Assembly (NCBI GenBank): GCA_022819855.1
Contig: JAJEGN010000004.1
Location: forward strand, 47,128 to 111,127
Direction: 5' to 3'
Origin: Gammaproteobacteria bacterium
Lineage (GTDB): Bacteria; Pseudomonadota; Gammaproteobacteria; Steroidobacterales; Rariloculaceae
Length of the DNA stretch: 64,000 bases
The notes beneath the pieces are model-generated. The model was not told the origin of the DNA, searched no databases, and worked only from the letters and a program-made list of their open reading frames with translations. The position numbers were made by a program, and so were the translations under genes. This document shows, one piece after another, positions 1 to 64,000 of this stretch. Numbering within the stretch: position 1 is the stretch's first letter; each line of letters begins with the position of its first letter.

Positions 1-641
1 ACGAGCTGCAGGTGCTCGCCGTAGCGGGTGAAGAACTCGGTCATCGTTGCGAGATCGCTCGTCGGGGCGCCGTTGCGCTGCAGCCAGCCCGTCTTGATGT
101 GGGTCGTGGCGACGACGAGCGTGTTGCGTTCCCAGCGGCCCGTCGAGAAGCCCGCCCAGGAGTGCGGCGCGAGTTCGGACGGATGGGGCCTGCCGTCCAT
201 CCAGATCGTGCGCGGCCGGCCGTAGCTGCCGGCGAGCCGGTAGGCGATGAGATCGCCGGAGCGCTCGTCGACGATCTTCGAGAAGCGGATCGTTGCGGGT
301 CCGCGCAGTGCGTAAGTCACGACATGCGGGATGCACTGCCATTCGGGGATGGAGCGCATCGCCTCGTCCCAGGTCGCCGCCCGGAGGAATCCCGCCGGGT
401 TCAGCGGCAGACCCGTGTAGTCGCCGAGCCGCATGCCGCCGCGGTGCGGAAGATCCTCGTGAAAGATCGCGCCCCATTCGCCCGAGACGTCGACCTGGGC
501 GGCGGCGGATCCGACAAGGGCGAGGCTTGCCGCGCAGATCAGTGTGGCGAGTCGGGAACGGCCACCGGAGCGCCCGTGCCTTGGGCAAGCGCGGCGCCTG
601 GTGCGCTGGCGGGCAAGTCCTGCAGCAGTCGTCTGCCGCAA
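1..641 (-). CDS. Secreted uncharacterised Cys-pair / W-x-G-x-T-L family protein, truncated by window start (not in ORF track)
   Basis: Manual minus-strand translation: ...ASLALVGSAAAQVDVSGEWGAIFHED...WQCIPHVV...RTIWMDGRPHPSELAPHSWAGFSTGRWERNTLVVATTHIKTGWL. Shares motifs with 6123..7046 and 7075..8145. TTG start at 641 is tentative. Confidence 0.8.
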   Translation of the reverse strand, partial: MRQTTAAGLARQRTRRRACPRHGRSGGRSRLATLICAASLALVGSAAAQVDVSGEWGAIFHEDLPHRGGMRLGDYTGLPLNPAGFLRAATWDEAMRSIPEWQCIPHVVTYALRGPATIRFSKIVDERSGDLIAYRLAGSYGRPRTIWMDGRPHPSELAPHSWAGFSTGRWERNTLVVATTHIKTGWLQRNGAPTSDLATMTEFFTRYGEHLQL

Positions 642-645
642 GCGA

Positions 646-3600
646 CTACTCCCGGCCGGCCTCGGCCAGCATGACAAGCGACGGCAGCAGGAACAGTATG
701 AAGAGCCCGGAGAAAACGAGTCCGCCGAGCATGCTGACCACGAACGGCACGAGGAACAGCAGCGCCTCGCTGCGTTCGTAGAGAAGCGGAGCCAGCGCCA
801 GGACAGTGGTGAGGCTCGTCAGGAAGACCGCCCGGAATCGGCTGCGGGTCGCCGCGGATGCTGCCGCGATCGCCGGGAGCATCTCGTTCTCGCGGCGCAT
901 CGTGTTGTAGCGATCCATGAGCACGAGCGCGTCGTTGACGATGACGCCGCCGACGCCGATGACGCCCATCAGGGACAAGGCGCCGAAGTCCCACCCCAGT
1001 ATCCAGTGACCGATGACGGAACCTGAGAACGCGATCGGAATTCCGAGGACCGCGATCAGGGGCTTCCAGTAGCTGCGCAAGAATGCCGCGATGAGGACGT
1101 AAATCCCGATCAACAGCAGCGGAACCAGCACGGCCAGCGTTGCGATCAGCGTCGCTTCTTCGCGTATGCTGCCGTCAGCTTCGATCGTGAGATCGGGGAA
1201 TCTCTCGAGCAGGCCGGGAACGATGTTCGCGTTGATCGCCCGCCTCGCCTGCAGCGGCGTCACCGCCAGCGAGTCGGCACTGGCGCTCACGCGGGCGGTC
1301 TGTTGGCCGTCGATGCGGGTCAGTGTCGACAGTTCGCGCTGCTCGATCAGGTTCGCCACGGTCGCGAGCGGGACCTCGCCACCGGATGTTCCGGCTTCGC
1401 GGCCCGGACGGTGGATACGCTCGCCGGCGAGTTCTGCGAGACTGCGGCGCTCTTCCGCCGGGTATCGCACCACGACCCTGACTTCATCCTGGCCGCGCTG
1501 AATGCGCTGGACCTCCGCCCCGTAAAGGGTTGCGCGCAACTGTGCGCCGATCACCGCCGGCGAGAGTCCGGCCGCCACTCCCGCGGGAGTGAGTTCGACT
1601 TCCAGGTGTCGTTTGCCGAGCGTCAGGCTGTCGCTGATTCCGTAGACACCCGGTATCGCGGCCATACCGGCCGTCAGTTCGCGTGTGGCCTCTTCGAGCG
1701 CGTCGCTGTCGTCGTGCTTGAGGGCGTATGCGATTCCGGGCGCAGCCCGGGTGCGCGTGGAGAAATACACGACCTCCTCGAGGTACGCGACATCGCCGAC
1801 GTTCTCCCGCCATTGCCGCTGAACGTCCGGAATGGAGGCGCGACGCGTCGGAGTGTCGTTGAGGTGGACCACGACTGACGCCAGGTGGCTTCGGTTCGGC
1901 AACAGCGAGCGCGTCGCAGGCACGAGGCGGTTGCCGGCCATGAGGCTGATCGATTCCACCGTTGTCCCGTCGAATTGATCGTTGAGGGCTTGAGCGGCGG
2001 AGACGAATCGTTCGGCCGTGGCAAGGGTGACCTCGAATGGCGATCCCACCGGCAGGGTCAGGTCCGCCTGAATGTCGTCGGCGACGTTGGTCATCGTATC
2101 GAAGTAGATGACCCTGACCGCGTCGATACGGATCAGCGCCAGGGCGAGGACCACAAGCAGCACACCGCAAACGGGCGCGAACCAGACGCGGCGAATCGAC
2201 CACGAGACCGCGGGAACGACGATCCTGTCGCGAAACGTGAGCAGCCGGTCTCGCGCGCGCGCCTGGATGGTGCTCAGCGGAGGGAGGCTCCACGGTTTTT
2301 CATGTGCGAGATGCGCGGGCAGGACGAAGAAGGCTTCGACCAGGGACACAATCAGTACGAACAACGCCACGTACGCGAAGACATTGACGATCTGGATTCT
2401 TGGCGACGTGATAAAGAAAAACGGCGTGAAGGCGAGAATCGTCGTGACTGCGCCGATGGTTATGGGGCCGACCATGGCCCTTGCGCCGGAAACGGCAGCC
2501 TCGAGCGGGCCCTTGCCGCCCTCGCGTTCCGCCGCGATGCTCTCGCCGACGACCACGGCATCGTCGACCACGATGCCCACCATGAGGAAGAACGCGAAGA
2601 TCGTGCCGAGGTTCAACGTCAGGTTCGCAGGCCCGAAGAACATCAGCGAGCCGATGAAGGACAAGGGAATGCCCACCGTGACCCAGGTGGCCACGCGCAG
2701 GTCGAAGAACAGCAGCAGGCACAGCAGGACCAGCACCGTACCGATGACGGCGTTGCGAACGATGAGCGATATCCTGTCGACGGCTTCGTTGCCGCGATCG
2801 TTCCACAGGCTGATGGCGATGCCGTCCGGGGGGCGCATACCGGAGAGCCAGCTTCTTATTTCCTCGCCCATCGTGACGATCGACTGTTGCCCGGTTGCGT
2901 CGACGCGAACCAGCACGGCGGGGTCTCCATCGACTCGCGTGACGATGTCCTCGTCGACGAATCCGTCGCGAATCTCCGCCACGTCGCCGAGCGTCACGAT
3001 GGTCCCGCCGAGCCCGGTGATGAGCGGGATGTCCTCGAATTCGTCGCCGAACTGCCGCTTGGAAACCGTGTGCAGCACCAGTCCGCCGGCGCCCGTGCGC
3101 AGTTCGCCGAACGTGAGATTCAGCGAGGCTCGCCGCACCGCTTCGCTTATCAGGTTGATCGACAGCGCATTGCGGCGCAGATCTTCTTCGCTGACCTCGA
3201 TCGTGATTTCGCGATCTCGCGTGCCGAGCAGCGAAACCTGGGAAACGGACGGCAACTCCAGCAACCCTTCGCGAATCTCCTCGGCCGCCGACCGAATCTC
3301 GTTCTCGGTCGCCGTCGGCGACGAAACGGCGAGTGTCAGGACCTCGATCTCGACCCGGTCGAATTCGATTTCAGGCCGCTCGGCCGTGACCGGCGGAAAG
3401 TTCTCGATCTGGTTCACGGCGTTCTGGACATCGTCGAGAACGTCGCTGGCGTTGGCGAAGGTAGCGACTTCGACGCGCACCCGCGCCAGACCCTCGTTGG
3501 CGGTAGCCTCGACCCGCGCCACGCCCGGCAGCCCGATGACGCTGTTCTCGATCCGGCGAACGATGTCTTCCTCGATCTCGCGCGGCGACGTTCCGGGGGC

Positions 3601-3756
3601 CCTGACGCTCACCATGACTCCGCGCAGATCGAGTTCGGGAAAACTCTGGATGGGTAGATTGGCGCCCGCGAGCAGGCCGCCGACGATGAGGAAGGCCAAC
3701 AGCAGGTTGGCCGCGATCGGATTTCCGGCGAAGTAGGCTATCGGCCCCTTTTGCAC
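646..3756 (-). CDS. RND efflux transporter permease (AcrB/AcrD/AcrF family)
   Basis: NPIAANLL N-terminus, GIVVDDAVVVGE in TM4, GVIVNDALVL and RFRAVFLTSLTT in the C-terminal half. Start reassigned to GTG 3756 (ORF track start 3864). Confidence 0.92.
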   Translation of the reverse strand: MQKGPIAYFAGNPIAANLLLAFLIVGGLLAGANLPIQSFPELDLRGVMVSVRAPGTSPREIEEDIVRRIENSVIGLPGVARVEATANEGLARVRVEVATFANASDVLDDVQNAVNQIENFPPVTAERPEIEFDRVEIEVLTLAVSSPTATENEIRSAAEEIREGLLELPSVSQVSLLGTRDREITIEVSEEDLRRNALSINLISEAVRRASLNLTFGELRTGAGGLVLHTVSKRQFGDEFEDIPLITGLGGTIVTLGDVAEIRDGFVDEDIVTRVDGDPAVLVRVDATGQQSIVTMGEEIRSWLSGMRPPDGIAISLWNDRGNEAVDRISLIVRNAVIGTVLVLLCLLLFFDLRVATWVTVGIPLSFIGSLMFFGPANLTLNLGTIFAFFLMVGIVVDDAVVVGESIAAEREGGKGPLEAAVSGARAMVGPITIGAVTTILAFTPFFFITSPRIQIVNVFAYVALFVLIVSLVEAFFVLPAHLAHEKPWSLPPLSTIQARARDRLLTFRDRIVVPAVSWSIRRVWFAPVCGVLLVVLALALIRIDAVRVIYFDTMTNVADDIQADLTLPVGSPFEVTLATAERFVSAAQALNDQFDGTTVESISLMAGNRLVPATRSLLPNRSHLASVVVHLNDTPTRRASIPDVQRQWRENVGDVAYLEEVVYFSTRTRAAPGIAYALKHDDSDALEEATRELTAGMAAIPGVYGISDSLTLGKRHLEVELTPAGVAAGLSPAVIGAQLRATLYGAEVQRIQRGQDEVRVVVRYPAEERRSLAELAGERIHRPGREAGTSGGEVPLATVANLIEQRELSTLTRIDGQQTARVSASADSLAVTPLQARRAINANIVPGLLERFPDLTIEADGSIREEATLIATLAVLVPLLLIGIYVLIAAFLRSYWKPLIAVLGIPIAFSGSVIGHWILGWDFGALSLMGVIGVGGVIVNDALVLMDRYNTMRRENEMLPAIAAASAATRSRFRAVFLTSLTTVLALAPLLYERSEALLFLVPFVVSMLGGLVFSGLFILFLLPSLVMLAEAGRE

Positions 3757-3787
3757 AGCAGCTCCCGGTATTGCGAACGGCGGGCGC

Positions 3788-4852
3788 TTACTGGCCGACG
3801 ATGTCGACCGCCAGACCCTCTGCGGCGCCCGGCAGAGTTCCGACGACGATGCCCTGGCCGGCATCGAAGCTCTCGACCACCAGGCCCTCGCTCGTGCGCC
3901 CGATCGCCCGCGGCGTGACGAGGCTCAGGGCGCCGTCGTTGACGACCCAGACCGTATCGCGCTGCTGCAGGACGGCGTCCGGCAGCGTGTAGACGTTCTC
4001 GAACGCCGGCCCGTCGATCTCGATCTCGACGAAGCTGCCCGGCGGGGGCAGCGCGGCCGTCGTCTCGTCCGTTGCGAAGCGCAGAAATATCGATGCGAGA
4101 CGCGTCTGCGGCGCGACGACGGATGAGACGCGCACGACTTCCGCCGCGTAGGTCTCCGAATCCGCCTGGATGCGGGCGGTACGTCCGACCGCTGGCCCGA
4201 GGTAGTCGAGATCCTGCGTGCTGATCGGGGCATCGACCTCGAGCCCGTCGCTTCGATAGACGATGCCCATGGTCGCCGCTGGACCTGCGTATTCGATCGA
4301 TCCGACGAGTTCGCCGACTTCGATGTCCGAATTGACGACCTGGACTTCAAAAGGATACGAGATTTCCGTTCGGCCGAGTTCAAGCTGCGCGAGCGCAAGT
4401 TCCGCCTGCGCGGCGTCCAGTGCCGCGCCGCCGGCCGGCGCGGCCAGTCTCACCCCGGCTTCGGCGGCTTGCACGCGCAGTTCATACTCGCTCGGGTCGA
4501 TCCTGACCAACGGTTCGTTCGCCGGGATCGTTCCGCCGTTTCGAAACTGCGGCGAAACGAAGACGACGCGGCCTTCGACCTCCGACATGACGGTGATGCG
4601 GGCATCGGTCCTGACGCTGCCGGTCAGTTCCACCGTGAGCGACTGCGCCGTCACGGACGGCTGCAGCACGGTGACCAGCGCGTTTCCGGCCTCGTTCGGC
4701 GCGATTACACCGACGCTGAGTTCCTCGCGGTCGGGCGCGCGTGCGAGGTAGAGCGCGATTACGATGACGACCGCGATCAGCGCCGCCTGCGCGTAGCCTG
4801 TCCAGTTCGCCCGGTCGTCGCGGTTTCCGGTATCGCCCGATTCGTTTGCCAC
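3788..4852 (-). CDS. RND periplasmic adaptor (membrane fusion protein)
   Basis: N-terminal TM helix, lipoyl half-motifs (SEVEGRVV...LVRIDPSEYEL; RTEISYPF), PPGSFVEIEI; directly upstream of the RND permease. Confidence 0.88.
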   Translation of the reverse strand: MANESGDTGNRDDRANWTGYAQAALIAVVIVIALYLARAPDREELSVGVIAPNEAGNALVTVLQPSVTAQSLTVELTGSVRTDARITVMSEVEGRVVFVSPQFRNGGTIPANEPLVRIDPSEYELRVQAAEAGVRLAAPAGGAALDAAQAELALAQLELGRTEISYPFEVQVVNSDIEVGELVGSIEYAGPAATMGIVYRSDGLEVDAPISTQDLDYLGPAVGRTARIQADSETYAAEVVRVSSVVAPQTRLASIFLRFATDETTAALPPPGSFVEIEIDGPAFENVYTLPDAVLQQRDTVWVVNDGALSLVTPRAIGRTSEGLVVESFDAGQGIVVGTLPGAAEGLAVDIVGQ

Positions 4853-5006
4853 TTCGATTCTTCTTGATATTTCGGGAAGTGTCGAATGGTAAGCCGTTTT
4901 CGCCGGTGGAAGCTAGCCGTTGGCGAAACGCGGCGTCGCCGCCTGTTCCGCAGTCTTCGGCGAGGCGGTCGTGCGCCCCATCCAGCGGGCGTATCGCCGC
5001 AGCTTC

Positions 5007-5708
5007 CTAGCCCCGCGGCGGTTCGCCGATGCCGCCGATGCTCCCGTCCTCGCGCTCCACGGGCGTGCGGCCGAGCACGATGTCGAAGTTGGCCGTGAGT
5101 TCGCCGATCGTCGAGCCCGGCAGGGGGTGGTACTCGACCATGAGCGTCTCGAGCGCGGCCGGATCGCCGACGCGGCGCAGGATGCGGTCGCGCGGGTTGT
5201 CCTCGTGGCCCTTGACGAGCGCCTGGGTCGCCATGATGCGCTGCCCGGACTTGCTGACCGCGACGTGAATGTGCGCCGCGCGGAAGGTGCCTCCGAGCGT
5301 GTAGGAGGTGGGCTTGATCGTGCGGAAGTAGTAGCGCCCCTCGGCGTCGGTCAGAAAGCGTCCGTAGCCCTGGAAGTTCGTGTCGAGCCTGCCGTCGTGC
5401 CGACCCTCGGTATGGATGTACGAGCCGTGCATGTCGGACTGCCAGATCTCGATGAACGCGTTGCGCACGGGGCTGCCGCTCGGGCCGAGCAATCTGCCCG
5501 TGAGGTGCGTGATCTCGCCGATGGCAGGCGTGATGCTGTCGTTGATGATGAGCAGGTCGTTGTCGGTATCGAGCGGCATCCGGTCCGGATAGAAGGGACC
5601 GTCGCCGGTTCGCGCCGTTTCCGTCAGCGTGGCCGCGAAGACCCCGGGAACCGTGAACGCTGCGGCGCCGACCGTCATGCCGTGCAGGAATCTGCGCTTG
5701 GTCAACAT
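5007..5708 (-). CDS. Intradiol ring-cleavage dioxygenase family protein with Tat-like signal
   Basis: GPFYP, IEIWQSDMHGSY, YYFRTIKPTSY, RAAHIH (Tyr/Tyr/His/His iron ligands); N-terminal KRRFLHG. Confidence 0.88.
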   Translation of the reverse strand: MLTKRRFLHGMTVGAAAFTVPGVFAATLTETARTGDGPFYPDRMPLDTDNDLLIINDSITPAIGEITHLTGRLLGPSGSPVRNAFIEIWQSDMHGSYIHTEGRHDGRLDTNFQGYGRFLTDAEGRYYFRTIKPTSYTLGGTFRAAHIHVAVSKSGQRIMATQALVKGHEDNPRDRILRRVGDPAALETLMVEYHPLPGSTIGELTANFDIVLGRTPVEREDGSIGGIGEPPRG

Positions 5709-6122
5709 GATTGATCCCCCGATATTTCGTTGCTTGCTTCTTCGCGTACGAGACTACTCCCGCAGAAGGCGTCGGGCAAGCGGCTTCGTTTGGGACCATG
5801 ATCGATGTTTTCGATCACCGGGTCAGCCGCAGGCACATGGTGCGGGGTCCGGCAATCCGCGCGGCGCTGCGCACGTTGCGGGTTCGGCGGTACGCGGCGC
5901 GGACCGGCGCGCAAGCGACGCCCGTGCTGCGCGCGCACCGGAGAACGATCGAACTCATCGTCGAGCGCGCCTGATACCGCGAGGGTGTCCGGGCAGGGAC
6001 CCCGGTTGCCACGGGCAAGGTTCCTTTCGATAATCGGACGAGTCGCGCCGCAAGCGCAGCCGGGCGTCGCCGCAAGCGCTGACGCCCGCTCGTAGCGCCG
6101 TTGAGCCGGGGGTATCAACGCC

Positions 6123-7046
6123 ATGCAGATGGGATTCCGAGCAAGCTTGATCGCGTTCGCGTCGGTCCTGGCGGGCATCGCACTGGGCATGCAGGCGCCG
6201 CTTGCCGGGGCTCAGGACGGCGAAACCTACACCGCGCCGCGCACGGCCGACGGCCGACCCGACCTCAACGGCTTCTGGCAGGCGCTCAACACGGCCCATT
6301 TCGATCTCGAGGCGCACCCGGCGCGGCCGGCGATGGCGCTGATCCCGGCCCCGGCGCCCCCGGACCCGCCTGGACTGGACCGCGCGACGCCCGTCGAGTT
6401 GCCGGCGCCGGCCGTGCGCGCGCTTGGCGCCGTCGGCGGTGTGCCCGCGGGCGAGAGCGTGGTGGTCGGCGGCACGATTCCCTACCAGCCCTGGGCGGCG
6501 GCGATGCAACAGGAAAACGCCGCGAACTGGCTGGAACGCGACCCCGAGATCAGGTGCTTCATGCCGGGCGTGCCGCGCGCGACCTACATGCCGTATCCAT
6601 TTCAGATCCTGCAGGGTAGCGACCAGATCCTGATCGCGTACGAGTTCTCCGGTACCACCCGCATCGTTCACATGAACGACGTCGGCACGAGCCCGGCGCC
6701 GACCTGGATGGGCTGGTCGCGCGGCCGCTGGGACGGCGACACGCTCGTCGTCGAGGTCACGAACTTCAACGGCCAGACCTGGTTCGACCGGGCCGGCAAT
6801 TTCCACAGCGACGCGCTCCGCGTCGTCGAACGCTACAGGCCGCTGAGCCCCTGGCACCTGCAGTACGAAGCGACGATCGAGGACCCGAACGTGTTCACGC
6901 GGCCATGGACGATTTCCATGCCGCTCTACCGGCGCCTCGAAGCCGACATGCAGTTGCTCGAATACAAGTGCGTGGAGTTCGTCGAGCAGTTGATGTACGG
7001 CGAGCTTGGTATCGTCGATCCGGCGACGGGGCAGCGCAATGAATGA
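6123..7046 (+). CDS. Secreted uncharacterised Cys-pair family protein (DUF6152 partner)
   Basis: Signal peptide; GRPDLNGFW, RCFMPGVP, MGWSRGRWDGDTLVVE, TIEDP, EYKCVE. Confidence 0.85.
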   Translation: MQMGFRASLIAFASVLAGIALGMQAPLAGAQDGETYTAPRTADGRPDLNGFWQALNTAHFDLEAHPARPAMALIPAPAPPDPPGLDRATPVELPAPAVRALGAVGGVPAGESVVVGGTIPYQPWAAAMQQENAANWLERDPEIRCFMPGVPRATYMPYPFQILQGSDQILIAYEFSGTTRIVHMNDVGTSPAPTWMGWSRGRWDGDTLVVEVTNFNGQTWFDRAGNFHSDALRVVERYRPLSPWHLQYEATIEDPNVFTRPWTISMPLYRRLEADMQLLEYKCVEFVEQLMYGELGIVDPATGQRNE

Positions 7047-7074
7047 GGCGGAGATGCCGCCCGGGAGGTTGCAG

Positions 7075-8145
7075 ATGCAGCATCATCAAGTGCGGGTCCG
7101 GCGACCGTTGGCGGTGGCCTTGCTTGCGGCGCTCGCCTGCGGACATCTCGCCGCGCAGCAGCCGGACGAGACCGAGGCCGATGCCCGGGCACAGTCAGCG
7201 GCCGAGCCGGCGTGGACCCAGCCGCGCACGCCCTGGGGCGATCCGGACCTGCAGGGCGTGTGGCGCTACGAAGCGACGATCCCGCTGGAGCGGCCCGCAC
7301 GCTATGCAGACCGCGCGTTCCTGACCGATGAAGAGATCGCCGCGATCGCCGAGACCGAAGAGGAACTCGCCGCGGCGCGGCTCGCGGGCCTCGACGGCAC
7401 CGACGTCGGCCGCCAGCCCGTCGCCGACTCGCCGATTCGCGGCAACGAATACAACAGCTTCTGGCAGGACCACGGGCGCGCGCGCCAGGTCTACCGGCAG
7501 ACCTCGCTGATCGTCGATCCGCCCGACGGCAGACTGCCGTATACGGACGACGCGCGCGTCGCGGCTCAGCGCACGGCCGCGCGCTACGGTGTCGGGCCGT
7601 ACGAGTCATATCTGGATCCCGATACCGGCGAGCGCTGCCTGACCGACGGCGTGACCGCGATCATGTGGCAGGGTCCGAACGGCGGCCATAACCGCATCGT
7701 GCAGAGCCCCGGCTACGTGACGATCCTGCACGAGGAGTACCGGGACCGCCGCATCATCCCGCTCGACGGGCGCGCGCCGAGCGAAATCCCGCAGTGGTTC
7801 GGTGACGAGGTGGGCTATTGGGACGGCGACACGCTCGTGGTCGAGACGACGAATTTTCTCGACCGGACCAACTACGAATGGGCGAATCTCTGGATGCGCG
7901 CTTCGGAGAACCTCAGGATCGTCGAGCGTTACACGCGCGTCGGCGACAACGCCATGGAATACACGATCACCGTCGAGGACCCGAAGACCTTCACGCAACC
8001 CTGGACCGCGCTCATACCGATCCTGAGGACGCCGGAAGGCACGCAGATCTACGAATACGCCTGTCACGAGGGCAACTACGCGATGGCCAACCTGCTGCGC
8101 GGCGCCCGCAATCAGGCGGCGAGTGACGAGGAAGACTCCGAATGA
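7075..8145 (+). CDS. Secreted uncharacterised Cys-pair family protein (DUF6152 partner)
   Basis: GGAGG RBS before ATG 7075 (alternative ATG 7039); GDPDLQGVW, ERCLTDG, GYWDGDTLVVETTNF, TVEDP, EYACHEGN. Confidence 0.85.
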   Translation: MQHHQVRVRRPLAVALLAALACGHLAAQQPDETEADARAQSAAEPAWTQPRTPWGDPDLQGVWRYEATIPLERPARYADRAFLTDEEIAAIAETEEELAAARLAGLDGTDVGRQPVADSPIRGNEYNSFWQDHGRARQVYRQTSLIVDPPDGRLPYTDDARVAAQRTAARYGVGPYESYLDPDTGERCLTDGVTAIMWQGPNGGHNRIVQSPGYVTILHEEYRDRRIIPLDGRAPSEIPQWFGDEVGYWDGDTLVVETTNFLDRTNYEWANLWMRASENLRIVERYTRVGDNAMEYTITVEDPKTFTQPWTALIPILRTPEGTQIYEYACHEGNYAMANLLRGARNQAASDEEDSE

Positions 8146-8277
8146 CCCGTATCCCGCCGTTCGCGGTTCCACGAGCCCCTGTTTCGTACCGGCCGTGGAC
8201 GTCAGGCATCCGCTTGTCCGGACGTTTGCGGGCAGCCGTTCCCCCCGTGGCGCCCGTCGCTATCCATGGAGATTCCA

Positions 8278-8682
8278 ATGCGCAATAAGCTTCTGGTTCC
8301 GATCGTTGCGCTCGGGCTGCTTGCCGGCGCCGCCGAGGCGGCCGCGCATCATGCGTTCGCGGCCGAGTTCGATTCCAGCCAGCCGATCGAGCTGCAGGGC
8401 ACGGTCGCGAGGGTCGAGCTCATCAACCCGCATTCCTGGATTCACCTCGACGTGACGCGGCCCGACGGCACCGTCGAACGCTGGATGATCGAGGGCGGAC
8501 CGCCGAACGCGCTCTTCCGGCGCGGCTTCACCCAGGATTCCCTGCCTGTCGGCACCGAGATCGTCGTCGAGGGATTCCGCTCGAGGGACGGGACGCTCAA
8601 GGCGAACGGCCGCGACATCACGCTGCCGGACGGCACTCGGCCGTTCACGGGTTCGTTCAGTACCGTCGGAATCGAACGCTAG
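8278..8682 (+). CDS. DUF6152-type secreted protein
   Basis: Signal peptide ending AAA, then HHAFAAEFD; INPHSW; WMIEGG. Confidence 0.85.
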   Translation: MRNKLLVPIVALGLLAGAAEAAAHHAFAAEFDSSQPIELQGTVARVELINPHSWIHLDVTRPDGTVERWMIEGGPPNALFRRGFTQDSLPVGTEIVVEGFRSRDGTLKANGRDITLPDGTRPFTGSFSTVGIER

Positions 8683-8767
8683 CGGTAGCGGAGCCCGCGC
8701 TGCGCGCCGACGGGCCTCGGGACCCGAACCGTCCGCCGGTTTCCAGCGCCCCGTCTGTTCGCCCGGC

Positions 8768-9688
8768 TCAAGCGAGACTGTCGAACAGCTCCTCCTGACG
8801 GCGCCGCTCGGCGGCATCCGGCAAGCGCCCGCGTGCGGCGCCGAAGTTGTCCTCGACGTGGCGCACCTGGCGCGTGCCGGGGATGGCGACCGTCACCGCC
8901 GGGTGCGAGATGATGTACTTGAGGAAGAACTGCGCCCAGCTCGTGCAATCGAAGTCGGCCGCCCACTCGGGCAGCTCCTGGCCCTCGACGGCGTTGAAGA
9001 TCGACCGACGGGCGCCCCGGAAGGGCAGGTTGATCATGACGGCGATGCCGCGGTCGGCCGCCGTCGGCAGCAGGCGCTCGGCCACGTCACGATCGCCGAG
9101 CGAGTAGTTGAACTGCACGAAGTCGACGTCCTCGCTGAGCATGAACTGCTCCATCTCCCCGTGCTGGTCGCGCGAGGACACCGATGCGCCGATGTAGCGG
9201 AAGCGGTTGGCCGCCTTCCACTCGCGCAGCAGCGGCAGCTCCGTATCGGTATTGACGAGCTGATGGACCATCATGAGATCGATCTGCTCGGTCCTGAGCC
9301 GCTCGAAGGAATTGCGAAAACCATCGACGCCGCGAATCTGACCGCGGATATCGGTCTTGGTCGCGAGGAAGAGCTCGTTGCCGATGCCGAGTTCGGTTGC
9401 GAGGTCGCCGATCACGGCTTCCGAAGTGCCGTAGGCCGCCGCCGTGTCCATGACCTGGCCGCCGAGTTCGACGAACCGCGCCATCGTATCGCGCAGCGGC
9501 GCGCGCTCCTCCTCCGACTCGCCGACGCCGTACCGGTTCGTGCCGATGCCGATCGGCGGGATCATCTCGCCGCTTGAAGGGATGGGTTTGAGGATCGCTT
9601 CGCCCGATTGTGCGAACAGTTTCGGCGTCCCCAGGGTCACTGCAGCTCCAGCTCCGGCCTTGAGCGCATCGCGTCGTGTCATCGGCAT
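8768..9688 (-). CDS. Aldo/keto reductase with Tat-like signal
   Basis: TRRDALK; IGIGT, MDTAAAYG, LATK, IDLMMVH, VQFNYSL, AIPGT. Confidence 0.9.
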   Translation of the reverse strand: MPMTRRDALKAGAGAAVTLGTPKLFAQSGEAILKPIPSSGEMIPPIGIGTNRYGVGESEEERAPLRDTMARFVELGGQVMDTAAAYGTSEAVIGDLATELGIGNELFLATKTDIRGQIRGVDGFRNSFERLRTEQIDLMMVHQLVNTDTELPLLREWKAANRFRYIGASVSSRDQHGEMEQFMLSEDVDFVQFNYSLGDRDVAERLLPTAADRGIAVMINLPFRGARRSIFNAVEGQELPEWAADFDCTSWAQFFLKYIISHPAVTVAIPGTRQVRHVEDNFGAARGRLPDAAERRRQEELFDSLA

Positions 9689-9969
9689 GGCTTTCTCACC
9701 TCGTTGACAAGGGTTTTCGGCTGACCGGGAACGATCGCGCGTCCCGGCGGTCCACGAACGACAAGGCGGCGGATTGTACCGCGAAAAGATGCGGCCGCCG
9801 CATTTCGCAGCATGGGGCGCAGATTGTCTGAACCATGTGCCTCGTCATGGTTGCATTTGCCCCACAAGCGGCTCAAATCGTATATCATCGCGCGCTCGTT
9901 TCACGGGGGAAGCACGAAGCAGCCGGACCGCGCGGTAGCGCCGGCCCGCTGCGCGAGACACGTTCTCTC

Positions 9970-12159
9970 ATGACGCATCCACTACCCCTCCCGCAAATCG
10001 CTCTGCTGGTCGCCTGCGCCTCGCTGGGCGCGATGGCGCCGCCGGGCGCATTCGCTCAGCCCGCATCGTTGCCCGGGGAAGTGACGAAGTCCGTCCGCAT
10101 CCAGCGAACGGCCGAGCCCCCGGTGATCGACGGCGTGATGAACGAGGAGATCTGGCTGCGCGCGCCGATCATCGACGACCTGCACCAGGTCAATCCGGTC
10201 GAGTACGGCGAACCCAGCGAGCGCACCGAAGTCCGCGTGCTCTATGGCCGCGACGCGCTCTATGTCGGGGCGCGCCTCTACGACAGCGAGCCCGCGCGGA
10301 TCAATGCCCGCGTCCTGCGTCAGAACCAGCCGATCGGCTCCGACGACCGCTTCTTCGTGCACATCGATCCGTTCAACACGCGCCGCGGCGGTTACGCCTT
10401 CGGAGTCAACGCGAACGGCGTGCGCTACGACGGGATCTACGAGGGTCCGACGGACCGGCAGTTCGACTGGGACGGGATCTGGCAGGCGGCGGCGAGCATC
10501 GACGAGCAGGGCTGGGTCGTCGAGATCGAGATCCCGTTCAAGACCATTTCCTTCGATCCTCGCGCCGATCGATGGTGGATGAACTTCACGCGCAACATCG
10601 AACGCAAGAACGAGAGCATTGCCTGGATGTCGCGCAACCGGCGGACCGACCTGAGTTCCATGGGCGAGATCCGCGGTATTTCGCAGATCGAGCAGGGCCG
10701 GGGGCTCGACATCGTGCCGACCGCGAGCGTGCGCGAGCGCCGCGCCATCGGCGCCATCCCGGCGAACAGCGCCATGGAACCGTCGCTCGACGTCTTCTAC
10801 AAGGTGACGCCGCAGCTCAACGCCTCGCTGACCGTGAACACCGATTTTTCGGCCGTGGACGTCGACAGCCGGCAGGTCAATCTGACGCGGTTCAGCCTGT
10901 TCTTTCCCGAGCAGCGCGACTTCTTTCTGCAGGATGTCGACATCTTCCAGTTCGGGCGTCTCGAACAGGACGGCAGGCCGTTCTTTTCGCGCCGGCTCGG
11001 TATCAGCCGGACCGGTCAGGAGGTGCCGCTCGATTTCGGCGGCAAGCTGTCCGGCCGGGTCGGGCGCTTCGATGTCGGGGCGCTTGCGGTGCGGCAGGAA
11101 GCCTACGGGGACGTTGACGCCACGACGGCGTTCGTCGGACGGGTCGCCGCGAACGTTCTCGAGGAATCGAGCGTCGGCATGATCGTGACCCAGGGCGATC
11201 CGCGCTCGAACCTCGACAACACCGTGGGCGGCGTCGACTTCCGCTATCTGAACAGCCGCTTCGCCGGCGGCCGCGGCCTTGAAGGCGTTGCCTGGTTCCA
11301 GCAGTCCGATTCCGAGGCGCTTGACGGCGACGACACGGCGCTCGGGTTCCGCGTAAACGTGCCGAGCAATACGGGGCTGCGCGGCGGCTTCGGCATGACG
11401 CGAATCGAGGAGAACTACAACCCGGCGCTGGGCTTCGTACGCCGCACCGGCATCGAGCAGATCCGGTTCAATGTCGGCCATACCTGGCGCCCAGGCAGCG
11501 GTCCGGTCAGGACATTGTTCTCCGGCATCGACTACGACCGCATCGACTATCTGGACACCGGGGAGATCCAGAGCGAAGGGCTCAGGTTCCGGGCCGTCGA
11601 CCTCAATCTGAACTCGCAGGATTCCTTCGGCCTGAGCTGGTCGCGCGACCGGGAAGGCCTGCGCAGGCCGTTTCGGATCTCGGGCGGCATCGTCATCGAG
11701 CCGGGGCTCTACACCTTCGACACGATCGATCTCTCGTTCCGTGCGGGCAACCAGCGCGCGGCCGGCGGCGGCGTGTTCCTGAACAGCGGGAATTTCTACG
11801 ACGGCGAACGGATCGGCACCGGCACGTTCTTCAACTGGCGGCCAAGCCGGCATTTCCGGACGAACGTGAGCTATCAATACAACGAGATCGACCTGCGCGG
11901 CGGCAGCTTCGTGACGCGCATCGCGAGGGTCACTCTCGAGGCCGTGTTCTCGTCGACCCTGTCGTGGATCAACCTGATTCAGTACGACAACGTGTCCGAG
12001 ACCATCGGCATCAACAGCCGGCTGCACTGGATTCCGCGGGCCGGCCGGGAGGCGTTTCTGGTCCTGAACCACAACCTCGCCGACCCGGAACGCGACAACA
12101 GTTTCGTTTCGAGCTTTTCTGAACTGACGCTCAAGTACAGCTACACTTTCCGTTTCTAG
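9970..12159 (+). CDS. CBM9-like / DUF5916 outer-membrane protein
   Basis: PVIDG..E..W, TEVRVLY, WVVEIEIPF, LTVNTDFSAVDVD, FPEQRDFF, PFFSRRLG, C-terminal KYSYTFRF beta-signal. Confidence 0.85.
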   Translation: MTHPLPLPQIALLVACASLGAMAPPGAFAQPASLPGEVTKSVRIQRTAEPPVIDGVMNEEIWLRAPIIDDLHQVNPVEYGEPSERTEVRVLYGRDALYVGARLYDSEPARINARVLRQNQPIGSDDRFFVHIDPFNTRRGGYAFGVNANGVRYDGIYEGPTDRQFDWDGIWQAAASIDEQGWVVEIEIPFKTISFDPRADRWWMNFTRNIERKNESIAWMSRNRRTDLSSMGEIRGISQIEQGRGLDIVPTASVRERRAIGAIPANSAMEPSLDVFYKVTPQLNASLTVNTDFSAVDVDSRQVNLTRFSLFFPEQRDFFLQDVDIFQFGRLEQDGRPFFSRRLGISRTGQEVPLDFGGKLSGRVGRFDVGALAVRQEAYGDVDATTAFVGRVAANVLEESSVGMIVTQGDPRSNLDNTVGGVDFRYLNSRFAGGRGLEGVAWFQQSDSEALDGDDTALGFRVNVPSNTGLRGGFGMTRIEENYNPALGFVRRTGIEQIRFNVGHTWRPGSGPVRTLFSGIDYDRIDYLDTGEIQSEGLRFRAVDLNLNSQDSFGLSWSRDREGLRRPFRISGGIVIEPGLYTFDTIDLSFRAGNQRAAGGGVFLNSGNFYDGERIGTGTFFNWRPSRHFRTNVSYQYNEIDLRGGSFVTRIARVTLEAVFSSTLSWINLIQYDNVSETIGINSRLHWIPRAGREAFLVLNHNLADPERDNSFVSSFSELTLKYSYTFRF

Positions 12160-12202
12160 CCGGCGCCCTGGCGCCGTGCCGGACGATGATGGGAGAACCG
12201 AT

Positions 12203-13129
12203 ATGAGGACCCCGAAGACCCTGACGATACTCGTGGCGCTGGCGGCGCTGGCGCCGCTGCCGACTGCGGTCGCCCAGCCGCAGGACATCGATAACGCCAC
12301 GGTCTACGCCCTGGCCAACCAGCTCGCCGACGAGCTCGAACTCGTTCGCGAGCGCATGGGCGCGCCCTACGACGACAGTCCCCGCCTGCCCGTATCGGCG
12401 GTTACCCAGAACGAACTGTACTTCCAGGTCCAGTTGCTGCTGCGCAAGACCAACCAGCTCGCCGGGGAGCTCGCGGGCGCCTCGCCCAGGCCGCCGGGAC
12501 TCGTGCCCTCCGGCGACATCCAGCCGGGCGACGTCTACGCGCTGATCGAGGACGCGCTGCAGCAGATCGGGCATGTCGCCGATGCGATCGGCATCGCCGA
12601 GCAGGTCGACATCGTGCCGCGCGGCGCGCCCTTGTCCCCGACGGGCGTGTTTCTCGTCGTCATCGACATCAACCGCCAGCTCAACCAGATGCTTGGCGTA
12701 CCGATCAGCGATGCGGACGTCTTCGACGAAATCTCGACCTCGATCGCCTATGCGGCTTCGCTGCTTTCCATGCAATCGGGCGCCGTGGCGGTTCCGGCGC
12801 CACCGCCGTTCGACGGCTACAGGCGTCCGGCCGATGTCTACCGCCGGCTGACGGAATGCATGGACGTCATGATCCGCGTGGCCGAGCGGGCGGGCCTGGA
12901 GGTGGCCGGTCTCAGCACGCGCCGCAACATCCCCGACGACATCACGCCCGGCCACATCATCGATGTCGCGAGCCTGCTCACCGCGGACCTCGCAGCGCTC
13001 GCCGAGCTCATGAACGCGCCGCTCGTGCGGCCGGAGCTGCCGGCGCCCAAGCACATCTTCGCGACGGAGGTCTATACCCAGACCGGGATCCTGTTGCGGC
13101 AACTGGAGGAGCTCGAGCGGCGCCTGTAG
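12203..13129 (+). CDS. Secreted hypothetical alpha-helical repeat protein
   Basis: Signal peptide; recurring P/D-x-D-V-[YF] helix starts (IQPGDVY, SDADVF, RPADVY, FATEVY). Confidence 0.75.
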   Translation: MRTPKTLTILVALAALAPLPTAVAQPQDIDNATVYALANQLADELELVRERMGAPYDDSPRLPVSAVTQNELYFQVQLLLRKTNQLAGELAGASPRPPGLVPSGDIQPGDVYALIEDALQQIGHVADAIGIAEQVDIVPRGAPLSPTGVFLVVIDINRQLNQMLGVPISDADVFDEISTSIAYAASLLSMQSGAVAVPAPPPFDGYRRPADVYRRLTECMDVMIRVAERAGLEVAGLSTRRNIPDDITPGHIIDVASLLTADLAALAELMNAPLVRPELPAPKHIFATEVYTQTGILLRQLEELERRL

Positions 13130-13165
13130 CGTGCGGGGCCGGCCGGCCGCGTCTACAATGCCCGC

Positions 13166-13519
13166 ATGCAGGACAACGACGCCATGCTCGTCGCGTTCGG
13201 CGAATTCGTTCGCGCGCAGCGAAAGCTCGCCCAGGTCTCCCAGCGGCACCTGGCGAAGGCGGCGGGCGTCTCCGATTCCTATCTGAGCCAGCTCGAGCGC
13301 GGCCACTACCGGCCGTCCGCCCAGGTCGTCAAGGCGCTCGCACAGGCATTCGGCATGAAGCCCGAACAGCTCTACACGATGCTCGGTTTCTTCGATGCGG
13401 ATGATTCGGGCGACGAGGTCTCGGTCGAACAGGCGATCCGGCTCGACGAGCGGCTTGCACCGGAGCAGAAGGACACGCTGATCCGGGTTTATCGCTCCCT
13501 GATCGGCGAAGACCTGTAG
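13166..13519 (+). CDS. XRE-family HTH regulator (resembles mycobacterial Rv0474 type)
   Basis: GEFVRAQR..SQRHLAKAAGVSDSYLSQLERG..RPS, with C-terminal VEQAIRLD..L...QK..LI.VY.S. Confidence 0.88.
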   Translation: MQDNDAMLVAFGEFVRAQRKLAQVSQRHLAKAAGVSDSYLSQLERGHYRPSAQVVKALAQAFGMKPEQLYTMLGFFDADDSGDEVSVEQAIRLDERLAPEQKDTLIRVYRSLIGEDL

Positions 13520-13548
13520 CAGTATTGAATTTCCGTGACGGTTACGAA

Positions 13549-13584
13549 ATTGCGTTGACAGCGCAATCGCCGTTGCGCCATGAT
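13549..13584 (+). promoter_or_regulatory. Putative sigma70 promoter with palindrome over -35, upstream of the acyl-CoA ligase
   Basis: TTGACA (13555-13560), 18 nt spacer, CATGAT (13579-13584); ATTGCG-N7-CGCAAT inverted repeat at 13549-13567. Confidence 0.5.
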
Positions 13585-13748
13585 CGCGCCGCCCCGACAG
13601 CGGCGCCATGACCCGACCATCGAGAATCTGGCCAGACCGGGCGGCTGCGCGGGACCAGGCGTAGTTTCCATCGCCGAACGCAGCGGCGCCTCGGCCGGTC
13701 ACCTCCGGCACGCCACAAGACGTCCTTAACCGAAGCGAGTAGACGCTC

Positions 13749-16493
13749 ATGGACAAGCCTGTTCAACCCTGGCTCGAACTCTACGGGTCCATGCCCGCAA
13801 CGATTGAACCGGCAAGCCGGACGGCGCTCGCGATGTTCCGCGCGACGGCCGCGCGCGACCCCGGCGCGCCGCTCGCCTGGTACTTCGATCAAACGATTTC
13901 GGCAGGCGAGTTCGACGCGATGTCCGATGCGCTCGCCGTCGCACTGCAGGCGGGCCGGGTGGAGCCCGGAGACCGCATTGCGATGTACCTGCAGAACGTC
14001 CCGCAGGTGCTGATCGCCGTGCTCGCCGCGTGGAAGTGCGGCGCCGTCATCGTGCCCTGCAACCCCATGCTGCGCGAAGCGGAACTTGCCAAGGTGCTCG
14101 CCGGGTCCGGCAGCCGCGTGCTGATCTGTCAGGAGGACCTCTACGCCGACGTCGCCCAGGCGGCGTTGCCGCAGACGGCGGTCGAACTTGCGGTGACGAC
14201 CTCGGCGCTCGATTTCCTGCCGGACGATCAGCCCCTGCCGAAGATGCTCGCCGGCATCACGCGGCAGCGCAGCGTGAAGGCGCCCGACATGCTCCAACTC
14301 ATCGACCGGCATCGCGGCGAAGCGCCCGAACCGGTCGCGATCAGCGGCGAGGACGTCGCATTCATGGTCTATACCTCGGGGACCACGGGCGATCCCAAGG
14401 GCGCGATGAACCTGCACCGCAACGTCGTCTTTGCGACGACGGTGTACGAGCGCTGGATCGGCCTGTCCGTCGAAGACCGGATTCTCGGTCTGGCGCCGCT
14501 CTTCCACGTGACGGGGCTGATCGGTCACGTCACGCTCGCGATGCTGACCGGCGCGCCGCTCATACTCTTCTACCGTTTCGATGCCGACGAGGCGATGCGC
14601 CTGGCGGCGAGCCACGGGGCGACCTTCTGCGTATCGGCCATTACGGCGTTCATCGCGCTTCTCAACAGCGGCGCGCTCGACAAGTACGACGTGAGCTCAT
14701 TGACCAAGCTCTATACGGGCGGCGCGCCGACGCCGCCGAGCGTTCTCGCCGAGTGGCGCGAACGCACCGGCGTCAGGATCCACCCGATGTACGGCCTGAC
14801 CGAGGCGACCTCGCCGACGCACATGACGCCGCACGACGCCGAGCCGCCCGTCGATTCGCATACGGGAGCCCTGACGATCGGCGTGCCCGTGTTCGACACG
14901 AAGGTCAAGGTGATCACGGATGCCGGCTACGAGGCCGAGCCCGGCGAAATCGGCGAGTTCGTGATCGCAGGTCCCCAGATCGTGCCGGGCTACTGGCAGA
15001 AACCCGGGGAAACCGAGCGCGCCATCGGGCCGGACGGCCTGCGCACGGGCGATGTCGGCTTCATGGACGAGAAGGGCTGGTTCTACCTCGTCGACCGGTC
15101 CAAGGACATGATCGTCGCGTCAGGCTTCAAGGTCTGGCCGAAGGAAGTCGAGGACGTTCTGTATGAGCACTCGGCCGTGCGCGAGGCGGCCGTCGTCGGC
15201 ATCCCCGACCCTTACCGCGGCGAGACCATCAAGGCGGTGATCAGCGTGAAGCCCGGACGCGAGGTCGGCGTCGACGAGATACGGGCTTTCGCTCGCGAAC
15301 GCCTCGCGGCCTACAAATACCCGCGATTCGTCGAGATTCTCGACGAGCTGCCGAAGACGACGAGCGGCAAGATCATGCGGCGGCTGCTGCAGCCGACGTC
15401 CACCGGCGCGGCATTGCCGATGGAGGCCGCGGAGTCCGAGTTCGCCACGGTGTCCTATCCGCAGTTGCGTGCGGCGGTGGAAGCGCGCGCGGTGCTCGAG
15501 GCCGGCGCGACCTGGCTGCGCCTGAGTCGCGGGTCGGTGTCGATGTCGACTGCCGAAACGCTCTACGAGCGGCTGCACGCGATGGTCGCGCTGCTCGGCG
15601 AGGACGGGACGTTCATCGACAAGGAAGCGTTCTTCGATGCCAACAAGGCCTATCACGCGGCCGTGATCGGGATCGCCGAGAACGAGCATCTCTCCGCCGG
15701 CTTCGAAACGCTCAAGCTCCGGCAGCTTTACCGTACGGCGCTCGAGGAAGAGTCCGTTGCCGCGGAGAACGTCATCTACTTTCACGAGTACCTGACCGAT
15801 TCGATCGCGGCCGGTAACGCTGAAGGCGCCATTCAGGCGATCCTGTCCTGGGGCAAGACCTCGGCCTCTCGCGTGCGCAAGGCGCTTCGATACGACGGCG
15901 GAGATACCTCGGTCGTCGACGAGCTGCGCCCCGGCGGTATCGTCGAGGATCTCTCGGCGGCGTTCGCAAAGGAACAGGACAGCCTGGCCGGGGACGTGGA
16001 CGCGCTCGTGCAGGGCCTCGATGCCCGCGCGGCGCTCGAGATCGGCATTACGGAATCGCTCGGCAAGGCGCTCATGGTCGAGGCCGAGCGCGATGCGCTG
16101 CGTGCGCGCCTGCGCGCCTTCACGCCGCTCGTCCGCGGCGCGACCCGCGCGCACGTCGCCCGTTACATCCGTTCCGACGACGCGTTCCACCGCGTGTTCC
16201 TGAGCCTGTTGCGCAATCCCTGCCTCTTCGAGATCTACAACTCCATCGACCTGCCGGAGCTCATGCGCCGCGTGCTCGAGGTCGCGCCGGCTTCGATTCG
16301 GGAAGTCTTCGACGACCACAAGGGGCTCACGCGCGCTTTGCAGAGCGGCGAGACCCACAACGTGAGCGCGGCCATCACCGAACACGTGAACCGGGCCCGC
16401 ACGGCGCTCGCGGAGTTTCTCGCCGAGTCCGAAGGCGGCGACGAACGGCAGGAGTTTGCGGGAACCGACGCGACGGCGCTGCGCCGCGCCTAG
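13749..16493 (+). CDS. Long-chain acyl-CoA ligase (AMP-binding) fused to two FCD (GntR C-terminal) domains
   Basis: YTSGTTGDPKG, YGLTEAT, LRTGDVG, DRSKDMI, LPKTTSGKIMRR; then two EAR..LE...[ND]..[YF]H...N..L...H units. Confidence 0.88.
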   Translation: MDKPVQPWLELYGSMPATIEPASRTALAMFRATAARDPGAPLAWYFDQTISAGEFDAMSDALAVALQAGRVEPGDRIAMYLQNVPQVLIAVLAAWKCGAVIVPCNPMLREAELAKVLAGSGSRVLICQEDLYADVAQAALPQTAVELAVTTSALDFLPDDQPLPKMLAGITRQRSVKAPDMLQLIDRHRGEAPEPVAISGEDVAFMVYTSGTTGDPKGAMNLHRNVVFATTVYERWIGLSVEDRILGLAPLFHVTGLIGHVTLAMLTGAPLILFYRFDADEAMRLAASHGATFCVSAITAFIALLNSGALDKYDVSSLTKLYTGGAPTPPSVLAEWRERTGVRIHPMYGLTEATSPTHMTPHDAEPPVDSHTGALTIGVPVFDTKVKVITDAGYEAEPGEIGEFVIAGPQIVPGYWQKPGETERAIGPDGLRTGDVGFMDEKGWFYLVDRSKDMIVASGFKVWPKEVEDVLYEHSAVREAAVVGIPDPYRGETIKAVISVKPGREVGVDEIRAFARERLAAYKYPRFVEILDELPKTTSGKIMRRLLQPTSTGAALPMEAAESEFATVSYPQLRAAVEARAVLEAGATWLRLSRGSVSMSTAETLYERLHAMVALLGEDGTFIDKEAFFDANKAYHAAVIGIAENEHLSAGFETLKLRQLYRTALEEESVAAENVIYFHEYLTDSIAAGNAEGAIQAILSWGKTSASRVRKALRYDGGDTSVVDELRPGGIVEDLSAAFAKEQDSLAGDVDALVQGLDARAALEIGITESLGKALMVEAERDALRARLRAFTPLVRGATRAHVARYIRSDDAFHRVFLSLLRNPCLFEIYNSIDLPELMRRVLEVAPASIREVFDDHKGLTRALQSGETHNVSAAITEHVNRARTALAEFLAESEGGDERQEFAGTDATALRRA

Positions 16494-16624
16494 CGCACGT
16501 TCGCTCGCAGGCGAGCCGGGCGTCTGCCGTCCTGGCTCGCGAATCGGACCGCGGCCACGACCGCGCAAGCAATTGCGAGACGCCGCAGCGAGACGGGTCT
16601 CGAAAAAAAAGTTGACGGGGACGC

Positions 16625-16659
16625 TTGACATGCAGAGCGAATGCGTAGCAAACTACGCA
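16625..16659 (+). promoter_or_regulatory. Putative promoter and operator upstream of the phasin-like gene
   Basis: TTGACA at 16625-16630; perfect inverted repeat TGCGTAG-CAAA-CTACGCA at 16642-16659. Confidence 0.5.
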
Positions 16660-16739
16660 CGCTTTCGGTTGGGGTGGAAGACCGCCTCGCCAAAGACGAC
16701 TGATCCCTTGCACTTCGTTTGTTTTGAGGAGTAACGACG

Positions 16740-17057
16740 ATGTCAGAATATGCCAAGCTTGCCACCGCGGCCGGCGACCAGTATCTGTCCGCGCTCGCGG
16801 ACGCGCAGGAGACCTTTCTGAAGTCCATTGAGCCGGTCATCGAGACGATGGGCAAGGTCCCTGCGATGCCCGCTCCGGCGTTCGCGATCGACGTCCCGAC
16901 GCCGCAGGAGATCTCCGAGGCGAATTTCGCCTTCGCGAACAAGTGGCTCAAGCAGCAGAAGAAGTTCGCCGACCGGCTGTTCGCGACGCCCGCTCCGACG
17001 TCGACCTCGAGCACGACCTCGAGCACGACGAAGGCGAAGCCGAAGACCCAGTCCTGA
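16740..17057 (+). CDS. Phasin-like / granule-associated small protein
   Basis: GAGGAG RBS; amphipathic helices, PTPQEISEANFAFANKWLKQQKKFA, T/S/K-rich tail; lies just upstream of phaC. Confidence 0.6.
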   Translation: MSEYAKLATAAGDQYLSALADAQETFLKSIEPVIETMGKVPAMPAPAFAIDVPTPQEISEANFAFANKWLKQQKKFADRLFATPAPTSTSSTTSSTTKAKPKTQS

Positions 17058-17081
17058 TCGATTGTTGCAGCTCCCTCTTTC

Positions 17082-17112
17082 GCGGCGCGCTCCGGCGCGC
17101 CGCAGTTTTTTT
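17082..17112 (+). terminator. Rho-independent terminator
   Basis: GCGGCGCGC-TCCG-GCGCGCCGC hairpin followed by AG and T7. Confidence 0.8.
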
Positions 17113-17220
17113 CACCGGACGTCTTTGTCACGGGCTGCCAGATCCACCGCGCTGACGTAAACTGACCGCCGGGCTGCCGTGCGCGGCTCCACGAGCGCGC
17201 AGATCCGAAGGAGCGACAGC

Positions 17221-17622
17221 TTGGCCGAAGAAACCTCCAACCAGGAACCCACGCTCGTCGAGCAATGGCTCGAGGAGCAGCGCGAGTGGCAGAAGACCAC
17301 GCTCGCCTATCTTGATTCGATCGTCAGGGACGAAGAGTTCCTGACCCACCTCGGCAACGCCATGCGCGGTTCGCTGCTCGCCGGCAAGCCGTACCCCACG
17401 CCCGTTCCACCGGCCGCATCGGCGCCCGAGTCGGATTTCGCGGATCGGCTCGACCAGCTTCTGTTCGCCGTGCGCGAACTTCAGGGTCAGGTGGCCGACC
17501 TGCGCATGACGCTCGACGAGATTCGCGCCGGCCAGGACAAGGCCGCTACGGGTGCGGATCCGGCTGCCGGCGCTGCCGACGAGGGCGGCGGGTCGAACGC
17601 CGCGCGGCAGGCAGACCGTTGA
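17221..17622 (+). CDS. Small PhaE/PhaR-like PHA synthase accessory subunit (putative)
   Basis: AAGGAG RBS with TTG start; WLEEQREW..LDSIVRDEEF...LG, then coiled coil RLDQLLFAVRELQGQVADL; stop overlaps phaC start (TTGA). Confidence 0.6.
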   Translation: MAEETSNQEPTLVEQWLEEQREWQKTTLAYLDSIVRDEEFLTHLGNAMRGSLLAGKPYPTPVPPAASAPESDFADRLDQLLFAVRELQGQVADLRMTLDEIRAGQDKAATGADPAAGAADEGGGSNAARQADR

Positions 17623-18716
17623 CCTTCGCAGTCGACGAGCGCGAACTCGAATCGCTGATCGAGGTCTCCAGGCGCAGCCGCGCCAAACTCGAGCGTCTGC
17701 ACGAAGTCCTGACGACTCCCGGCCACTACGGCGCGGGCGCCACTCCGGCGCAAGTCGTCTACTCGGAAAACAAGCTGAGACTCCTGAGACTCGTCGATGA
17801 CGGAGGGCAGCCGCGCAACGGTCCCCCGGTCCTCTTCATCCCGGCGCCCGTCAGCCGTTACTTCATTCTCGATCTCATGCCGGACCGATCGTTTGCAGGC
17901 TACGTCGCCGCGGCCGGTTTCGACGTCTACATCGCCGACTTCGGCGTACCGACGCGCGAGGACCGCTTCTGCGATCTCGCCTACTATGTCGACGGCCTGA
18001 TTCGCCGCTCCGTGCGCACGATCTGCCGGACGAGCGGAGTCGACGAAGTCGGCATCGTCGGCTATTGCCTGGGCGGCACGCTGGCCCTGCTGTACTCGGC
18101 GCTCCATCCGGAAACGGTGGCGCGGCTTGCGCTGCTCACGACGACGGTCGACGGAGACGTGGAGGGTGGCATCGCCTGGGTCGCGCATCGCATGGGGCTT
18201 GAGGGCGAGAGTTACGAGCAGCCCCGGCTCGTGCCGGCCATTGAGGTCAAGAGCTGGTTCGAGATGCTGTCGCCGGGCTCCAACAGCGTGCTCGGACGCG
18301 TGTCGGACCTCTGGGACCGGCTTGACGATCCGCCGGAGCGGCTGCGCGACGTGCGCACGATGGCATCGTGGGTCGACGACGTCGTGCCCGCGCCCGGCCG
18401 ATTGCTTGCCGAGATGTACAGCCAGTTCGGACCCGGCCGCAACGGGCTCATGAAAGGCGAGGCCGCGGTCGGGAACCGCCCGGTCGACATCGGGAACGTG
18501 ACGATGCCCGTGCTGTCGGTGTCCGCGGCGCGCGACACGATATCGCCGCCCGAAGGCGTTGACGCGATCGGTTCAATCGTGCCCCAGGCGGAAATCGTCC
18601 GGCTGCGCGGCGGGCACGTCGGTATCGTCGCGGGACGCGCCGCAGCCGGGCTCTGGCCGCGGGTCGTCGAGTTTCTGGGCAACGGCAAGGACAGCGGGGA
18701 TCGCGCCGATGGCTAG
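17619..18716 (+). CDS. phaC: Class III/IV-type PHA synthase PhaC
   Basis: 365 aa; TPAQVVY, YFILDLMPDRSF, GFDVYIADFG, lipase box GYCLGG (Cys), ARDTI (Asp), GGHVG (His). Confidence 0.8.
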   Translation: MTFAVDERELESLIEVSRRSRAKLERLHEVLTTPGHYGAGATPAQVVYSENKLRLLRLVDDGGQPRNGPPVLFIPAPVSRYFILDLMPDRSFAGYVAAAGFDVYIADFGVPTREDRFCDLAYYVDGLIRRSVRTICRTSGVDEVGIVGYCLGGTLALLYSALHPETVARLALLTTTVDGDVEGGIAWVAHRMGLEGESYEQPRLVPAIEVKSWFEMLSPGSNSVLGRVSDLWDRLDDPPERLRDVRTMASWVDDVVPAPGRLLAEMYSQFGPGRNGLMKGEAAVGNRPVDIGNVTMPVLSVSAARDTISPPEGVDAIGSIVPQAEIVRLRGGHVGIVAGRAAAGLWPRVVEFLGNGKDSGDRADG

Positions 18717-19539
18717 CCGCTACATGAACTGGTGCGGCCACCGCATCCACATCACGGAGGCCGGGGTCGGAGATCCGCTGCTCCTGATCGCGGGCCTCGG
18801 CTGCAATACGGAGATGTGGGGTCCTTTCCTGAGCTACCTGCCGGAACGGCGCGTCATCCGTTTCGATGCGCCCGGCACGGGGCTGTCGAGCACGCCGGCC
18901 TACCCGGTGTCGGTCGCCGAACTCGCGAGCCTCACTGCCGCGGTGCTCGACGACTGCGAAGTCTCCCGCGGCGATGTGATCGGCTACTCCTACGGCGGCG
19001 GCGTCGCACAACAGGTGGCCCTCGACTATCCGGAGCGGATCGGGCGGCTCGTGCTTGCGGCCACGACCTGCGGAGTCGGCATGGTGCTCGGTTCGCCGCG
19101 GGCGATGGTCGTGCTCTCGACGCCGTTTCGGTACTACTCGTCGCATTACTTCAACCGCACGGCGGCCGTGGCCTACGGTGGGCGGACGGCGCGCAACCCG
19201 GATATCCGCCGCCGGATGATGCTGGCGCGGCGCGCGCACCCGCCGACCTATCACGGCTATGCCATGCAGTTGCTCGCGGGCATGGGCTGGTCGAGCCTCG
19301 GGTTTCTCGGCCGTATTCCGCACGAGACTCTCGTGATCTGCGGGGACGACGATCCGCTGATCCCGATCGTGAATCCGGAATTGCTCGCGAGTCGGATTCC
19401 GCGCGCAGAACTCGACATCGTGCCCGGCGCCGGTCACCTGTTCCTCTGGGACGACGCCGAAAACATGGGTGGACGCATCGGGCAGTTCATCGAACGCGGG
19501 CGCAGGCGCATCGACAACGTGATCGGGCTCGGTGCCTGA
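18709..19539 (+). CDS. phaZ: Poly(3-hydroxyalkanoate) depolymerase, intracellular mcl-PhaZ type
   Basis: FDAPGTGLSSTP, GYSYGG, YPERIGRLVLAAT, GYAMQLLAGMGWSS, GDDDPLIP, GHLF, matching the Pseudomonas PhaZ pattern as recalled. Confidence 0.78.
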   Translation: MASRYMNWCGHRIHITEAGVGDPLLLIAGLGCNTEMWGPFLSYLPERRVIRFDAPGTGLSSTPAYPVSVAELASLTAAVLDDCEVSRGDVIGYSYGGGVAQQVALDYPERIGRLVLAATTCGVGMVLGSPRAMVVLSTPFRYYSSHYFNRTAAVAYGGRTARNPDIRRRMMLARRAHPPTYHGYAMQLLAGMGWSSLGFLGRIPHETLVICGDDDPLIPIVNPELLASRIPRAELDIVPGAGHLFLWDDAENMGGRIGQFIERGRRRIDNVIGLGA

Positions 19540-19575
19540 CGACAGATTGACCGCTATCAGACTGGAGACGAACGA

Positions 19576-20541
19576 ATGAGCAGTTCGACCGGGACCTTGA
19601 GGGGCGCCATGGAGCTGGCGTTGCTGTTTGCGATCGGCGCCGGTGCCGCGCATGCACAGGAATGCGCGCCTTCGCAGTTCGGCGCGGATGACGAAATCGG
19701 CGCGGCGAACCTTGTTACGGCCGAGAGCGTTCTGGCCGCGATGAGTCTCGTCGAGGCGGGGCAGGTCCATCCGCTCGGCATCGTGATCGATCCGGGCATG
19801 CCGGCATTCGCGCCGCGCCGGATGATGCTGCAGGTCGTGCAGCCGGGACAGCATCATGGCCGGCCGCTCGACGGTGATTTCGGCTGGCCGATGAGCTACA
19901 ACGACGATGTCAGCCAGCTCTGGTGGGGCATGGGGCCGCAGATCGACGGGCTCGGCCACCTCGGCGAGGCCGGCGTCTTCTACAACTGCACGCCGGGGAG
20001 CGATTTCTCGGCCATCACGGGGCTTGAGAAATTCGGCATCGAGAAGATCCCGCCGCTCGTCGCGCGCGGCGTGCTCATCGACATGGCCCGGCACTTCGGT
20101 GTTGACGCGCTCGAAGGCGGGCAGGCCTTCGGCGTCGAGGACATCCAGGCAGCGGCGCAAGCGCAGGGCGTGGAGATCCTGAGCGGCGACGTCGTGCTGT
20201 TTCACACGGGCTGGACCGACGCGTACCTGACCGCGGATCCGGCCGCATGGGTCGCCACCGAACCCGGCATCACGAACGCCGCCGCCGTGTATCTCGCTTC
20301 GCTCGGTCCGCTCGCGGTCGGCGCCGATACCTGGGGCATCGAGGCCGTGCCTCCCGCTGACGGAGACAGGGTCTTCTACGGCCATGTGACGCTGCTCAAG
20401 GAGAACGGCATCTACATCCTCGAGACGATGAACACCGGACGCCTGGCCGAGGAGGGCGTCAGCGAGTTCCTGTTCGTGCTCGGTCAGCCCCGGCTGCAGG
20501 GCGCCGTGCAGATGCTCGTCAATCCCGTCGCGATCTGGTAG
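19576..20541 (+). CDS. Secreted cyclase-family (metal-dependent hydrolase) protein
   Basis: FGADDEIGAAN, GPQIDGLGH, RGVLID, GDVVLFHTGW, GADTWGIE, ENGIYILE; signal peptide. Confidence 0.87.
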   Translation: MSSSTGTLRGAMELALLFAIGAGAAHAQECAPSQFGADDEIGAANLVTAESVLAAMSLVEAGQVHPLGIVIDPGMPAFAPRRMMLQVVQPGQHHGRPLDGDFGWPMSYNDDVSQLWWGMGPQIDGLGHLGEAGVFYNCTPGSDFSAITGLEKFGIEKIPPLVARGVLIDMARHFGVDALEGGQAFGVEDIQAAAQAQGVEILSGDVVLFHTGWTDAYLTADPAAWVATEPGITNAAAVYLASLGPLAVGADTWGIEAVPPADGDRVFYGHVTLLKENGIYILETMNTGRLAEEGVSEFLFVLGQPRLQGAVQMLVNPVAIW

Positions 20542-20700
20542 CCGCGGGTCCGGCCGACCGCCGGGCGTCGCCCGAATTCCTCCTGCCGACGACCGCCGGT
20601 CGCGCCTGGCGGCCCCGGCGATTGTCGACGGCCGAATCCCCTGCTACGGTTGGGAGATACCATTGCCGTCCCGGGCGATGGCCAGCGGGGGAGATCGGAT

Positions 20701-22806
20701 ATGTCGAAGAAGCATAACGATGAACGCGGGGATTCCGGGCGACGCAACGAGAGCGGCGTAAGCCGGCGGGAATTCGTCAAGGGCGGCGCCGCAGCCGGCA
20801 TCGGCGCCGCGGCCTTGCTTGAGTCCGGCACGGCGCCGGCGCAGCAGGCGTCGACCGGGGCCGACGCGATTCAATGGGACTACGAAGCCGATGTGGTCAT
20901 CGCCGGCGGCGGTTGCGCCGGCCTGACCGCGGCGATCCGGGCGCGTGATCTCGGCGCGAGCGTGCTCGTCATCGACCAGAACTTCGATCTCGGCGGCCGG
21001 ATGCTGCACAGCGGCTCGTTCATCTCGCTCGGCGGCGGCGATCCGATCCAGCAGCGCGACATGAAGGGCGAGAGCGATGCCGAGGGTTTCGTGACCGTTC
21101 CGCCGCTTGAGAATCCCGAGGAACTCGACGACGACATCGAACTGCTCTTCACCGACATCACCGACTGGTCGGTCCTCGACATCAAGGCCCAGAACCCCTA
21201 CCGCTACAACGAGCGCGAGCTCGTCAGGGCCTGGGCCGAGAACTGCCCGGCGACGCGGCAGTTCCTCATGGACAACTACGTGCGTTTCAGCCGGATCAAC
21301 GGCACGCACGGCGGCGGCGGCCTGTCGCGGGCGCGCGGCGCACGCTGCATCTTCGTGCTCGGCGACAAGACCGACATGAAGGCCGGCACGATCACGGCCG
21401 AAGACGCAGGCCTCGCGGATCCCGAGCGCACGAGCGCGTTCGCGCCCGTCCAGATGTACAGCGCAAGCCCCTTCGCCGGGCCGAACACGGTCGCGAACGG
21501 CGTCGCGCTGTCGCGGCCGCTCGAGTTCTCCGCGCGCGAGAAGGGCGTCGAGTTCATGCTGCACCGCTGTTTCGAAGAACTCATCCGCGAGGAGCCCTTC
21601 GCAGGAAGGATACTTGGCATCCGGGCGACCTATTCGCCGCGAATGCACCCGGAAACCGGCGAGCGGCTCGAGAGCTACTGGCAGAACGGCAACATCGACG
21701 AACGGCGCGAGGTCCTGCACATCCGGGCGCGCCGCGCCGTGATCCTGGCCTCGGGCGGACACGCCGGCAACCCGGAGGTCCGCGGCATGTTCTATCCGGC
21801 GATGCGCGAACCCGCCTTCCCGACGAGCGGCATGGCGCTGCAGGGGCCGCACGGCCAGGACGCGAGCGCGCTCACGGCGGGGCTCAGGGTCGGCGCGAAT
21901 CTCGCCGGCATGCAGCAGAACATTTCCTATTCCACGACGTTTCACATCGCCACGCGGCTCGGCACGCGCGACGCGTACACGGCCATGATGCCCGGCCACC
22001 CGACCTTCGGTTACCGCGGTTCTTCGGGCCTTGACGTCGGCACGGCCGGCTTCGAGCAATTCATTGCCGTGAACCAGGTCGGCAAGCGCTTCTTCAACGA
22101 GGTCAGGCTGCCGGTGCGGCCGGGGCTCAACCGCTATCCGGGCGACGGCGGCGCACCGGGCCGCGGACTCGACCACAAGCCGCTCGACTGGCGCAACTGC
22201 CGCAAGGAGTGGGTCAGACAGATGTACGGCTACGACCACGGCCTCGATGCGGCGCTCGCGATGAACGAGGGATCCGAACCCCCGCATTACTACTCGGGAC
22301 CGCTCTGGGCGATCTTCGACCAGGCCGCGGTCGAGCGAAACGAGTGGAGACTGCGCTATCCCTACGTGGCGGACAACGGCTATTTCTTCAGCGCCGACAC
22401 GATCGGGGAACTCGCCGCGAAGATCGAAGCCGGACACGAGTTCCAGCGCGTGCCGCTCAAGTACCTCTCCGAGACCGTGGCGACCTGGAACGGCTATGTC
22501 GACGCCGGTGTCGATCCCGAGTTCGAGCGCGAGACCGAGGCGCCGATGCACGCCATCGCGACGCCGCCGTTCCATGCGCTTGCGATCATGGTGATCTGGC
22601 ACGATTCCTACGGCGGCCTGCGCGTCAACGGCCGCCAGCAGGTCGTCGACATGCAGGGGGAGGTGATTCCCGGTCTCTACGCGGGCGGCGAGGCGGCCGG
22701 CGGCTTCAACAAGCACGGGCTGGGCAAGGGCCACGTGCATGGCTACATCGCCGGCACGCATGCGGCGGCGGATACGGATGTCGAGGAGCCTGCGCGCAAC
22801 GCGTAG
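20701..22806 (+). CDS. Tat-exported FAD-dependent oxidoreductase (flavocytochrome c / succinate dehydrogenase flavoprotein superfamily)
   Basis: SRREFVK; WDYEADVVIAGGGCAGL, VILASGG, VNQVGKRFFNE, GGLRVN, PGLYAGGE. Confidence 0.87.
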   Translation: MSKKHNDERGDSGRRNESGVSRREFVKGGAAAGIGAAALLESGTAPAQQASTGADAIQWDYEADVVIAGGGCAGLTAAIRARDLGASVLVIDQNFDLGGRMLHSGSFISLGGGDPIQQRDMKGESDAEGFVTVPPLENPEELDDDIELLFTDITDWSVLDIKAQNPYRYNERELVRAWAENCPATRQFLMDNYVRFSRINGTHGGGGLSRARGARCIFVLGDKTDMKAGTITAEDAGLADPERTSAFAPVQMYSASPFAGPNTVANGVALSRPLEFSAREKGVEFMLHRCFEELIREEPFAGRILGIRATYSPRMHPETGERLESYWQNGNIDERREVLHIRARRAVILASGGHAGNPEVRGMFYPAMREPAFPTSGMALQGPHGQDASALTAGLRVGANLAGMQQNISYSTTFHIATRLGTRDAYTAMMPGHPTFGYRGSSGLDVGTAGFEQFIAVNQVGKRFFNEVRLPVRPGLNRYPGDGGAPGRGLDHKPLDWRNCRKEWVRQMYGYDHGLDAALAMNEGSEPPHYYSGPLWAIFDQAAVERNEWRLRYPYVADNGYFFSADTIGELAAKIEAGHEFQRVPLKYLSETVATWNGYVDAGVDPEFERETEAPMHAIATPPFHALAIMVIWHDSYGGLRVNGRQQVVDMQGEVIPGLYAGGEAAGGFNKHGLGKGHVHGYIAGTHAAADTDVEEPARNA

Positions 22807-22996
22807 TGTTCGCCGTGCGCTCCGGATTGACAGACAATTTCGGATCGTTACGATACGGGGACGCAGCCCGGTTCCGCGGGAGCCGGGCGCAGTCCGGTTG
22901 AAACGCGGCTTCTGCCGCAGCCGTTCGCGGCGGACGTCCGGCGGCGCACCTGACTGCAGCGCGACCGTTACTGACGCGTCACCGAGGGGGTGGAGC

Positions 22997-25453
22997 ATGA
23001 CTGGTCTTGTAAGGAGATCTTTGCTGGGTCTGGCGGCGGTGGCCGCATTCTCGACCGGCGCGCTTGCCCAGCAGGCGGGACTGCTCGAAGAGGTCGTCGT
23101 CACGGCCGAACGCCGGGAACTCTCACTTCAGGAAACGCCGATTTCCGTCGTCGCCTTCACGACCGAGAGCATCGAGTTCAAGGGCATCGAGACGATCGAG
23201 GATATTTCGACGTTCACGCCGAATCTCGACATCAAGGGCTCGCGTTTCTCCGGCAACAACAACCCCGTGTGGCAGATCCGCGGCCTGTCGGGCTACGGCG
23301 GCACGACGTCCGAACGCACGGCGGGGCTCTACATCGACGGCATCTACGTGCCGCGTACGACGGGTCCGTTCCTGAACGTGCTCGACGTCGAGCGCATCGA
23401 GATCCTGCGCGGTCCGCAGGGGACGCTGTTCGGGCGCAACAGCACCGGCGGCGCGATCCGCATCTTTACCCAGCGGCCGGGACCGGAACGCGACGGCTAC
23501 GTCAGGGTCGGTGTCGGCAACTTCGACCGGCGCGATCTGACTGCGATGTTCAACGTTCCGGTCAGCGACGCCTTCTACCTGCGCGGCCAGTTCGCCTCGC
23601 TGAACCAGGACGGTTACGTCAGGCGCGGCCCGCAGCTCCTCGGCGGCTCCGAAGACACGATCGGCCGGCTGCAGGCCCGGTTCGTCCCGAGCGAAAACGT
23701 CACGGTCGACATCAACTTCAGCGTCACCGAGGTCGATTCCGACGGCGGCGCGCAGGACCTCGCGATCTGGGACATGCGGCCACACCAGGACTACGAGGGC
23801 AACTACGCCGACTGGCTCTCGGACTTTCTCCAGAACGCGGGGCAGCCGCGTCTTGAGGTCTACAACGATCCCCGCGTCGTGCTCGACGACTACACGATGC
23901 CCGACTGGTGTTTCATCGACGACGGCGACCCCGACTGGGACCCGGCCTGCGAGCAGTGGAACACGCTCGACTTCCAGCAACTCGACGCGACCGTCGAGTG
24001 GCAGATCAACGATACGCTGACGCTGACCTCGACCACCGGCATCTCGAGCTTCGAGAGCGCCGCGGTCAACGACGCGCAACTGCTCGGCTTCTCCTGGACG
24101 CCGAGCGAGGTCAACTCCGACGTGTTCTACCAGGAGCTGCAGCTCAACGTCGGCCTCGAACGCGTCAACCTCGTGGCCGGGTTCACGTACTTCGAGGAGG
24201 AAGGCCGGTCGGACGCGCAGGCGGCGCTGTCGGTCGTCGGCACGAGCAACTACTTCATCCAGCGGTCCTTCGGCAACGCCTGGTCAGGACTGCGTTCGCA
24301 GAACAACGTGCTGACCGAACCCGACGCCGAGGCCATCGGCCTGTTCCTCAACGCGACCGTTGACGTGACCGACAACTTCAGCATCACCCCGGGCCTGCGC
24401 TGGTCCCTCGACGAAAAGGACGTGACGCAGACCGAGTTCGCGTCCGACAATTTCGTGCCGTTCGAGGGCGGCAGCACGAGGATCAACGCGAAAGAGGACT
24501 GGGACGAGGTCGACTGGCGGCTCACGCTCGACTACGACATCGCCGACAGCCACATGGTCTACGTCACGGCGTCGAAGGCGTTCCGCGCAGGCGCCTATTC
24601 GCTGCCAAGCGGCATGGGGGCGCCGGGCATCTCGGAGAACTTCTCCGGCGAACAGATCACCGCAGACCTCGCGCGTTCGCCGCCGTTCATACCGCCGGAG
24701 AGCGTCGAGAACCACGAGATCGGCCTTCGCACGGAATGGCTCGACGGCCGCGTCCGGTTCAACGTGACGTATTTCGACATGTTCTACTCCGACCGCCAGG
24801 GCCCGGTGGCGATCCCCGACCCGACGACGAACACGGGCTTCATCATCCAGACGGTCGATACCGGGGATGTCGACATCTGGGGTGTCGAACTCGATGCGCA
24901 GTTCGGCATCACGGACAATTTCGCGCTCGACATGGCCGCCGGCAACGTCGATTACAAGCTGCACGACATCTGCGGCAACAACGGCGACTTCCTGTTCCCG
25001 GGGCCGGTCGAGGAGAGCTACTCGTTCGGCGGCCGTTTCAACGTGCCGATGCAGACGGGCAGCAACCTGGCGATCTCGCTGAACTATGCGTACGTCGGCG
25101 ATCAGGAGACGCATCCCGGCGGGACGCAGATGCGCTGCCCGAGCCCGGCGGCGCAGTGGTTCTTCGACTCCCGCTATACCAACGAGGCCTACGGGCTCTG
25201 GAACGGCCGCGTCAGGTACACGAGCAGCGACGGGCGCTGGACGGGAACGCTGTTCGTCAACAACCTGACCGACGAGGTCTATTCGAACAACGCGAGCCGC
25301 GCGGGCGGCGGCTGGTGGGATTTCGTCGTTCCGGGCGTCGCCGGCGGGCTCGGCGTTCCCGAGCGTTCGGTCGTCCAGCACGTGCGCGGGCGGCCGCGCG
25401 AGTACGGCGTGACGTTCCAGTACAACTTCGGCGACGGCGCGCGCGCGCCGTAA
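22997..25453 (+). CDS. TonB-dependent receptor
   Basis: LEEVVVTAERR TonB box, RIEILRGPQGTLFGRN, NNLTDE, PREYGVTFQYNF. Confidence 0.93.
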   Translation: MTGLVRRSLLGLAAVAAFSTGALAQQAGLLEEVVVTAERRELSLQETPISVVAFTTESIEFKGIETIEDISTFTPNLDIKGSRFSGNNNPVWQIRGLSGYGGTTSERTAGLYIDGIYVPRTTGPFLNVLDVERIEILRGPQGTLFGRNSTGGAIRIFTQRPGPERDGYVRVGVGNFDRRDLTAMFNVPVSDAFYLRGQFASLNQDGYVRRGPQLLGGSEDTIGRLQARFVPSENVTVDINFSVTEVDSDGGAQDLAIWDMRPHQDYEGNYADWLSDFLQNAGQPRLEVYNDPRVVLDDYTMPDWCFIDDGDPDWDPACEQWNTLDFQQLDATVEWQINDTLTLTSTTGISSFESAAVNDAQLLGFSWTPSEVNSDVFYQELQLNVGLERVNLVAGFTYFEEEGRSDAQAALSVVGTSNYFIQRSFGNAWSGLRSQNNVLTEPDAEAIGLFLNATVDVTDNFSITPGLRWSLDEKDVTQTEFASDNFVPFEGGSTRINAKEDWDEVDWRLTLDYDIADSHMVYVTASKAFRAGAYSLPSGMGAPGISENFSGEQITADLARSPPFIPPESVENHEIGLRTEWLDGRVRFNVTYFDMFYSDRQGPVAIPDPTTNTGFIIQTVDTGDVDIWGVELDAQFGITDNFALDMAAGNVDYKLHDICGNNGDFLFPGPVEESYSFGGRFNVPMQTGSNLAISLNYAYVGDQETHPGGTQMRCPSPAAQWFFDSRYTNEAYGLWNGRVRYTSSDGRWTGTLFVNNLTDEVYSNNASRAGGGWWDFVVPGVAGGLGVPERSVVQHVRGRPREYGVTFQYNFGDGARAP

Positions 25454-25468
25454 GGCATCGTTTTCGTC

Positions 25469-27364
25469 GTGCCCGCTCCCGTGCCGTCGCTGACGACGGT
25501 CCTGCGGGTCCTGGCCGGCCTGTCGTTCCTGGCCGCGGTCTTCGTCTGGCGCCCGGACCGTCCGACCGCCGTGATCGGGGCTTCGGCCTTCGCCTTGCCC
25601 GACTCCGGGTCCGTCGAAGAGATCCATTACGCGGTGGGCCGCTCGGCGACGGTGCTGCTTCGAAAGCGCAACGGGCGTTTCGAGCTGCGCAGCAACGGGC
25701 TGCCGGAGGCCACGATCCGCGCTCGCGGCGCGCCGCCGCTCGGTCAGGCGGAACCCTGGCTCGCCGCGCTCCCGCTCGCGGCCCGCCCGGACATCGAATC
25801 GATCTTCATGGTCGGATTCGGCGGGGGCGTTGCGCTGGAGGATTTGCCGGCTTCGGTTCGCGATGTCGACGTCCTCGAGATCGAATCTGAAGTCATTGCC
25901 GCCAATCGGGCGCTCGCGGGCCTGCGAGCCGCGGACCCGCTTCGGGACGAGCGCGTCGAGGTCATCGTCAACGACGCCCGCAACGCGCTCGGCCTGACCG
26001 GCAAGCGTTACGACGCGATCCTGTCGCAACCGTCGCATCCGTGGACTCCCGGCGCCGCGCCTCTGTATACGCGCGAGTTCCTGAGCCTCGCCAGGAGCCA
26101 TCTCCACGACGGCGGCGTCGTCGCGCAGTGGATGAGCGCGGAGTTCGTCGACGCAGAACTCCTGCGCAGCCTCGTGGCGACGCTGCTTGACGTGTTCGGC
26201 AACGTGCGCTTGTACCACGGCGGCTCCGGGGCGCTCTTTCTGCTTGCGTCCGATGCGCCGCTTCAGTTCGAGTTCGAACTCGCGCGAACGGGTCGGCCGC
26301 TAAGCGCCAACCCGCTCTACTACAGCTATCTCGGACTCAATGGCGTCGAGGATTTCGTCGCGGCGCTGATGCTGGACGAGGATGGAGCCGCGCGATTCGC
26401 CGCCGGCGCGCGGCCGAGCACCGACGACGCCAATCTCATGGCGACCCTGAGCCGGCCGTTCGGTGACGGGCTCGGGATTGCACAACTCAGCGCGCTTTTC
26501 GAACCTTACGACCCGCTCGTCGACGCCGATAGCTGGGTCCACGAGCGGCTTGGCGACGAACTGAATTTCAGCTACATCGCCGGCCGGCTGCTGGCGGACG
26601 GTCAGATCGACCGGGCCGCCCGGCTCGCCTTCGCGGCCGCCGACGAATCCACCCGCGCGCTGATCACGGGGCTCGTGCGCGGTTCGGTCGGACAGCTCGA
26701 CGAGGTTGCGGAAGCCTGGCTTGCCGCTTTGCGCGCCGACCCGGGCAACGCCGATGCGCGATTCGCGCTTCTCGAGCCGGAACTCGCGGCGCTCGCGGCG
26801 GGACGGGCGAGCGACGAAGTCAGGGCGCTCGCACAGGCGTTCACGGGCGCGCCGGCAGCGGTGCTGCAGGGCTGGGAACTCGCCGCGAGGGGCGACTACG
26901 AGGGCCTCGCGCGGCTCGATCCGGAACTCGCAGGCACGAATGTCACGGATCTCTGGTATCCGCATGCGACGCGGCTCAGGGCGGACTGGCGCACCCGGGT
27001 CGTCGGCGAGACCCGCCATGCTTTCGACGCGTTGCGCATGATCGACCGCGCGGTTCTGATAAGGCCCGACATCGACCTGTTCCTGTTGCGGGCCGCGGCG
27101 GCGGAAGTGCTCGGCGATACGGCTGCGTTCATCGAATCCTGCCGGCACGCCGCCGAACTGCTCGAGGGCCGGCTCGATGGCCCGGTTCCCGGTGCGGCGG
27201 CACTGTCCGGCGCGGAACTCGATATCAATATCCGCCGCTTCATCGCGTTGCGTGCGGACCTGCTCGGCATGAGCGGGGATTCCGCCGGCTCCGCGATCGA
27301 CGTTGCCGAAGACATCGAGCGGCTCGTAGCACGCATGCAGGTGCTTGCGAGGGAAACGGGGTAG
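25469..27364 (+). CDS. Spermidine-synthase-like SAM-dependent domain protein with TPR-like C-terminus; probably a 5'-truncated fused MFS/spermidine synthase
   Basis: LRSNG, VGFGGG, VLEIE, NDARNAL, YDAILSQPSHPW, LYTREF, TDD; only one N-terminal TM helix and no RBS. Confidence 0.7.
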   Translation: MPAPVPSLTTVLRVLAGLSFLAAVFVWRPDRPTAVIGASAFALPDSGSVEEIHYAVGRSATVLLRKRNGRFELRSNGLPEATIRARGAPPLGQAEPWLAALPLAARPDIESIFMVGFGGGVALEDLPASVRDVDVLEIESEVIAANRALAGLRAADPLRDERVEVIVNDARNALGLTGKRYDAILSQPSHPWTPGAAPLYTREFLSLARSHLHDGGVVAQWMSAEFVDAELLRSLVATLLDVFGNVRLYHGGSGALFLLASDAPLQFEFELARTGRPLSANPLYYSYLGLNGVEDFVAALMLDEDGAARFAAGARPSTDDANLMATLSRPFGDGLGIAQLSALFEPYDPLVDADSWVHERLGDELNFSYIAGRLLADGQIDRAARLAFAAADESTRALITGLVRGSVGQLDEVAEAWLAALRADPGNADARFALLEPELAALAAGRASDEVRALAQAFTGAPAAVLQGWELAARGDYEGLARLDPELAGTNVTDLWYPHATRLRADWRTRVVGETRHAFDALRMIDRAVLIRPDIDLFLLRAAAAEVLGDTAAFIESCRHAAELLEGRLDGPVPGAAALSGAELDINIRRFIALRADLLGMSGDSAGSAIDVAEDIERLVARMQVLARETG

Positions 27365-27407
27365 CCCGCACAGGGTTGCCAGGGAAGCGCCGGTACCTGA
27401 ATTCCCG

Positions 27408-27863
27408 TCACCGCATCCTTTGGGGCGTGGAGCGCTGGATCAGCGGGTTGACCCACTTGACGTTGGGAAACCGGCCGAAGTCCGCATCGTTCGAATAGAC
27501 GGTGTAGCCGTGCTCCACGGCCAGGGCGGCGATATGCGCGTCCGTGGTCAGATTGCCCGCCGTGCCGGAGGCATTCAGCAGGTCTTTCACGAGTGGCCAG
27601 TGGGTTGGCGTGGGCACGACGATGACGACGTTGGGTTGTTCCAGCCATCGGTCGACGTAGTTCACGGCGTCCTCGAGACTGAGCGGGTTCGAAAATACGC
27701 GCCGGTTGGTCACCAATCGAACGAAGCCGAGCATGGTCGGATAGCACAGGCCCACGGGATTCGCGGATGACAGCACGTCGTCCAGCCAGGTGTTGGCGGC
27801 TCCGTGGAAGGAGCTTGTTTCGTCGACTGCGTAGACGAGCAGATTGACGTCCGGAAGGATCAA
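27408..27863 (-). CDS. vapC: VapC PIN-domain toxin
   Basis: ILPDVNLLVYA, GNLTTDAHIAALAVEHG, SNDADFGRF. Confidence 0.92.
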   Translation of the reverse strand: MILPDVNLLVYAVDETSSFHGAANTWLDDVLSSANPVGLCYPTMLGFVRLVTNRRVFSNPLSLEDAVNYVDRWLEQPNVVIVVPTPTHWPLVKDLLNASGTAGNLTTDAHIAALAVEHGYTVYSNDADFGRFPNVKWVNPLIQRSTPQRMR

Positions 27864-28117
27864 CGCTCCCCGCCCGCGAAATCGGCGATTTCCAGGTCAT
27901 CGATCAGGGCGTTCAGGCGTGTCGGATCGATTCCGGGTTTCAGCCCCAGCTTTCTCGTGGGCGTACGGAACCTCTTCGGCTTCGGCGGAGTCGACTTGGC
28001 CTGCACACCGAGCCTCAGCAATTGGTTGAGCGCAGCCTTGAAGCTCAGGCCCTCTCGCCTGCGCAAGGCTTCGACCTGCGCCGCCAGGTCGTCATCGATG
28101 GTCACGGTTGTTCGCAT
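27860..28117 (-). CDS. vapB: VapB ribbon-helix-helix antitoxin
   Basis: MRTTVTIDDDL..SFKAALNQLLRLG; stop overlaps vapC start. Confidence 0.88.
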   Translation of the reverse strand: MRTTVTIDDDLAAQVEALRRREGLSFKAALNQLLRLGVQAKSTPPKPKRFRTPTRKLGLKPGIDPTRLNALIDDLEIADFAGGER

Positions 28118-28121
28118 GACG

Positions 28122-28159
28122 ATCATCATAGACATCGAAAAACTGATGTCAATGATGAT
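28122..28159 (-). promoter_or_regulatory. vapBC promoter with overlapping inverted-repeat operator
   Basis: Minus strand TTGACA-N16-TATGAT-N7-ATG; 15-bp inverted repeat (14/15 match) ATCATCATAGACATC-N8-GATGTCAATGATGAT. Confidence 0.8.
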
Positions 28160-28163
28160 TTTC

Positions 28164-28209
28164 CGGACGAGCGGACGAGCGGACGAGCGGACGAGCGGAC
28201 GAGCGGACG
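28164..28209. repeat. 8-bp tandem repeat (CGGACGAG) x5.75
   Basis: Five perfect copies plus CGGACG, read directly from the sequence. Confidence 0.95.
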
Positions 28210-28243
28210 TACGGGCAGCCGACGGAGCACGGATGCCGGAAGG

Positions 28244-30595
28244 CTACTCCTCTCCCGGCTTCGACATCCGGTAACCGACGCCTCGCACGTTGAAGATCCA
28301 TCTGGGATCGGAGGCGCTGTCGCCGAGCTTGTCGCGCAGCTTCTTGACGAACGCGCGCACGGGATCGGTGTCCGCCGATTCGCGGACCCCCCACGCTTGG
28401 CGCAGCAGCGACTGGGAGGTCACCACGCGACCGGCGCTGACCGAGAGTATGCGCAGCAACTCGTACTCGGTCGCCGTAAGCGGCACGACGCGTTCGCCCA
28501 CGGTCACGCGGCGGCGCTCGTAGTCGATCGCGAGTTCCCCGTGCATGAACGGTTCGGCGCCCGAGTGGCTGCGCAGCGCCGCACCGACGCGTGCGACGAG
28601 CTCCGTGGGCGAGAACGGCTTCACGATGTAGTCTTTCGCGCCGCACTCGAACGCCCGCGCGATGGTCTCGTCGCGGCCGTAGCCGGAGATGAAGATCACG
28701 GGCAGATCGGAGAGCTCCGCCACCTGCGCCATCATCTCGATCCGGTCGGTGCCGGGCAACATCAGGTCAAGCAGCACGAGGCGCGGCTTCTCGGCGCGGA
28801 TGAGGCCCGCGACTTCGTCCGGGTCGCCTGTTTCCACCACGGCGTATCCCGCCTCTGCCAGCGCCTGACGCACCAGCCGCAGCGTCTGAGGGTCGTCGTC
28901 CACGACCAGAATCGGCGGCTTGTTCGCGCCCGCACTCGCTCGTTGGTCCCTTGGCGCGGGTCTCTTGCGCGCGAATGATCCGTCGACCACGGGCACCGTA
29001 AACGTGAACCGGGTTCCCTTGCCGAGTCCTGCGCTTTCGGCGCGTATGCGCCCGCCGTGCGCCTCGACCAGGCCCTTGCAGATTGCCAGTCCCAGTCCGC
29101 TCGGACCCATGCCGTCGGAAGTATCCCGGGGGCTCAGCGCCACGTGCTTGCGAAATAGCTGACCCAGCATCTCGGGCGGTACTCCGCGGCCTTCGTCACT
29201 CACGGACACCGCGACATGTCCGTTGTCGATTGCTGCCTCGATGCGGATGGGCGAAGACTCCGGCGAATGCCGTGCCGCATTGGACAGCAGGTTGTTGAGC
29301 ACCTGCACGATGCGTTCCGGATCGGCCATCACCGCCGGAAGGTCGCCCGGCAGCTCGATAAGCACGCGATGCCGCGCGCCGCCCGAGACGAAGGTACTCC
29401 TCGCGGCGTCCACCAGTGCGGAGACTTCCGAGGGCTCGGAGTCCACGGAGAGCATGCCTGCCTCGATCCGCCCGGCATCGAGCAGGTTGCGGACCAGCTT
29501 CTGCATGTGATCGGCCTGAGCGTCGACGATCCGGAAGAACTGCAGCATCTCCGCCCTCGGAAGGGTTGGAGAGGCGCCCAGGACGGCGGCGGTCGAGCCC
29601 TTGATCGAGGTCAGGGGCGCTCGAAGCTCGTGGCTGACCATCCCCAGAAACTCTGCCCGCTGTCGCTCAAGGACCTCAAGCGGTTCCAGGTCCTGCAGTG
29701 TCACCACCACCGAGACGACGTCTCCGTCCGCGTCGCTGATCGGCGTGACGTTGATGAGCGCACGCACGCTGCGCCCGTCCGGTACGGACAGCTCCACCTC
29801 CTCGGCGCGTCTCGTGCGGGCGTTGACCAGCACGCGCCTGAGGGAAAATCCCTCCAGCGCGAATTCGCTGCCGTCGGCGAAGCGGAAGGTCAGGGTCTTC
29901 AGCGCATCCTTCGGGGCGATGTCCGAGGTCAGCAGTCCCGACACGATACGGCGCGCCTCGCGGTTGAAGGACACCACCTGCCCGGTCCTCGCGTCGCACA
30001 CGGCCACGCCCACCGGCGAGGTCTCCACCAGCGCCTCGAGATCGGCACGGGCGCGCTGTTCCTTGCGGTGGGTCCGGGCGTTGAAGATCGCCGCGGCTGC
30101 TTGCGAGGCGAATAGCTCAAGGAGTTCCTCGTCCTCGGCGGTGAACTCCTCCGCGTCCGCCTTCTCGGCGAGGAAAAAGTTGCCGACCTGCTCGCCGCGG
30201 TGGCGCATCGGCATGGACTGCATCATCTTGGAGCGCATCAGTTCCGGGGAAAAGCCGCGCTCGTGCACGTAGTCGGGCAGGTCGGCAAGACGCAGCGGGC
30301 CCGGCAGATCCCGCAGGTGCGCGAAAAGCCGCGGGCCGTCGGACCATTCGGCGAACTGGCGCTTCTCGTCGGGAGTGAACCCGGAGGTCACGAAATCCCG
30401 AACGGTCCCCGTCTCGTCGATGGTCACGATCACCCCGTATCGCGCTCCGGTCAGGGCACGGGCGCTGTCGACAACCTCCTGAAGCACCGTCGCGAGATCC
30501 AGGCTCGCGCTGATGCGCAGGATCGCCGAGCACAGCGACGCATTCATTTCGCTGAGCGACTGCGCTTCGCGGTCGGTGTTCCCGGCGTTCGTCAT
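28244..30595 (-). CDS. Fused GAF-PAS histidine kinase / receiver / OmpR-type DNA-binding protein
   Basis: GAF, PAS (NREARRI), SHELRAPL, NLLSNAA, DEGRG, GLGLAIC, ILVVDDD...LLDLMLP...KPF, winged helix LTATEYELL...IFNVRGVGYR. Confidence 0.9.
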   Translation of the reverse strand: MTNAGNTDREAQSLSEMNASLCSAILRISASLDLATVLQEVVDSARALTGARYGVIVTIDETGTVRDFVTSGFTPDEKRQFAEWSDGPRLFAHLRDLPGPLRLADLPDYVHERGFSPELMRSKMMQSMPMRHRGEQVGNFFLAEKADAEEFTAEDEELLELFASQAAAAIFNARTHRKEQRARADLEALVETSPVGVAVCDARTGQVVSFNREARRIVSGLLTSDIAPKDALKTLTFRFADGSEFALEGFSLRRVLVNARTRRAEEVELSVPDGRSVRALINVTPISDADGDVVSVVVTLQDLEPLEVLERQRAEFLGMVSHELRAPLTSIKGSTAAVLGASPTLPRAEMLQFFRIVDAQADHMQKLVRNLLDAGRIEAGMLSVDSEPSEVSALVDAARSTFVSGGARHRVLIELPGDLPAVMADPERIVQVLNNLLSNAARHSPESSPIRIEAAIDNGHVAVSVSDEGRGVPPEMLGQLFRKHVALSPRDTSDGMGPSGLGLAICKGLVEAHGGRIRAESAGLGKGTRFTFTVPVVDGSFARKRPAPRDQRASAGANKPPILVVDDDPQTLRLVRQALAEAGYAVVETGDPDEVAGLIRAEKPRLVLLDLMLPGTDRIEMMAQVAELSDLPVIFISGYGRDETIARAFECGAKDYIVKPFSPTELVARVGAALRSHSGAEPFMHGELAIDYERRRVTVGERVVPLTATEYELLRILSVSAGRVVTSQSLLRQAWGVRESADTDPVRAFVKKLRDKLGDSASDPRWIFNVRGVGYRMSKPGEE

Positions 30596-30978
30596 GGACG
30601 TAATCCCTTCCCGGTACTGAACGAAACTCGTGGTGGTCGGGCGGCGTCAGGCCCCTTGAACCGTCTGATTGCCGCCGCGCGAACGACTCTAGCATTTGGT
30701 CCATCAAAATGCATGAAAAAACAACCAAACTCAGTCTTTTTAAAACACTAACAACACAAAAATTTGTTCACAATTCAATCGTAATCGCGAGTCGCCCATG
30801 CCTGGATTCGAAGGCGGCCAGGAGTTCGATACGGTGAATGCCTTTCCGGAGTCCCACACGAGCCAAAGTTCATGCGAGACGCGTCGTGGGTCCGCAACGA
30901 TGCCCGCCCCGTTTGGCTCGCGCCATCGTGCCGCACAAGTACGACATTGACCTCGCCGGCGCGGTTCGGGAACGGTCC

Positions 30979-31215
30979 ATGACTGCCGCACAACTCGCGG
31001 ACCAACTGCGCGATACCTACTTCAGCGCAATGGGGTCGGACGCAGGCGTTACCGTGGCAATCTGCCTGTTCGGTGTTGTGCACGCGAACGAGATACTTGC
31101 CAGTGAAGTAGGCATTCATCGCCTGTGTCGAATGGCCGGTATTCCGAATCTCGCCCCGACGGTGAATCTGGGAGTGAACCTCAAGGAATACATATCGATC
31201 ACGAAGGCGCCATGA
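30979..31215 (+). CDS. Small HTH-like hypothetical protein
   Basis: L...Y....VAICLFGVVHANEI...AGI......NLGVNLKEYI pattern; start uncertain (GTG 30928 possible). Confidence 0.6.
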   Translation: MTAAQLADQLRDTYFSAMGSDAGVTVAICLFGVVHANEILASEVGIHRLCRMAGIPNLAPTVNLGVNLKEYISITKAP

Positions 31216-31494
31216 TCGGTCAATGCCGGTGAAACTCCGCCTGCTCGCATGAGCGGGGGTGAAGTCGCTTTCCGCTGAAGGCTGCGCTCCGGTCAAGCCG
31301 AAGGCCGGTCGGAATCTGTAGCTTGTTCCTGCTCGAATCCGCAGCAACCGCGCCGCGCGCAAGAGCCGCCGGCGCCATGTCGAGATTATCGTCGATTCAT
31401 CGTAGAATAGATAACCAGTGAAATTTATTTTCAGGAGCGATAGCAGGTACTCCGTCTGACATCGGGCTCAGTTCCCGATGCGGCGCTCAGGATC

Positions 31495-32661
31495 ATGCGC
31501 GACGTTGTCATCATCGGTAGCGGCCAGACCCCGGTCACGAGAGGTCTGGGCCGTCGGGCGCAGGAGTTGGCTGCCGATGCAATCCAGGCCGCCGTGCTCG
31601 ATGCGGCAGTCCCCTCGCGCGATGTGTCGGCGCTTTACCTGGGCAACATGCTGGCCGGGATTCTCGAGCACCAGCAGCAACTGGCCGCGCATTGCGCCTG
31701 GTCGTCCGGCCTGAAGGGCATCGAGGCGCTGACCATCGAGGCCAGTTGCGGTTCCGGAGCCGGCGCGCTCCGGGCGGGGTTCATGGCAGTTGCGGGCGGC
31801 TTTCACGACATCGTCGTGGTTTGCGGCGCCGAGCAGATGTCCCACGCGCCGAACGAAGACGTGGCTCGGGCGCTCGCGACGGCGTCGGACTGGCCGGCGG
31901 AGGGCGGCCGCGGACGATCTTTCGTTGCCCTGAACGCGAGCCTGATGCGCCGCTACGCGGAAGCGCACGATCTGAATGGCGCCTCCTTCGCACCGTTCTC
32001 CATCACCGCCCACAGGAACGGAGTCCATAACCCGAACGCGCTGCTGCAACGCGGGCTCGACATCTCCGGATATCTCAACTCGCGGATACTCGTGGAACCG
32101 ATGCGCATGATGGACGCGCCGCCGATATGCGACGGCGCCGCCGCTGTTGTCCTGGCCGACGGCAAGACCGCAGCCGCGCTGCACTCATCCCTGCCGCGCG
32201 TCAGAATTCGGGCTTCCGCGGTCGCGACCGACGCCGTCGGCGTCGGCGAGCGGCTGCGCACCGTCAGACTCCCGGCCGCGGAGCGGTCGAGCCGCGAGGC
32301 TTACGAGCAGGCCGGCATGGCTCCCGAGCACATCGATCTCTTCGAGCTGCACGATGCTTTCACCGTCGTTACGGCATTGAGCCTCGAGTCGGCCGGTTTC
32401 TCGCCCCGCGGGGAGGCCACCCGAATCGCGGCCGACGGCGAACTCGACATCGGCGGCCGCCTGCCGATCGCGACGATGGGCGGACTCAAGGCCCGCGGCC
32501 ATCCGGTCGGCGCGACCGGCGTGTACCAGGTGGTCGACGCGGCGCAGCAGCTCATGGGGCTCGGCGAAGACAACCAGGTCGCGAACGCCGAAGTTGCGAT
32601 GGCGCAGAACATCGGCGGCAGCGGGGCGACCGTCGTCACGCACATCCTGACCCAGGCATAG
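31495..32661 (+). CDS. SCP2-type thiolase domain protein
   Basis: EASCGSG, PICDGAAAVVL, FELHDAF, GGLKARGHPVGATG, QNIGG. Confidence 0.9.
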   Translation: MRDVVIIGSGQTPVTRGLGRRAQELAADAIQAAVLDAAVPSRDVSALYLGNMLAGILEHQQQLAAHCAWSSGLKGIEALTIEASCGSGAGALRAGFMAVAGGFHDIVVVCGAEQMSHAPNEDVARALATASDWPAEGGRGRSFVALNASLMRRYAEAHDLNGASFAPFSITAHRNGVHNPNALLQRGLDISGYLNSRILVEPMRMMDAPPICDGAAAVVLADGKTAAALHSSLPRVRIRASAVATDAVGVGERLRTVRLPAAERSSREAYEQAGMAPEHIDLFELHDAFTVVTALSLESAGFSPRGEATRIAADGELDIGGRLPIATMGGLKARGHPVGATGVYQVVDAAQQLMGLGEDNQVANAEVAMAQNIGGSGATVVTHILTQA

Positions 32662-32874
32662 GCCCAGGCCCAACCCCCCCCGCGCCACTCAGTTGCGGCG
32701 CCAGGATTGCCGCCCGAGGACCGGGTCGATGCGCCTGCGCCTGCTGCGGCGCGGCCAGGCCGGGACCCTTCGCGATCGGCTCACGCCGCGAATGGCGCAT
32801 CGCCGTCGCTTCCGTCATTCTGCCCGCTTAACATCTCCCGTAACCACAACGCACTCGGATTGCGGAGGAGTGAC

Positions 32875-34017
32875 ATGCAGGAAGACACGGACGGCCGAGC
32901 GGTCGGCAACCGGCCTGGCTACCGCACATGGATTCTTGCGGTGTTCGCACTGGGGCTGGCTGCCGTCTCCGTTCTTGGGGTGCTCGACGAGTTCGGGCAG
33001 GGTTTCGTTGCCGATACGATGGCTGAGTCCATCCGCATACTGCTCGTCTCGATGGGTTTCGATGCCGGTATTTCGGCGCTGCAGGAGCTGCCCATCGTCG
33101 GCGGGGGACTCGACCCGATCAACGACGCCGTTGAACGACTCTCCACGGTCATCGTCTGGGCGATCGGTTCGCTGCTGCTTCAGCGTACCGCGCTCGAGCT
33201 CGTGTCGAGCGCCGCCTTCCAATGGGGTTTCGTCGCGCTCTGCGTGGTCGCGGTACCGCTCCTGGTGCTGCTCGAACGACGAAGATCAGGAAGCGGATCG
33301 ACCGCCGGAACGGACCGCTACCGAGGCTGGATCGTGCGAATCCTCGTCGTCGCCGCGATCGTGCGTTTCCTTGTCCCCGCGTTTCTGGCTGTCAGCGCCA
33401 CGGTGAGCAACGTCGTGTTGCAGCCGGAGATCGACGAGCACAGCGCAAACCTGGCGGCCCTGTCTGCCGAGATTTTCGGAAGTGAAGAAGCCATCCCGGA
33501 CGAGCAGGCGATCCCGGGCGAGCAGGAGAACGGGGATACGGGCGCCGATCGGCAGAACGCGGCGGCGCCCGTTGACGGGGAAGCTCCGGAGGCGGCGTCA
33601 GGCGACGGAGAGGACGTGGAGCCCGTGCCCGGAGACGGGGACGCTGCGCAAGCCGGGCCCGCGGACCCGGACGTCGCGGAGCCGGAGTCCACGGAACAGA
33701 CAGGTTTCCTGGGTGGCCTCATCGGCGGCTTGTCGGCGGCTCAGGATGCCGCCATCGACATCCTGTCGGGCGTGAGCCTGCCCGAAGTGCCCGATGCCAT
33801 CCTGCCGGAAATGCCCGATCTGGCAGCCGTTCAGGCGATGGCCGAGGAAGGAGTGCAGCTCCTGACCCGCCTCCTCGTGGCGATTGCAATCAAGAACATC
33901 GCGTTGCCGCTGGTGTTCCTGTGGATCGCCGTCAAGGCCGCAGTGCCCCTGGCGAGGTGGCTGATCGGACTGGGCACATTCGATGGGCGCGAATCGCGAG
34001 AGCTCACGACCGGTTGA
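32875..34017 (+). CDS. Hypothetical membrane protein with acidic low-complexity insert
   Basis: GGAGGAG RBS; several TM helices, LDPINDAVERLS; E/D/A/P-rich middle region. Confidence 0.75.
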   Translation: MQEDTDGRAVGNRPGYRTWILAVFALGLAAVSVLGVLDEFGQGFVADTMAESIRILLVSMGFDAGISALQELPIVGGGLDPINDAVERLSTVIVWAIGSLLLQRTALELVSSAAFQWGFVALCVVAVPLLVLLERRRSGSGSTAGTDRYRGWIVRILVVAAIVRFLVPAFLAVSATVSNVVLQPEIDEHSANLAALSAEIFGSEEAIPDEQAIPGEQENGDTGADRQNAAAPVDGEAPEAASGDGEDVEPVPGDGDAAQAGPADPDVAEPESTEQTGFLGGLIGGLSAAQDAAIDILSGVSLPEVPDAILPEMPDLAAVQAMAEEGVQLLTRLLVAIAIKNIALPLVFLWIAVKAAVPLARWLIGLGTFDGRESRELTTG

Positions 34018-34108
34018 ACTCGGCGAGCAGATCGTCGGGCAGCGGTTCGAAGAAGCTGGCGGGAATCTCCATGCCCCGGCCTGTCCCGACCGGACGGATG
34101 CCGACCGA
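34004..34108 (-). pseudogene. Relic C-terminus of a type II (Phd/YefM-like) antitoxin
   Basis: Reads SVGIRPVGTGRGMEIPASFFEPLPDDLLAEFNRS*, with no N-terminal domain; abuts the gpmA stop in a different frame. Confidence 0.55.
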
Positions 34109-34110
34109 TC

Positions 34111-34872
34111 TCAGGCGTTGGCCTGCGCAGCAACGGCTGCCGCCGCCGCGGCGATCGCGTCGGCGTCGCCGAGATACTCCGCGCGCACGGGCTCAAGCGC
34201 AGCGTCGAACTCGTAGATCCTCGGTGCGCCCGTCGGGATGTTGAACTCGGTGATGTCGGCATCCGACACGCCCTCGAGCATCTTGACGAGCGCCCTGAGG
34301 CTGTTGCCGTGGGCGGCGATCAGCACGTTGCGGCCCTGCTCGAGTTCCGGAACGATGCGCTCCTCCCAGCAGGGATGCACGCGTACGAGCGTGGTCTTCA
34401 GGGACTCCGTCGCGGGCAGCGCGTTCGCCGCGATGTTGCGGTAACGCGCGTCATGACGTGGGTGGCGCGGATCGTCGGCCGTGAGCGGCGGAGGCGGAAT
34501 GTCGTAGCTGCGGCGCCAGATCCTGACCTGTTCGGCGCCGAACTTCGCAGTCGTTTCCGCCTTGTTCAGTCCCTGCAGGTCGCCGTAGTGGCGTTCGTTG
34601 AGCCTCCAGTCCCGCACGACCGGAATCCACATGAGTTGCATCTCGTCGAGAATCAGCCAGAGCGTGCGGATCGCGCGTACCAGGACCGACGTGAAGGCGA
34701 TGTCGAAATCCAGCCCTTCGGCCTGCAGCGTCGCCGCGGCCTCGCGGGCTTCGGCGACGCCCTGTTCGGTCAGGTCGACGTCGGTCCAGCCGGTGAAGAG
34801 ATTCTGCAGGTTCCACTCGCTTTGCCCGTGGCGGACCATGACGAGCTTGCCGGGCCGTGATGCAGTGTTCAT
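34111..34872 (-). CDS. gpmA: 2,3-bisphosphoglycerate-dependent phosphoglycerate mutase
   Basis: [36 protein letters not shown]. Confidence 0.96.
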
Positions 34873-34985
34873 GGCGCGCTATTGTTTGCGCTCGGAGCGC
34901 ATGGTACAAGCCCGGAGCGACTGCAGTATCGCCGGTCGCGGTTAATATACCGGCTCGCATGTGGCCGAGCAGCCTCGGAGACGCC

Positions 34986-35846
34986 ATGACCACGAAAACG
35001 AGCAAACGCAAGCCCAGGCCCGATATCGGCGCAGGCCTCGCGCCGGCTGCGCAGGTTCACTACGAGGACTACCTGCAGCTCGACAAGGTGCTGAGCGCCC
35101 AGGAGCCCGTCGGCGACCCGTCTCGCCACGACGAGATGCTCTTCATCATCCAGCACCAGGTCGCCGAGCTCTGGTTCAAGCTCGCGCTGCACGAGCTCGA
35201 TGCCGCCATCGACTGCCTGCAGAAGGACGAGATCGCGCGCAGCATCAAGGTCGTGAAGCGCCTGAAGCAGGTGCAGTACCAGCTCATCTCGCAGTGGTCG
35301 GTGCTCGCAACGCTGACGCCGAGCGAGTACGCGGAATTCCGCAACGTCCTCGGCACCGCTTCCGGCATCCAGTCGCCGCAATACCGCGTGCTCGAGTTCA
35401 AGTTCGGCAACAAGGACAAGAGCCTGTTGCCCTTGTACCGGTACAAGCTCAGGCACTACCGCACGCTCAAGACCGCCCTGGAGAACCCGAGTTTTTACGA
35501 TGAATTCCTGCGCTATTTGTACCGGGTCGGGCACCGCGTGCCGCTCGAGTGCGTCGAGCGCGACTGGACGGAGCCGTACAAGCTGCATGCGGGCGTCGTC
35601 GACGTGCTCAAGATCATCTACGAGCGTCCCGACGAATACTGGGCGGCCTACGAGCTCTGCGAGAACCTGGTCGACGTGGAGACGAACTTCCAGGCCTGGC
35701 GCTTCCACCACATCAAGACGGTGGAGCGCATCATCGGCTTCAAGACCGGGACCGGCGGGACGTCCGGCGTGCCGTTCCTCAAAAGGACGCTCGATACCGC
35801 GTTCTTTCCGGAGCTTGCTGCTGTTCGTACGAAGATCGGCGAATAG
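34986..35846 (+). CDS. kynA: Tryptophan 2,3-dioxygenase
   Basis: YLQLDKVL, HDEMLFIIQHQ, ASGIQS.QYR, WRFHH..TVERIIG.K.GTGGTSG. Confidence 0.95.
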   Translation: MTTKTSKRKPRPDIGAGLAPAAQVHYEDYLQLDKVLSAQEPVGDPSRHDEMLFIIQHQVAELWFKLALHELDAAIDCLQKDEIARSIKVVKRLKQVQYQLISQWSVLATLTPSEYAEFRNVLGTASGIQSPQYRVLEFKFGNKDKSLLPLYRYKLRHYRTLKTALENPSFYDEFLRYLYRVGHRVPLECVERDWTEPYKLHAGVVDVLKIIYERPDEYWAAYELCENLVDVETNFQAWRFHHIKTVERIIGFKTGTGGTSGVPFLKRTLDTAFFPELAAVRTKIGE

Positions 35847-35922
35847 GACGGCGCGGCGTCGATACCCGCGGGCCTGTCCGCGACCGGTCGCGTGAGCGGA
35901 CTTCCTGCGCATTGGTTTCAGG

Positions 35923-36031
35923 GCCGGATTCACGCCTGAAGTTCCGGCCTACGGGCCTTGCGGGACCGGCCGCATGAGCACGACGTTCCCGCAACGGTTG
36001 CAGCGCCGGCTTCAGGCCTGAAGCTCCGGCC
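35923..36031. repeat. Diverged direct repeat of the acetoacetate-CoA ligase 3' end (period 82)
   Basis: 35923-35949 vs 36005-36031; both copies encode RPELQA* on the minus strand. Confidence 0.8.
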
Positions 36032-37955
36032 GATTCCTGAACCCGTCGAGTGCCTCGGGATTGGCGAGCGCTTCGGCGTTGGCGATCTCGCGTCCGTGGA
36101 TGACGTCGCGCACCGCGAGTTCCACGATCTTGCCGCTGCGAGTGCGCGGTATGTCGTCGACGGCCAGGATCTTCGCCGGTACATGGCGGGGCGAGGCGTC
36201 TACGCGGATCGCCTGCCGGATGCGCTGCTCGAGGTCCGAATCGAGGGTGCAATCCTCGCGCAGGAGCACGAACAGCACGACGCGCGTGTCATCCTCCCAC
36301 GCCTGACCGACGACGATGCTCTCGGCGACCTCCGGCAGCTCTTCGACGACCCGGTAGATCTCCGACGTGCCGATGCGCACGCCGCCGGGGTTGAGCACGG
36401 CGTCGGAGCGGCCGTGCATGACGATCCCGTCGTGCGCGGTGAGTTCCGCGTAGTCGCCGTGCCACCAGACGCCCGGGAAGCGCTCGAAATAGGTCGCGCG
36501 GTACCTGCGCTCGTCCGGATCGTTCCAGAAGCCGAGCGGCAGCGCGGGAAACGGCGCCGTGCAGACGAGCTCGCCCTTCTCGCCGACGACCGGTTCGCCC
36601 GCGTCGTCGAAGATGCTGACCTTCATGCCGAGGCCGCGCGACTGCAGTTGCCCGCGGTACACGGGCAGGAGCGGATTGCCGAGCGCGAAGCAGGACACGA
36701 TGTCGGTGCCGCCGGTAATCGATGCCAGTTGCACGTCGTCCCTGATCCCGGAGTAGACGTAGTCGAAGCTTGCGGGGGCGAGCGGGGAACCCGTCGACAG
36801 AATCGTCCGGAGCGCGCCGAGATCGACGTGATCGCGCGGCTTGTAGCCGGTTTTTTCAAGTGCGCTCAGATACTTGGCGCTCGTCCCGAACACCGATATC
36901 GATTCGCCCGCGGCCAGTTGCCAGAGCACGCCCGGATCGGGATACAGCGGTGCGCCGTCGTAGAGCACGACGGTCGCGCCGGAAGCGAGCGTCGACAGCA
37001 GCCAGTTCCACATCATCCAGCCGCAGGTCGTGAAGTAGAACACGACGTCGCCGGGCCGGACGTCGGTATGCAGGACGTGTTCCTTGCGGTGTTGCAGCAA
37101 GGTGCCGCCGGCGCTGTGGACGATGCACTTCGGGACGCCCGTGGTCCCCGACGAATACAGGATGCTGAGCGGGTGCGCGAACGGCAGCGGCTCGAAGCGA
37201 AGTTCGGCATCCGACTGCGAGATGTCGGCGAAGCGAAGCGCGCCCGGGATGGAGCGCAGATCCGGCGTTTCTTCCCGGTAGGCCGTGACGATGACCGCCT
37301 CGAGCCCGTCAAGCGCCGCGGCGATTTCGGCGACGGCCCCGCGGCAGTCGATGCTCTTGCCGTTGTAGAAATAGCCGTCGACGGCGAACAGAACCTTTGG
37401 CGCGATCTGACCGAAGCGGTCGAGCACGCCGCGCAGGCCGAAGTCCGGGGAGCACGACGACCACACGGCGCCGATGCTTGCGGCAGCAAGCGCCGCGACC
37501 ACGGTCTCCGGACGGTTCGGCAGGAGCGCCGCAACGCGGTCGCCGGGTCCGACGCCGAAGCCGCGCAACGCTTCGGCGACGCTTGCGACCTGGCGGCGCA
37601 GTTCCGGCCAGCTCAGCGTGAGGCGTTCGCCGCGCTCGTTGGCGAAGACAAGCGCGACGCCCTGTTGCCCGTGGCCGAGCAGATTCTCCGCGTAGTTGAG
37701 CAGTGCGCCGTCGAACCAGCGGGCGCCCGGCATCCGGTCGAAGTCCTCGACGACGCTGCGCCAGGGCGCATCGGCGCGGATCCCGCAGAAGTCCCAGACC
37801 GCGGCCCAGAACTCGTCGGGTCGCTCGACGCTCCAGCGATGCAGCGCCGCGTAGTCGAGGGCGTCGAGGCGGTCGGCGTTCCCGAGCATGAAGCGGTGCA
37901 TGCTGCTCGCGGCAACGCGATCCTCGCCGGGTGTCCAGATCGGCTCGTCCTTCAC
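36012..37955 (-). CDS. Acetoacetate--CoA ligase
   Basis: [60 protein letters not shown]. Confidence 0.95.
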
Positions 37956-38023
37956 GGTTCGCTTGTCCCGTTGTCCGCGTGTTGGGATCCGTCCTTCACG
38001 GTTCGCCTGCGTCGTTGTCCGCG
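37946..38023. repeat. 44-bp-period tandem duplication of the acyltransferase/ligase gene junction
   Basis: CGTCCTTCACGGTTCGC (37946 and 37990) and CGTTGTCCGCG (37969 and 38013) are identical between the copies. Confidence 0.9.
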
Positions 38024-38787
38024 AGGTCCGGTTCGTCCAGATGTTCGAGGATCGCCCGCCGCGCGGCGCTCATCAACTCCGCGGCACTTGAGCGCTCATG
38101 TGCGGGCAGGGGCGGGCAGACCCGCACGGTCAGCGGGCCCGGACTCGCGAGCCACTTGTACGCCGGCAGCTTCCGGCGCGAACCGAGGATCGCGACCGGG
38201 ACGACCGGGAGACCGCTGCGCCGCGCCGCCCGAAACGCTCCGGCGCGAAACGGCTTGAGCCCCGGCCCCGCCTCGAAGGTACCCTCGGGAAAGAAGGCTA
38301 GGTTCTCGCCGCCGAGCGCGGCGGTGAGCAGGCGGCGCGCCGTGCGCTGACGCTGCGGCGCATCGTCGCGCCTGACGAACTCCGAACCCAGCCTCTTGAG
38401 CACGAAGCCCGCGAGCGGCACGGCCGTCATTTCCTGCTTGATCACGAACGTGAACCGGGCGGGCAGGGCGGCGGTCAGGACGATGCCGTCGAGGTAGCTT
38501 GCGTGATTGGCGACGATGACGCAGGAGGCGTCCGCCGGAGGCGCGGGACCGTCGACGCGGATGCGGCTGCCGATCAGGAAGAAGAACGCCCGCGCGCCCA
38601 GGCGCGCCGCCTGCCGCCGCCTGCGCACGCCGGGCATCAGCAACAGAGCCAGCGCGACGGGGGCAGCCGCGATCAGGAGCGCGATCCAGGCGTAGCAGCC
38701 GTAGACGATCCGGGTCGGCAACGCTGAAGTCCCGCGGCCGTGCACGGTCAGGCCGAAAGCCTCCGGCGGCCGCCGGTGCATCCGCAA
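37996..38787 (-). CDS. Lysophospholipid acyltransferase (PlsC-like)
   Basis: NHASYLD, FFPEGT, PVVPVAI; start uncertain. Confidence 0.88.
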   Translation of the reverse strand: MRMHRRPPEAFGLTVHGRGTSALPTRIVYGCYAWIALLIAAAPVALALLLMPGVRRRRQAARLGARAFFFLIGSRIRVDGPAPPADASCVIVANHASYLDGIVLTAALPARFTFVIKQEMTAVPLAGFVLKRLGSEFVRRDDAPQRQRTARRLLTAALGGENLAFFPEGTFEAGPGLKPFRAGAFRAARRSGLPVVPVAILGSRRKLPAYKWLASPGPLTVRVCPPLPAHERSSAAELMSAARRAILEHLDEPDLADNDAGEP

Positions 38788-38877
38788 TCCGCAACCGCCG
38801 TTCCCGCGCGGCGATCGGGACCGCTGAGCGGCCGTGCCGCGAACGGCTCGCGTACGTCACGGGTGTAGACTTGTCGC

Positions 38878-39822
38878 ATGGCGGACGATCTTAACCGCAG
38901 CGGCGCGGCGGCGGCAGCGGCGGGCAGCGCCGGGGATTCCGAGGGACTGATTGCAAGATTCCTCGACTCGATCTGGATGGAGCGGGGCCTGTCGGAAAAC
39001 ACGCTCGACGCGTACCGGGCGGACCTGTTCGCCCTCAGGGAACGGCTTGCTGCAAGGTCCGTTGCGCTCGTGCACGCGCGCCGCGCCGATCTTCTCGATC
39101 ACATCGCCTCCCGGGTCGAAGGCGGCGCGCGGCCCAGGTCCACGGCACGCCAGCTCTCGAGCTTTCGACGCTTCTATCGTTATCTCTTCCGGGAAGGGCT
39201 GATCCGCGAGGATCCGACCGCCAACATCGCAATGCCGAAACTCGGGCGCGCGCTGCCGCACTCGCTGACCGAGGGCGACGTCGAGGCGCTGCTCGCGGCG
39301 CCCGATACGGCCGAGCCGCTTGGGCACCGGGACCGGACGATGCTCGAGCTGCTTTACGCCACGGGCCTGCGCGTGTCGGAACTCGTCGGTCTGCGGATGG
39401 GGCAGGTCAACCTGAACCAGGGCGTCGTGCGGGTCGTCGGCAAGGGCCGACGGGAGCGGCTCGTGCCGCTCGGCGACGAGGCGCAGGACTGGCTGCGCAG
39501 ATTCGTGGCCGGTCCGCGCGTCGACATACTGCGCGGGCGCCAGACGGACCGGCTGTTCCCGACGCGGCGCAGCGACTCCATGACCCGCCAGGCGTTCTGG
39601 TACAACATCAAGCGGTATGCGAAGAAGGCCGGCGTCAGGAAGAAGCTCTCGCCGCACACGCTGCGCCACGCGTTCGCGACACATCTGCTCAATCACGGCG
39701 CCGACCTGCGCGTCGTGCAGTTGCTGCTCGGTCACAGCGACGTCTCCACGACCCAGATCTATACGCATGTCGCGCGGGAACGCATGAAGGAACTGCACGG
39801 CCAGCACCATCCGCGCGGTTGA
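38878..39822 (+). CDS. xerD: Site-specific tyrosine recombinase XerD
   Basis: ERGLSENTL, YATGLRVSEL, GKG, HTLRHAFATH, LGH, STTQIYTHV; xerD-dsbC synteny. Confidence 0.96.
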   Translation: MADDLNRSGAAAAAAGSAGDSEGLIARFLDSIWMERGLSENTLDAYRADLFALRERLAARSVALVHARRADLLDHIASRVEGGARPRSTARQLSSFRRFYRYLFREGLIREDPTANIAMPKLGRALPHSLTEGDVEALLAAPDTAEPLGHRDRTMLELLYATGLRVSELVGLRMGQVNLNQGVVRVVGKGRRERLVPLGDEAQDWLRRFVAGPRVDILRGRQTDRLFPTRRSDSMTRQAFWYNIKRYAKKAGVRKKLSPHTLRHAFATHLLNHGADLRVVQLLLGHSDVSTTQIYTHVARERMKELHGQHHPRG

Positions 39823-39911
39823 GCCGCCCGGTCGCGGCCCGCTTCCGGGCGCGGTCTTTCTTGCTAGAATTGCCCGTGCGCACGCACTCGTGCGCAACCC
39901 GGGAGACTGCC

Positions 39912-40655
39912 GTGAACAGATGTTGGATCGCGCTTACGCCTGGCCTGATTCTTGGCGCCGGCATGCCGGCCGCGCTCGCCCAGGACGACGCTGCCGAACG
40001 CGTCAAGGAGGAACTCGCGACGAAGCTCCTGGGCGTCGAGGCGACCGACATCGGCGAATCCCCGATCGAGGGGCTCTACCAGATCACCGTGGGCACGAAT
40101 GTGGCCTATGTTTCGGCCGACGGACGTTTCCTGCTGCGCGGCGAGATCTACGACATCGAGACGAGCCGGAACCTGACCGAAAACGTGCGCGCGACGACGC
40201 GAACCGAAATGCTTGGCTCGGTCGATCCCGAAACGATCCTCGTCTTCAGCCCGCCCGAGGACGAGGTCAGGCACACGGTCACGATCTTCACCGATATCGA
40301 CTGCGGGTACTGCCGCCAGTTTCACCGCGAGATCGACCGCGTCAACGAACTCGGCATTGCCGTGCACTACCTGTTCTATCCGCGTACGGGGCCTGATACG
40401 GAATCGTGGACCAAGGCCGACAAGGTCTGGTGCGCCGACGACCGCAACACCGCGTTTACCGGCGCGACGGTCGGCAACGTCGTTCCCGAGGAGACCTGCG
40501 CGGAGACCCCGGTACGCGAGCACTTCAATCTCGGCATCGAAGTCGGCGTTCGCGGCACGCCGTCCATTTTCTCCGCTTCCGGTGAGCTGCTCGGCGGCTA
40601 TCTCCCGCCCGACGAACTGCTGGCGGTGCTGGACGAGTCTCCATCCCGGCCGTAA
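39912..40655 (+). CDS. dsbC: Thiol:disulfide isomerase DsbC
   Basis: FTDIDCGYC, GVRGTP, GYLPP; follows xerD. Confidence 0.92.
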   Translation: MNRCWIALTPGLILGAGMPAALAQDDAAERVKEELATKLLGVEATDIGESPIEGLYQITVGTNVAYVSADGRFLLRGEIYDIETSRNLTENVRATTRTEMLGSVDPETILVFSPPEDEVRHTVTIFTDIDCGYCRQFHREIDRVNELGIAVHYLFYPRTGPDTESWTKADKVWCADDRNTAFTGATVGNVVPEETCAETPVREHFNLGIEVGVRGTPSIFSASGELLGGYLPPDELLAVLDESPSRP

Positions 40656-40702
40656 GCCCGCCCTGATTTCCGCAAAGCACCGGCAATAACAAGGAGAAGC
40701 CG

Positions 40703-41107
40703 ATGACCTCAGTTGAAATGGCCTACCTGATCGCGCGCATTCTGACCTGCGGGATCTGGGTCGCGGCGGGCGCGTACAAGCTCACGCACTTCGAGCACAC
40801 GGTCAAGGAGATGCAGGGCCACGGGATCCCGCTGTCGCGGGTCGCGCTGCCGATCGTCATCGCGCTCGAAATGGTCGGTTCGCTGCTGCTGATCATCGAC
40901 TCATACGTCTGGCTGGTGTGCCTGGCCTGGCTCGTGTTCCTGATTCCTGCGAGCTACCTCTATCACTTCCGTTACATGGTCAGGGAAGGGACGATAGACT
41001 TTCTGCAGTGGGTATTGTTCTGGAAGAATGTTTCGATCGCGGGCGGCCTGATCGCCTTGATCCTGCTCGATGCCAGCCGGCCGGCCTGGCTCATCGCCGC
41101 GGCTTGA
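40703..41107 (+). CDS. DoxX family membrane protein
   Basis: ARIL, AGAYKL, IALEMVG, FWKNVSIAGGL; AAGGAG RBS. Confidence 0.85.
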   Translation: MTSVEMAYLIARILTCGIWVAAGAYKLTHFEHTVKEMQGHGIPLSRVALPIVIALEMVGSLLLIIDSYVWLVCLAWLVFLIPASYLYHFRYMVREGTIDFLQWVLFWKNVSIAGGLIALILLDASRPAWLIAAA

Positions 41108-41205
41108 ACGTTGTCGGGGCAGACCGGGTTCCCTGCCCGGACTCGCGATCCGGCGCGATTCGCCGGTCCGGATCCTGATACGCGTATGACTGGAGGGGGA
41201 GAACG

Positions 41206-42030
41206 ATGTCACGACTCGTACACTTCGCGCTGATCGCCATGATCGCGGCGCCCGCCGCGGCGCTCGCGCAGACCGCGGCCGAGCGCCGCGAAGCCTTGAG
41301 CAACATGATCCCGCAGCATCCGGAGTACCTCGGCGCGCTCGCTCCGGAGAATCTCAATGCGGAACGTCCCGAACCGCCGTTCAACCTGACGGGCACCTGG
41401 TTCGTCGACCTCAGCGAAGGGTTCGCGAATTTCAGGTACGGGCCGCCGTACCCGGAGTTCATCGGTCAGGCGAGAGAGGATTTCGAGGAGGGCTTGCGCG
41501 CGCGCGCCGAGGGCCGTCCCTATCGCGACGCGATCGGTCAGTGTTTCCCGGCCGGCATCCCGATGATCATGACGCGGGTCTGGCCCATCGCGATGGTGCA
41601 ACTGCCGACCGTGATCTACATGGTCTCGAACTTCAACAACAGCTTCAGGCAGATCTTCCTCGACGGGCGCGACTACTCGGACCCGGATTACGTGATCTTC
41701 ACCTACAACGGCGAGTCGATCGGTCACTGGGAGGGCGATACGCTCGTCGTCAACACGCGCTACGTCGAGACGTTCAACCATTTCATCGATTCGGGCATCC
41801 CGATTTCCGAGGACTTCCACATGCAGGAGCGCATCCGCCTGCTCGAGGACGGCGAGGTGCTCCAGATCGAGCACATCATGACGGACCCGAACAACTGGGT
41901 CGGGGAGTGGCGCAACACCAAGCAGTGGCTCAGGGTCGATTACACGGATATCGGCGAGGTCGAGTGCCTGCCGAACCTGAACGAGAATCTTCCAAGCACG
42001 CAGGCCGGTCAGGCGGGACTCTCCGAGTAG
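41206..42030 (+). CDS. Secreted uncharacterised Cys-pair family protein (DUF6152 partner)
   Basis: Signal peptide; NLTGTW, QCFPAGIP, RQIFLDGR, GESIGHWEGDTLVV, TDP, EVECLP. Confidence 0.85.
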   Translation: MSRLVHFALIAMIAAPAAALAQTAAERREALSNMIPQHPEYLGALAPENLNAERPEPPFNLTGTWFVDLSEGFANFRYGPPYPEFIGQAREDFEEGLRARAEGRPYRDAIGQCFPAGIPMIMTRVWPIAMVQLPTVIYMVSNFNNSFRQIFLDGRDYSDPDYVIFTYNGESIGHWEGDTLVVNTRYVETFNHFIDSGIPISEDFHMQERIRLLEDGEVLQIEHIMTDPNNWVGEWRNTKQWLRVDYTDIGEVECLPNLNENLPSTQAGQAGLSE

Positions 42031-42078
42031 GCGAGCCTGCAAGTGCACAGGCAAGGGAACGAAACGGGGTACGAGACA

Positions 42079-42516
42079 ATGAAGACGGTCGGACGAGTCG
42101 GACTTTCGGCTGCGTTGGCTGCGGCTGCGGCTGCGCTCGGCATGCTCGGCGCGACGCTCGGGTGGGCCCATCACTCCACCGCGGCCTTCGACAATGACAC
42201 CGTGGTCAGGATCGACGGCACCGTGACGCAGTTCCGCTGGATCAACCCGCATGCGTCCTTCAAGGTCGACGGGGTCAGCGAGGGCGACGCGCCGGACGGG
42301 CTCTGGACCGTGGAGATGACCGCCGCGAACGTCCTGATCAACCAGGGCTGGAGGCGAACGTCGCTACGGGTCGGTGACGAGGTGACCGTCTACGTCAACC
42401 CGCTGCGCAACGCCATCACGCTCAACGACGGGAGCCAGGGCGGCCTGTACGTCGGCGTCGAGCTGGCCGACGGCACGACGCTTGGCCGCACGGACGGCAC
42501 GCCGGACGACGAGTAG
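42079..42516 (+). CDS. DUF6152-type secreted protein
   Basis: Signal peptide ending GWA, then HHSTAAFD; WINPH; WTVE. Confidence 0.85.
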   Translation: MKTVGRVGLSAALAAAAAALGMLGATLGWAHHSTAAFDNDTVVRIDGTVTQFRWINPHASFKVDGVSEGDAPDGLWTVEMTAANVLINQGWRRTSLRVGDEVTVYVNPLRNAITLNDGSQGGLYVGVELADGTTLGRTDGTPDDE

Positions 42517-42639
42517 CCGACAGGTGGCTCCTGGCGGCAAGCGAGTGCTTGGTCGATGCGAAGCAGGACGCTCGGTAAGCGCTTCGTTCCCGGGCAATGA
42601 TCGATCCGTCGGTCGAACACCTATGACGGGGATGACGGC

Positions 42640-44073
42640 GTGAATTGGAGGACTCCCGGGATCGTTGCAATCGCGCTTGCTGCTGCGGTGTTCGCATCCG
42701 TGGCCGCAGCGCAACGCGTCGCCGATCCGGGATTCACGAGCGTCGGCCGCGGGGCGCCGCTGCCGGTCGCGATTCCGGCCGAGTCGTTTACCGACATGGC
42801 GGACACCGAAAAATATCCGCCTGACGAGATCGAGGGTCTGCCGGAACGCCACTGGATGGTCGGACCCTACATCGTGAATCGCGAGGGCGAGGACGGCGAG
42901 GCCGTCGAGGTGCGGGCCGGGTCGGCCTGGAACGGCGCCGCGCCGGAGGGCGTCGAGCCGCTCGAGGTCGACATCTTCACGAGCGAGGACTTCTACGCCG
43001 ACCGCGAACTGTGGAGCGACCCGCGCTATTTCCGCTGCAACAGCAGCTTTGCGATTGAAGCGGCATGGAGCTCGGGCACGATCGGCGACGATCCGCCGGC
43101 GACGGCTGCCTGGGGATATTGCGACCGCGACTACCCGCGCGAGGCGATCGTGAGCCCCTATCCGTTCGATACGGCCGAGGCACATTACGCGGCGCTGCTC
43201 GAGGAGACCCGGGCGCGCGGCGGTCCGACCGAACACAGCTACGCCACCGTTCCGGGCGACTGGAACGGCCGCTACGTCTGGCCGCGCGGCCAGAACTGGT
43301 ACGCGGAGCACCTCTGGAACCAGGTGCCGACGATCCTGTCGCTATTGACCGAGGAATACCGGACCCGCATGGTCCAGGAGGCGTATCACAACGCCCATTC
43401 CAATGCGGCTCAATGGCCGGGCCAGTATTGCTGGCCGGAAGGCTTCATGCGGCGCTGGCACTACCACGCGGTCACGAACCAGCCGCACTGGATCACGGTG
43501 ACGCCGACTCTCGTGCAGTTCCTGGCCGGCGACGTCCAGAACGTGCTCACGATCGTCCATGTCGGCCGGTCGTTCAACACGGACGGCGCGGTTCCCCGGC
43601 TCGGCGCCGACGTGCCGCGCTGGTACGGCGAGACGATCGGTTTCTGGGACGGCGACGTGCTGATCACCTGGGCGTCCAACATCCAGGGCTGGAAGGTGCA
43701 CGGCAACTTCGATTTCTCCAACCGCCTGCAGACGATCGAGATCTACACGCCGAACCGTGACGAGAGCGGCGCGCTCGTCGGCCTCGATCACGAGGGCATC
43801 TTCTACGACCCCGAGGGGCTCGTCGAACCGATCCGCATGGTTCGCAACCTCGTCAGGATCAGCGATTACGACGAGGGCGATCCGTTCACCTTCATCGAGT
43901 GTCTGCAGACCATCTACCCGATCGACGGCATCGCGACGCCCGTGTCGCCCGGTACGGTGATCGACTTCACGGTGCCGGACATGTACGGCCGTCCCTGGGC
44001 CCGGATCTGGGAGGAATTCCACGAGCAGGGCATGGAGCGCCCCGGGGACGACGACATCTTCAGCTTCGAGTAA
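42640..44073 (+). CDS. Secreted uncharacterised Cys-pair family protein, long form
   Basis: [42 protein letters not shown]; extra N-terminal domain with two more Cys. Confidence 0.82.
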
Positions 44074-44080
44074 TGCGATC

Positions 44081-44908
44081 TCAGTGAGTGCTTGCGACTG
44101 GGGCCGTGTCCAGCATGCCCAGCGCCGTGGAGATCTCGCTTGCCGCGGTCTCCGTCAAACGCGCCGCCCGGTCGGCGGATACCGGGTGCGAGCCGTCGAG
44201 ATAGTCCAGAAAAGGAATCACCAGTGCGGCGGTGACGTAGCCCGCGTGGTCGAACACCGGGAAGGCGATGTCGGTGACGCCGTGCACCTGGGCGCTGGGG
44301 ACGATTTCCCTGCCCTGGTCGCGGATGCGCGTGGCCATCCGGTGGATTTCGCCGGTGTCGGGCCTGTCTTGCAGCCCGGGGATCTTGGAGAGCATCGTCG
44401 CGCGCGACTCATCATCCGCGTACGCGAGCAGAATGCGCCCGGAACAGGTTTCCAGCAGCGGTGCGATCGCCCCGAGCCGGACGCTGTAGATGCGGTCCGC
44501 CGGCGGGTCGTACTGGGCCACGACGTGGCCCTGTCCCGCGTAGTGGATGACCAGGTGGCAGGACTGGCCGGTATCTCTGGCCAGTTTCTTCATGATCGGA
44601 CCGGCGGAGGCCGTGAGCCGCGCCACCGGAGGAAACCGGTGCGACATTTCGAACATTCTGAGCGTCAGGACGAAGGCGTCGGAGTCCCCGCTCATCTGTA
44701 TGTAGTTGCGCCGTTCCAGCACGACGACCATGCGGAACAGTTCTCCGACCGTGCGGCCGAGCCGTTCGGCCAGTTCGGTGATGGTCAGCCCCTCCGGTTC
44801 CCGGGCCAGGAGTTCCAGAACGTCCAGGCCCTTCTCGAGCGCCGGCGCCCGATAAAGCTGGCGCCGCGCCTTTGCGGCATCACCCGTCGATCGTCGAGGT
44901 CCTCTCAT
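44081..44908 (-). CDS. IclR family transcriptional regulator
   Basis: YRAPALEKGLDVLELL, ELFRM, QSCHL, CSGRILLA, GVTDIAFPV; start uncertain. Confidence 0.9.
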   Translation of the reverse strand: MRGPRRSTGDAAKARRQLYRAPALEKGLDVLELLAREPEGLTITELAERLGRTVGELFRMVVVLERRNYIQMSGDSDAFVLTLRMFEMSHRFPPVARLTASAGPIMKKLARDTGQSCHLVIHYAGQGHVVAQYDPPADRIYSVRLGAIAPLLETCSGRILLAYADDESRATMLSKIPGLQDRPDTGEIHRMATRIRDQGREIVPSAQVHGVTDIAFPVFDHAGYVTAALVIPFLDYLDGSHPVSADRAARLTETAASEISTALGMLDTAPVASTH

Positions 44909-45133
44909 CTTCCGGCGCTCGTCCCAGGTTCTCCGAATCCGGTCAGCCAGGCGGATTCCCGCCGACACCCCTGATTATGTTCAATTTTGGAAAAGGTTTC
45001 CATATGTAACCCGCACACCGGGGATTTGAGCTTGCGTGCGGCAACGAATCCCTGGCCGCGGATCGCTGCAACACCATCCTGAGCGGCGCGCGTTTTCTGG
45101 TACGGTGTTGCGGTTCTGCAGGGGAGGGCTTGC

Positions 45134-46393
45134 GTGAGCCTGTTTGAAATCGGCGCCTTTCTGATCGGTCTTTCGGCCTTGTTCGGCTACATCAATTACC
45201 GGTACCTGCGCGCACCGCACACCATCGGCCTGGTTCTCATTGCCGTGGTCGCCTCGCTGGCCATGCTGCTGGTCGAGTCCCTGATTCCCGCCGCGAACGT
45301 CGACGCATTGATCGTCCGGGTGTTGGCAAGGATCGACTTCCACGAAACGCTCATGCACGGCATGCTGAGTTTCCTGTTGTTCGCGGGCGCCCTGCATGTG
45401 GATCTGTCGGCGTTGCGCGAGCGTTATCGCACGATCGGCCTGATGGCGACCGCGGGCACGCTGATCTCAACCCTTCTCATCGGTGCTGCCACATGGCTTC
45501 TGGCCGGCTGGGCGGGGCATCCGATCCCCTTCGTCTGGGCGCTCGTCTTCGGGGCGCTGATCAGCCCGACCGATCCGGTCGCGGTATTGGCCCTGTTCAG
45601 GACCATGCCGGTACCGGAGTCCCTGCAGGTGACGCTGACCGGAGAGTCCCTGTTCAACGACGGTGTCGGAGTGGTGGTGTTCACCGTCATCCTCGGTGTC
45701 GCGATCCAGGGCGGAGAACCCAGCCTCGTGCACATCGGCGAACTGTTCGCCGTGGAAGTGCTTGGCGGGGTCGTCCTGGGGCTCATGGCGGGCTACGTCG
45801 GCTACCGCGCCATGCACCGCGTGGCCGAGCTGAACCTGCAGGTGCTGATCACCCTGGCGGTCGTGATGGTCTGCTACGCGGCGGCCGTCAGGCTGGAAGT
45901 CAGCGGGCCCATCGCCATGGTGGTGGCCGGGCTCTTTATCGGCAACAGCAGCATGAAATACGCGGTCGGCGACCGTTCCCGGGACTATCTTCAGATGTTC
46001 TGGGCATTGCTCGACGAGATTCTCAACTCCGTGCTGTTCCTGCTGATCGGCCTGGAGGTCCTGATCATTGCCCGCGGCGGTTTCGAGTACTGGATGGGTC
46101 TGCTGGTCATTCCCGTAACCCTCGCCGGCCGCGGGCTCAGCGTGCTGTTTTCGATCGGCGTGCTGCGCCGCTGGGAGGCGTATTCCAGGGGGACCGTTGC
46201 CGTTCTGACGTGGGGCGGACTGCGAGGCGGCATCGCCGTGGCCCTGGCGTTGTCCTTGCCGCCGAACGACTACCGGCCGTTCATCCTCAGCATCACTTAC
46301 GTCGTGGTGCTGTTCTCCATCATCGTGCAGGGATTGACCGTTGCACGGCTGATTCGACGCGTGGTGCCGGCGCAGTCGTCCCGGTCCGGATGA
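45134..46393 (+). CDS. Na+/H+ antiporter, CPA1 (NhaP-type)
   Basis: LLFAGALH, ISPTDPVAV, GESLFNDG, WGGLRGGIAVALAL. Confidence 0.93.
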   Translation: MSLFEIGAFLIGLSALFGYINYRYLRAPHTIGLVLIAVVASLAMLLVESLIPAANVDALIVRVLARIDFHETLMHGMLSFLLFAGALHVDLSALRERYRTIGLMATAGTLISTLLIGAATWLLAGWAGHPIPFVWALVFGALISPTDPVAVLALFRTMPVPESLQVTLTGESLFNDGVGVVVFTVILGVAIQGGEPSLVHIGELFAVEVLGGVVLGLMAGYVGYRAMHRVAELNLQVLITLAVVMVCYAAAVRLEVSGPIAMVVAGLFIGNSSMKYAVGDRSRDYLQMFWALLDEILNSVLFLLIGLEVLIIARGGFEYWMGLLVIPVTLAGRGLSVLFSIGVLRRWEAYSRGTVAVLTWGGLRGGIAVALALSLPPNDYRPFILSITYVVVLFSIIVQGLTVARLIRRVVPAQSSRSG

Positions 46394-46615
46394 GTGAAGC
46401 GGCCCGGTGATTGGCCGCCGGTGTGCCGATCAGCCGCGGCGCGTGGCATGTCGCGCGTCTGTGTCACACAAGTAGCGGACCGTACCGCGATATCCGGAGA
46501 CTTCGAACGTTGAGCTTGAGTGCCCCCGCTCGGGTGGACACTTCCGGGCCATGTTGTATTGCCTGTACACGGCGGACGAATATGATCGTCCTGATACTGG
46601 TTGCGGGATGCGCGG

Positions 46616-47752
46616 ATGACCCACACTGACCACTCCCTGGAAACCCTGCTCGCCCAGGCCGGGCACTTCATCGATCCGGAAACGGGCGCGGTCGTACCGC
46701 CCATCCATCCGTCGACGACCTACAGGCGCGACGGGAACTACGAGTTGCAGGGGTTCGAGTACAGCCGCATCGCCAATCCAACCGGCCGCCGGGTCGAGGA
46801 GGTCCTGGCGAGCCTGGAAGGCGCCGAGGACGCCCTGTTGTTCTCGTCGGGACTTGCGGGGGTCTCGACGTTCTTCGAAACGGTGCGCTCGGGCAAGCGC
46901 GTTGTTGCGCCGCGGGTGATGTACCACGGCGCGGCCGACTGGCTGCGGCGACTTGCAGAGCGCCGCGGGATCGATGTTGCCTTTTTCGATGCCGCGGCGC
47001 CTGATGCCCTCGAGCGCGCGGTTCTGGCCGGAGAGACTTCAGTCGTCTGGATAGAGCCCTCGGTGAATCCGACCTGGGACGTGATCGACGTACGGGCAGC
47101 GGCGGAGACCGCGCACGCGGCGGGTGCGATCCTTGCGGTCGACGCCACGGTGACGCCGGCGGTAACGCTTCGGGCGCTCGATCTCGGCGCCGACATCGTC
47201 TTTCATTCCGGCACCAAGTACCTGGCCGGACACAGCGACGTGACGGCCGGCGTGCTGGCAACGAGAGCCGTCGATACCCGCTGGGACGAGATCAGGCGCG
47301 CCCGCACCCTGATGGGCGGTGTGCTCGGTCCCTTCGAGTCCTGGCTGCTCTTGCGCGGCATGCGCACCCTTCACCTGCGCTACGAACGCCAGTCGGCCAA
47401 CGCGCTCGCGCTCGCCCGGCACTTCGAGCGCCATCCGAGGCTTGAGGCCGTGCTCTACGCCGGACTCGAGTCTCACCCCGGTCACGCGATCGCAGCACGG
47501 CAGATGCGTGGCGGCTTCGGCGCCATGGTCTCGCTGCTTGTGTCCGGTGACGCCGACGACGCGAAGCGGGTAGCGACTCGCACACGGTTGTTCGTGCCCG
47601 CAACCTCGCTTGGCGGGGTCGAAAGCCTGATCGAGCACCGCGCCACGGTGGAAGGCCCGAACAGTGCCGTACCGGCTAACCTGCTGCGCCTTTCAGTCGG
47701 TATCGAGCGTGCCGACGAACTCATCGCGGACCTGGAGCAGGCGCTGGGCTGA
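46616..47752 (+). CDS. PLP-dependent trans-sulfuration enzyme (cystathionine gamma-synthase/lyase family)
   Basis: YSRIANPT, HSGTKYLAGHSD, RGMRTL, TSLGGVESL, RLSVGIE. Confidence 0.93.
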   Translation: MTHTDHSLETLLAQAGHFIDPETGAVVPPIHPSTTYRRDGNYELQGFEYSRIANPTGRRVEEVLASLEGAEDALLFSSGLAGVSTFFETVRSGKRVVAPRVMYHGAADWLRRLAERRGIDVAFFDAAAPDALERAVLAGETSVVWIEPSVNPTWDVIDVRAAAETAHAAGAILAVDATVTPAVTLRALDLGADIVFHSGTKYLAGHSDVTAGVLATRAVDTRWDEIRRARTLMGGVLGPFESWLLLRGMRTLHLRYERQSANALALARHFERHPRLEAVLYAGLESHPGHAIAARQMRGGFGAMVSLLVSGDADDAKRVATRTRLFVPATSLGGVESLIEHRATVEGPNSAVPANLLRLSVGIERADELIADLEQALG

Positions 47753-48075
47753 GGCGGCCATCGCCTCGACCTGTCGTCGAGCCCATTGCATCTCGAGGTC
47801 GATCCTTTGGGGCCGGGAACTGCGGCGCGTTGCATCCAAATGGACTTCCGCGGGCATCTATTTGACAAACGCGGTATTTCGCCGCGTGGCCACACGGGAG
47901 AAAGAGGATGTACTACAGAATGCACGAAGGTCTGGTCCAGCTTGTGGTGGTTGCGCTGATTGGCCTCGCCTATGCTCAGTGCCTGCAACAGTCGTTCGCG
48001 ATTGCGGCGGTCTGAGCCGGGCGCTTGAGCCACCGATAACGCCAAATTCGAAGCATTCGTTTCAGGGAGCAGGAA

Positions 48076-48468
48076 ATGCAAGAGGAAGTTGTTGCCGTAT
48101 TCATTCCGATCGTCATGTTCATCGCCATCGCTGTCGTATTGTGCGTGTACTTCTACCTGCGTCATCGCACCAGCGAGGCGGTCCAGAAGACCGTGCAAAC
48201 GGCGATCGAACAGGGTCAGCAACTCACCCCCGAGATACTTGAGCGGCTCGGACAGGTGCCGAAACGCAGGACATCCGACAATGACAAATCCGATCTCCGC
48301 CGCGGCGTGATCCTGATCAGCGTCGGACTCGGGATAGCGGCCTTCGTGGCGTTGGTCCACGAGGAAGGCACCCTGGGTCCGGCGATTGGCATCGGTTTGC
48401 TGCCGTTCCTGGTCGGGGTCGCCTACCTGGGGCTGTGGAAACTCGGCAAGCCGGACAAGTCCGGCTAG
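48076..48468 (+). CDS. DUF6249-type membrane protein
   Basis: AIEQGQQL.PE, DLRRGVIL, GLLPFLVGVAYL; first gene of an ECF operon. Confidence 0.75.
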   Translation: MQEEVVAVFIPIVMFIAIAVVLCVYFYLRHRTSEAVQKTVQTAIEQGQQLTPEILERLGQVPKRRTSDNDKSDLRRGVILISVGLGIAAFVALVHEEGTLGPAIGIGLLPFLVGVAYLGLWKLGKPDKSG

Positions 48469-48483
48469 TACGCCGAGGGCCGC

Positions 48484-49041
48484 ATGCCCGTGGAGCGCCG
48501 CGACGAGGAACTCGTTGCCCGCGCCATCGCGACCGGCAGTCCCGCAGACTACGACGTGCTGATCCGACGGTACCAGTCCGATGTGCGCAACTGGCTCCGC
48601 CATCTCACGGGCGACCCCTCAAGGGCGGACGACCTCGCACAGGAAACCTTCATTCGAGCCTGGGAACGGCTGCATACGATCAGCGATGGCAAGAGGTTCA
48701 AGGCCTGGCTAATGAAGATCGCCTACAACATGTTTCTCCAGTCAAGCCGCCGGCAGGGCAGGGAAGCGAGACTGGCGGATGCCCTGGGCCGCGAACAACT
48801 GGCCGCCGAAGACCACGTCACCCCAAGCCAGGACGCCGGTGTGGCCGACCTGCCCAGGATGCTGGCGATACTCAAGGAGGACGAACGCGTGACCATGGTC
48901 CTTTGCTACGCTTACGGCATGAGTCACCGGGAGATTGCGGAGCTGACCGAAACGCCGCTGGGTACGGTGAAATCCCACATTCGCAGGGGCGCCGCGCGGA
49001 TTCGAGAACGCTTTAACCTGGGGAACCCTGCTCATGGATAA
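48484..49041 (+). CDS. ECF RNA polymerase sigma factor
   Basis: DEELV, ADDLAQETF, FKAWL, SHREIAE, GTVKSHIRRG. Confidence 0.93.
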   Translation: MPVERRDEELVARAIATGSPADYDVLIRRYQSDVRNWLRHLTGDPSRADDLAQETFIRAWERLHTISDGKRFKAWLMKIAYNMFLQSSRRQGREARLADALGREQLAAEDHVTPSQDAGVADLPRMLAILKEDERVTMVLCYAYGMSHREIAELTETPLGTVKSHIRRGAARIRERFNLGNPAHG

Positions 49042-49402
49042 GACGGACAGACCCGTAAGCCCTGAAGAGGAAGTGCGCCTCTCGGCACTTTTCGAGACGC
49101 TCATTCCGCCCCTGGAAGACGAGGGCTTCAGCGCAATCGTAACGCGGCGCATCAGGCGACGAGTGTGGTTGCGGCGCGTAGTGCTTGGCACTGCCGTATT
49201 CATCGGAGGCGTGCTGGCGTTCGGCCCACTCTTCGAACTGTCCGTCCAGATATCCGGACTGTCCATCCTGCTTGCCGAGGGACTGGTTTCATTGGCCACG
49301 AGCTGGAACGACCCGGGTTGGCTGGCACAGAACGGGATGGTGCTGATCCTCGCCCTGCTGGCAGTCTCCTCGCCCGGAGCGATACGACTGCTGGAACGCT
49401 GA
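49034..49402 (+). CDS. Putative membrane anti-sigma factor
   Basis: Overlaps the sigma gene; DEGFS..V.RRI followed by TM helices. Confidence 0.65.
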   Translation: MDKTDRPVSPEEEVRLSALFETLIPPLEDEGFSAIVTRRIRRRVWLRRVVLGTAVFIGGVLAFGPLFELSVQISGLSILLAEGLVSLATSWNDPGWLAQNGMVLILALLAVSSPGAIRLLER

Positions 49403-49440
49403 CTTGACGGTACGCTGACAGATCCCAGGCCAGGGAGTAC

Positions 49441-49926
49441 ACGCCCCTGCTGAATGGCGGAGTAGACGCCTGGTTCGCTGCCGGCCACGAACTTTCCGGT
49501 TCCTCCACGGCGGTTCCTGCTGCCGGCTCATTGAATGTCCGAAGGAATGACGCTCTGCTTGCAGACTCGCGCGACGTTGCAGCCGCCGTGAACCGTTCCG
49601 CTTACAAGATCATCGATACGCGCACGGCTGTCTTTTACGACGGTGAACAGGGAGTTTTCGGGAAGACCGGACGTATCCCCGGCGCTATCAACCTGCCAAT
49701 CGAAGGTCTCGCTGATGACAGCGGGCGATTCGACGAAGCACAGTTGAGGGATGCGTTTCAGAATGCCGGGATCGACCCGGGCGACAGACTCATCATCTAC
49801 TGTCACGTCGGAATGCGCGCGACACAGGCGGTTTTCGCGGCGAAACTTCTGGGCTTTGATGTGCGCCTGTATGACGGCTCGTTCCAGGACTGGGTCACGA
49901 ACAATCGCGGCGACATCGAGCAATAG
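49441..49926 (+). pseudogene. 5'-truncated two-domain rhodanese/sulfurtransferase
   Basis: In-frame LLNGGVDAWFAAG (end of domain 1) upstream of the ORF-track start; in-frame stop at 49405 with no start codon before the remnant; intact domain 2 GRIPGA, YCHVGMRA, LYDGSFQDW. Confidence 0.72.
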
Positions 49927-49940
49927 CAGTCGCAGCGACG

Positions 49941-50681
49941 TTACAACAACGCGACCGCAGCTCGAACCCAATTCAGTTGAGGTAACAGGAACGCCGCCAG
50001 CAGCGTCAGTAGGAAGATCGCCGGGCAGCCGATGAGATACAGTGGATGAACGCGTTGCCTGGTGATGTAGTCATGAATCACGGGCGCGCTCAGAAAGCCC
50101 AGCAAAATCAGCAGCGACACTGCCGCCATGGGCAGGCCCGGCAGTTCGAAGCGAGCGATTCGGCCGACGGTCGCCGGAAGCAGGCACAGCATCAGCAGCA
50201 ACATCAGTCGTCTGTGGATATGCCGATTACGTCGATTCAGGTACCCGAGTGTCATCAACACGGCCATGGGCACGACCATCACGACATTGCCCCAGAAGAT
50301 CCGGTTGGTCAGCGTGACAAAGGGCTCATCGAGTATGCCGGCGGCGTTTCTGTCACTGGCGGTTTGCAACATCAATACGACAATCTGCGCGACCAGAATG
50401 ACGCCTAACACCATTCCGACTGTCCCGAGCGTTCGGTGCCTTGAAATCTTCGTACTTCTCACAAATCCCGTCTGAGCGATAAACAACGCCATCCAGAGCG
50501 TGGCGATGAAGCCGTGCATATGTTCCAGCGGCCTGGAGGGTCGCTGCTCCATTCCTTCCAGGTGCAGTCGCGGCAGGTCAAATGAAGCGCCCAGATAGAA
50601 TGTTGGCGCAAAACCGACGAATACCGCGATCGCTAGAGCCCAGGCCATGTAGAAGTAAAAGTTGTCCCGCTGGCGTGTCAC
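49941..50681 (-). CDS. Hypothetical multi-pass membrane protein
   Basis: VFVGFAPTFY, HMHG...W, HRTLG, HRRLML, HPLYL; about 7 TM helices; GTG start after GAGGG. Confidence 0.78.
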   Translation of the reverse strand: MTRQRDNFYFYMAWALAIAVFVGFAPTFYLGASFDLPRLHLEGMEQRPSRPLEHMHGFIATLWMALFIAQTGFVRSTKISRHRTLGTVGMVLGVILVAQIVVLMLQTASDRNAAGILDEPFVTLTNRIFWGNVVMVVPMAVLMTLGYLNRRNRHIHRRLMLLLMLCLLPATVGRIARFELPGLPMAAVSLLILLGFLSAPVIHDYITRQRVHPLYLIGCPAIFLLTLLAAFLLPQLNWVRAAVALL

Positions 50682-50843
50682 GACAAGGCCCTCATGCTCA
50701 GCCGGCTGACGGGAACCAGGCAAGTGCAGATGGGAAGCGGTTTCGCAAACCCGATGCCAGAATCCGCGCGTCACCGGCGGGGCCGCGTCGTGAGTCCAAT
50801 GGGCGCGTCGCAGGCGATGGATAATCCGGTCGGCGAGGCAGGG

Positions 50844-51785
50844 TCAATCTGAAACCCATGACCGTCGGTATTCCTGCGGAGAAGTGCCGACAATTCGATG
50901 AAAATGCTTGCGAAACACCGCGGGCGATCCGACCCCCACCTGAGTCGCGATCCGCTCAATGCTGTTGCGGGTGTTTGCGAGCAAGTGCTGTGCGCGTCGC
51001 ATCCGCAGGCGCAGCAACCATTGAACGGGCGGATAGCCGACCTGTTCCAGAAAGCGCCGATTCAACGTGCGTTTGCTCAGCCTGGCGTTCTCCGCAATTT
51101 CCTCCAGGTCCAGCGAACGATGCAGGTTCTTCTCCATCCACTCCAGCACCGGCCCGAGTGACCGGCGATCGTGTGAAATCCGATCGTTTACGATGAATTG
51201 TGCCTGGCCGCCGCGGCGTTCCAATGACATCACGGCCAGCCGGGCCGAGTGCGCCGCGATTGCGGCGCCGTAGTCACGCTTGATCATATGCAAACAGAGA
51301 TCGAGCCCCGCGGCTGCCCCGGCCGACGTGAGTATCCGCCCGTTGTCAACGAATAGCACGTTGGGGTCGACCTGAATGTCAGGATGCCGCGTTTGCAATT
51401 CTTCCGCGACCAGCCAGTGAGTTGTTGCCCGCAGGCCGTCGAGCAATCCCGTAGCGGCCAGGACGAACGCCCCGGAACAGATCGATGCGATGCGTGCGCC
51501 TCTGGCAGCGGCCTCTGAAATCGCTTCCAGGAGGATCGCCGGCAGCGGGGAATCTACAGGGTGCACCCCCGGGATCATCACGGTATCCGCGAATGCCAGC
51601 TCATCCAGCTTCGATTCCAGTTCCATATTGAACCCGACAGTTCTGATCTTCGGCGCCGCAGCGCACAGCCGAACGTCGTATGCAGGTTCATCGGATGGCA
51701 GCCGGACGGATCCGAACAAATCAAGCGGTGCGGCGAAGTCGGATGGGACAACGCCGTCAAACACAACAACCGCGACCCTGTGCAT
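50844..51785 (-). CDS. GlxA/FtrA-type AraC regulator (DJ-1 + AraC)
   Basis: ASICSGAFVLA, ATTHW, TSAGAAAGLD, GGQAQF, RTLNRRF, SPQEYR. Confidence 0.93.
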   Translation of the reverse strand: MHRVAVVVFDGVVPSDFAAPLDLFGSVRLPSDEPAYDVRLCAAAPKIRTVGFNMELESKLDELAFADTVMIPGVHPVDSPLPAILLEAISEAAARGARIASICSGAFVLAATGLLDGLRATTHWLVAEELQTRHPDIQVDPNVLFVDNGRILTSAGAAAGLDLCLHMIKRDYGAAIAAHSARLAVMSLERRGGQAQFIVNDRISHDRRSLGPVLEWMEKNLHRSLDLEEIAENARLSKRTLNRRFLEQVGYPPVQWLLRLRMRRAQHLLANTRNSIERIATQVGVGSPAVFRKHFHRIVGTSPQEYRRSWVSD

Positions 51786-52024
51786 GGCACGATATTAGCG
51801 TAAAGCAAATAAAATGCCAATCGAAAGGAGGTATGATAAGGAAACATGTTGCTAATATGGCAATAAATGATCGCTAATTGTCATTACTGCTACTCGTTCC
51901 ATCCGCGTCCTTGTCGCATGCTGTCTGGCGAGCCTTGAGGAGATCGAAACCGGGTGGCAACGAGGAAGCAAAGCGGGTCTCGGAAGGTACCGCACCCTTC
52001 AGACGGGACGTAGCAGTCGAAGGC

Positions 52025-53278
52025 ATGGACATCCCCAAAAAGGTCAGTCGGCGGCGAGAGCACACTGTCAAGGCTGCAATCGGTGTGCTCGTGGCGGCAG
52101 CTTCCCTGCTTGCGTACAGCCGTGTCACGAGCCTCATATCGTCCGACGTGGTTGATAGCAGCGAGTTCGTTATCGAGTCCGTCGAACTCGGGAGCGTGAG
52201 CCGCGAAGTTCGCGCTACGGGAACGCTGGTCTCCTCTGATCTGAGGCTTATTGCCGCAACCGTCGACGGGACGGTGGATTCCATTTCGGTCGATGCCGGA
52301 GTCAATGTGGCCGCAGATGCCGTCATTCTGCAATTGAGTAATCCGACAATCGCTCGCGATGCAGACACGGCAAGAATCGACCTCCGTGTCATGGAGGCCC
52401 AGGCGGCGGCGCACGCAAAACAATTGATTGCAAATCAGCTTGCTCAGGAGGCGATCGTCGCAGAGTACGAAGCTCTCCATGAAAACGCGCTGTTTCGGGT
52501 TAACGCAAACTCCATACTGGCTGAGGACAACATCGTTTCGGAACTTGATGTGATCGAAGCGGAACTTCGCGAGAGGCAGTATCGAACGCAGCTCGCGCTG
52601 GAGCGGCAAAGGCTGGAACACCTGATTGATCTGAACGAATCGGAAAACACTGCACGCCAGGCGGAAATTGATCGCGCTGTTCGCCAGTTGGCGCTCGGTG
52701 AAGAACTCCTGGACGATCTCACGATACGTGCCGGCATCAACGGTGCGCTCCAGGAGGTTGCGGTGGAAGCGGGCGAGCAGGTCAGCGTCGGCGCCTTTCT
52801 GGCTTCTGTCGCAAGTGTCGACAATCTCAAGGCGGAACTCCGAGTGCAGGAAAGCCAGGTGTACGACGTCAGGCTCGGGCAGGACGTCATCGTTACCGCC
52901 GGTGGGGACAAGGCTCGCGGCCGCATCACGAGAATCGAGCCGTCGGTTCGCGATGGCGTCGTGATCGTCGATGTCGGCTTTGAGCACGAATCGCTTCCGG
53001 GCGCGCGGCCCGATCTGCGTGTCGAGGGTGTGATTCAGACAGGTTCCGTCACGGATGTAATCACCATTCCGCGCCCGGTATTTTCTCGTGAGAATTCGGA
53101 GTCGGAGCTGTTTGTTCTGGACGAAACCGGATCGCGTGCCGTTCGCACTCAGGTCCGTCTCGGAGTTGGCTCCGTGTCGACGATCGAAGTTGTGAGCGGA
53201 TTGACCATTGGGGACCAGGTCATCGTTTCGGATACCAGCGGATTTCAGGACCGGGAAATCATAGAGCTTGGCGATTGA
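52025..53278 (+). CDS. HlyD/MFP periplasmic adaptor of an ABC exporter
   Basis: MDIP start, VRATGTL, LSNP, long coiled coil, RPDLRVEG. Confidence 0.88.
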   Translation: MDIPKKVSRRREHTVKAAIGVLVAAASLLAYSRVTSLISSDVVDSSEFVIESVELGSVSREVRATGTLVSSDLRLIAATVDGTVDSISVDAGVNVAADAVILQLSNPTIARDADTARIDLRVMEAQAAAHAKQLIANQLAQEAIVAEYEALHENALFRVNANSILAEDNIVSELDVIEAELRERQYRTQLALERQRLEHLIDLNESENTARQAEIDRAVRQLALGEELLDDLTIRAGINGALQEVAVEAGEQVSVGAFLASVASVDNLKAELRVQESQVYDVRLGQDVIVTAGGDKARGRITRIEPSVRDGVVIVDVGFEHESLPGARPDLRVEGVIQTGSVTDVITIPRPVFSRENSESELFVLDETGSRAVRTQVRLGVGSVSTIEVVSGLTIGDQVIVSDTSGFQDREIIELGD

Positions 53279-53294
53279 CAGGTGAGGAGATTGC

Positions 53295-55727
53295 GTGAAC
53301 GACATTATCGAGAACATTGCATTTGCCTGGCGTCGAGCGGTAAAGAACCCGGCGATCTCGGCGCTGATTGTCTTGACGTTTGCGATTGGCCTCGGCGCGA
53401 ACAGTGCGATGTTCAGCATGGCCTACAACATCCTGCTCTCGCCGTTGCCGTACGCCGACAGCGATCGCCTCGTTCGCCTCGAGCAGCACGAACCGAATGC
53501 CGGAAGACAGAACTTTCCCTCATCGGTGCAGAGTTATTTCGATTTTCGGGAGCAGAACGAAAGCTTCGAGCATGTTCTCGAATATCACGCGATGCAGTTT
53601 ACGCTGCTGGGCCACGGCCTGCCGATTCGCGTGCAGACGGGCGTCACGAGCTGGAACTACTTCGACGTGCTCGGAATTCAACCGCTGCATGGCCGCCTTT
53701 TTGTAGCAGGAGAAGACGATATCGGGGCGGAACCGCTCATTCTGCTGTCCCATCGCTTCTGGACGAGTCAGTTCGACTCGGATCCGGATGTCGTCGGCTC
53801 GAGTCTGGAAATGAACAACGCAATTCACAGGGTCATCGGAGTTCTGCCGCCTGTCCCCGCGTTTCCGGATGACAACGATATCTGGATCACGTCCGCGAGC
53901 TGTCCGTTCCGATCCAGTCCACCCGTCATCGACAATCGCAATGTGCCGATGATTGCATCGATTTTCGCGAAACTGCGCGACGACGTCAGCATCGAGAATG
54001 GAGCGAGCGACGTAAACGGAATCGCTCAGCGCTTGCTGACCGCCTATCCGGATTCCTACTCGGCAGCGCGTGGCTACTCGGCAGACCTGACCGCCTTGAA
54101 GGAAGTGATGACGGGAGATTCGAGCCGTGTGTTTTATCTTCTGATTGCGGTCTCCGCTCTCGTGTTGCTGATCGCCTGTGCGAACATCGCAAACCTGAAT
54201 CTCGCACGGCTTGCTTCCCGTCACCAGGAACTGGCCGTGCGAGAGGCGGTTGGCGCCAAGCCTTCAGCCATTTCACGACAGTTGCTGATCGAGAGCGTGC
54301 TGTATGCGATGGTCGGGGGCACACTGGGACTGATCGTCGCTTATTTCAGTCTGGGTGTCTTGTCAGAATTTGCGGCCGGATACACTTCGTTGGCCAGCGA
54401 GATCCGGATGGACTCGGGAACGCTCCTCTTTTCGGCCGTGCTGGCCGTAGTCACGGGCATCGTAAGCGGTTCGGCGGCCGCTTTTCAGCGGCGCAATATC
54501 AGCAGAGCCCTGAAGGAAGGCGGGGACAAGGTCACGACTACAGCATCCGGAAAACTGCAACGCAGTGCTTTGCTTGCAGTGCAGCTCGCCCTGTCCTTCG
54601 TGATCCTGACTGTCACGGCGCTGATCGTCCTCAGCATGTACAGACTGACGTCGACGGATCCCGGTTACGACCCTGAGAACGTTCTCAATGTAAGTCTCGA
54701 TCTCAATTTTACGAACTACTCGAGTCCACAGGAGATTCGTGATTTCGGTCAACGCCTGCTGCGCGAAACGAGTCAGATCGCTGGCGTGGAGAGCGTCGGC
54801 GTATCTGCTGTTGCTCCCGGACAAGGCGGAGTGCTTGGTGTCGTTGCATTCGAGATCGAGGGCAGGGTCAGTGCCGACGATGACGTGCGGCCAAGCGCCA
54901 CGAACTCGACGGTTTCAAGCGGGTATTTTCGAACGCTGGGTATTCCACTCGTGAAAGGCGAGACGTTTGCCGAAAGCGATGACGAGAACGCCATACCTGT
55001 TGCCGTCATCAATCAGCGTTTCGAGGAGACGTATTTTCCAGGCGGGAACGCCATAGGCAACAGAATTTCCACCGACCAGGGCGAGTCCTGGGTCGAGATC
55101 ATCGGCGTGGTCGGCGATGTGAGGTTCGGCAGCCCCGATGTAACTCAGGGGCCTGCATTTTACGAGCATTTTCCGCAACGTCCCGGCACATCGATGGAAT
55201 TCGTCCTGCGTAGCGCGGGAGATCTCGCAGAACTCGGCTCAATCGTTGCTGAGACAATCTATTCGATCGATTCTCAGCAAGCCGTGGATGAGATCGCAAC
55301 GATGAATCAGATCAGATCACAATGGCTCGAGGCGCCACGTCTTGTAGCGATACTGATGGGTTTGTTCGGCGTCCTCTCGCTGCTCGTTACGGTATCAGGC
55401 GTCGTCGGGGTTGTTTCGTACAACGTAAGCCAGCGAATACGCGAAATCGGTGTTCACATCGCTGTCGGTGCGAATCCGGCGAAAATTCGCGGAATCTTCG
55501 TCCGACAGACTGTTCGGCTTCTTGTGGCGGGTCTCGCCATTGGCGCCCTTGCGATGGCATTTGTTGCGCCCGGGCTGAGTGAGTTTCTCTTCGAGACGAG
55601 CGTGGCGGAGATCGACGTATATCTGTTTACGGCATTTCTGCTGGCCGTGGTCGCATGGCTTGCAACGACCGTACCGGCGAGAAAAGCCAGTGGCCTCAAT
55701 CCGGCGGCGGCGTTGAGGAACGAATAA
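53295..55727 (+). CDS. MacB/FtsX-type duplicated ABC permease
   Basis: GLGANSAMFS, LLIACANIANL, ELAVREAVGA, REIGVHIAVGA, PARKA..NP..ALR. Confidence 0.92.
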   Translation: MNDIIENIAFAWRRAVKNPAISALIVLTFAIGLGANSAMFSMAYNILLSPLPYADSDRLVRLEQHEPNAGRQNFPSSVQSYFDFREQNESFEHVLEYHAMQFTLLGHGLPIRVQTGVTSWNYFDVLGIQPLHGRLFVAGEDDIGAEPLILLSHRFWTSQFDSDPDVVGSSLEMNNAIHRVIGVLPPVPAFPDDNDIWITSASCPFRSSPPVIDNRNVPMIASIFAKLRDDVSIENGASDVNGIAQRLLTAYPDSYSAARGYSADLTALKEVMTGDSSRVFYLLIAVSALVLLIACANIANLNLARLASRHQELAVREAVGAKPSAISRQLLIESVLYAMVGGTLGLIVAYFSLGVLSEFAAGYTSLASEIRMDSGTLLFSAVLAVVTGIVSGSAAAFQRRNISRALKEGGDKVTTTASGKLQRSALLAVQLALSFVILTVTALIVLSMYRLTSTDPGYDPENVLNVSLDLNFTNYSSPQEIRDFGQRLLRETSQIAGVESVGVSAVAPGQGGVLGVVAFEIEGRVSADDDVRPSATNSTVSSGYFRTLGIPLVKGETFAESDDENAIPVAVINQRFEETYFPGGNAIGNRISTDQGESWVEIIGVVGDVRFGSPDVTQGPAFYEHFPQRPGTSMEFVLRSAGDLAELGSIVAETIYSIDSQQAVDEIATMNQIRSQWLEAPRLVAILMGLFGVLSLLVTVSGVVGVVSYNVSQRIREIGVHIAVGANPAKIRGIFVRQTVRLLVAGLAIGALAMAFVAPGLSEFLFETSVAEIDVYLFTAFLLAVVAWLATTVPARKASGLNPAAALRNE

Positions 55728-55746
55728 GGGACAAGGAAGAAGATAC

Positions 55747-56430
55747 ATGAATTCAGGTGCTGCGGAAATCGTTCGGCTTACTGGTATTACCCGGGTGTAC
55801 GAAACCTACGATACGGAAACGCGAGCCGTTCAGGACATTGACCTTGCGATCCACGAGGGGGAGTACATCTGCATTACCGGGCCATCCGGCTGCGGGAAAT
55901 CGACATTGCTGTCGATTATCGGTCTGCTCGATACGGCAACGAGCGGCCAGTATCTGCTCAAGGATCACCGGGTCGATGAATTCGATTCATATCAAAGAGC
56001 GGAGCTGCGCAACCGTGAAATCGGCTTCATATTCCAGGCCTTCAATCTGATCGGCGACCTGCAGGTCGTCGAAAATGTCGAGCTGCCCCTGCTCTATAAA
56101 GGGATCTCGAAGCAGGAGCGCCGCGAGATCGCGATGGACAAACTGGAGAAGGTTCAGCTCACGGCCCGTGCAAAGCACTATCCATCGCAGCTCTCCGGCG
56201 GCCAGCAGCAGCGCGTTGCAGTTGCCCGAGGTATCGCAGCCGAGCCCTCGTTGTTGCTGGCTGATGAGCCGACCGGGAATCTCGACAGCAGGAACGGTGA
56301 GGCCATTATGGACCTTCTGGATGAGCTGCACGATGAGGGAAAAACCATTTGCATGGTTACTCACGATGCACGCTTTCTGGACAGAATGACACGGCGCATA
56401 GACCTGGTTGATGGAAAGATTGCGCCATGA
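55747..56430 (+). CDS. ABC transporter ATP-binding protein (LolD/MacB-type)
   Basis: [31 protein letters not shown]. Confidence 0.95.
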
Positions 56431-56597
56431 CTCGCACGTCTTTCGAGATGTCCGGCACATGCCAGCCAGTGAGTCGGGGCGGAATCATCTCAGCTGCAGA
56501 CCCATGACCCGCCCCGATTGGGAATTCCGGCTGTCGTGGGCGTCATAGGACCGAGTCTCGGCCTTGCATACACGGTCTACGCGGCAGAGTTGTCAGA

Positions 56598-57017
56598 TTG
56601 GCCTATCTTCTCATCAAGTGCACACACCTCGCCGCAGTTGTCGTTTGGATGGGTGTGATGATTTTTATCCCCGCCGTGATGGCGTCGCTCCGATCTCTGC
56701 AGGATGAAGCGCGCCTTGGCGCTGCTCGCCGCGTGCGAACGTGGTATCTCGGCGTGGGAAGCGTTGCCATGATGGGTACATGGATCTTCGGCATCACGTT
56801 GATGATGATGGGTGGCTGGATGTTTTCGGGGTGGATGGTCGCCAAAATCGCTGTCGTCCTTGCGCTGTCCGCTCTGCACGGTTTTGTCTCTGGCCAGTTC
56901 CGGCAATTGGCGACGGATTCATCGTTCGAGCTCGGGGGCTGGCCCACTGCCGTCACAATCTGTGAATTTCTCGCTCTCCTGCTCGTACTCACGCTCGCGG
57001 TCCTGAAACCATTCTGA
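56598..57017 (+). CDS. CopD/HemJ-family membrane protein
   Basis: YLLIK..H.....W, GWMVAK, LHG, LAVLKPF terminus; TTG start. Confidence 0.75.
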   Translation: MAYLLIKCTHLAAVVVWMGVMIFIPAVMASLRSLQDEARLGAARRVRTWYLGVGSVAMMGTWIFGITLMMMGGWMFSGWMVAKIAVVLALSALHGFVSGQFRQLATDSSFELGGWPTAVTICEFLALLLVLTLAVLKPF

Positions 57018-57326
57018 AATTGCCTGCAATGAACGCGAGACCCGTTGTGATTTGGGCGGCACCGGTGCAAACGGGTCAACGCCGCCAGGTGCTGCACTAT
57101 CCGCAGTGACGAAGCGGCCTGCGCAGCGCCATGGGGTCCGGCCTTGCGGTTCGGCAAGGTGCTTCGATCCCGAAGCGGAGCGGTCTGTTCTTCGTCTTTC
57201 GAGAGCTTGTGGAGCGAATTCGGGCGCGGAAAGCAATCGGCTTTTCGGGCCTCAACCTTCTGTTTTTGTTATAAATCAGGGTGTTGTCGGCCCATGGCGG
57301 GCCGGGTCGCCTGGAAGGGGAAAGTC

Positions 57327-57413
57327 TGGTGCCGGGAGAGAGACTTGAACTCTCACTCTGTTGCCAGAACCGGATTTTGAGTCCGGCGCGTCTACCAATT
57401 CCGCCACCCCGGC
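57327..57413 (-). tRNA. tRNA-Leu (CAA), CCA encoded
   Basis: GCCGGGGTGGCGGAATTGGTAGACGCGCCGGACT-CAA-AATCCGG..long variable arm..GTTCAAGTC..CCCGGCACCA; 87 nt. Confidence 0.96.
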
Positions 57414-57589
57414 CCGAGTGGGTTGCGTAGCTTACCATTACTCGGAAATCGTTAAATTTTGTCCATTATGGACACCAGCGACAGCCGTTATGCGATCCTT
57501 TTGTCGCTGTCACACCCAGGACTTGAAGGGCAAGGGATCTTGAGCGCCGCATCCGCGTTGCGGCCGACCTAACCGCAGGAACCGACATC

Positions 57590-58450
57590 ATGACAAGACA
57601 TTCGATTTTGTCCCTGATTGCCGCGACGGCCGTTGCCATGACCGCAGCGCCCCTTGGTGCGCAAGACGCTGTCGAGGAAGAGGAACTCGAGGCTGCCCGC
57701 GCGGAACTCGAGGAAGCTCGCGAGGCGCTGGAGGAGGCTGCGCGCGAGGTCGCGCGCCTCTCCGCTCAGGTGGGCGGCGCGGCAGCCAGAAGCATCAGAA
57801 TAGTCACCAATCCGGCGGTGCTCGGCGTCAACGTCACCGACGACGAGGAGGGCGCCCGGGTCATCGCCGTGACCCCGGACAGCCCGGCGGACGAGAGCGG
57901 GGTGGCGGCCGGGGACATCATCGTGGCGCTCGACGGCGCCGAACTCGATGGCGACTCGCCGGCCCACCTGCTGGTCGCCGAGGCGATGCGGGATGTCGAC
58001 CCGGGTGAACCGGTCCTGCTCACGATCGTCCGCGACGGCGGCGAAGAAGAGATCGAGGTCGTTGCAGGATCTTCCCGAGCCATCGCGATCGGCAGCGCGT
58101 TTGCAGACCGGGATTTCGTCCCGGGAAATCTGCGCCGGATGCGCGACGATATCGGTGACCGCTTCCGTTCGTTCCGCGGTCGCCGGATCGACATGGAGCT
58201 GGTCGAGCTGACGCCCGAACTCGGCGCCTATTTCGGGACCGAAACCGGCCTCCTCGTGATCCGCGCGCCTTCCGATGAACCGCTTGAGGCGCTCATGGAC
58301 GGCGACGTGATCCTCGGGATCGGCGGCAGAACGCCGAACGACACCGGGCACGCGAGGCGCATACTGGCGAGCTTCGAAAGCGGCGAAACCCTGGAACTCG
58401 AGATCATGCGCAACCAGCGCCGTGAGACTCTGGAGGTGGAGTTCCCCTAG
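57590..58450 (+). CDS. Secreted two-PDZ-domain protein
   Basis: Signal peptide, coiled coil, LGVNV..V..VTPDSPA..GDII, second PDZ GDVIL.IGGR. Confidence 0.85.
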   Translation: MTRHSILSLIAATAVAMTAAPLGAQDAVEEEELEAARAELEEAREALEEAAREVARLSAQVGGAAARSIRIVTNPAVLGVNVTDDEEGARVIAVTPDSPADESGVAAGDIIVALDGAELDGDSPAHLLVAEAMRDVDPGEPVLLTIVRDGGEEEIEVVAGSSRAIAIGSAFADRDFVPGNLRRMRDDIGDRFRSFRGRRIDMELVELTPELGAYFGTETGLLVIRAPSDEPLEALMDGDVILGIGGRTPNDTGHARRILASFESGETLELEIMRNQRRETLEVEFP

Positions 58451-58675
58451 GCGCCCGGCGCAAGCTGCACATCCCGGCGTCCGCTCCGATCGAAGTCGTT
58501 CCCCTGGGCTCCTGGCACGGCGGTTCGCCCAGGCGCCCGGTCCGGGTTCGCGGCTGCGTGAAGGGAATCTGGACGAGTGATGGAAGAATCTCGACAGGAG
58601 CAAGACCATCCCGTTTAGAATAGGCGCTTCGAATTGAATGCGCGTCAGGCGCGTTGTCTCGGGGGAAGGGGACTC

Positions 58676-59041
58676 ATGAACGTGATGAGAATCGTGGCGC
58701 TGGCGGGCCTTTGGCTTATCGTTTCCGCTTGCGCGGGGACCGGCTCGACCGGCGGGCTGGCGGCCGCGCCGGGTTCATCCGCAGCAGCGGCTCCAGGCGG
58801 AGATGCACAGGCGCCAGCGGAAGTCGCGCAGGTTCGCGAAGTTGCAGTAACGGCTGCGGCGACAGAGTCTCCCGACGACGTGATCTGCCGCCGCGAAGTG
58901 AGAACGGGCTCGCACTTTGCGACCAGAGTCTGCCGGACGCGGGCTGAGATCGAAGCGACCCAGCGGGAGACGCAGGAGTTCATGAGAGAGCGGCAGCGCA
59001 TTGCCGGTGGCGCGGGAGCGGGCGAGGCGGCCACTCCGTAG
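58676..59041 (+). CDS. Hypothetical lipoprotein
   Basis: Lipobox VSAC; DDVICRRE..TGSH...RVCRT motif. Confidence 0.72.
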   Translation: MNVMRIVALAGLWLIVSACAGTGSTGGLAAAPGSSAAAAPGGDAQAPAEVAQVREVAVTAAATESPDDVICRREVRTGSHFATRVCRTRAEIEATQRETQEFMRERQRIAGGAGAGEAATP

Positions 59042-59151
59042 AACCGGGCCCGCCGCGCCGGCGCGTCAGGTTCCAATCGCCGAGCTTGCCCGAAGTCCGA
59101 TCCGCCCTGTCTCTCGCGCCGGACTGCGCCTGACCTTAGAATCGCGCGACG

Positions 59152-60231
59152 ATGGATCGCGCGGACTTTTACTACGAGCTGCCGGCCGGGCTCATCGCTC
59201 AGGCTCCGCTCGAGGAGCGCTCCGCAAGCCGCCTGCTCGTGCTGCGTGAGGAGGCGGTCGAGGACGCGGCGTTCACCGATCTCATCGATTTCCTGCAACC
59301 TTCCGACCTGCTCGTCTTCAACGACACGCGGGTGCTGCCGGCCCGGCTCTTCGGCCGCAAGTCGAGCGGCGGACGCGTCGAGCTGCTGCTCGAGCGGATC
59401 GCCGGGGAGCATTCCGCCCGCGTGCAGATCAGGGCCAGCCGAAGTCCGCGTCCAGGGACGGAGATTTCGCTGCCGGGCGGGGCGTCGCTCGCGGTGGAGC
59501 ACAGGCGGGACAGCATGTTCGACGTCCGTTTCGATCGTCCCGTCGCACCTTATCTGGACCGATATGGCGAGGTGCCGCTGCCCCCCTATATCGACCGCGC
59601 CGCCGTCGCCGCCGACCGTGACCGCTACCAGACCGTCTACGCGCAGGCGCCGGGCGCGGTGGCGGCGCCAACGGCCGGGCTGCACTTCGACCGCGAGCTG
59701 CTCGACGCACTCGAGCGCAAGGGCGTTGGTCAGGCGTACCTGACGCTGCACGTGGGAGCGGGTACGTTCGCCCCGGTCCGCGAACGCCGCATCGAGGACC
59801 ACGAGTTGCATGCCGAGTGGCTGCGGGTACCGGCAAGCCTCTGCGAGCGGATCGAGAGCGTGAAGGCGGCCGGCGGCCGGGTGGTCGCGGTCGGCACGAC
59901 GACCGTGCGAGCGCTCGAGACCGCGGCGCTCGCCGGGCGGCTCGCGCCCTTCGAAGGCGAATCGCAACTCTTCATCTATCCGGGATTCCGCTTTCGCGTC
60001 GTCGATGCGCTCGTCACGAACTTCCACCTCCCGGAGTCGTCGCTGCTCATGCTCGTCGCTGCATTCGCAGGCCACGGCCGGATCATGCGGGCCTACCGGC
60101 ATGCGGTCGAGCAGCGCTACCGCTTCTTCAGCTACGGTGACGCGATGTTCGTGACGCGCTCGGCAGCGCCGCCGCCCAACAGCGCCGGTGGATCGTTGAC
60201 GCGACGTGCGGATCCTTCCAGTGTGCGTTGA
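59152..60231 (+). CDS. queA: S-adenosylmethionine:tRNA ribosyltransferase-isomerase
   Basis: LIAQ.P, VPLPPYI, AAPTAGLHF, LHVGAGTF, TNFHLP.S, FFSYGDAM. Confidence 0.97.
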   Translation: MDRADFYYELPAGLIAQAPLEERSASRLLVLREEAVEDAAFTDLIDFLQPSDLLVFNDTRVLPARLFGRKSSGGRVELLLERIAGEHSARVQIRASRSPRPGTEISLPGGASLAVEHRRDSMFDVRFDRPVAPYLDRYGEVPLPPYIDRAAVAADRDRYQTVYAQAPGAVAAPTAGLHFDRELLDALERKGVGQAYLTLHVGAGTFAPVRERRIEDHELHAEWLRVPASLCERIESVKAAGGRVVAVGTTTVRALETAALAGRLAPFEGESQLFIYPGFRFRVVDALVTNFHLPESSLLMLVAAFAGHGRIMRAYRHAVEQRYRFFSYGDAMFVTRSAAPPPNSAGGSLTRRADPSSVR

Positions 60232-60290
60232 ACTGTCTTGCAGGATCGGGCCGGTGTGCCTTGAGCACGTTGTCGAGGATGGTCCGATGA

Positions 60291-61439
<1,149 letters not shown>

Positions 61440-61580
61440 GCTATGCCATAATACGCGGCCGACCTGGTTCGATTTTCCCCGTTTGGGGCGAGTCGCGCCG
61501 CAGGCGCCGACCCGGCAGCCCAGGGCAGTGTCCCGCGTCGCAGCGGGGCCGGTGAGGCGCCCGCCGACAAGGCGCGAGGA

Positions 61581-62027
61581 GTGAGCATTTTGAACATCTT
61601 GCATCGACGGGCAGCGCAGCCCGGACGGCCTGCCTCGCGGGTCGATCGGCCGTCTTCGGCCCGGACGTTGTTGCCTTTCCGATGGGTGCTCGGAACGGGC
61701 GGTCTGACCGGACTGCTCGTCGACACGGCCTGGGCTCAGCAGGACGGCGGGAACGCGCTCTTCAGCTTTCTTCCGCTCATCGTCATTTTCGTGCTGTTCT
61801 ATTTCCTGCTCATCCGGCCGCAGACGAAGAAGCAGAAGGAACATCGGGTCATGGTCGAAGGGCTCGGCACGGGCGACGAGGTCGTGACCGGCGGCGGGGT
61901 GCTCGGCAAGGTCACGGAGCTCGGCCCTGACTTCGTCACGGTCGAGATTGCCGACAACGTGTCGATCAAGGTGCGCAGGCATACGATCACGGCGGTGATG
62001 CCCAAGGGCACCATGAAGAGCGTCTGA
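61581..62027 (+). CDS. yajC: Preprotein translocase subunit YajC (true start probably downstream of 61581)
   Basis: FYFLLIRPQ.K..KEH, GDEVVTGGG, PKGTMK. Confidence 0.9.
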   Translation: MSILNILHRRAAQPGRPASRVDRPSSARTLLPFRWVLGTGGLTGLLVDTAWAQQDGGNALFSFLPLIVIFVLFYFLLIRPQTKKQKEHRVMVEGLGTGDEVVTGGGVLGKVTELGPDFVTVEIADNVSIKVRRHTITAVMPKGTMKSV

Positions 62028-62122
62028 GCTGCGCCGGAACCGGACCTTGTAATGTCGGACATGGCGCCCAATATGACCTTGAAGAGCGTTTGGCTCGCGC
62101 CTGATCGAAAGGGCTCAATGGC

Positions 62123-64000
62123 ATGAACCGCTATCCTCAATGGCTCAACTGGCTGGTGCTGTTCGTCATCGTGGCGGGCGCGCTGCTGGCCCTGCCGAAC
62201 GTCTACGGCGTCGACAGCGGCGTGCATGTCTCCCGTCCCGACGCCAGTCCGCTACTGGAGTCGACACTGGGCCAGATCGAGACGATCCTCGACGAGGAGG
62301 AGATCGGTTTCGTTTCGGCCGAACTCGAGGAGGACGCGGGGCTCATCCGGTTCGCCAACGAGGCCGATCAGCAGCGCGCCAACGAACTGTTGCGCGAACG
62401 CCTGCCCAATCACATCATTGCCCTGACGCTCGTGCCGCGCACGCCGGGCTGGCTCAGCGCGCTCGGTTTGGAACCGATGAACCTGGGGCTCGACCTGCGC
62501 GGCGGCGTCCATTTCCTCTACCAGGTCGACCTCGACAGCGCGGTCCAGCAGTTTCTGGGCACTTACGAGGCGAGCCTGCGCACGCAGTTGCGCGAGGCCG
62601 GCATCCGCAACCGCGTGCAGGTCGAAGGCGACGCGCTGCTCGTGCCGATCATCGACGGCGGCGATCTCGACGAGGTCGAGCGCATGATCCGCGGGCTCGA
62701 CGAGGTCGGGGCCCTGCAGCTCGTCGACCGGCTCATCGTCGATCGCGTCAACTTCGACGAAGGTCCGGGTTTTCGCGTGCAGCTCGCCGACACGCTGTTG
62801 CGCGAGCGGCAGGATTTCGCGATCCAGCAGAACACGACCACCCTGCGCAACCGGGTCAACGAGCTCGGCGTCGCCGAACCCGTCGTGCAGCGCCAGGGGC
62901 TCGACCGGATACTGATCCAGCTTCCGGGCGTTCAGGATCCCGCGCAGGCCGAGCGCATCCTTGGCGCGACCGCAACGCTCGAGTTCCGCCTCGTCGACAC
63001 GGTGAACAACGCCTACGAGGCCCAGGAACGCGGCCGCGCCCCGCTCGGATCGGAGCTCTACAGCGACACGGCCAGCCTGCCCGTGCTGCTGCGCCGGGAA
63101 GTCATCGTTACGGGCGATCAGATCACGGATGCGACTTCGGGCTACGACCAGGGCCAGCCGGCCGTGTTCGTCAACCTCGACTCGAGCGGTGCGAACCGCA
63201 TGCTCGACACGACCGCGGAGAACCTGGGCCGCCCCATGGCCGTGCTCTTCATCGAGGAGACGCCCGAGCTCGTCGAGCGCAACGGCGAAGAGGTCATCGA
63301 GACCGTATCCGAGGAAACGGTCATCAACCAGGCGACCATCCAGGGCGTATTCTCGAGCCGCTTTCGGATCACCGGCCTCACGCCTTTCGAGGCACAGGAC
63401 CTCGCGCTGCTGCTCAGGGCCGGTGCGCTCGCGACGCCGATCTTCAAGATCGAGGAGCGCACGATTGGACCGAGTCTCGGCCAGGACAACATCAACCAGG
63501 GGCGCCTGGCGATCATCATCGGCTTCCTCGCCGTGGTCGTGTTCATGGCGATCTACTACCGTGTCTTCGGGCTCGTTGCGAACCTGGCGCTCTTTGCGAA
63601 TCTCGTGCTCATCGTGGCCTTGCTGTCGCTGCTGCAGGCGGCGCTGACCTTGCCCGGCATCGCGGGCATCGTGCTGACCGTCGGCATGGCGGTCGACGCC
63701 AACGTGCTGATCTTCGAACGCATCCGCGAGGAGCTCAGAAACGGCAACTCGCCTCAGGCAAGCATACGGGCGGGCTACGAGAAGGCCTTCTCGACGATCG
63801 CCGATGCCAACATCACCACGCTGATCGCCGCGACCGTGCTCTTCACGCTCGGTACGGGGCCGATCAGGGGTTTCGCGGTCACGCTCGGGCTCGGGATCCT
63901 GACGTCGATGTTCACCTCCATCGTCGGCACACGTGCGGTCGTGAACCTCATCTACGGCGGCCGCCACCAGGTGCAGCGCCTCGCCATCGGCGGTAACGTC
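62123..64000 (+). CDS. secD: Protein translocase subunit SecD (runs off the window end; not in ORF track)
   Basis: MNRYPQW start, LGLDLRGGVHFL, RNRVNELGVAEP, GPSLG, LTLPGIAGIVLTVGMAVDANVLIFERIREE. Confidence 0.96.
   Translation, partial: MNRYPQWLNWLVLFVIVAGALLALPNVYGVDSGVHVSRPDASPLLESTLGQIETILDEEEIGFVSAELEEDAGLIRFANEADQQRANELLRERLPNHIIALTLVPRTPGWLSALGLEPMNLGLDLRGGVHFLYQVDLDSAVQQFLGTYEASLRTQLREAGIRNRVQVEGDALLVPIIDGGDLDEVERMIRGLDEVGALQLVDRLIVDRVNFDEGPGFRVQLADTLLRERQDFAIQQNTTTLRNRVNELGVAEPVVQRQGLDRILIQLPGVQDPAQAERILGATATLEFRLVDTVNNAYEAQERGRAPLGSELYSDTASLPVLLRREVIVTGDQITDATSGYDQGQPAVFVNLDSSGANRMLDTTAENLGRPMAVLFIEETPELVERNGEEVIETVSEETVINQATIQGVFSSRFRITGLTPFEAQDLALLLRAGALATPIFKIEERTIGPSLGQDNINQGRLAIIIGFLAVVVFMAIYYRVFGLVANLALFANLVLIVALLSLLQAALTLPGIAGIVLTVGMAVDANVLIFERIREELRNGNSPQASIRAGYEKAFSTIADANITTLIAATVLFTLGTGPIRGFAVTLGLGILTSMFTSIVGTRAVVNLIYGGRHQVQRLAIGGNV

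Follow-up and report, generated by a model that had tools for sequence, protein, structure and literature searches.

Organisation of the loci

The window, i.e. the whole 64,000-nucleotide stretch of DNA analysed here, harboured two groups of genes in which DUF6152 genes lay beside members of a second family, the barrel partners. The relevant features were as follows.

3-677, minus strand: A5, partner paralogue, partial at the window edge, with its N-terminus at 677
6006-6034, plus strand: sigma-70-like promoter match (TTGCCA-17-GATAAT) upstream of A1, a consensus match only
6123-7046, plus strand: A1, barrel partner 1, exported; open reading frame (ORF) of 307 aa without a Pfam or NCBIfam match
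7075-8145, plus strand: A2, barrel partner 2, exported; the ORF opens at 7006 and the likely start is 7039 or 7075
8266-8682, plus strand: B1, DUF6152 (PF19649), predicted OB-fold; ORF of 138 aa with a likely start codon at 8278
41206-42030, plus strand: A3, barrel partner of the second locus, 274 aa, without a Pfam or NCBIfam match
42043-42516, plus strand: B2, second DUF6152 (PF19649, E 7.4e-26); predicted mature end WA/HHSTAAF, the slash marking the cut
42640-44073, plus strand: A4, long barrel partner, 477 aa, without a Pfam or NCBIfam match

A1, A2 and B1 (6123-8682) constitute a three-gene unit. The promoter match upstream of it agreed with the consensus at 10 of 12 positions and was the sole such site between 5600 and 9000, against a mean of 0.3 after shuffling. 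At the second locus, 12 bp separated the A3 stop codon from B2. In the source genome, A5 was one of two tandem minus-strand partners. No RNA datasets were listed with the 6123-8682 region, and the DNA datasets listed with it were sponge metagenomes, the best of which may be where this DNA came from. The ORF positions reported in a first-pass annotation of this DNA were correct for A1, A2, B1, A3, B2, A4 and the partial minus-strand partner (3-677), and the second pairing that it had placed at 41.2-44.1 kb was confirmed as A3-B2-A4. The motifs that it had described for the partners were recovered in A1 and A2 (PDLNGFW/PDLQGVW, RCFMPG/RCLTDG of the form C-x-x-x-G, GRWDGDTLVV/GYWDGDTLVV, EDP and EYKC/EYAC, respectively), as were those of B1 (HHAF following AAA at the predicted cut, NPH and W-x-x-E).

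Sequence and predicted fold of DUF6152

In the Pfam scan, B1 and B2 matched PF19649 with 109.6 bits (E 8.3e-32) and 90.6 bits (E 7.4e-26), respectively; the curated cut-off is 27 bits, and all 98 matches in the source genome exceeded it. B2 and B1 shared 32% identity, and both contained the HH, NPH and E columns. His-His was located at the expected signal-peptide cut (A-x-A type, predicted) in 96 of the 98 copies, the residue at -1 being Ala in 93 of these 96 and that at -3 small or aliphatic in 95. Each of the three histidines was conserved in 98% of the 98 copies and the Glu in 87%, and H28, H29, G45, P55, H56, E76 and G96 were invariant across 45 DUF6152 sequences. From the signal-peptide site, His is predicted to be residue 1 of the mature protein. 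We infer from this sequence pattern that the histidines may bind a metal.

The AF2 model of B1 (mean pLDDT 87.5) presented strands at residues 35-53, 56-64, 70-76, 98-106 and 112-119 and a helix at 80-85. B1 is thereby predicted to adopt an OB fold, a five-stranded closed beta-barrel with a helix between strands 3 and 4. The best VIA match was an SSB (Z 9.2, rmsd 2.9, 82 aligned residues), the matches listed were overwhelmingly OB-fold proteins, and Foldseek also matched the model to an OB-fold (E 6e-4, TM 0.72). Given the OB-fold topology of the model, His28, His29, His56 and Glu76 should lie close together. A search for longer proteins with B1 returned 7 matches only, too few to inform on fusion partners; these included P0394, which carries Glyoxalase-family domains and may be a gene-calling merge. 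PF19649 has no assigned function, and no paper naming DUF6152 was found in the literature searched.

Sequence and predicted fold of the barrel partners

Scans of the window partners against Pfam and NCBIfam gave no match. Among 150 partner representatives, Pfam returned no family in common and only stray single matches, including one DUF6152 fragment; for 77 partner members at E <= 1, no family was matched by more than two and no calycin family was matched. Sequence-profile searches of the PDB with the partner and DUF6152 families gave best E-values of 0.09 and 1.4, and both families are therefore regarded as having no relative of solved structure. The earlier expectation that neither protein would match a characterised family thus held in the Pfam, NCBIfam and PDB profile searches. 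In public data the partner family amounts to 17,555 cluster representatives at 50% identity, yet it is without a Pfam model, an NCBIfam model or a solved structure. One of its database relatives, P0255, is a cytochrome c fused to the partner core.

Alignment of the five window partners revealed 10 invariant columns, including the first Cys, the G-x-W and a Glu. A2 was 34% identical to A1, and A1 orthologues shared 70-98% identity. Over the 134 partners of the source genome, the most conserved residues were G (93%), W (85%), two Cys (96% and 83%), R (90%), E (95%) and D-P (97/88%). No conserved His was present in the partners, where His columns reached 39% at most, and Cys-x-x-Cys-His occurred in 0 of 134 frames. 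The sequences thus display export signals, a Cys pair conserved in the partners and, in DUF6152, an invariant set of His-His, His and Glu; the Cys pair may form a disulfide.

In the AF2 model of A1 (mean pLDDT 84.5), the GFWQ residues formed a strand at 50-53, and the partner barrel was predicted to begin with one strand, continue with helices and end with nine strands, as in FABP. The best VIA match was 2qo4 (Z 8.4, rmsd 3.5, 108 residues), with a Z near the tool's typical best for models without a clear match; many of the further VIA rows were FABP, lipocalin and nitrobindin, and Foldseek gave an E of 9e-4 to an FABP/calycin-like barrel. With these fold matches, which like those of B1 are middling, A1 is modelled as an FABP/calycin-like barrel. 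In the partners, the first strand was separated from the first Cys by an insertion of 33-124 residues. The barrel probably holds a small molecule, and this large subunit could be the one that sets specificity, as had been suggested earlier.

Copy number, linkage and co-diversification

The 3.7-Mb source genome contained 98 DUF6152 copies and 134 partner copies, an expansion far larger than the one first noticed in the window and well in excess of chance. When the 24 fusions counted twice are subtracted, the two families account for approximately 208 genes, so that this sponge-associated bacterium spends about one gene in 16 on the module. A partner was found within 300 bp of 81 of the 98 DUF6152 copies, on the same strand in 77 of the 81. 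Twenty-four open frames were natural fusions, in which HH-DUF6152, preceded by a signal peptide, was joined through a linker to a complete partner; one example is the 345-aa frame at C10:209560-210594. The ESM Atlas contained a 459-member cluster of 375-aa proteins, all with PF19649. Identity among paralogues was low (median 26% for partners, approximately 32% for DUF6152). The two families co-diversified over the 77 adjacent pairs (Mantel r 0.485, matched by 0 of 999 permutations), and the nearest paralogue agreed for both members in 32 of these pairs. The partners not adjoining a DUF6152 numbered 48 of 134. The length of the insertion did not differ with pairing in this genome (medians of 55.5 residues for adjacent partners, 41.5 for fused ones and 48 for non-adjacent ones). 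Such linkage might be that of mere co-regulated neighbours, two families that make no contact and of which the His-His end has no metal role. This explanation is considered very unlikely, in view of the in-frame fusions in the genome and the ESM Atlas fusion cluster, the co-diversification of adjacent pairs and a gene order that is conserved across phyla.

A complex of DUF6152 with its partner had been proposed from the sequence alone. For A2 (residues 29-356) with B1 (28-138), the prediction had an ipSAE of 0.59 (runs 0.59, 0.53 and 0.62), whereas the best of three controls reached 0.00; at least 67% of contacts agreed between runs, and the partner pLDDT was at least 78. When the tool was calibrated, 58 of 80 solved complexes reached the mark, as did 2 of 110 mismatched pairs, but at 0.60 or below only 7 of the 80 solved complexes passed, as did both mismatched pairs. 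The complex was thus predicted, and the prediction weakly supports it.

Distribution in other genomes

Both families were present in all 24 genomes examined from the same taxonomic family, most of which had between 52 and more than 91 DUF6152 copies, including genomes of 2.2-2.4 Mb. Among 16 genomes from other families of the order, the partner was found in none and DUF6152 in one. In a 200-genome sample of the phylum, the partner was detected only in G228, the sole genome with multi-copy DUF6152. Six of the seven DUF6152 copies of G228 adjoined a partner; these adjacent partners were exclusively short forms, and seven long forms stood apart from any DUF6152. Because of these long forms, and of the unpaired partners in the source genome, it appears that barrels can work alone.

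The adjacency proposed at the first pass proved to be enriched well beyond the window: in addition to the 81 linked and 24 fused copies described above, among 78 loci from Acidobacteriota and Gamma-, Alpha- and Betaproteobacteria, 57 had DUF6152 within 4 kb of an A1 orthologue. In 25 Q-P-D trios of other genomes, the three genes had as their best matches A1 (24 cases), A2 (23 cases, for the second gene) and B1 (all 25), respectively. Acidobacteriota and Proteobacteria also have the trio, as orthologues and in the order A1-A2-B1. Members of the two families are plentiful in symbionts of sponges, in marine Gammaproteobacteria and in Acidobacteriota from soil.

DUF6152 occurred without a partner (E <= 0.001) in four Proteobacteria (G054, G196, G184 and G187), as a single copy typically followed by the small membrane protein DUF6644. 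In the source genome, two or three DUF6152 copies also directly preceded DUF6644. For the lone DUF6152 followed by DUF6644, a metal-handling role therefore fits better than an enzyme role. Extended to the whole family, this would make DUF6152 a periplasmic chaperone for metal acquisition or homeostasis, of the CopC, YcnI, DUF4198 or anglerase type, delivering Cu, Ni or Zn to apo-enzymes or to membrane proteins, for which the barrels would serve as adaptors. The DUF6152-DUF6644 order parallels CopC-CopD and anglerase-permease fusions, and most of the known bacterial N-terminal-His proteins outside the LPMOs are metal-trafficking proteins (PMC10952591, PMC12537917). However, 52 to more than 91 copies per genome far exceeds the needs of metal trafficking, no copper- or nickel-resistance genes were seen among the recurrent neighbours, and CopD (PF05425) had 0 matches in the source genome at E <= 0.01, a search to which control genomes responded. 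As a general account, metal homeostasis is judged improbable.

Genomic neighbours

Genes for a PQQ dehydrogenase with cytochrome c were within two genes of a module in 13 of 31 cases (4.5 expected, p 1.7e-4), and metallo-beta-lactamase fold genes were near modules in 9 of 17 (p 2.1e-4). Amidohydrolase and DUF6644 genes also counted among the apparent enrichments. These enrichments are modest, the p values being uncorrected over approximately 25 families examined and the gene caller crude. The PQQ dehydrogenase and cytochrome c genes also flanked 11 of the 78 loci in other phyla. TonB-dependent receptors were found near modules in 6/21 and 3/8 cases, which was not significant (p 0.07 and 0.10), and ABC permeases were not enriched (p 0.35). 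Of the recurrent flanking ORFs, two (382 and 244 aa) proved unrelated to the partners in hhalign (probability 3.8% and 0.1%) and may not represent real genes.

Alternatively, the proteins might be non-catalytic and serve for binding. The barrel, alone or together with the OB subunit, would capture small hydrophobic or amphiphilic periplasmic compounds and pass them to transporters or periplasmic enzymes, with a structural or ligand-holding metal site; an expansion comparable to that of orphan solute-binding proteins would then be at hand. Folds of the FABP/lipocalin type usually belong to carriers, the paralogues are very numerous with diverging pockets, many partners (48/134) have no DUF6152 neighbour, and TonB-dependent receptors do occur nearby. 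Yet neither the receptors nor the ABC permeases were significantly associated with the modules, the neighbours that were enriched are enzymes, and a near-invariant His-His/His/Glu set in paralogues of approximately 32% identity is more suggestive of a conserved chemistry than of ligand contacts that vary. A purely binding role is therefore a minority possibility, albeit an appreciable one.

Proposed function

The explanation that we favour, at roughly even chances, is that A1-A2-B1 and A3-B2-A4 are two-component periplasmic metalloprotein modules, which combine constant metal chemistry with variable ligand pockets and have a catalytic, redox-type use. Cleavage of the signal peptide would free the invariant His-His N-terminus of the OB-fold DUF6152, and His-His, the His of NPH and the Glu at the end of strand 3 would together chelate one transition-metal ion, most likely copper or nickel by analogy with other N-terminal-His proteins. 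The FABP/calycin-like barrels with their Cys pair would bind DUF6152, behind which they are fused in 24 paralogues, and would provide the pocket in which a small organic ligand is held, possibly with the metal site facing the barrel mouth. The modules would most likely perform catalytic, redox-type periplasmic conversions and work side by side with the PQQ quinohaemoprotein dehydrogenases and the hydrolases whose genes lie close by. One chemistry acting on many ligands is suggested because approximately 100 ancient paralogues keep the same metal site, although their barrels are down to approximately 26% identity. Metal binding, the location of the interface, the ligand and catalysis are elements that we infer.

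If the His-His end binds metal, the module would represent a new metalloprotein scaffold and one of the largest unexplained periplasmic families of environmental bacteria, with a probable part in turning over organic matter of many kinds. The metal hypothesis is directly testable with one small protein, and the natural single-chain fusions are suited to structural work.

Comparison with known systems

The two-part exported module of DUF6152 and barrel is unstudied. The literature search returned no paper joining a histidine brace with an OB-fold and none on Rariloculus, and the papers that it gave on Rariloculaceae, Multivoraceae and UBA10353 were community surveys.

The partner resembles the calycins (FABP/iLBP, lipocalins, nitrobindin, ZinT) in its predicted FABP strand order and in the G-x-W of its first strand, a motif that is a calycin hallmark. 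ZinT, whose N-terminus is rich in His, is itself a calycin-like protein that binds metal in the periplasm. The partner differs from calycins in its Cys pair, in its 33-124-residue insertion, in the lack of any Pfam calycin match at E <= 1, and in having a secreted OB-fold subunit as an obligatory-looking companion. In contrast to the CopC-CopD pair, DUF6152 has no PF05425 partner in the genome, its membrane neighbour being DUF6644.

On unrelated folds, an N-terminal His exposed by removal of the signal peptide acts as a metal chelator (PMC12537917, PMC10952591). The signal-strapped proteins described in the former, DUF4198 (Ni), DUF6702 and Ang-1/Ang-2, are like DUF6152 periplasmic, with a conserved His directly after the signal peptide and further conserved His or carboxylates. 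Ang works beside the membrane protein HupE/UreJ (PMC12537917), as some DUF6152 copies lie beside DUF6644. DUF6152 is absent from the text and two supplement files of that paper, and Pfam scans of B1 and B2 at E <= 0.01 gave DUF6152 only, not DUF4198, DUF6702 or Ang-1/2. It also differs from the families described in PMC12537917 by its OB fold (predicted), by having His as both of its first two residues, and by being paired or fused with a calycin-like barrel in approximately 100 copies.

With the histidine-brace copper proteins covered in PMC10952591 (LPMOs AA9-AA17, PmoB, CopC, PmoF1/PCuAC, X325/Bim1 and YcnI), DUF6152 shares an N-terminal His, predicted to be freed by cleavage, and a second conserved His, and its carboxylate (Glu) parallels CopC and X325. 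In a histidine brace, Cu is held in a T-shape by the NH2 and pi-N of His1 and the tau-N of a second His; the invariant His56 of NPH would be the candidate for the latter in DUF6152. Unlike these proteins, it has another scaffold, its pocket would sit on a separate subunit, and a surface for binding polysaccharides is not apparent. Expansion is likewise a feature of the fungal LPMO families, whose reductants are dehydrogenases that carry a cytochrome or depend on PQQ; the enrichment of PQQ dehydrogenase-cytochrome c genes near the DUF6152 modules can be compared with this. A bolder and unlikely version of our proposal is that DUF6152 and its barrel form a periplasmic oxygenase or peroxygenase of a new class, mono-copper and histidine-brace-like and built on an OB fold, with a pocket from a separate calycin barrel and electrons from quinohaemoprotein PQQ dehydrogenases. 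If so, bacteria would have in this module a small-molecule equivalent of the pairing of LPMO with cellobiose/PQQ dehydrogenase in fungi, with approximately 100 paralogues per genome tuned to different recalcitrant organic compounds.

Module genes and predicted folds

The first-pass annotation had described two tandem secreted proteins with a pair of Cys residues, followed by a small His-His protein, as a proposed periplasmic metalloprotein. Open reading frames were found at the positions it named, and every motif it quoted was present in the window proteins. In the following list, A1 to A5 are the exported barrel proteins (partners), and B1 and B2 are the small DUF6152 (PF19649) proteins.

3-677, minus: A5, partner truncated by the window edge
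646-4852, minus: AcrB-family RND pump (1072 aa) and HlyD-like adaptor, between A5 and the dioxygenase-like gene
5007-5708, minus: intradiol-dioxygenase-like protein (Dioxygenase_C, E 5e-25) flanking the trio; weak resemblance to protocatechuate 3,4-dioxygenase beta, signal-like N-terminus by eye
6006-6034: weak promoter-like site upstream of A1
6123-7046: A1, 307 aa
7006/7075-8145: A2
8266-8682: B1, 138 aa (Pfam DUF6152, E 8e-32)
8768-9688, minus: aldo-keto reductase flanking the trio, twin-arginine signal match
9835-12159, plus: CBM9-like and DUF5916 protein, 774 aa
38878-41107, plus: xerD, dsbC (DsbC_N and thioredoxin-like, CGYC motif) and a DoxX/MauE-like membrane protein (weak NCBIfam HvfX-like match, E 0.001), directly upstream of A3-B2-A4
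41206-42030: A3
42043-42516: B2 (Pfam DUF6152, E 7e-26)
42640-44073: A4
44081-44968, minus: IclR regulator facing A3-B2-A4

The first Cys, the G-x-W and the Glu were invariant in an alignment of the five partners, and the HH, NPH and W-x-x-E columns were common to B1 and B2. No Pfam or NCBIfam model matched any of the five partners, and PDB sequence-profile searches found no solved relative of either family.

In the AlphaFold2 model of A1 (77-sequence alignment, mean pLDDT 84.5), the G-F-W-Q residues make up the first strand, which is followed by an ill-defined insertion (residues 83-103), a helical region and nine strands. Structure searches with Foldseek and VIA-align grouped the model with FABP/retinol-binding proteins, nitrobindin and lipocalins. 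These matches form a consistent FABP/calycin-like set, but even the top scores (VIA-align, 2qo4, Z 8.4, rmsd 3.5 over 108 residues; Foldseek, E 9e-4) fall in what the tool rates as a middling range. B1 (45-sequence alignment, pLDDT 87.5) is predicted to be an OB fold; its best match was an SSB (Z 9.2, rmsd 2.9, 82 residues), and OB-fold proteins made up the overwhelming share of the structural matches listed. The aligned part starts at residue 37, and HHAFAAEFD is therefore an N-terminal extension preceding the barrel.

Copy number and linkage of the two families

The whole genome (3.73 Mb, 22 contigs, 65% G+C), DNA of which occurs in sponge metagenomes, contained 98 DUF6152 matches, all above the Pfam cut-off, and a purpose-built HMM likewise found 98. 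Partner frames numbered 128 in a first HMM pass and 134 in a second. Counting each of 24 fusions once, there were about 208 module genes, an estimated 6% of the gene set, the denominator being inexact (a crude gene caller returned only 2,736 genes). They were spread across 20 of the 22 contigs as partner-DUF6152, DUF6152-partner, partner-partner-DUF6152 and partner-DUF6152-partner units. A partner lay within 300 bp of 81 of the 98 DUF6152 copies, on the same strand in 77, and a DUF6152 lay within 300 bp of 86 of the 134 partners, leaving 48 without one. The adjacency and paralogue expansion first noticed in the window thus hold genome-wide.

Across the 77 adjacent pairs, distances between paralogues of one family correlated with those of the other (Mantel r 0.485; permutation mean 0.001, sd 0.043; observed value reached in 0 of 999), and the nearest paralogue agreed in 32. 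The pairs therefore duplicate and diverge as units, which alone is not proof of contact. Median paralogue identity was 32% for DUF6152 and 26% for partners; on sequence grounds, the paralogues are old.

Both domains occurred in 24 single open frames, in which a signal peptide and His-His lead into DUF6152, followed by a linker and a complete partner with the G-x-W strand and both Cys. A predicted complex, suggested at the outset as a check, was obtained for A2 (29-356) and B1 (28-138) with alignments: ipSAE was 0.59 (runs 0.59, 0.53 and 0.62) vs 0.00 for the best of three control pairs, at least 67% of contacts agreed between runs, and partner pLDDT was at least 78. The tool grades this as weak support, and the score is silent on the position of the metal site. 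It adds little because the fusions had already made binding likely. That the two families are mere co-regulated neighbours is very improbable. The module consists of an exported His-His protein with a predicted OB fold and predicted calycin-like barrels, encoded by two genes, often three, and sometimes fused.

Distribution and the conserved trio

With one genome scanned per species, 637 confirmed stretches were obtained and 78 loci retained, spanning Bryobacterales, Vicinamibacterales, Terriglobia, Holophagales, Thermoanaerobaculia, Rariloculaceae, Multivoraceae, Pseudohongiellaceae, Micropepsaceae, Burkholderiaceae and others. DUF6152 was present within 4-kb flanks at 57 loci, and partner-partner-DUF6152 was the most frequent exact order (18/78). 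When 25 such trios were compared with the six window proteins, the best match was A1 for gene 1 in 24, A2 for gene 2 in 23 and B1 for gene 3 in all 25; A1-A2-B1 is therefore an orthologous operon common to several phyla. The module is ancient and co-diversifying, and is shared among several phyla.

Each of the 24 genomes sampled from the same taxonomic family carried both protein families, with 4 to more than 91 DUF6152 copies per genome and 77 to 127 candidates in genomes of 2.2-2.4 Mb. Copy numbers of the two families were in agreement in low-copy genomes (6/6, 4/3, 18/26 and 47/43). Among 16 genomes from other families of the order, none had a partner and one had DUF6152. In an even 200-genome sample of the phylum, DUF6152 was found in 14 genomes, as a single copy in 13, all with weak scores except G054 (E 4.7e-25). 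The only genome of this sample with partners, G228, had 13 of them and 7 DUF6152, of which 6 adjoined a partner. In this distant genome (C1:817071-820455 and others), long-form partners cluster alone and only short, core-only partners adjoin DUF6152, a split not seen in the window's genome. A profile search of 1.84 billion cluster representatives returned 17,555 partner representatives at E <= 0.001, of which 9,909 passed E <= 1e-10; the close homologues were all annotated as hypothetical.

Candidate metal site and the DUF6644 pairing

His-His was at the expected position in 96 of the 98 DUF6152 copies. Of these, 93 have Ala at -1 and 95 have a residue at -3 that is small or aliphatic, with a hydrophobic stretch before it. 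On this basis, cleavage by signal peptidase I is expected to place His-His at positions 1 and 2 of the mature protein. Conservation across the 98 copies was 98% for each of these His and the His of NPH, and 87% each for Glu and Trp. H28, H29, G45, P55, H56, E76 and G96 were invariant in the 45-sequence alignment. In the B1 model, His56 opens strand 2 and Glu76 closes strand 3; because an OB fold pairs these strands as an antiparallel hairpin, its topology should bring the two residues next to each other. Cu or Ni chelation by an N-terminal His freed by signal cleavage is established on unrelated folds (PMC10952591, PMC12537917), and DUF4198, DUF6702 and two 'anglerase' domains bind Ni, Co or Cu (PMC12537917); DUF6152 is not mentioned in the text of the latter paper or in two of its supplement files. 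The His-His/His/Glu set would bind a transition metal.

No partner was found at E <= 0.001 in G054, G196, G184 or G187, genomes with one DUF6152 each. In G187, G184, G196 and probably G147, the gene directly after DUF6152 encodes a small membrane protein that matches DUF6644 weakly. The window's genome had five DUF6644 (PF20349) matches, two directly after DUF6152 at C10:76518 (C10:76518-77921) and one directly after the most divergent DUF6152, C2:23012 (C2:23012-23836), and no match to CopD (PF05425). DUF6644 was also present at 11 of the 78 partner loci from other phyla. A second, barrel-free DUF6152-DUF6644 pairing thus exists in this genome and, as a single copy, in at least three other Proteobacteria (e.g. 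L132:4426-5271, L131:4513-5342). These pairs favour metal trafficking as the function, but about 100 copies per genome are hard to reconcile with it, and we consider it unlikely.

Genomic neighbourhood and proposed function

Within two genes of a module were 370 of the 2,554 other called genes. With p values uncorrected for the roughly 25 families examined, enrichment was seen for PQQ dehydrogenases with a C-terminal cytochrome c (13/31, p 1.7e-4), metallo-beta-lactamase-fold proteins (9/17, p 2.1e-4) and amidohydrolases (4/5, p 1.9e-3). Weaker trends were seen for tannase, DUF5916/CBM9, soluble glucose/sorbosone dehydrogenase and TonB receptors, and none for ABC permeases. PQQ dehydrogenase with cytochrome c recurred at 11 of the 78 loci from other phyla, where tannase, DUF5916 and DUF1552 were likewise seen. 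In the window, the dioxygenase-like protein and aldo-keto reductase beside the trio look, from their sequences, like exported oxidoreductases.

Other paralogue groups in this genome include the 31 PQQ dehydrogenase-cytochrome c fusions (e.g. C7:45955-48576), the 17 metallo-beta-lactamase-fold proteins, 11 soluble glucose/sorbosone dehydrogenases and 14 ankyrin-repeat proteins. Of its nine CBM9-like and DUF5916 genes, four are no more than two genes away from a module, and this family is also found beside partner loci in another phylum (L066). The database protein P0255 (330 aa) carries a cytochrome c domain (PF13442, E 2e-15) ahead of a partner core, a fusion that may point to electron transfer; C-x-x-C-H occurred in none of the 134 partners of the window's genome.

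The barrel may hold a small organic ligand, and the OB-fold subunit and barrel would act together. The proteins might only bind or shuttle without catalysis, which is possible but doubtful: a catalytic, probably redox, role is favoured over pure carriage because the candidate metal residues stay the same as the barrels diversify, and because the genes enriched nearby encode redox and hydrolytic enzymes of the periplasm. For the whole reading, a metal-binding, ligand-holding module with a catalytic, probably redox, role, we put the chances at about even. In the literature searched, no function or structure has been described for either family, and no paper reports their pairing. The folds are of known types, as is the principle of an N-terminal His, but the module as a system is without a known counterpart.

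Follow-up and report, generated by a model that had tools for sequence, protein, structure and literature searches.

A six-gene cassette conserved across phyla combines a distinct short-form PhaC, a predicted small partner and a ligase-FCD-FCD fusion in a possible polyester cycle module

The class III operon phaP-phaE-phaC of Haloferax mediterranei pHME322 is among the closest described relatives of the locus reported here and matches it in gene order, with a phasin gene followed by a subunit gene and a synthase gene. Its phaC is overlapped by 4 nt by the small gene upstream, an AbrB-type gene adjoins phaP, and MaoC and ketoacyl reductase genes lie nearby, with neither a ligase nor a PhaZ gene in the locus. 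A second group of relatives comprises the class II-like phaJ-phaC-phaZ clusters of Caballeronia grimmiae p1 (ligase-MaoC-class II-like PhaC-phaZ-acyl-CoA dehydrogenase) and Pukyongiella p3 (MaoC-PhaC-phaZ), in which a TIGR02240-type phaZ directly follows phaC and the synthases are long, single-subunit enzymes (544–559 aa, 642–721 bits on the class II model). Clusters of this kind may also include a CoA ligase, as in soil phaJ-phaC-phaZ clones that are reported to have produced medium-chain or mixed polymers (bioRxiv 10.1101/042705). The literature on Pseudomonas putida describes a phaC1ZC2D plus phaIF cluster with the class II synthases PhaC1/C2, and a PHA cycle made up of synthase, depolymerase and the acyl-CoA synthetase FadD1, with ATP-dependent re-activation of the monomers (PMC8764540).

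The present locus lies within a window of 64,000 nt, which is the whole stretch of DNA that was analysed. A first-pass annotation of this window had reported six co-oriented genes at 13166-19539, and all six are present there on the + strand, in the order XRE regulator, ligase-FCD-FCD, phasin-like protein, 133-aa protein, PhaC and PhaZ-like hydrolase. The last three genes overlap as had been described, by 4 nt between the 133-aa gene and phaC (TTGA at 17619-17622) and by 8 nt between phaC and the PhaZ-like gene (ATGGCTAG at 18709-18716). A Pfam scan of the cluster detected no thiolase or reductase gene inside it, in line with the reported lack of phaA and phaB. A synteny search found the complete set in 19 of 29 related loci with the same order as in the window, and in a rearranged order in two more, both from Micrococcales; another seven are truncated at contig ends or incompletely detected, and the genes that they hold agree in order. 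The presence of the same gene set in 21 of the 29 related loci takes the cassette far beyond chance. Its carriers are uncultured bacteria of three phyla, and the genes that flank it vary between the five distant loci scanned, whose 25 flanking ORFs had nothing in common by Pfam, monomer-supply genes included. The cassette is common in metagenomes: of the candidates scored, 461 were relatives at E ≤ 0.001, and the best 120 relatives listed are, the first few excepted, 74–80% identical. The six genes are thus a conserved unit across phyla. No description of the cassette, of the partner protein or of the operator was found in the literature covered, mainly open-access articles.

PhaC (17619..18716, +) is a 365-aa protein with a TTG start whose best family is the class III model TIGR01836, with 192.5 bits for a cut-off of 365.3; it reaches 74.8 bits on the class I model TIGR01838 (cut-off 622.65) and 46.7 bits on the class II model TIGR01839 (cut-off 855.4). 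Its length and its scores below both of these latter cut-offs do not agree with a single-subunit class I/II synthase of about 560–600 aa. Bona fide class III members from 401 genomes of the phylum reach 405–602 bits on TIGR01836 and, as the PhaC score is about half of the curated class III cut-off, activity is not transferable by annotation rules. PHA synthases are recognised by a GxCxGG box that carries the Cys nucleophile, along with invariant Asp and His residues. In the cassette PhaC, the box is GYCLGG with Cys150, and the triad already noticed in the first reading is completed by Asp306 and His333, all three residues being invariant in 21/21 aligned orthologues. The protein thus shares with class III operons, where PhaC measures about 40 kDa, the short length, the GxCxGG box, the Cys-Asp-His triad and the best-matching family. 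Its best solved relatives are PHA synthases (top 9knj at 2.2e-22), TIGR01836 matches 60/60 of the nearest representatives scanned and is outscored by another family in a single one of them, and the closest named synthases are the haloarchaeal class III PhaCs (31–36% identity).

A profile search with the PhaC family recovered full-length proteins in two 50%-identity clusters, which scored 670 and 453 bits; no further full-length match exceeded 249 bits. In a phylogenetic tree, the 14 rows of the PhaC family form their own clade (SH-aLRT 100) on a long stem of 1.13 changes per column, located beside rather than inside the class III clade. The family falls outside 42 other short-form rows, including bona fide class III, Rhizobium and Haloferax sequences, on a branch whose support is 81 only, in a quick search without bootstraps. 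None of 301 sampled genomes of the class yielded a class II synthase reference over the cut-off, and five class I-like rows with one class II-like row of 725 bits formed the outgroup. The tree held no named class IV (Bacillus) sequence, and unnamed representatives that possibly include class IV sit in the other clade. Judged from its sequence, PhaC is a separate family among the short class III-type synthases. Its separate clade and its score below the class III cut-off agree with the initial claim that no textbook class of pha operon, of which there are four, accommodates the cluster.

The 133-aa accessory protein (17221..17622, +) is proposed as a second synthase subunit in view of a conserved motif, a complex model and the 4-nt overlap with phaC. 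Its longest ORF, from GTG 17179, would give 147 aa; TTG 17221, preceded by GAAGGAG 7 nt upstream, matches the starts of the orthologues and gives the 133 aa originally reported. No Pfam match was obtained up to E = 10 with 17 members of the family, across which the motif FLxxLGNAMRGSLLAGxxYP is conserved almost without exception. This motif sits in the predicted interface with PhaC. The complex model reached an ipSAE of 0.77 (runs 0.79, 0.77 and 0.77), as opposed to 0.00 for the best of three controls, with a partner pLDDT of at least 64 and at least 57% of contacts shared between runs. The ipSAE mark is reached by 116/157 solved complexes and by 2/215 mismatched pairs, counts that are approximate here, as the alignments were of our own making. 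The model supports a predicted binding of the accessory protein to PhaC.

Kinship of this protein with PhaE was considered and rejected: hhalign gave probabilities of 0.6% with Haloferax PhaE and 0.3% with Rhizobium PhaE, and the 19% obtained with a 19-row PhaE alignment reflected a coiled coil only. The genome gave no TIGR01834 match at E up to 0.1, and a class III PhaE (PF09712 / TIGR01834) was not recognised in the synthase partner. An atlas look-up returned a sub-threshold lead (0.85) to a cluster with PHA_synth_III_E in 26% of its members; the atlas leads to PHA-related clusters are overall sub-threshold (0.82–0.85). In two loci (L019 and L027) the accessory protein and PhaC appear as a single ORF, and this apparent fusion was discarded owing to frame breaks in neighbouring genes of both assemblies. 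The accessory protein would be a new small partner that matches no known family. The cassette thus differs from class III operons in a PhaC of only 31–36% identity to the haloarchaeal ones, sub-cut-off and in a separate clade, and in a partner unlike PhaE.

The gene preceding this pair encodes a small protein of 105 aa (16740..17057, +) for which neither Pfam nor NCBIfam gave a match at E ≤ 0.01, models of the phasin family (Phasin_2 PF09361 and others) included. Homology to phasins was rejected, as hhalign gave 0.8% with Haloferax PhaP and nothing with the PhaE alignment; the atlas held a sub-threshold lead (0.83) to a Phasin_2 cluster. An AF2 model of low confidence (pLDDT 59.1) predicts helices at 3-39 and 55-82 and a disordered tail, and both helices are amphipathic, with maximal hydrophobic moments of 0.49 and 0.53 compared with shuffle 95th percentiles of 0.42 and 0.52. 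We use the label phasin-like only for this context and predicted shape. The gene has GAGGAG ahead of its ATG, its own promoter and operator, and its own intrinsic terminator (17082..17113, +; 9 G-C pairs, a loop of 4 and a T run). The terminator scan is weak when taken alone, with one terminator-like site in 13000-19800 against a mean of 3.6 in shuffles, and the call is made because of the position directly behind the phasin-like stop codon.

The phasin-like promoter comprises a -35-like hexamer TTGACA (16625..16630, +), read from the sequence and conserved in place, and a -10 hexamer (CAAACT here, CATACT in most loci). Over this -10 region lies an 18-bp palindrome, TGCGTAG-N4-CTACGCA (16642..16659, no strand assigned), an element newly found here that we regard as a candidate operator. 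The arrangement TTGAC-N11-12-palindrome recurs at the same place in 24/29 related loci from two phyla; the palindrome occupies the ligase-phasin spacer of these 24/29 loci, and all 29 of its matches in 379,719 bases fall there. It has a single match in the window, for 0 expected from 100 shuffles, and a single match in the 3.73-Mb genome (reversed control 0), which stays the sole one when up to one mismatch is allowed. Since a second exact or one-mismatch copy is absent from the genome, its presence at other cassette promoters is ruled out. One Micrococcales locus has a one-mismatch copy 71 nt upstream of the phasin-like gene.

The candidate ligand of this element is the 117-aa regulator that opens the cassette (13166..13519, +), an XRE-family HTH protein by its matches to HTH_31 (53.8 bits) and HTH_3 (53.5 bits). 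Its gene travels with the cassette; 16 orthologues show 74% mean column identity, and within the HTH domain the stretch GVSDSYLSQ(L/I)ERG hardly varies. We propose that it would bind the palindrome and act as a repressor of the phasin-like gene. PhaR of Cupriavidus necator is a repressor of the phasin gene, and the cassette resembles such systems in that its pha genes are accompanied by the gene of a small DNA-binding protein and a candidate operator covers the promoter of the phasin-like gene. It differs from them in the fold of the regulator, an XRE-type HTH instead of PhaR (PHB_acc) or AbrB, and no PhaR was found in the genome. The suggestion of a new regulatory scheme is thus backed by a conserved palindrome at the phasin-like promoter.

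The largest product of the cassette is a 914-aa acyl-CoA ligase with two FCD domains (13749..16493, +), identified from Pfam domains, motifs and AF2/Foldseek. AMP-binding (aa 30-416, 273.7 bits) is followed by AMP-binding_C (aa 466-541, 79.8 bits), FCD-1 (about aa 577-698) and FCD-2 (aa 757-881). The two FCD halves each exceed the PF07729 cut-off of 24.3, with 36.7 for aa 560-745 and 44.8 for aa 746-914. The stretches TSGTTGxPKG, YGLTE, TGD and a C-terminal SGK stretch, which we take to be the named adenylation (ANL) motifs, are invariant in 16/16 orthologues, and with both AMP domains and intact core motifs the protein belongs to the ANL ligases. The AF2 model of aa 560-914 (pLDDT 85.6, pTM 0.86) is a helical bundle whose best Foldseek matches are the GntR/FCD effector domains of VanR, DhdR, PdhR and DgoR (probability 1.00, E 4e-3 or weaker), which together with the PF07729 matches places this part among FCD domains; Pfam found no GntR DNA-binding domain in the fusion. 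Among the 120 relatives of the C-terminal part listed, mostly of about 900 aa, FCD and AMP-binding_C occur in 120 and AMP-binding in all but one. The fusion is as conserved as the other cassette members and integral to the cluster, as originally assumed. The solved structures nearest to the ligase belong to generic enzymes of the fatty-acyl, feruloyl and MenE types, uninformative on hydroxy acids, and the best NCBIfam models are long-chain fatty-acid ligases, all below their cut-offs.

The last gene, starting at ATG 18709, encodes a 276-aa PhaZ-like alpha/beta hydrolase (18709..19539, +), a proposed intracellular depolymerase. TIGR02240 is its best family with 203.1 bits, below the cut-off of 250.6 and 82 bits above the next family (120.6); annotated plasmid phaZ genes score 259–326 bits on the same model. 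The hydrolase, with its GYSYG box, is a GxSxG enzyme nearest to TIGR02240 and encoded directly after phaC, and it is 37–40% identical to the products of genes annotated phaZ (40% for Caballeronia grimmiae PhaZ). With a score below the family cut-off and lactonases (3-oxoadipate enol-lactonases) as next-best families, the enzyme may act on another ester. Its PhaZ type accompanies class II-like synthases, as claimed before and as seen in the plasmid phaC-phaZ clusters. Those clusters differ from the cassette in having a PhaJ gene and long synthases, in lacking the small partner, the FCD fusion and the XRE gene, and in a Caballeronia ligase only 28% identical to that of the cassette.

In the 3.73-Mb genome (97.7% complete), the cassette PhaC is the sole PhaC-like gene, and no class I synthase, PhaR or Phasin_2 was detected. 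Eight SDR genes match the PhaB model, and none exceeds the cut-off (best 265.4 vs 302.1 bits). Two small MaoC-type ORFs are found elsewhere (open frames of 169 and 159 aa; 88.2 and 80.6 bits). The first-pass interpretation holds in part: the departure from standard classes, the PhaZ type, the integral ligase fusion and the regulatory scheme are backed, while a direct supply of monomers by the ligase and a medium-chain or non-3HB polymer are no more than possible.

We propose, with a probability of about 0.6, that the cassette is a self-contained module which can move between genomes as a unit and encodes an intracellular polyester (PHA) cycle. The short-form PhaC and the 133-aa protein would form a two-subunit synthase polymerising (R)-hydroxyacyl-CoA, the latter being a putative functional stand-in for PhaE or PhaR without recognisable kinship to either. 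The PhaZ-like hydrolase would free hydroxy acids from the polymer, and the ligase would convert free hydroxy acids, recycled or taken up, to CoA thioesters, its two FCD domains possibly serving as a built-in sensor of a small carboxylate. The 105-aa helical protein may cover the granule, and the XRE protein, on the palindrome across the -10 region, would repress the phasin-like gene. Polymerase activity, polymer type, ligase substrate, granule binding and XRE-operator binding are what we infer in this scheme. The cassette unites the genes for synthase, depolymerase and ligase, the last with two FCD domains, whereas the synthetase gene of Pseudomonas putida is presumably located outside the pha cluster. 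We favour a PHA cycle because these three predicted activities are the three enzymes of the Pseudomonas putida cycle, and by analogy the ligase could re-activate the monomers released by PhaZ (PMC8764540). More tentatively, the cassette might represent a fifth kind of PHA synthase system, of a salvage type, in which a dedicated ligase directly feeds a synthase of two subunits, one of them an unrelated 13-kDa partner, and the twin FCD domains sense free hydroxy acids. Hydroxy acids scavenged from the decaying polyester of others or from a sponge host would then be stored without thiolase, reductase or hydratase, and the six-gene unit would move between phyla with its XRE-operator switch.

The monomers may have another origin. 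A FadD-type ligase could activate ordinary fatty acids, from which beta-oxidation, together with an R-specific enoyl-CoA hydratase whose gene lies outside the cassette, would give medium-chain (R)-3-hydroxyacyl-CoA, making the cassette a short-form counterpart of the ligase-phaJ-phaC-phaZ clusters. The ligase could indeed feed beta-oxidation towards the two MaoC-type genes that the genome has elsewhere, its best NCBIfam models are of the long-chain fatty-acid type (all below cut-off), the Caballeronia grimmiae and Pukyongiella clusters combine MaoC, PhaC and phaZ, and similar phaJ-phaC-phaZ clones are reported to have given medium-chain or mixed polymers (bioRxiv 10.1101/042705). We nevertheless consider this route unlikely, given that a MaoC gene was found beside the cassette neither in the window nor in the scanned flanks of five distant loci, that the identity to the Caballeronia ligase is 28%, and that the FCD-FCD fusion would be left unexplained. 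Somewhat more doubtful still is a diverged class III/IV operon making ordinary poly-3-hydroxybutyrate from acetyl-CoA through a housekeeping thiolase and a FabG-like reductase, with the ligase recycling 3-hydroxybutyrate. This would suit the haloarchaeal class III nature of the nearest named synthases (31–36% identity), the phasin-subunit-synthase order of Haloferax mediterranei and the eight SDR genes matching the PhaB model (best 265.4 bits), but it is at odds with the absence from the genome of a PhaB over the cut-off, the lack of a detectable PhaE or PhaR, a PhaZ of the type found beside class II-like synthases and the separate PhaC clade.

A role outside storage, in which a PhaC-like acyltransferase and a PhaZ-like esterase would catabolise or remodel an ester or oligomer and the ligase would activate the released acid, seems very improbable to us. 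It could account for PhaC and PhaZ both scoring below their family cut-offs, for the 3-oxoadipate enol-lactonases as next-best matches of PhaZ and for FCD domains, which in solved regulators sense catabolic carboxylates according to the titles of the structure entries. The Cys of the GxCxGG box with the invariant Asp and His, however, is the signature of PHA synthases, the nearest families are all PHA synthases, and a small, strongly promoted helical protein and a tightly bound predicted partner suit a granule system.

The four-class scheme of PHA synthases steers genome annotation and bioplastic engineering, and the cassette couples a deep-branching synthase with a predicted partner of no known family and with a ligase that possibly allows a two-step polymerisation of free hydroxy acids. 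If the ligase-synthase pair works as read here, it would offer a minimal pathway, ready for use, that turns fed hydroxy acids into polyester. Together with the XRE protein, the 18-bp operator would provide granule genes with a new, portable switch and, if true, the polyester cycle proposed here would explain carbon storage in uncultured soil and sponge bacteria without phaA/phaB.

The window has a G+C content of ~66% and carries, between positions 13166 and 19539, six co-oriented genes that encode an XRE regulator of 117 aa (HTH_31 and HTH_3), a ligase of 914 aa (AMP-binding and AMP-binding_C, then two FCD domains), a phasin-like protein of 105 aa without a family match in Pfam or NCBIfam, a partner protein of 133 aa, a PhaC of 365 aa with the motif GYCLGG and a PhaZ-like hydrolase of 276 aa with the motif GYSYG. 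The likely start of the partner gene (17221-17622) is the TTG at 17221, preceded by GAAGGAG 7 nt upstream and coinciding with the start position of the orthologues. This gene overlaps phaC by 4 nt (TTGA), and phaC in turn overlaps the PhaZ-like gene by 8 nt (ATGGCTAG). The gene-by-gene description of these six genes, all on the + strand, in the first-pass annotation proved correct in all checkable details, with only the label "phasin-like" being based on context and not on homology.

Scanning a single genome of each species for PhaC relatives yielded 29 loci with clear relatives, one weak match (28%) being set aside, and these loci were searched by tblastn with the proteins of the window. The six genes that had been proposed as one cluster form a conserved unit, with all of them present in the same order in 19 of the 29 loci. 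Two further loci, both from Micrococcales, possess the full set rearranged (partner, PhaC, ligase, PhaZ, phasin-like, XRE), seven are cut by a contig end or have a part undetected, with agreeing order for the genes present, and in the last one, from Thermoanaerobaculia, only PhaC and PhaZ were detected. According to the record titles, the carriers are uncultured Gammaproteobacteria (including Candidatus Rariloculus, Rariloculaceae), Acidobacteriota, one Rhodospirillales record and Micrococcales, and the stretch itself is present in sponge-metagenome runs. Among relatives of the organism, PhaC is patchily distributed (11/81 genomes overall, including that of the window): it occurs in three of the four other genomes of the genus and in 10 of the 48 other genomes of the family, and is absent from all 32 genomes of other families of the order. 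Acidobacteriota sequences are nested among gammaproteobacterial ones in the PhaC tree and identity across phyla is 72-78%, which points to horizontal spread of the cassette as a whole unit. Five distant loci scanned share no flanking genes and have neither thiolase nor hydratase in their flanks; SDR-type reductase ORFs flank the cassette in two of them (L008 and L026).

The commonest neighbor of the cassette across the 29 loci is a gene of the "putative cyclase" family (PF04199, 76.5 bits), found in the window after PhaZ at 19576-20541 and encoding an N-terminal signal-like hydrophobic stretch; its relatives (35-93% identity) lie behind the cassette in eight loci (L002-L004, L009, L011, L012, L027 and L029). 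Further downstream (20650-25453), a FAD-binding flavoprotein (FAD_binding_2, 105.6 bits; weak TAT-signal match, 17.8 bits, below cut-off) and a TonB-dependent receptor are kept only in the closest relatives (L002-L004), and are thus probably a separate uptake/oxidation unit. Several loci depart from the basic layout. In two gammaproteobacterial ones (L014, 9075-10348; L016, 4013-5279) the cassette is directly followed by another short PhaC, with 28% identity, and then by another phasin-like gene, with 38-46% identity. L012 carries two tandem ligase-FCD-FCD genes (267-6100; 70-71% identity to the ligase of the window), and in L009 an additional phasin-like fragment (24-224) lies upstream of the ligase. 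In L026, from Micrococcales bacterium 31B, a 95-aa ORF without Pfam match separates phaC from the ligase gene (8101-8385); the record title of this bacterium does not include "MAG", and a culture may exist.

The best solved relatives of PhaC, using a profile of 21 orthologues, are PHA synthases (9knj, 2.2e-22; 5hz2, 5xav and 5t6o). On NCBIfam the class III model (TIGR01836) ranks top with 192.5 bits vs a cut-off of 365.3, followed by class I (74.8) and class II (46.7). A class III PhaC above cut-off (405-602 bits) is present in 58 of 401 genomes from the phylum; below these come seven matches at ~299-323 bits and then the gene of the window (192.1). We searched 1.84 billion cluster representatives with the PhaC profile, obtaining 5268 hits with E <=0.001 and 311 with E <=1e-30. 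The cassette family consists of fragments and of two clusters, at 50% identity, of full-length proteins (670 and 453 bits), and the next full-length proteins outside it score at most 249 bits. Sixty of the 150 listed representatives, chosen among the longer and mostly full-length ones, were scanned with NCBIfam: all match the class III model, which is the top family for each except P0215 (class I higher), with 220-495 bits outside the cassette family and 200 and 218 bits for its own two representatives. Another representative, P0130 (700 aa), has two PhaC-like halves, an N-terminal class I-like one (259 bits) and a C-terminal class III-type one (424 bits).

A tree of 63 sequences (IQ-TREE quick search, LG+C20, SH-aLRT only) was built from 14 cassette-family members, eight class III PhaCs above cut-off, 30 unnamed representatives, the Haloferax mediterranei PhaC, two Rhizobium sequences, the two paralogues of L014 and L016 and six class I/II-like sequences as outgroup. 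In this phylogeny, whose sampling is without a named class IV sequence, the cassette family is a single clade (support 100) whose stem measures 1.13 changes per column, and falls outside a group containing the 42 other short-form sequences, a deep branch with moderate support (81); the long-branch representative P0152 floats at the base. The paralogues fall within the class III-type radiation, where their branch is long (2.03). The genome of the window has no second PhaC-like gene.

The PhaZ-like hydrolase is closest to TIGR02240 (203.1 bits vs a cut-off of 250.6; next family 120.6) and shares 37-40% identity with plasmid genes annotated as phaZ. Each of the two annotated phaZ genes that we inspected lies behind a long synthase of class II-like type (TIGR01839, 721 and 642 bits) and a MaoC gene, in one case with a fatty acid-CoA ligase. 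A soil-clone study reports that similar phaJ-phaC-phaZ clones made medium-chain or mixed polymers (bioRxiv 10.1101/042705). The "mosaic" proposed earlier is thus real, in that the synthase is short-form and the depolymerase is of the type found in long-form, medium-chain systems.

The classical partners of PhaC are missing: no match to TIGR01834 (PhaE) was found in the genome. The 133-aa protein has no Pfam match in any member up to E = 10, and profile comparisons with PhaE gave probabilities of 0.6%, 0.3% and 19%, the last over the coiled coil only. Its 17 orthologues have in common a motif that is nearly invariant throughout, FLxxLGNAMRGSLLAGxxYP, followed by a short coiled-coil segment and, in many of them, by a Lys/Arg-rich tail, replaced in the window by an Ala/Gly/Asp-rich one; the Lys/Arg-rich tails are reminiscent of the histone-like tails of granule-segregating proteins such as PhaF and PhaM. 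Prediction of the partner-PhaC complex with alignments for both chains gave an ipSAE of 0.77 (runs 0.79, 0.77 and 0.77), the best of three controls being 0.00, with a partner pLDDT of at least 64 and a contact agreement between runs of at least 57%. In the calibration of the tool the mark was reached by 116 out of 157 solved complexes, and by 2 out of 215 mismatched pairs, counts that are only rough here because the present prediction used its own alignments. We know of no solved PhaC-PhaE complex, so it seems unlikely that the predictor reached the mark by having memorized one. The predicted interface involves the invariant motif (54-76) and the coiled coil (92-114) of the partner and residues 7-32, 113-137 and 206-255 of PhaC. 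The model supports, without proving, binding of the partner to PhaC and, together with the 4-nt gene overlap, makes the partner the leading candidate for a further subunit of the synthase, one that would represent a new family. In L019 (6605-8062) and L027 (6571-8022), the partner gene and phaC are in one open frame (486 and 484 aa), either a true fusion or an indel error, given the frame breaks in neighboring genes of those assemblies.

Regarding the ligase, the adenylation core motifs are kept in all 16 orthologues (mean column identity 76%). Scanned singly, the FCD halves score 36.7 and 44.8 bits, both above the Pfam cut-off (24.3), and the domain scan found no GntR DNA-binding domain. The two-FCD fusion is typical: among the 120 relatives listed for the C-terminal part, every one has FCD and AMP-binding_C, all but one have AMP-binding, and most are ~900 aa long. 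The confident AlphaFold2 model of residues 560-914 (pLDDT 85.6, pTM 0.86) displays two helical bundles with a disordered linker between them, and packing of the bundles against one another is suggested by the high pTM. Foldseek matched it best to the GntR/FCD effector domains of VanR, DhdR (a 2-hydroxyglutarate sensor), PdhR and DgoR (probability 1.00, TM up to 0.83 by target length, E no better than 4e-3), which by their entry titles bind small carboxylates, in one case a hydroxy acid. The best solved relatives of the ligase are generic (fatty-acyl/feruloyl-CoA synthetase, FadD-1, MenE and 4CL) and do not settle its substrate.

The spacer between the ligase and phasin-like genes contains a TTGACA (16625-16630) and, 11 nt past it, the 18-bp palindrome TGCGTAGCAAACTACGCA (16642-16659), whose center holds the likely -10 hexamer (CAAACT in the window, CATACT in most loci). 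Behind the phasin-like gene lies a hairpin rich in G+C and with a T run (17082-17113), and the gene is thus a separate transcription unit. The palindrome occurs once in the window vs none expected (100 shuffles), and it is the sole site in the 3.73-Mb genome even with up to one mismatch, the reversed control having none. The 29 loci (379,719 bases) contain 29 exact matches in 24 loci, all in the same spacer, with a second copy ~40 nt upstream in five. The other five loci comprise two that exclude this region, the Thermoanaerobaculia one in which tblastn detected PhaC and PhaZ only, and two from Micrococcales, with a one-mismatch copy 71 nt upstream of the phasin-like gene (L026) or rearranged half-sites (L024). 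This conserved promoter-operator is new in this analysis. The only DNA-binding protein traveling with it is XRE (74% conserved), in whose HTH domain the stretch GVSDSYLSQ(L/I)ERG hardly varies, and which would repress the phasin-like gene through the palindrome. PhaR represses phaP promoters; we propose a parallel role for XRE, whose fold differs, in a genome that has no PhaR. The phasin-like protein was modeled with low confidence (pLDDT 59.1), and its two helices are amphipathic (hydrophobic moments 0.49 and 0.53 vs shuffle 95th percentiles of 0.42 and 0.52). Ahead of the ligase gene, the sole sigma-70-like match is TTGACA-18-CATGAT (13555-13584, region 13548-13584), overlapped by an operator half-site, TGCGTTG (13552-13558), with a GCGTAGTTT stretch ~100 nt downstream (13659-13667), which could reflect either a second, degenerate site for XRE or mere chance.

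We propose that PhaC and the 133-aa subunit would polymerize (R)-hydroxyacyl-CoA and that PhaZ would hydrolyze the polymer, the ligase re-activating or first activating free hydroxy acids in a step tuned by the FCD pair. The 105-aa helical protein would coat the granules, its expression being gated by XRE. The monomers may initially come from direct activation of free hydroxy acids, as suggested in the first-pass annotation, from beta-oxidation with one of two MaoC-type proteins encoded elsewhere in the genome, or from a FabG-like reductase, the best score in the genome on the PhaB model being 265.4 bits, below the cut-off of 302.1. A synthase, a depolymerase and an acyl-CoA synthetase, all three represented in the cassette, are exactly the enzymes of the PHA cycle described for Pseudomonas putida (PMC8764540). 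Genome-mining work pools short PhaCs as class III and leaves "unknown class" sequences unclassified (PMC8312272), and in the consulted text of the soil-clone study short PhaCs termed "unclassified" appear, as does a PhaC/PhaE pair that is distant, but not this cassette (bioRxiv 10.1101/042705). Nowhere in the full-text literature searched, which covers few subscription journals and no supplements, did we find the cassette, its partner protein, its operator or a fusion of ligase and FCD in a pha setting described. The cassette is in outline a PHA system, in which the synthase is of a separate lineage, the partner belongs to no known family, a putative sensor-ligase is integral and the proposed pair of regulator and operator is new.
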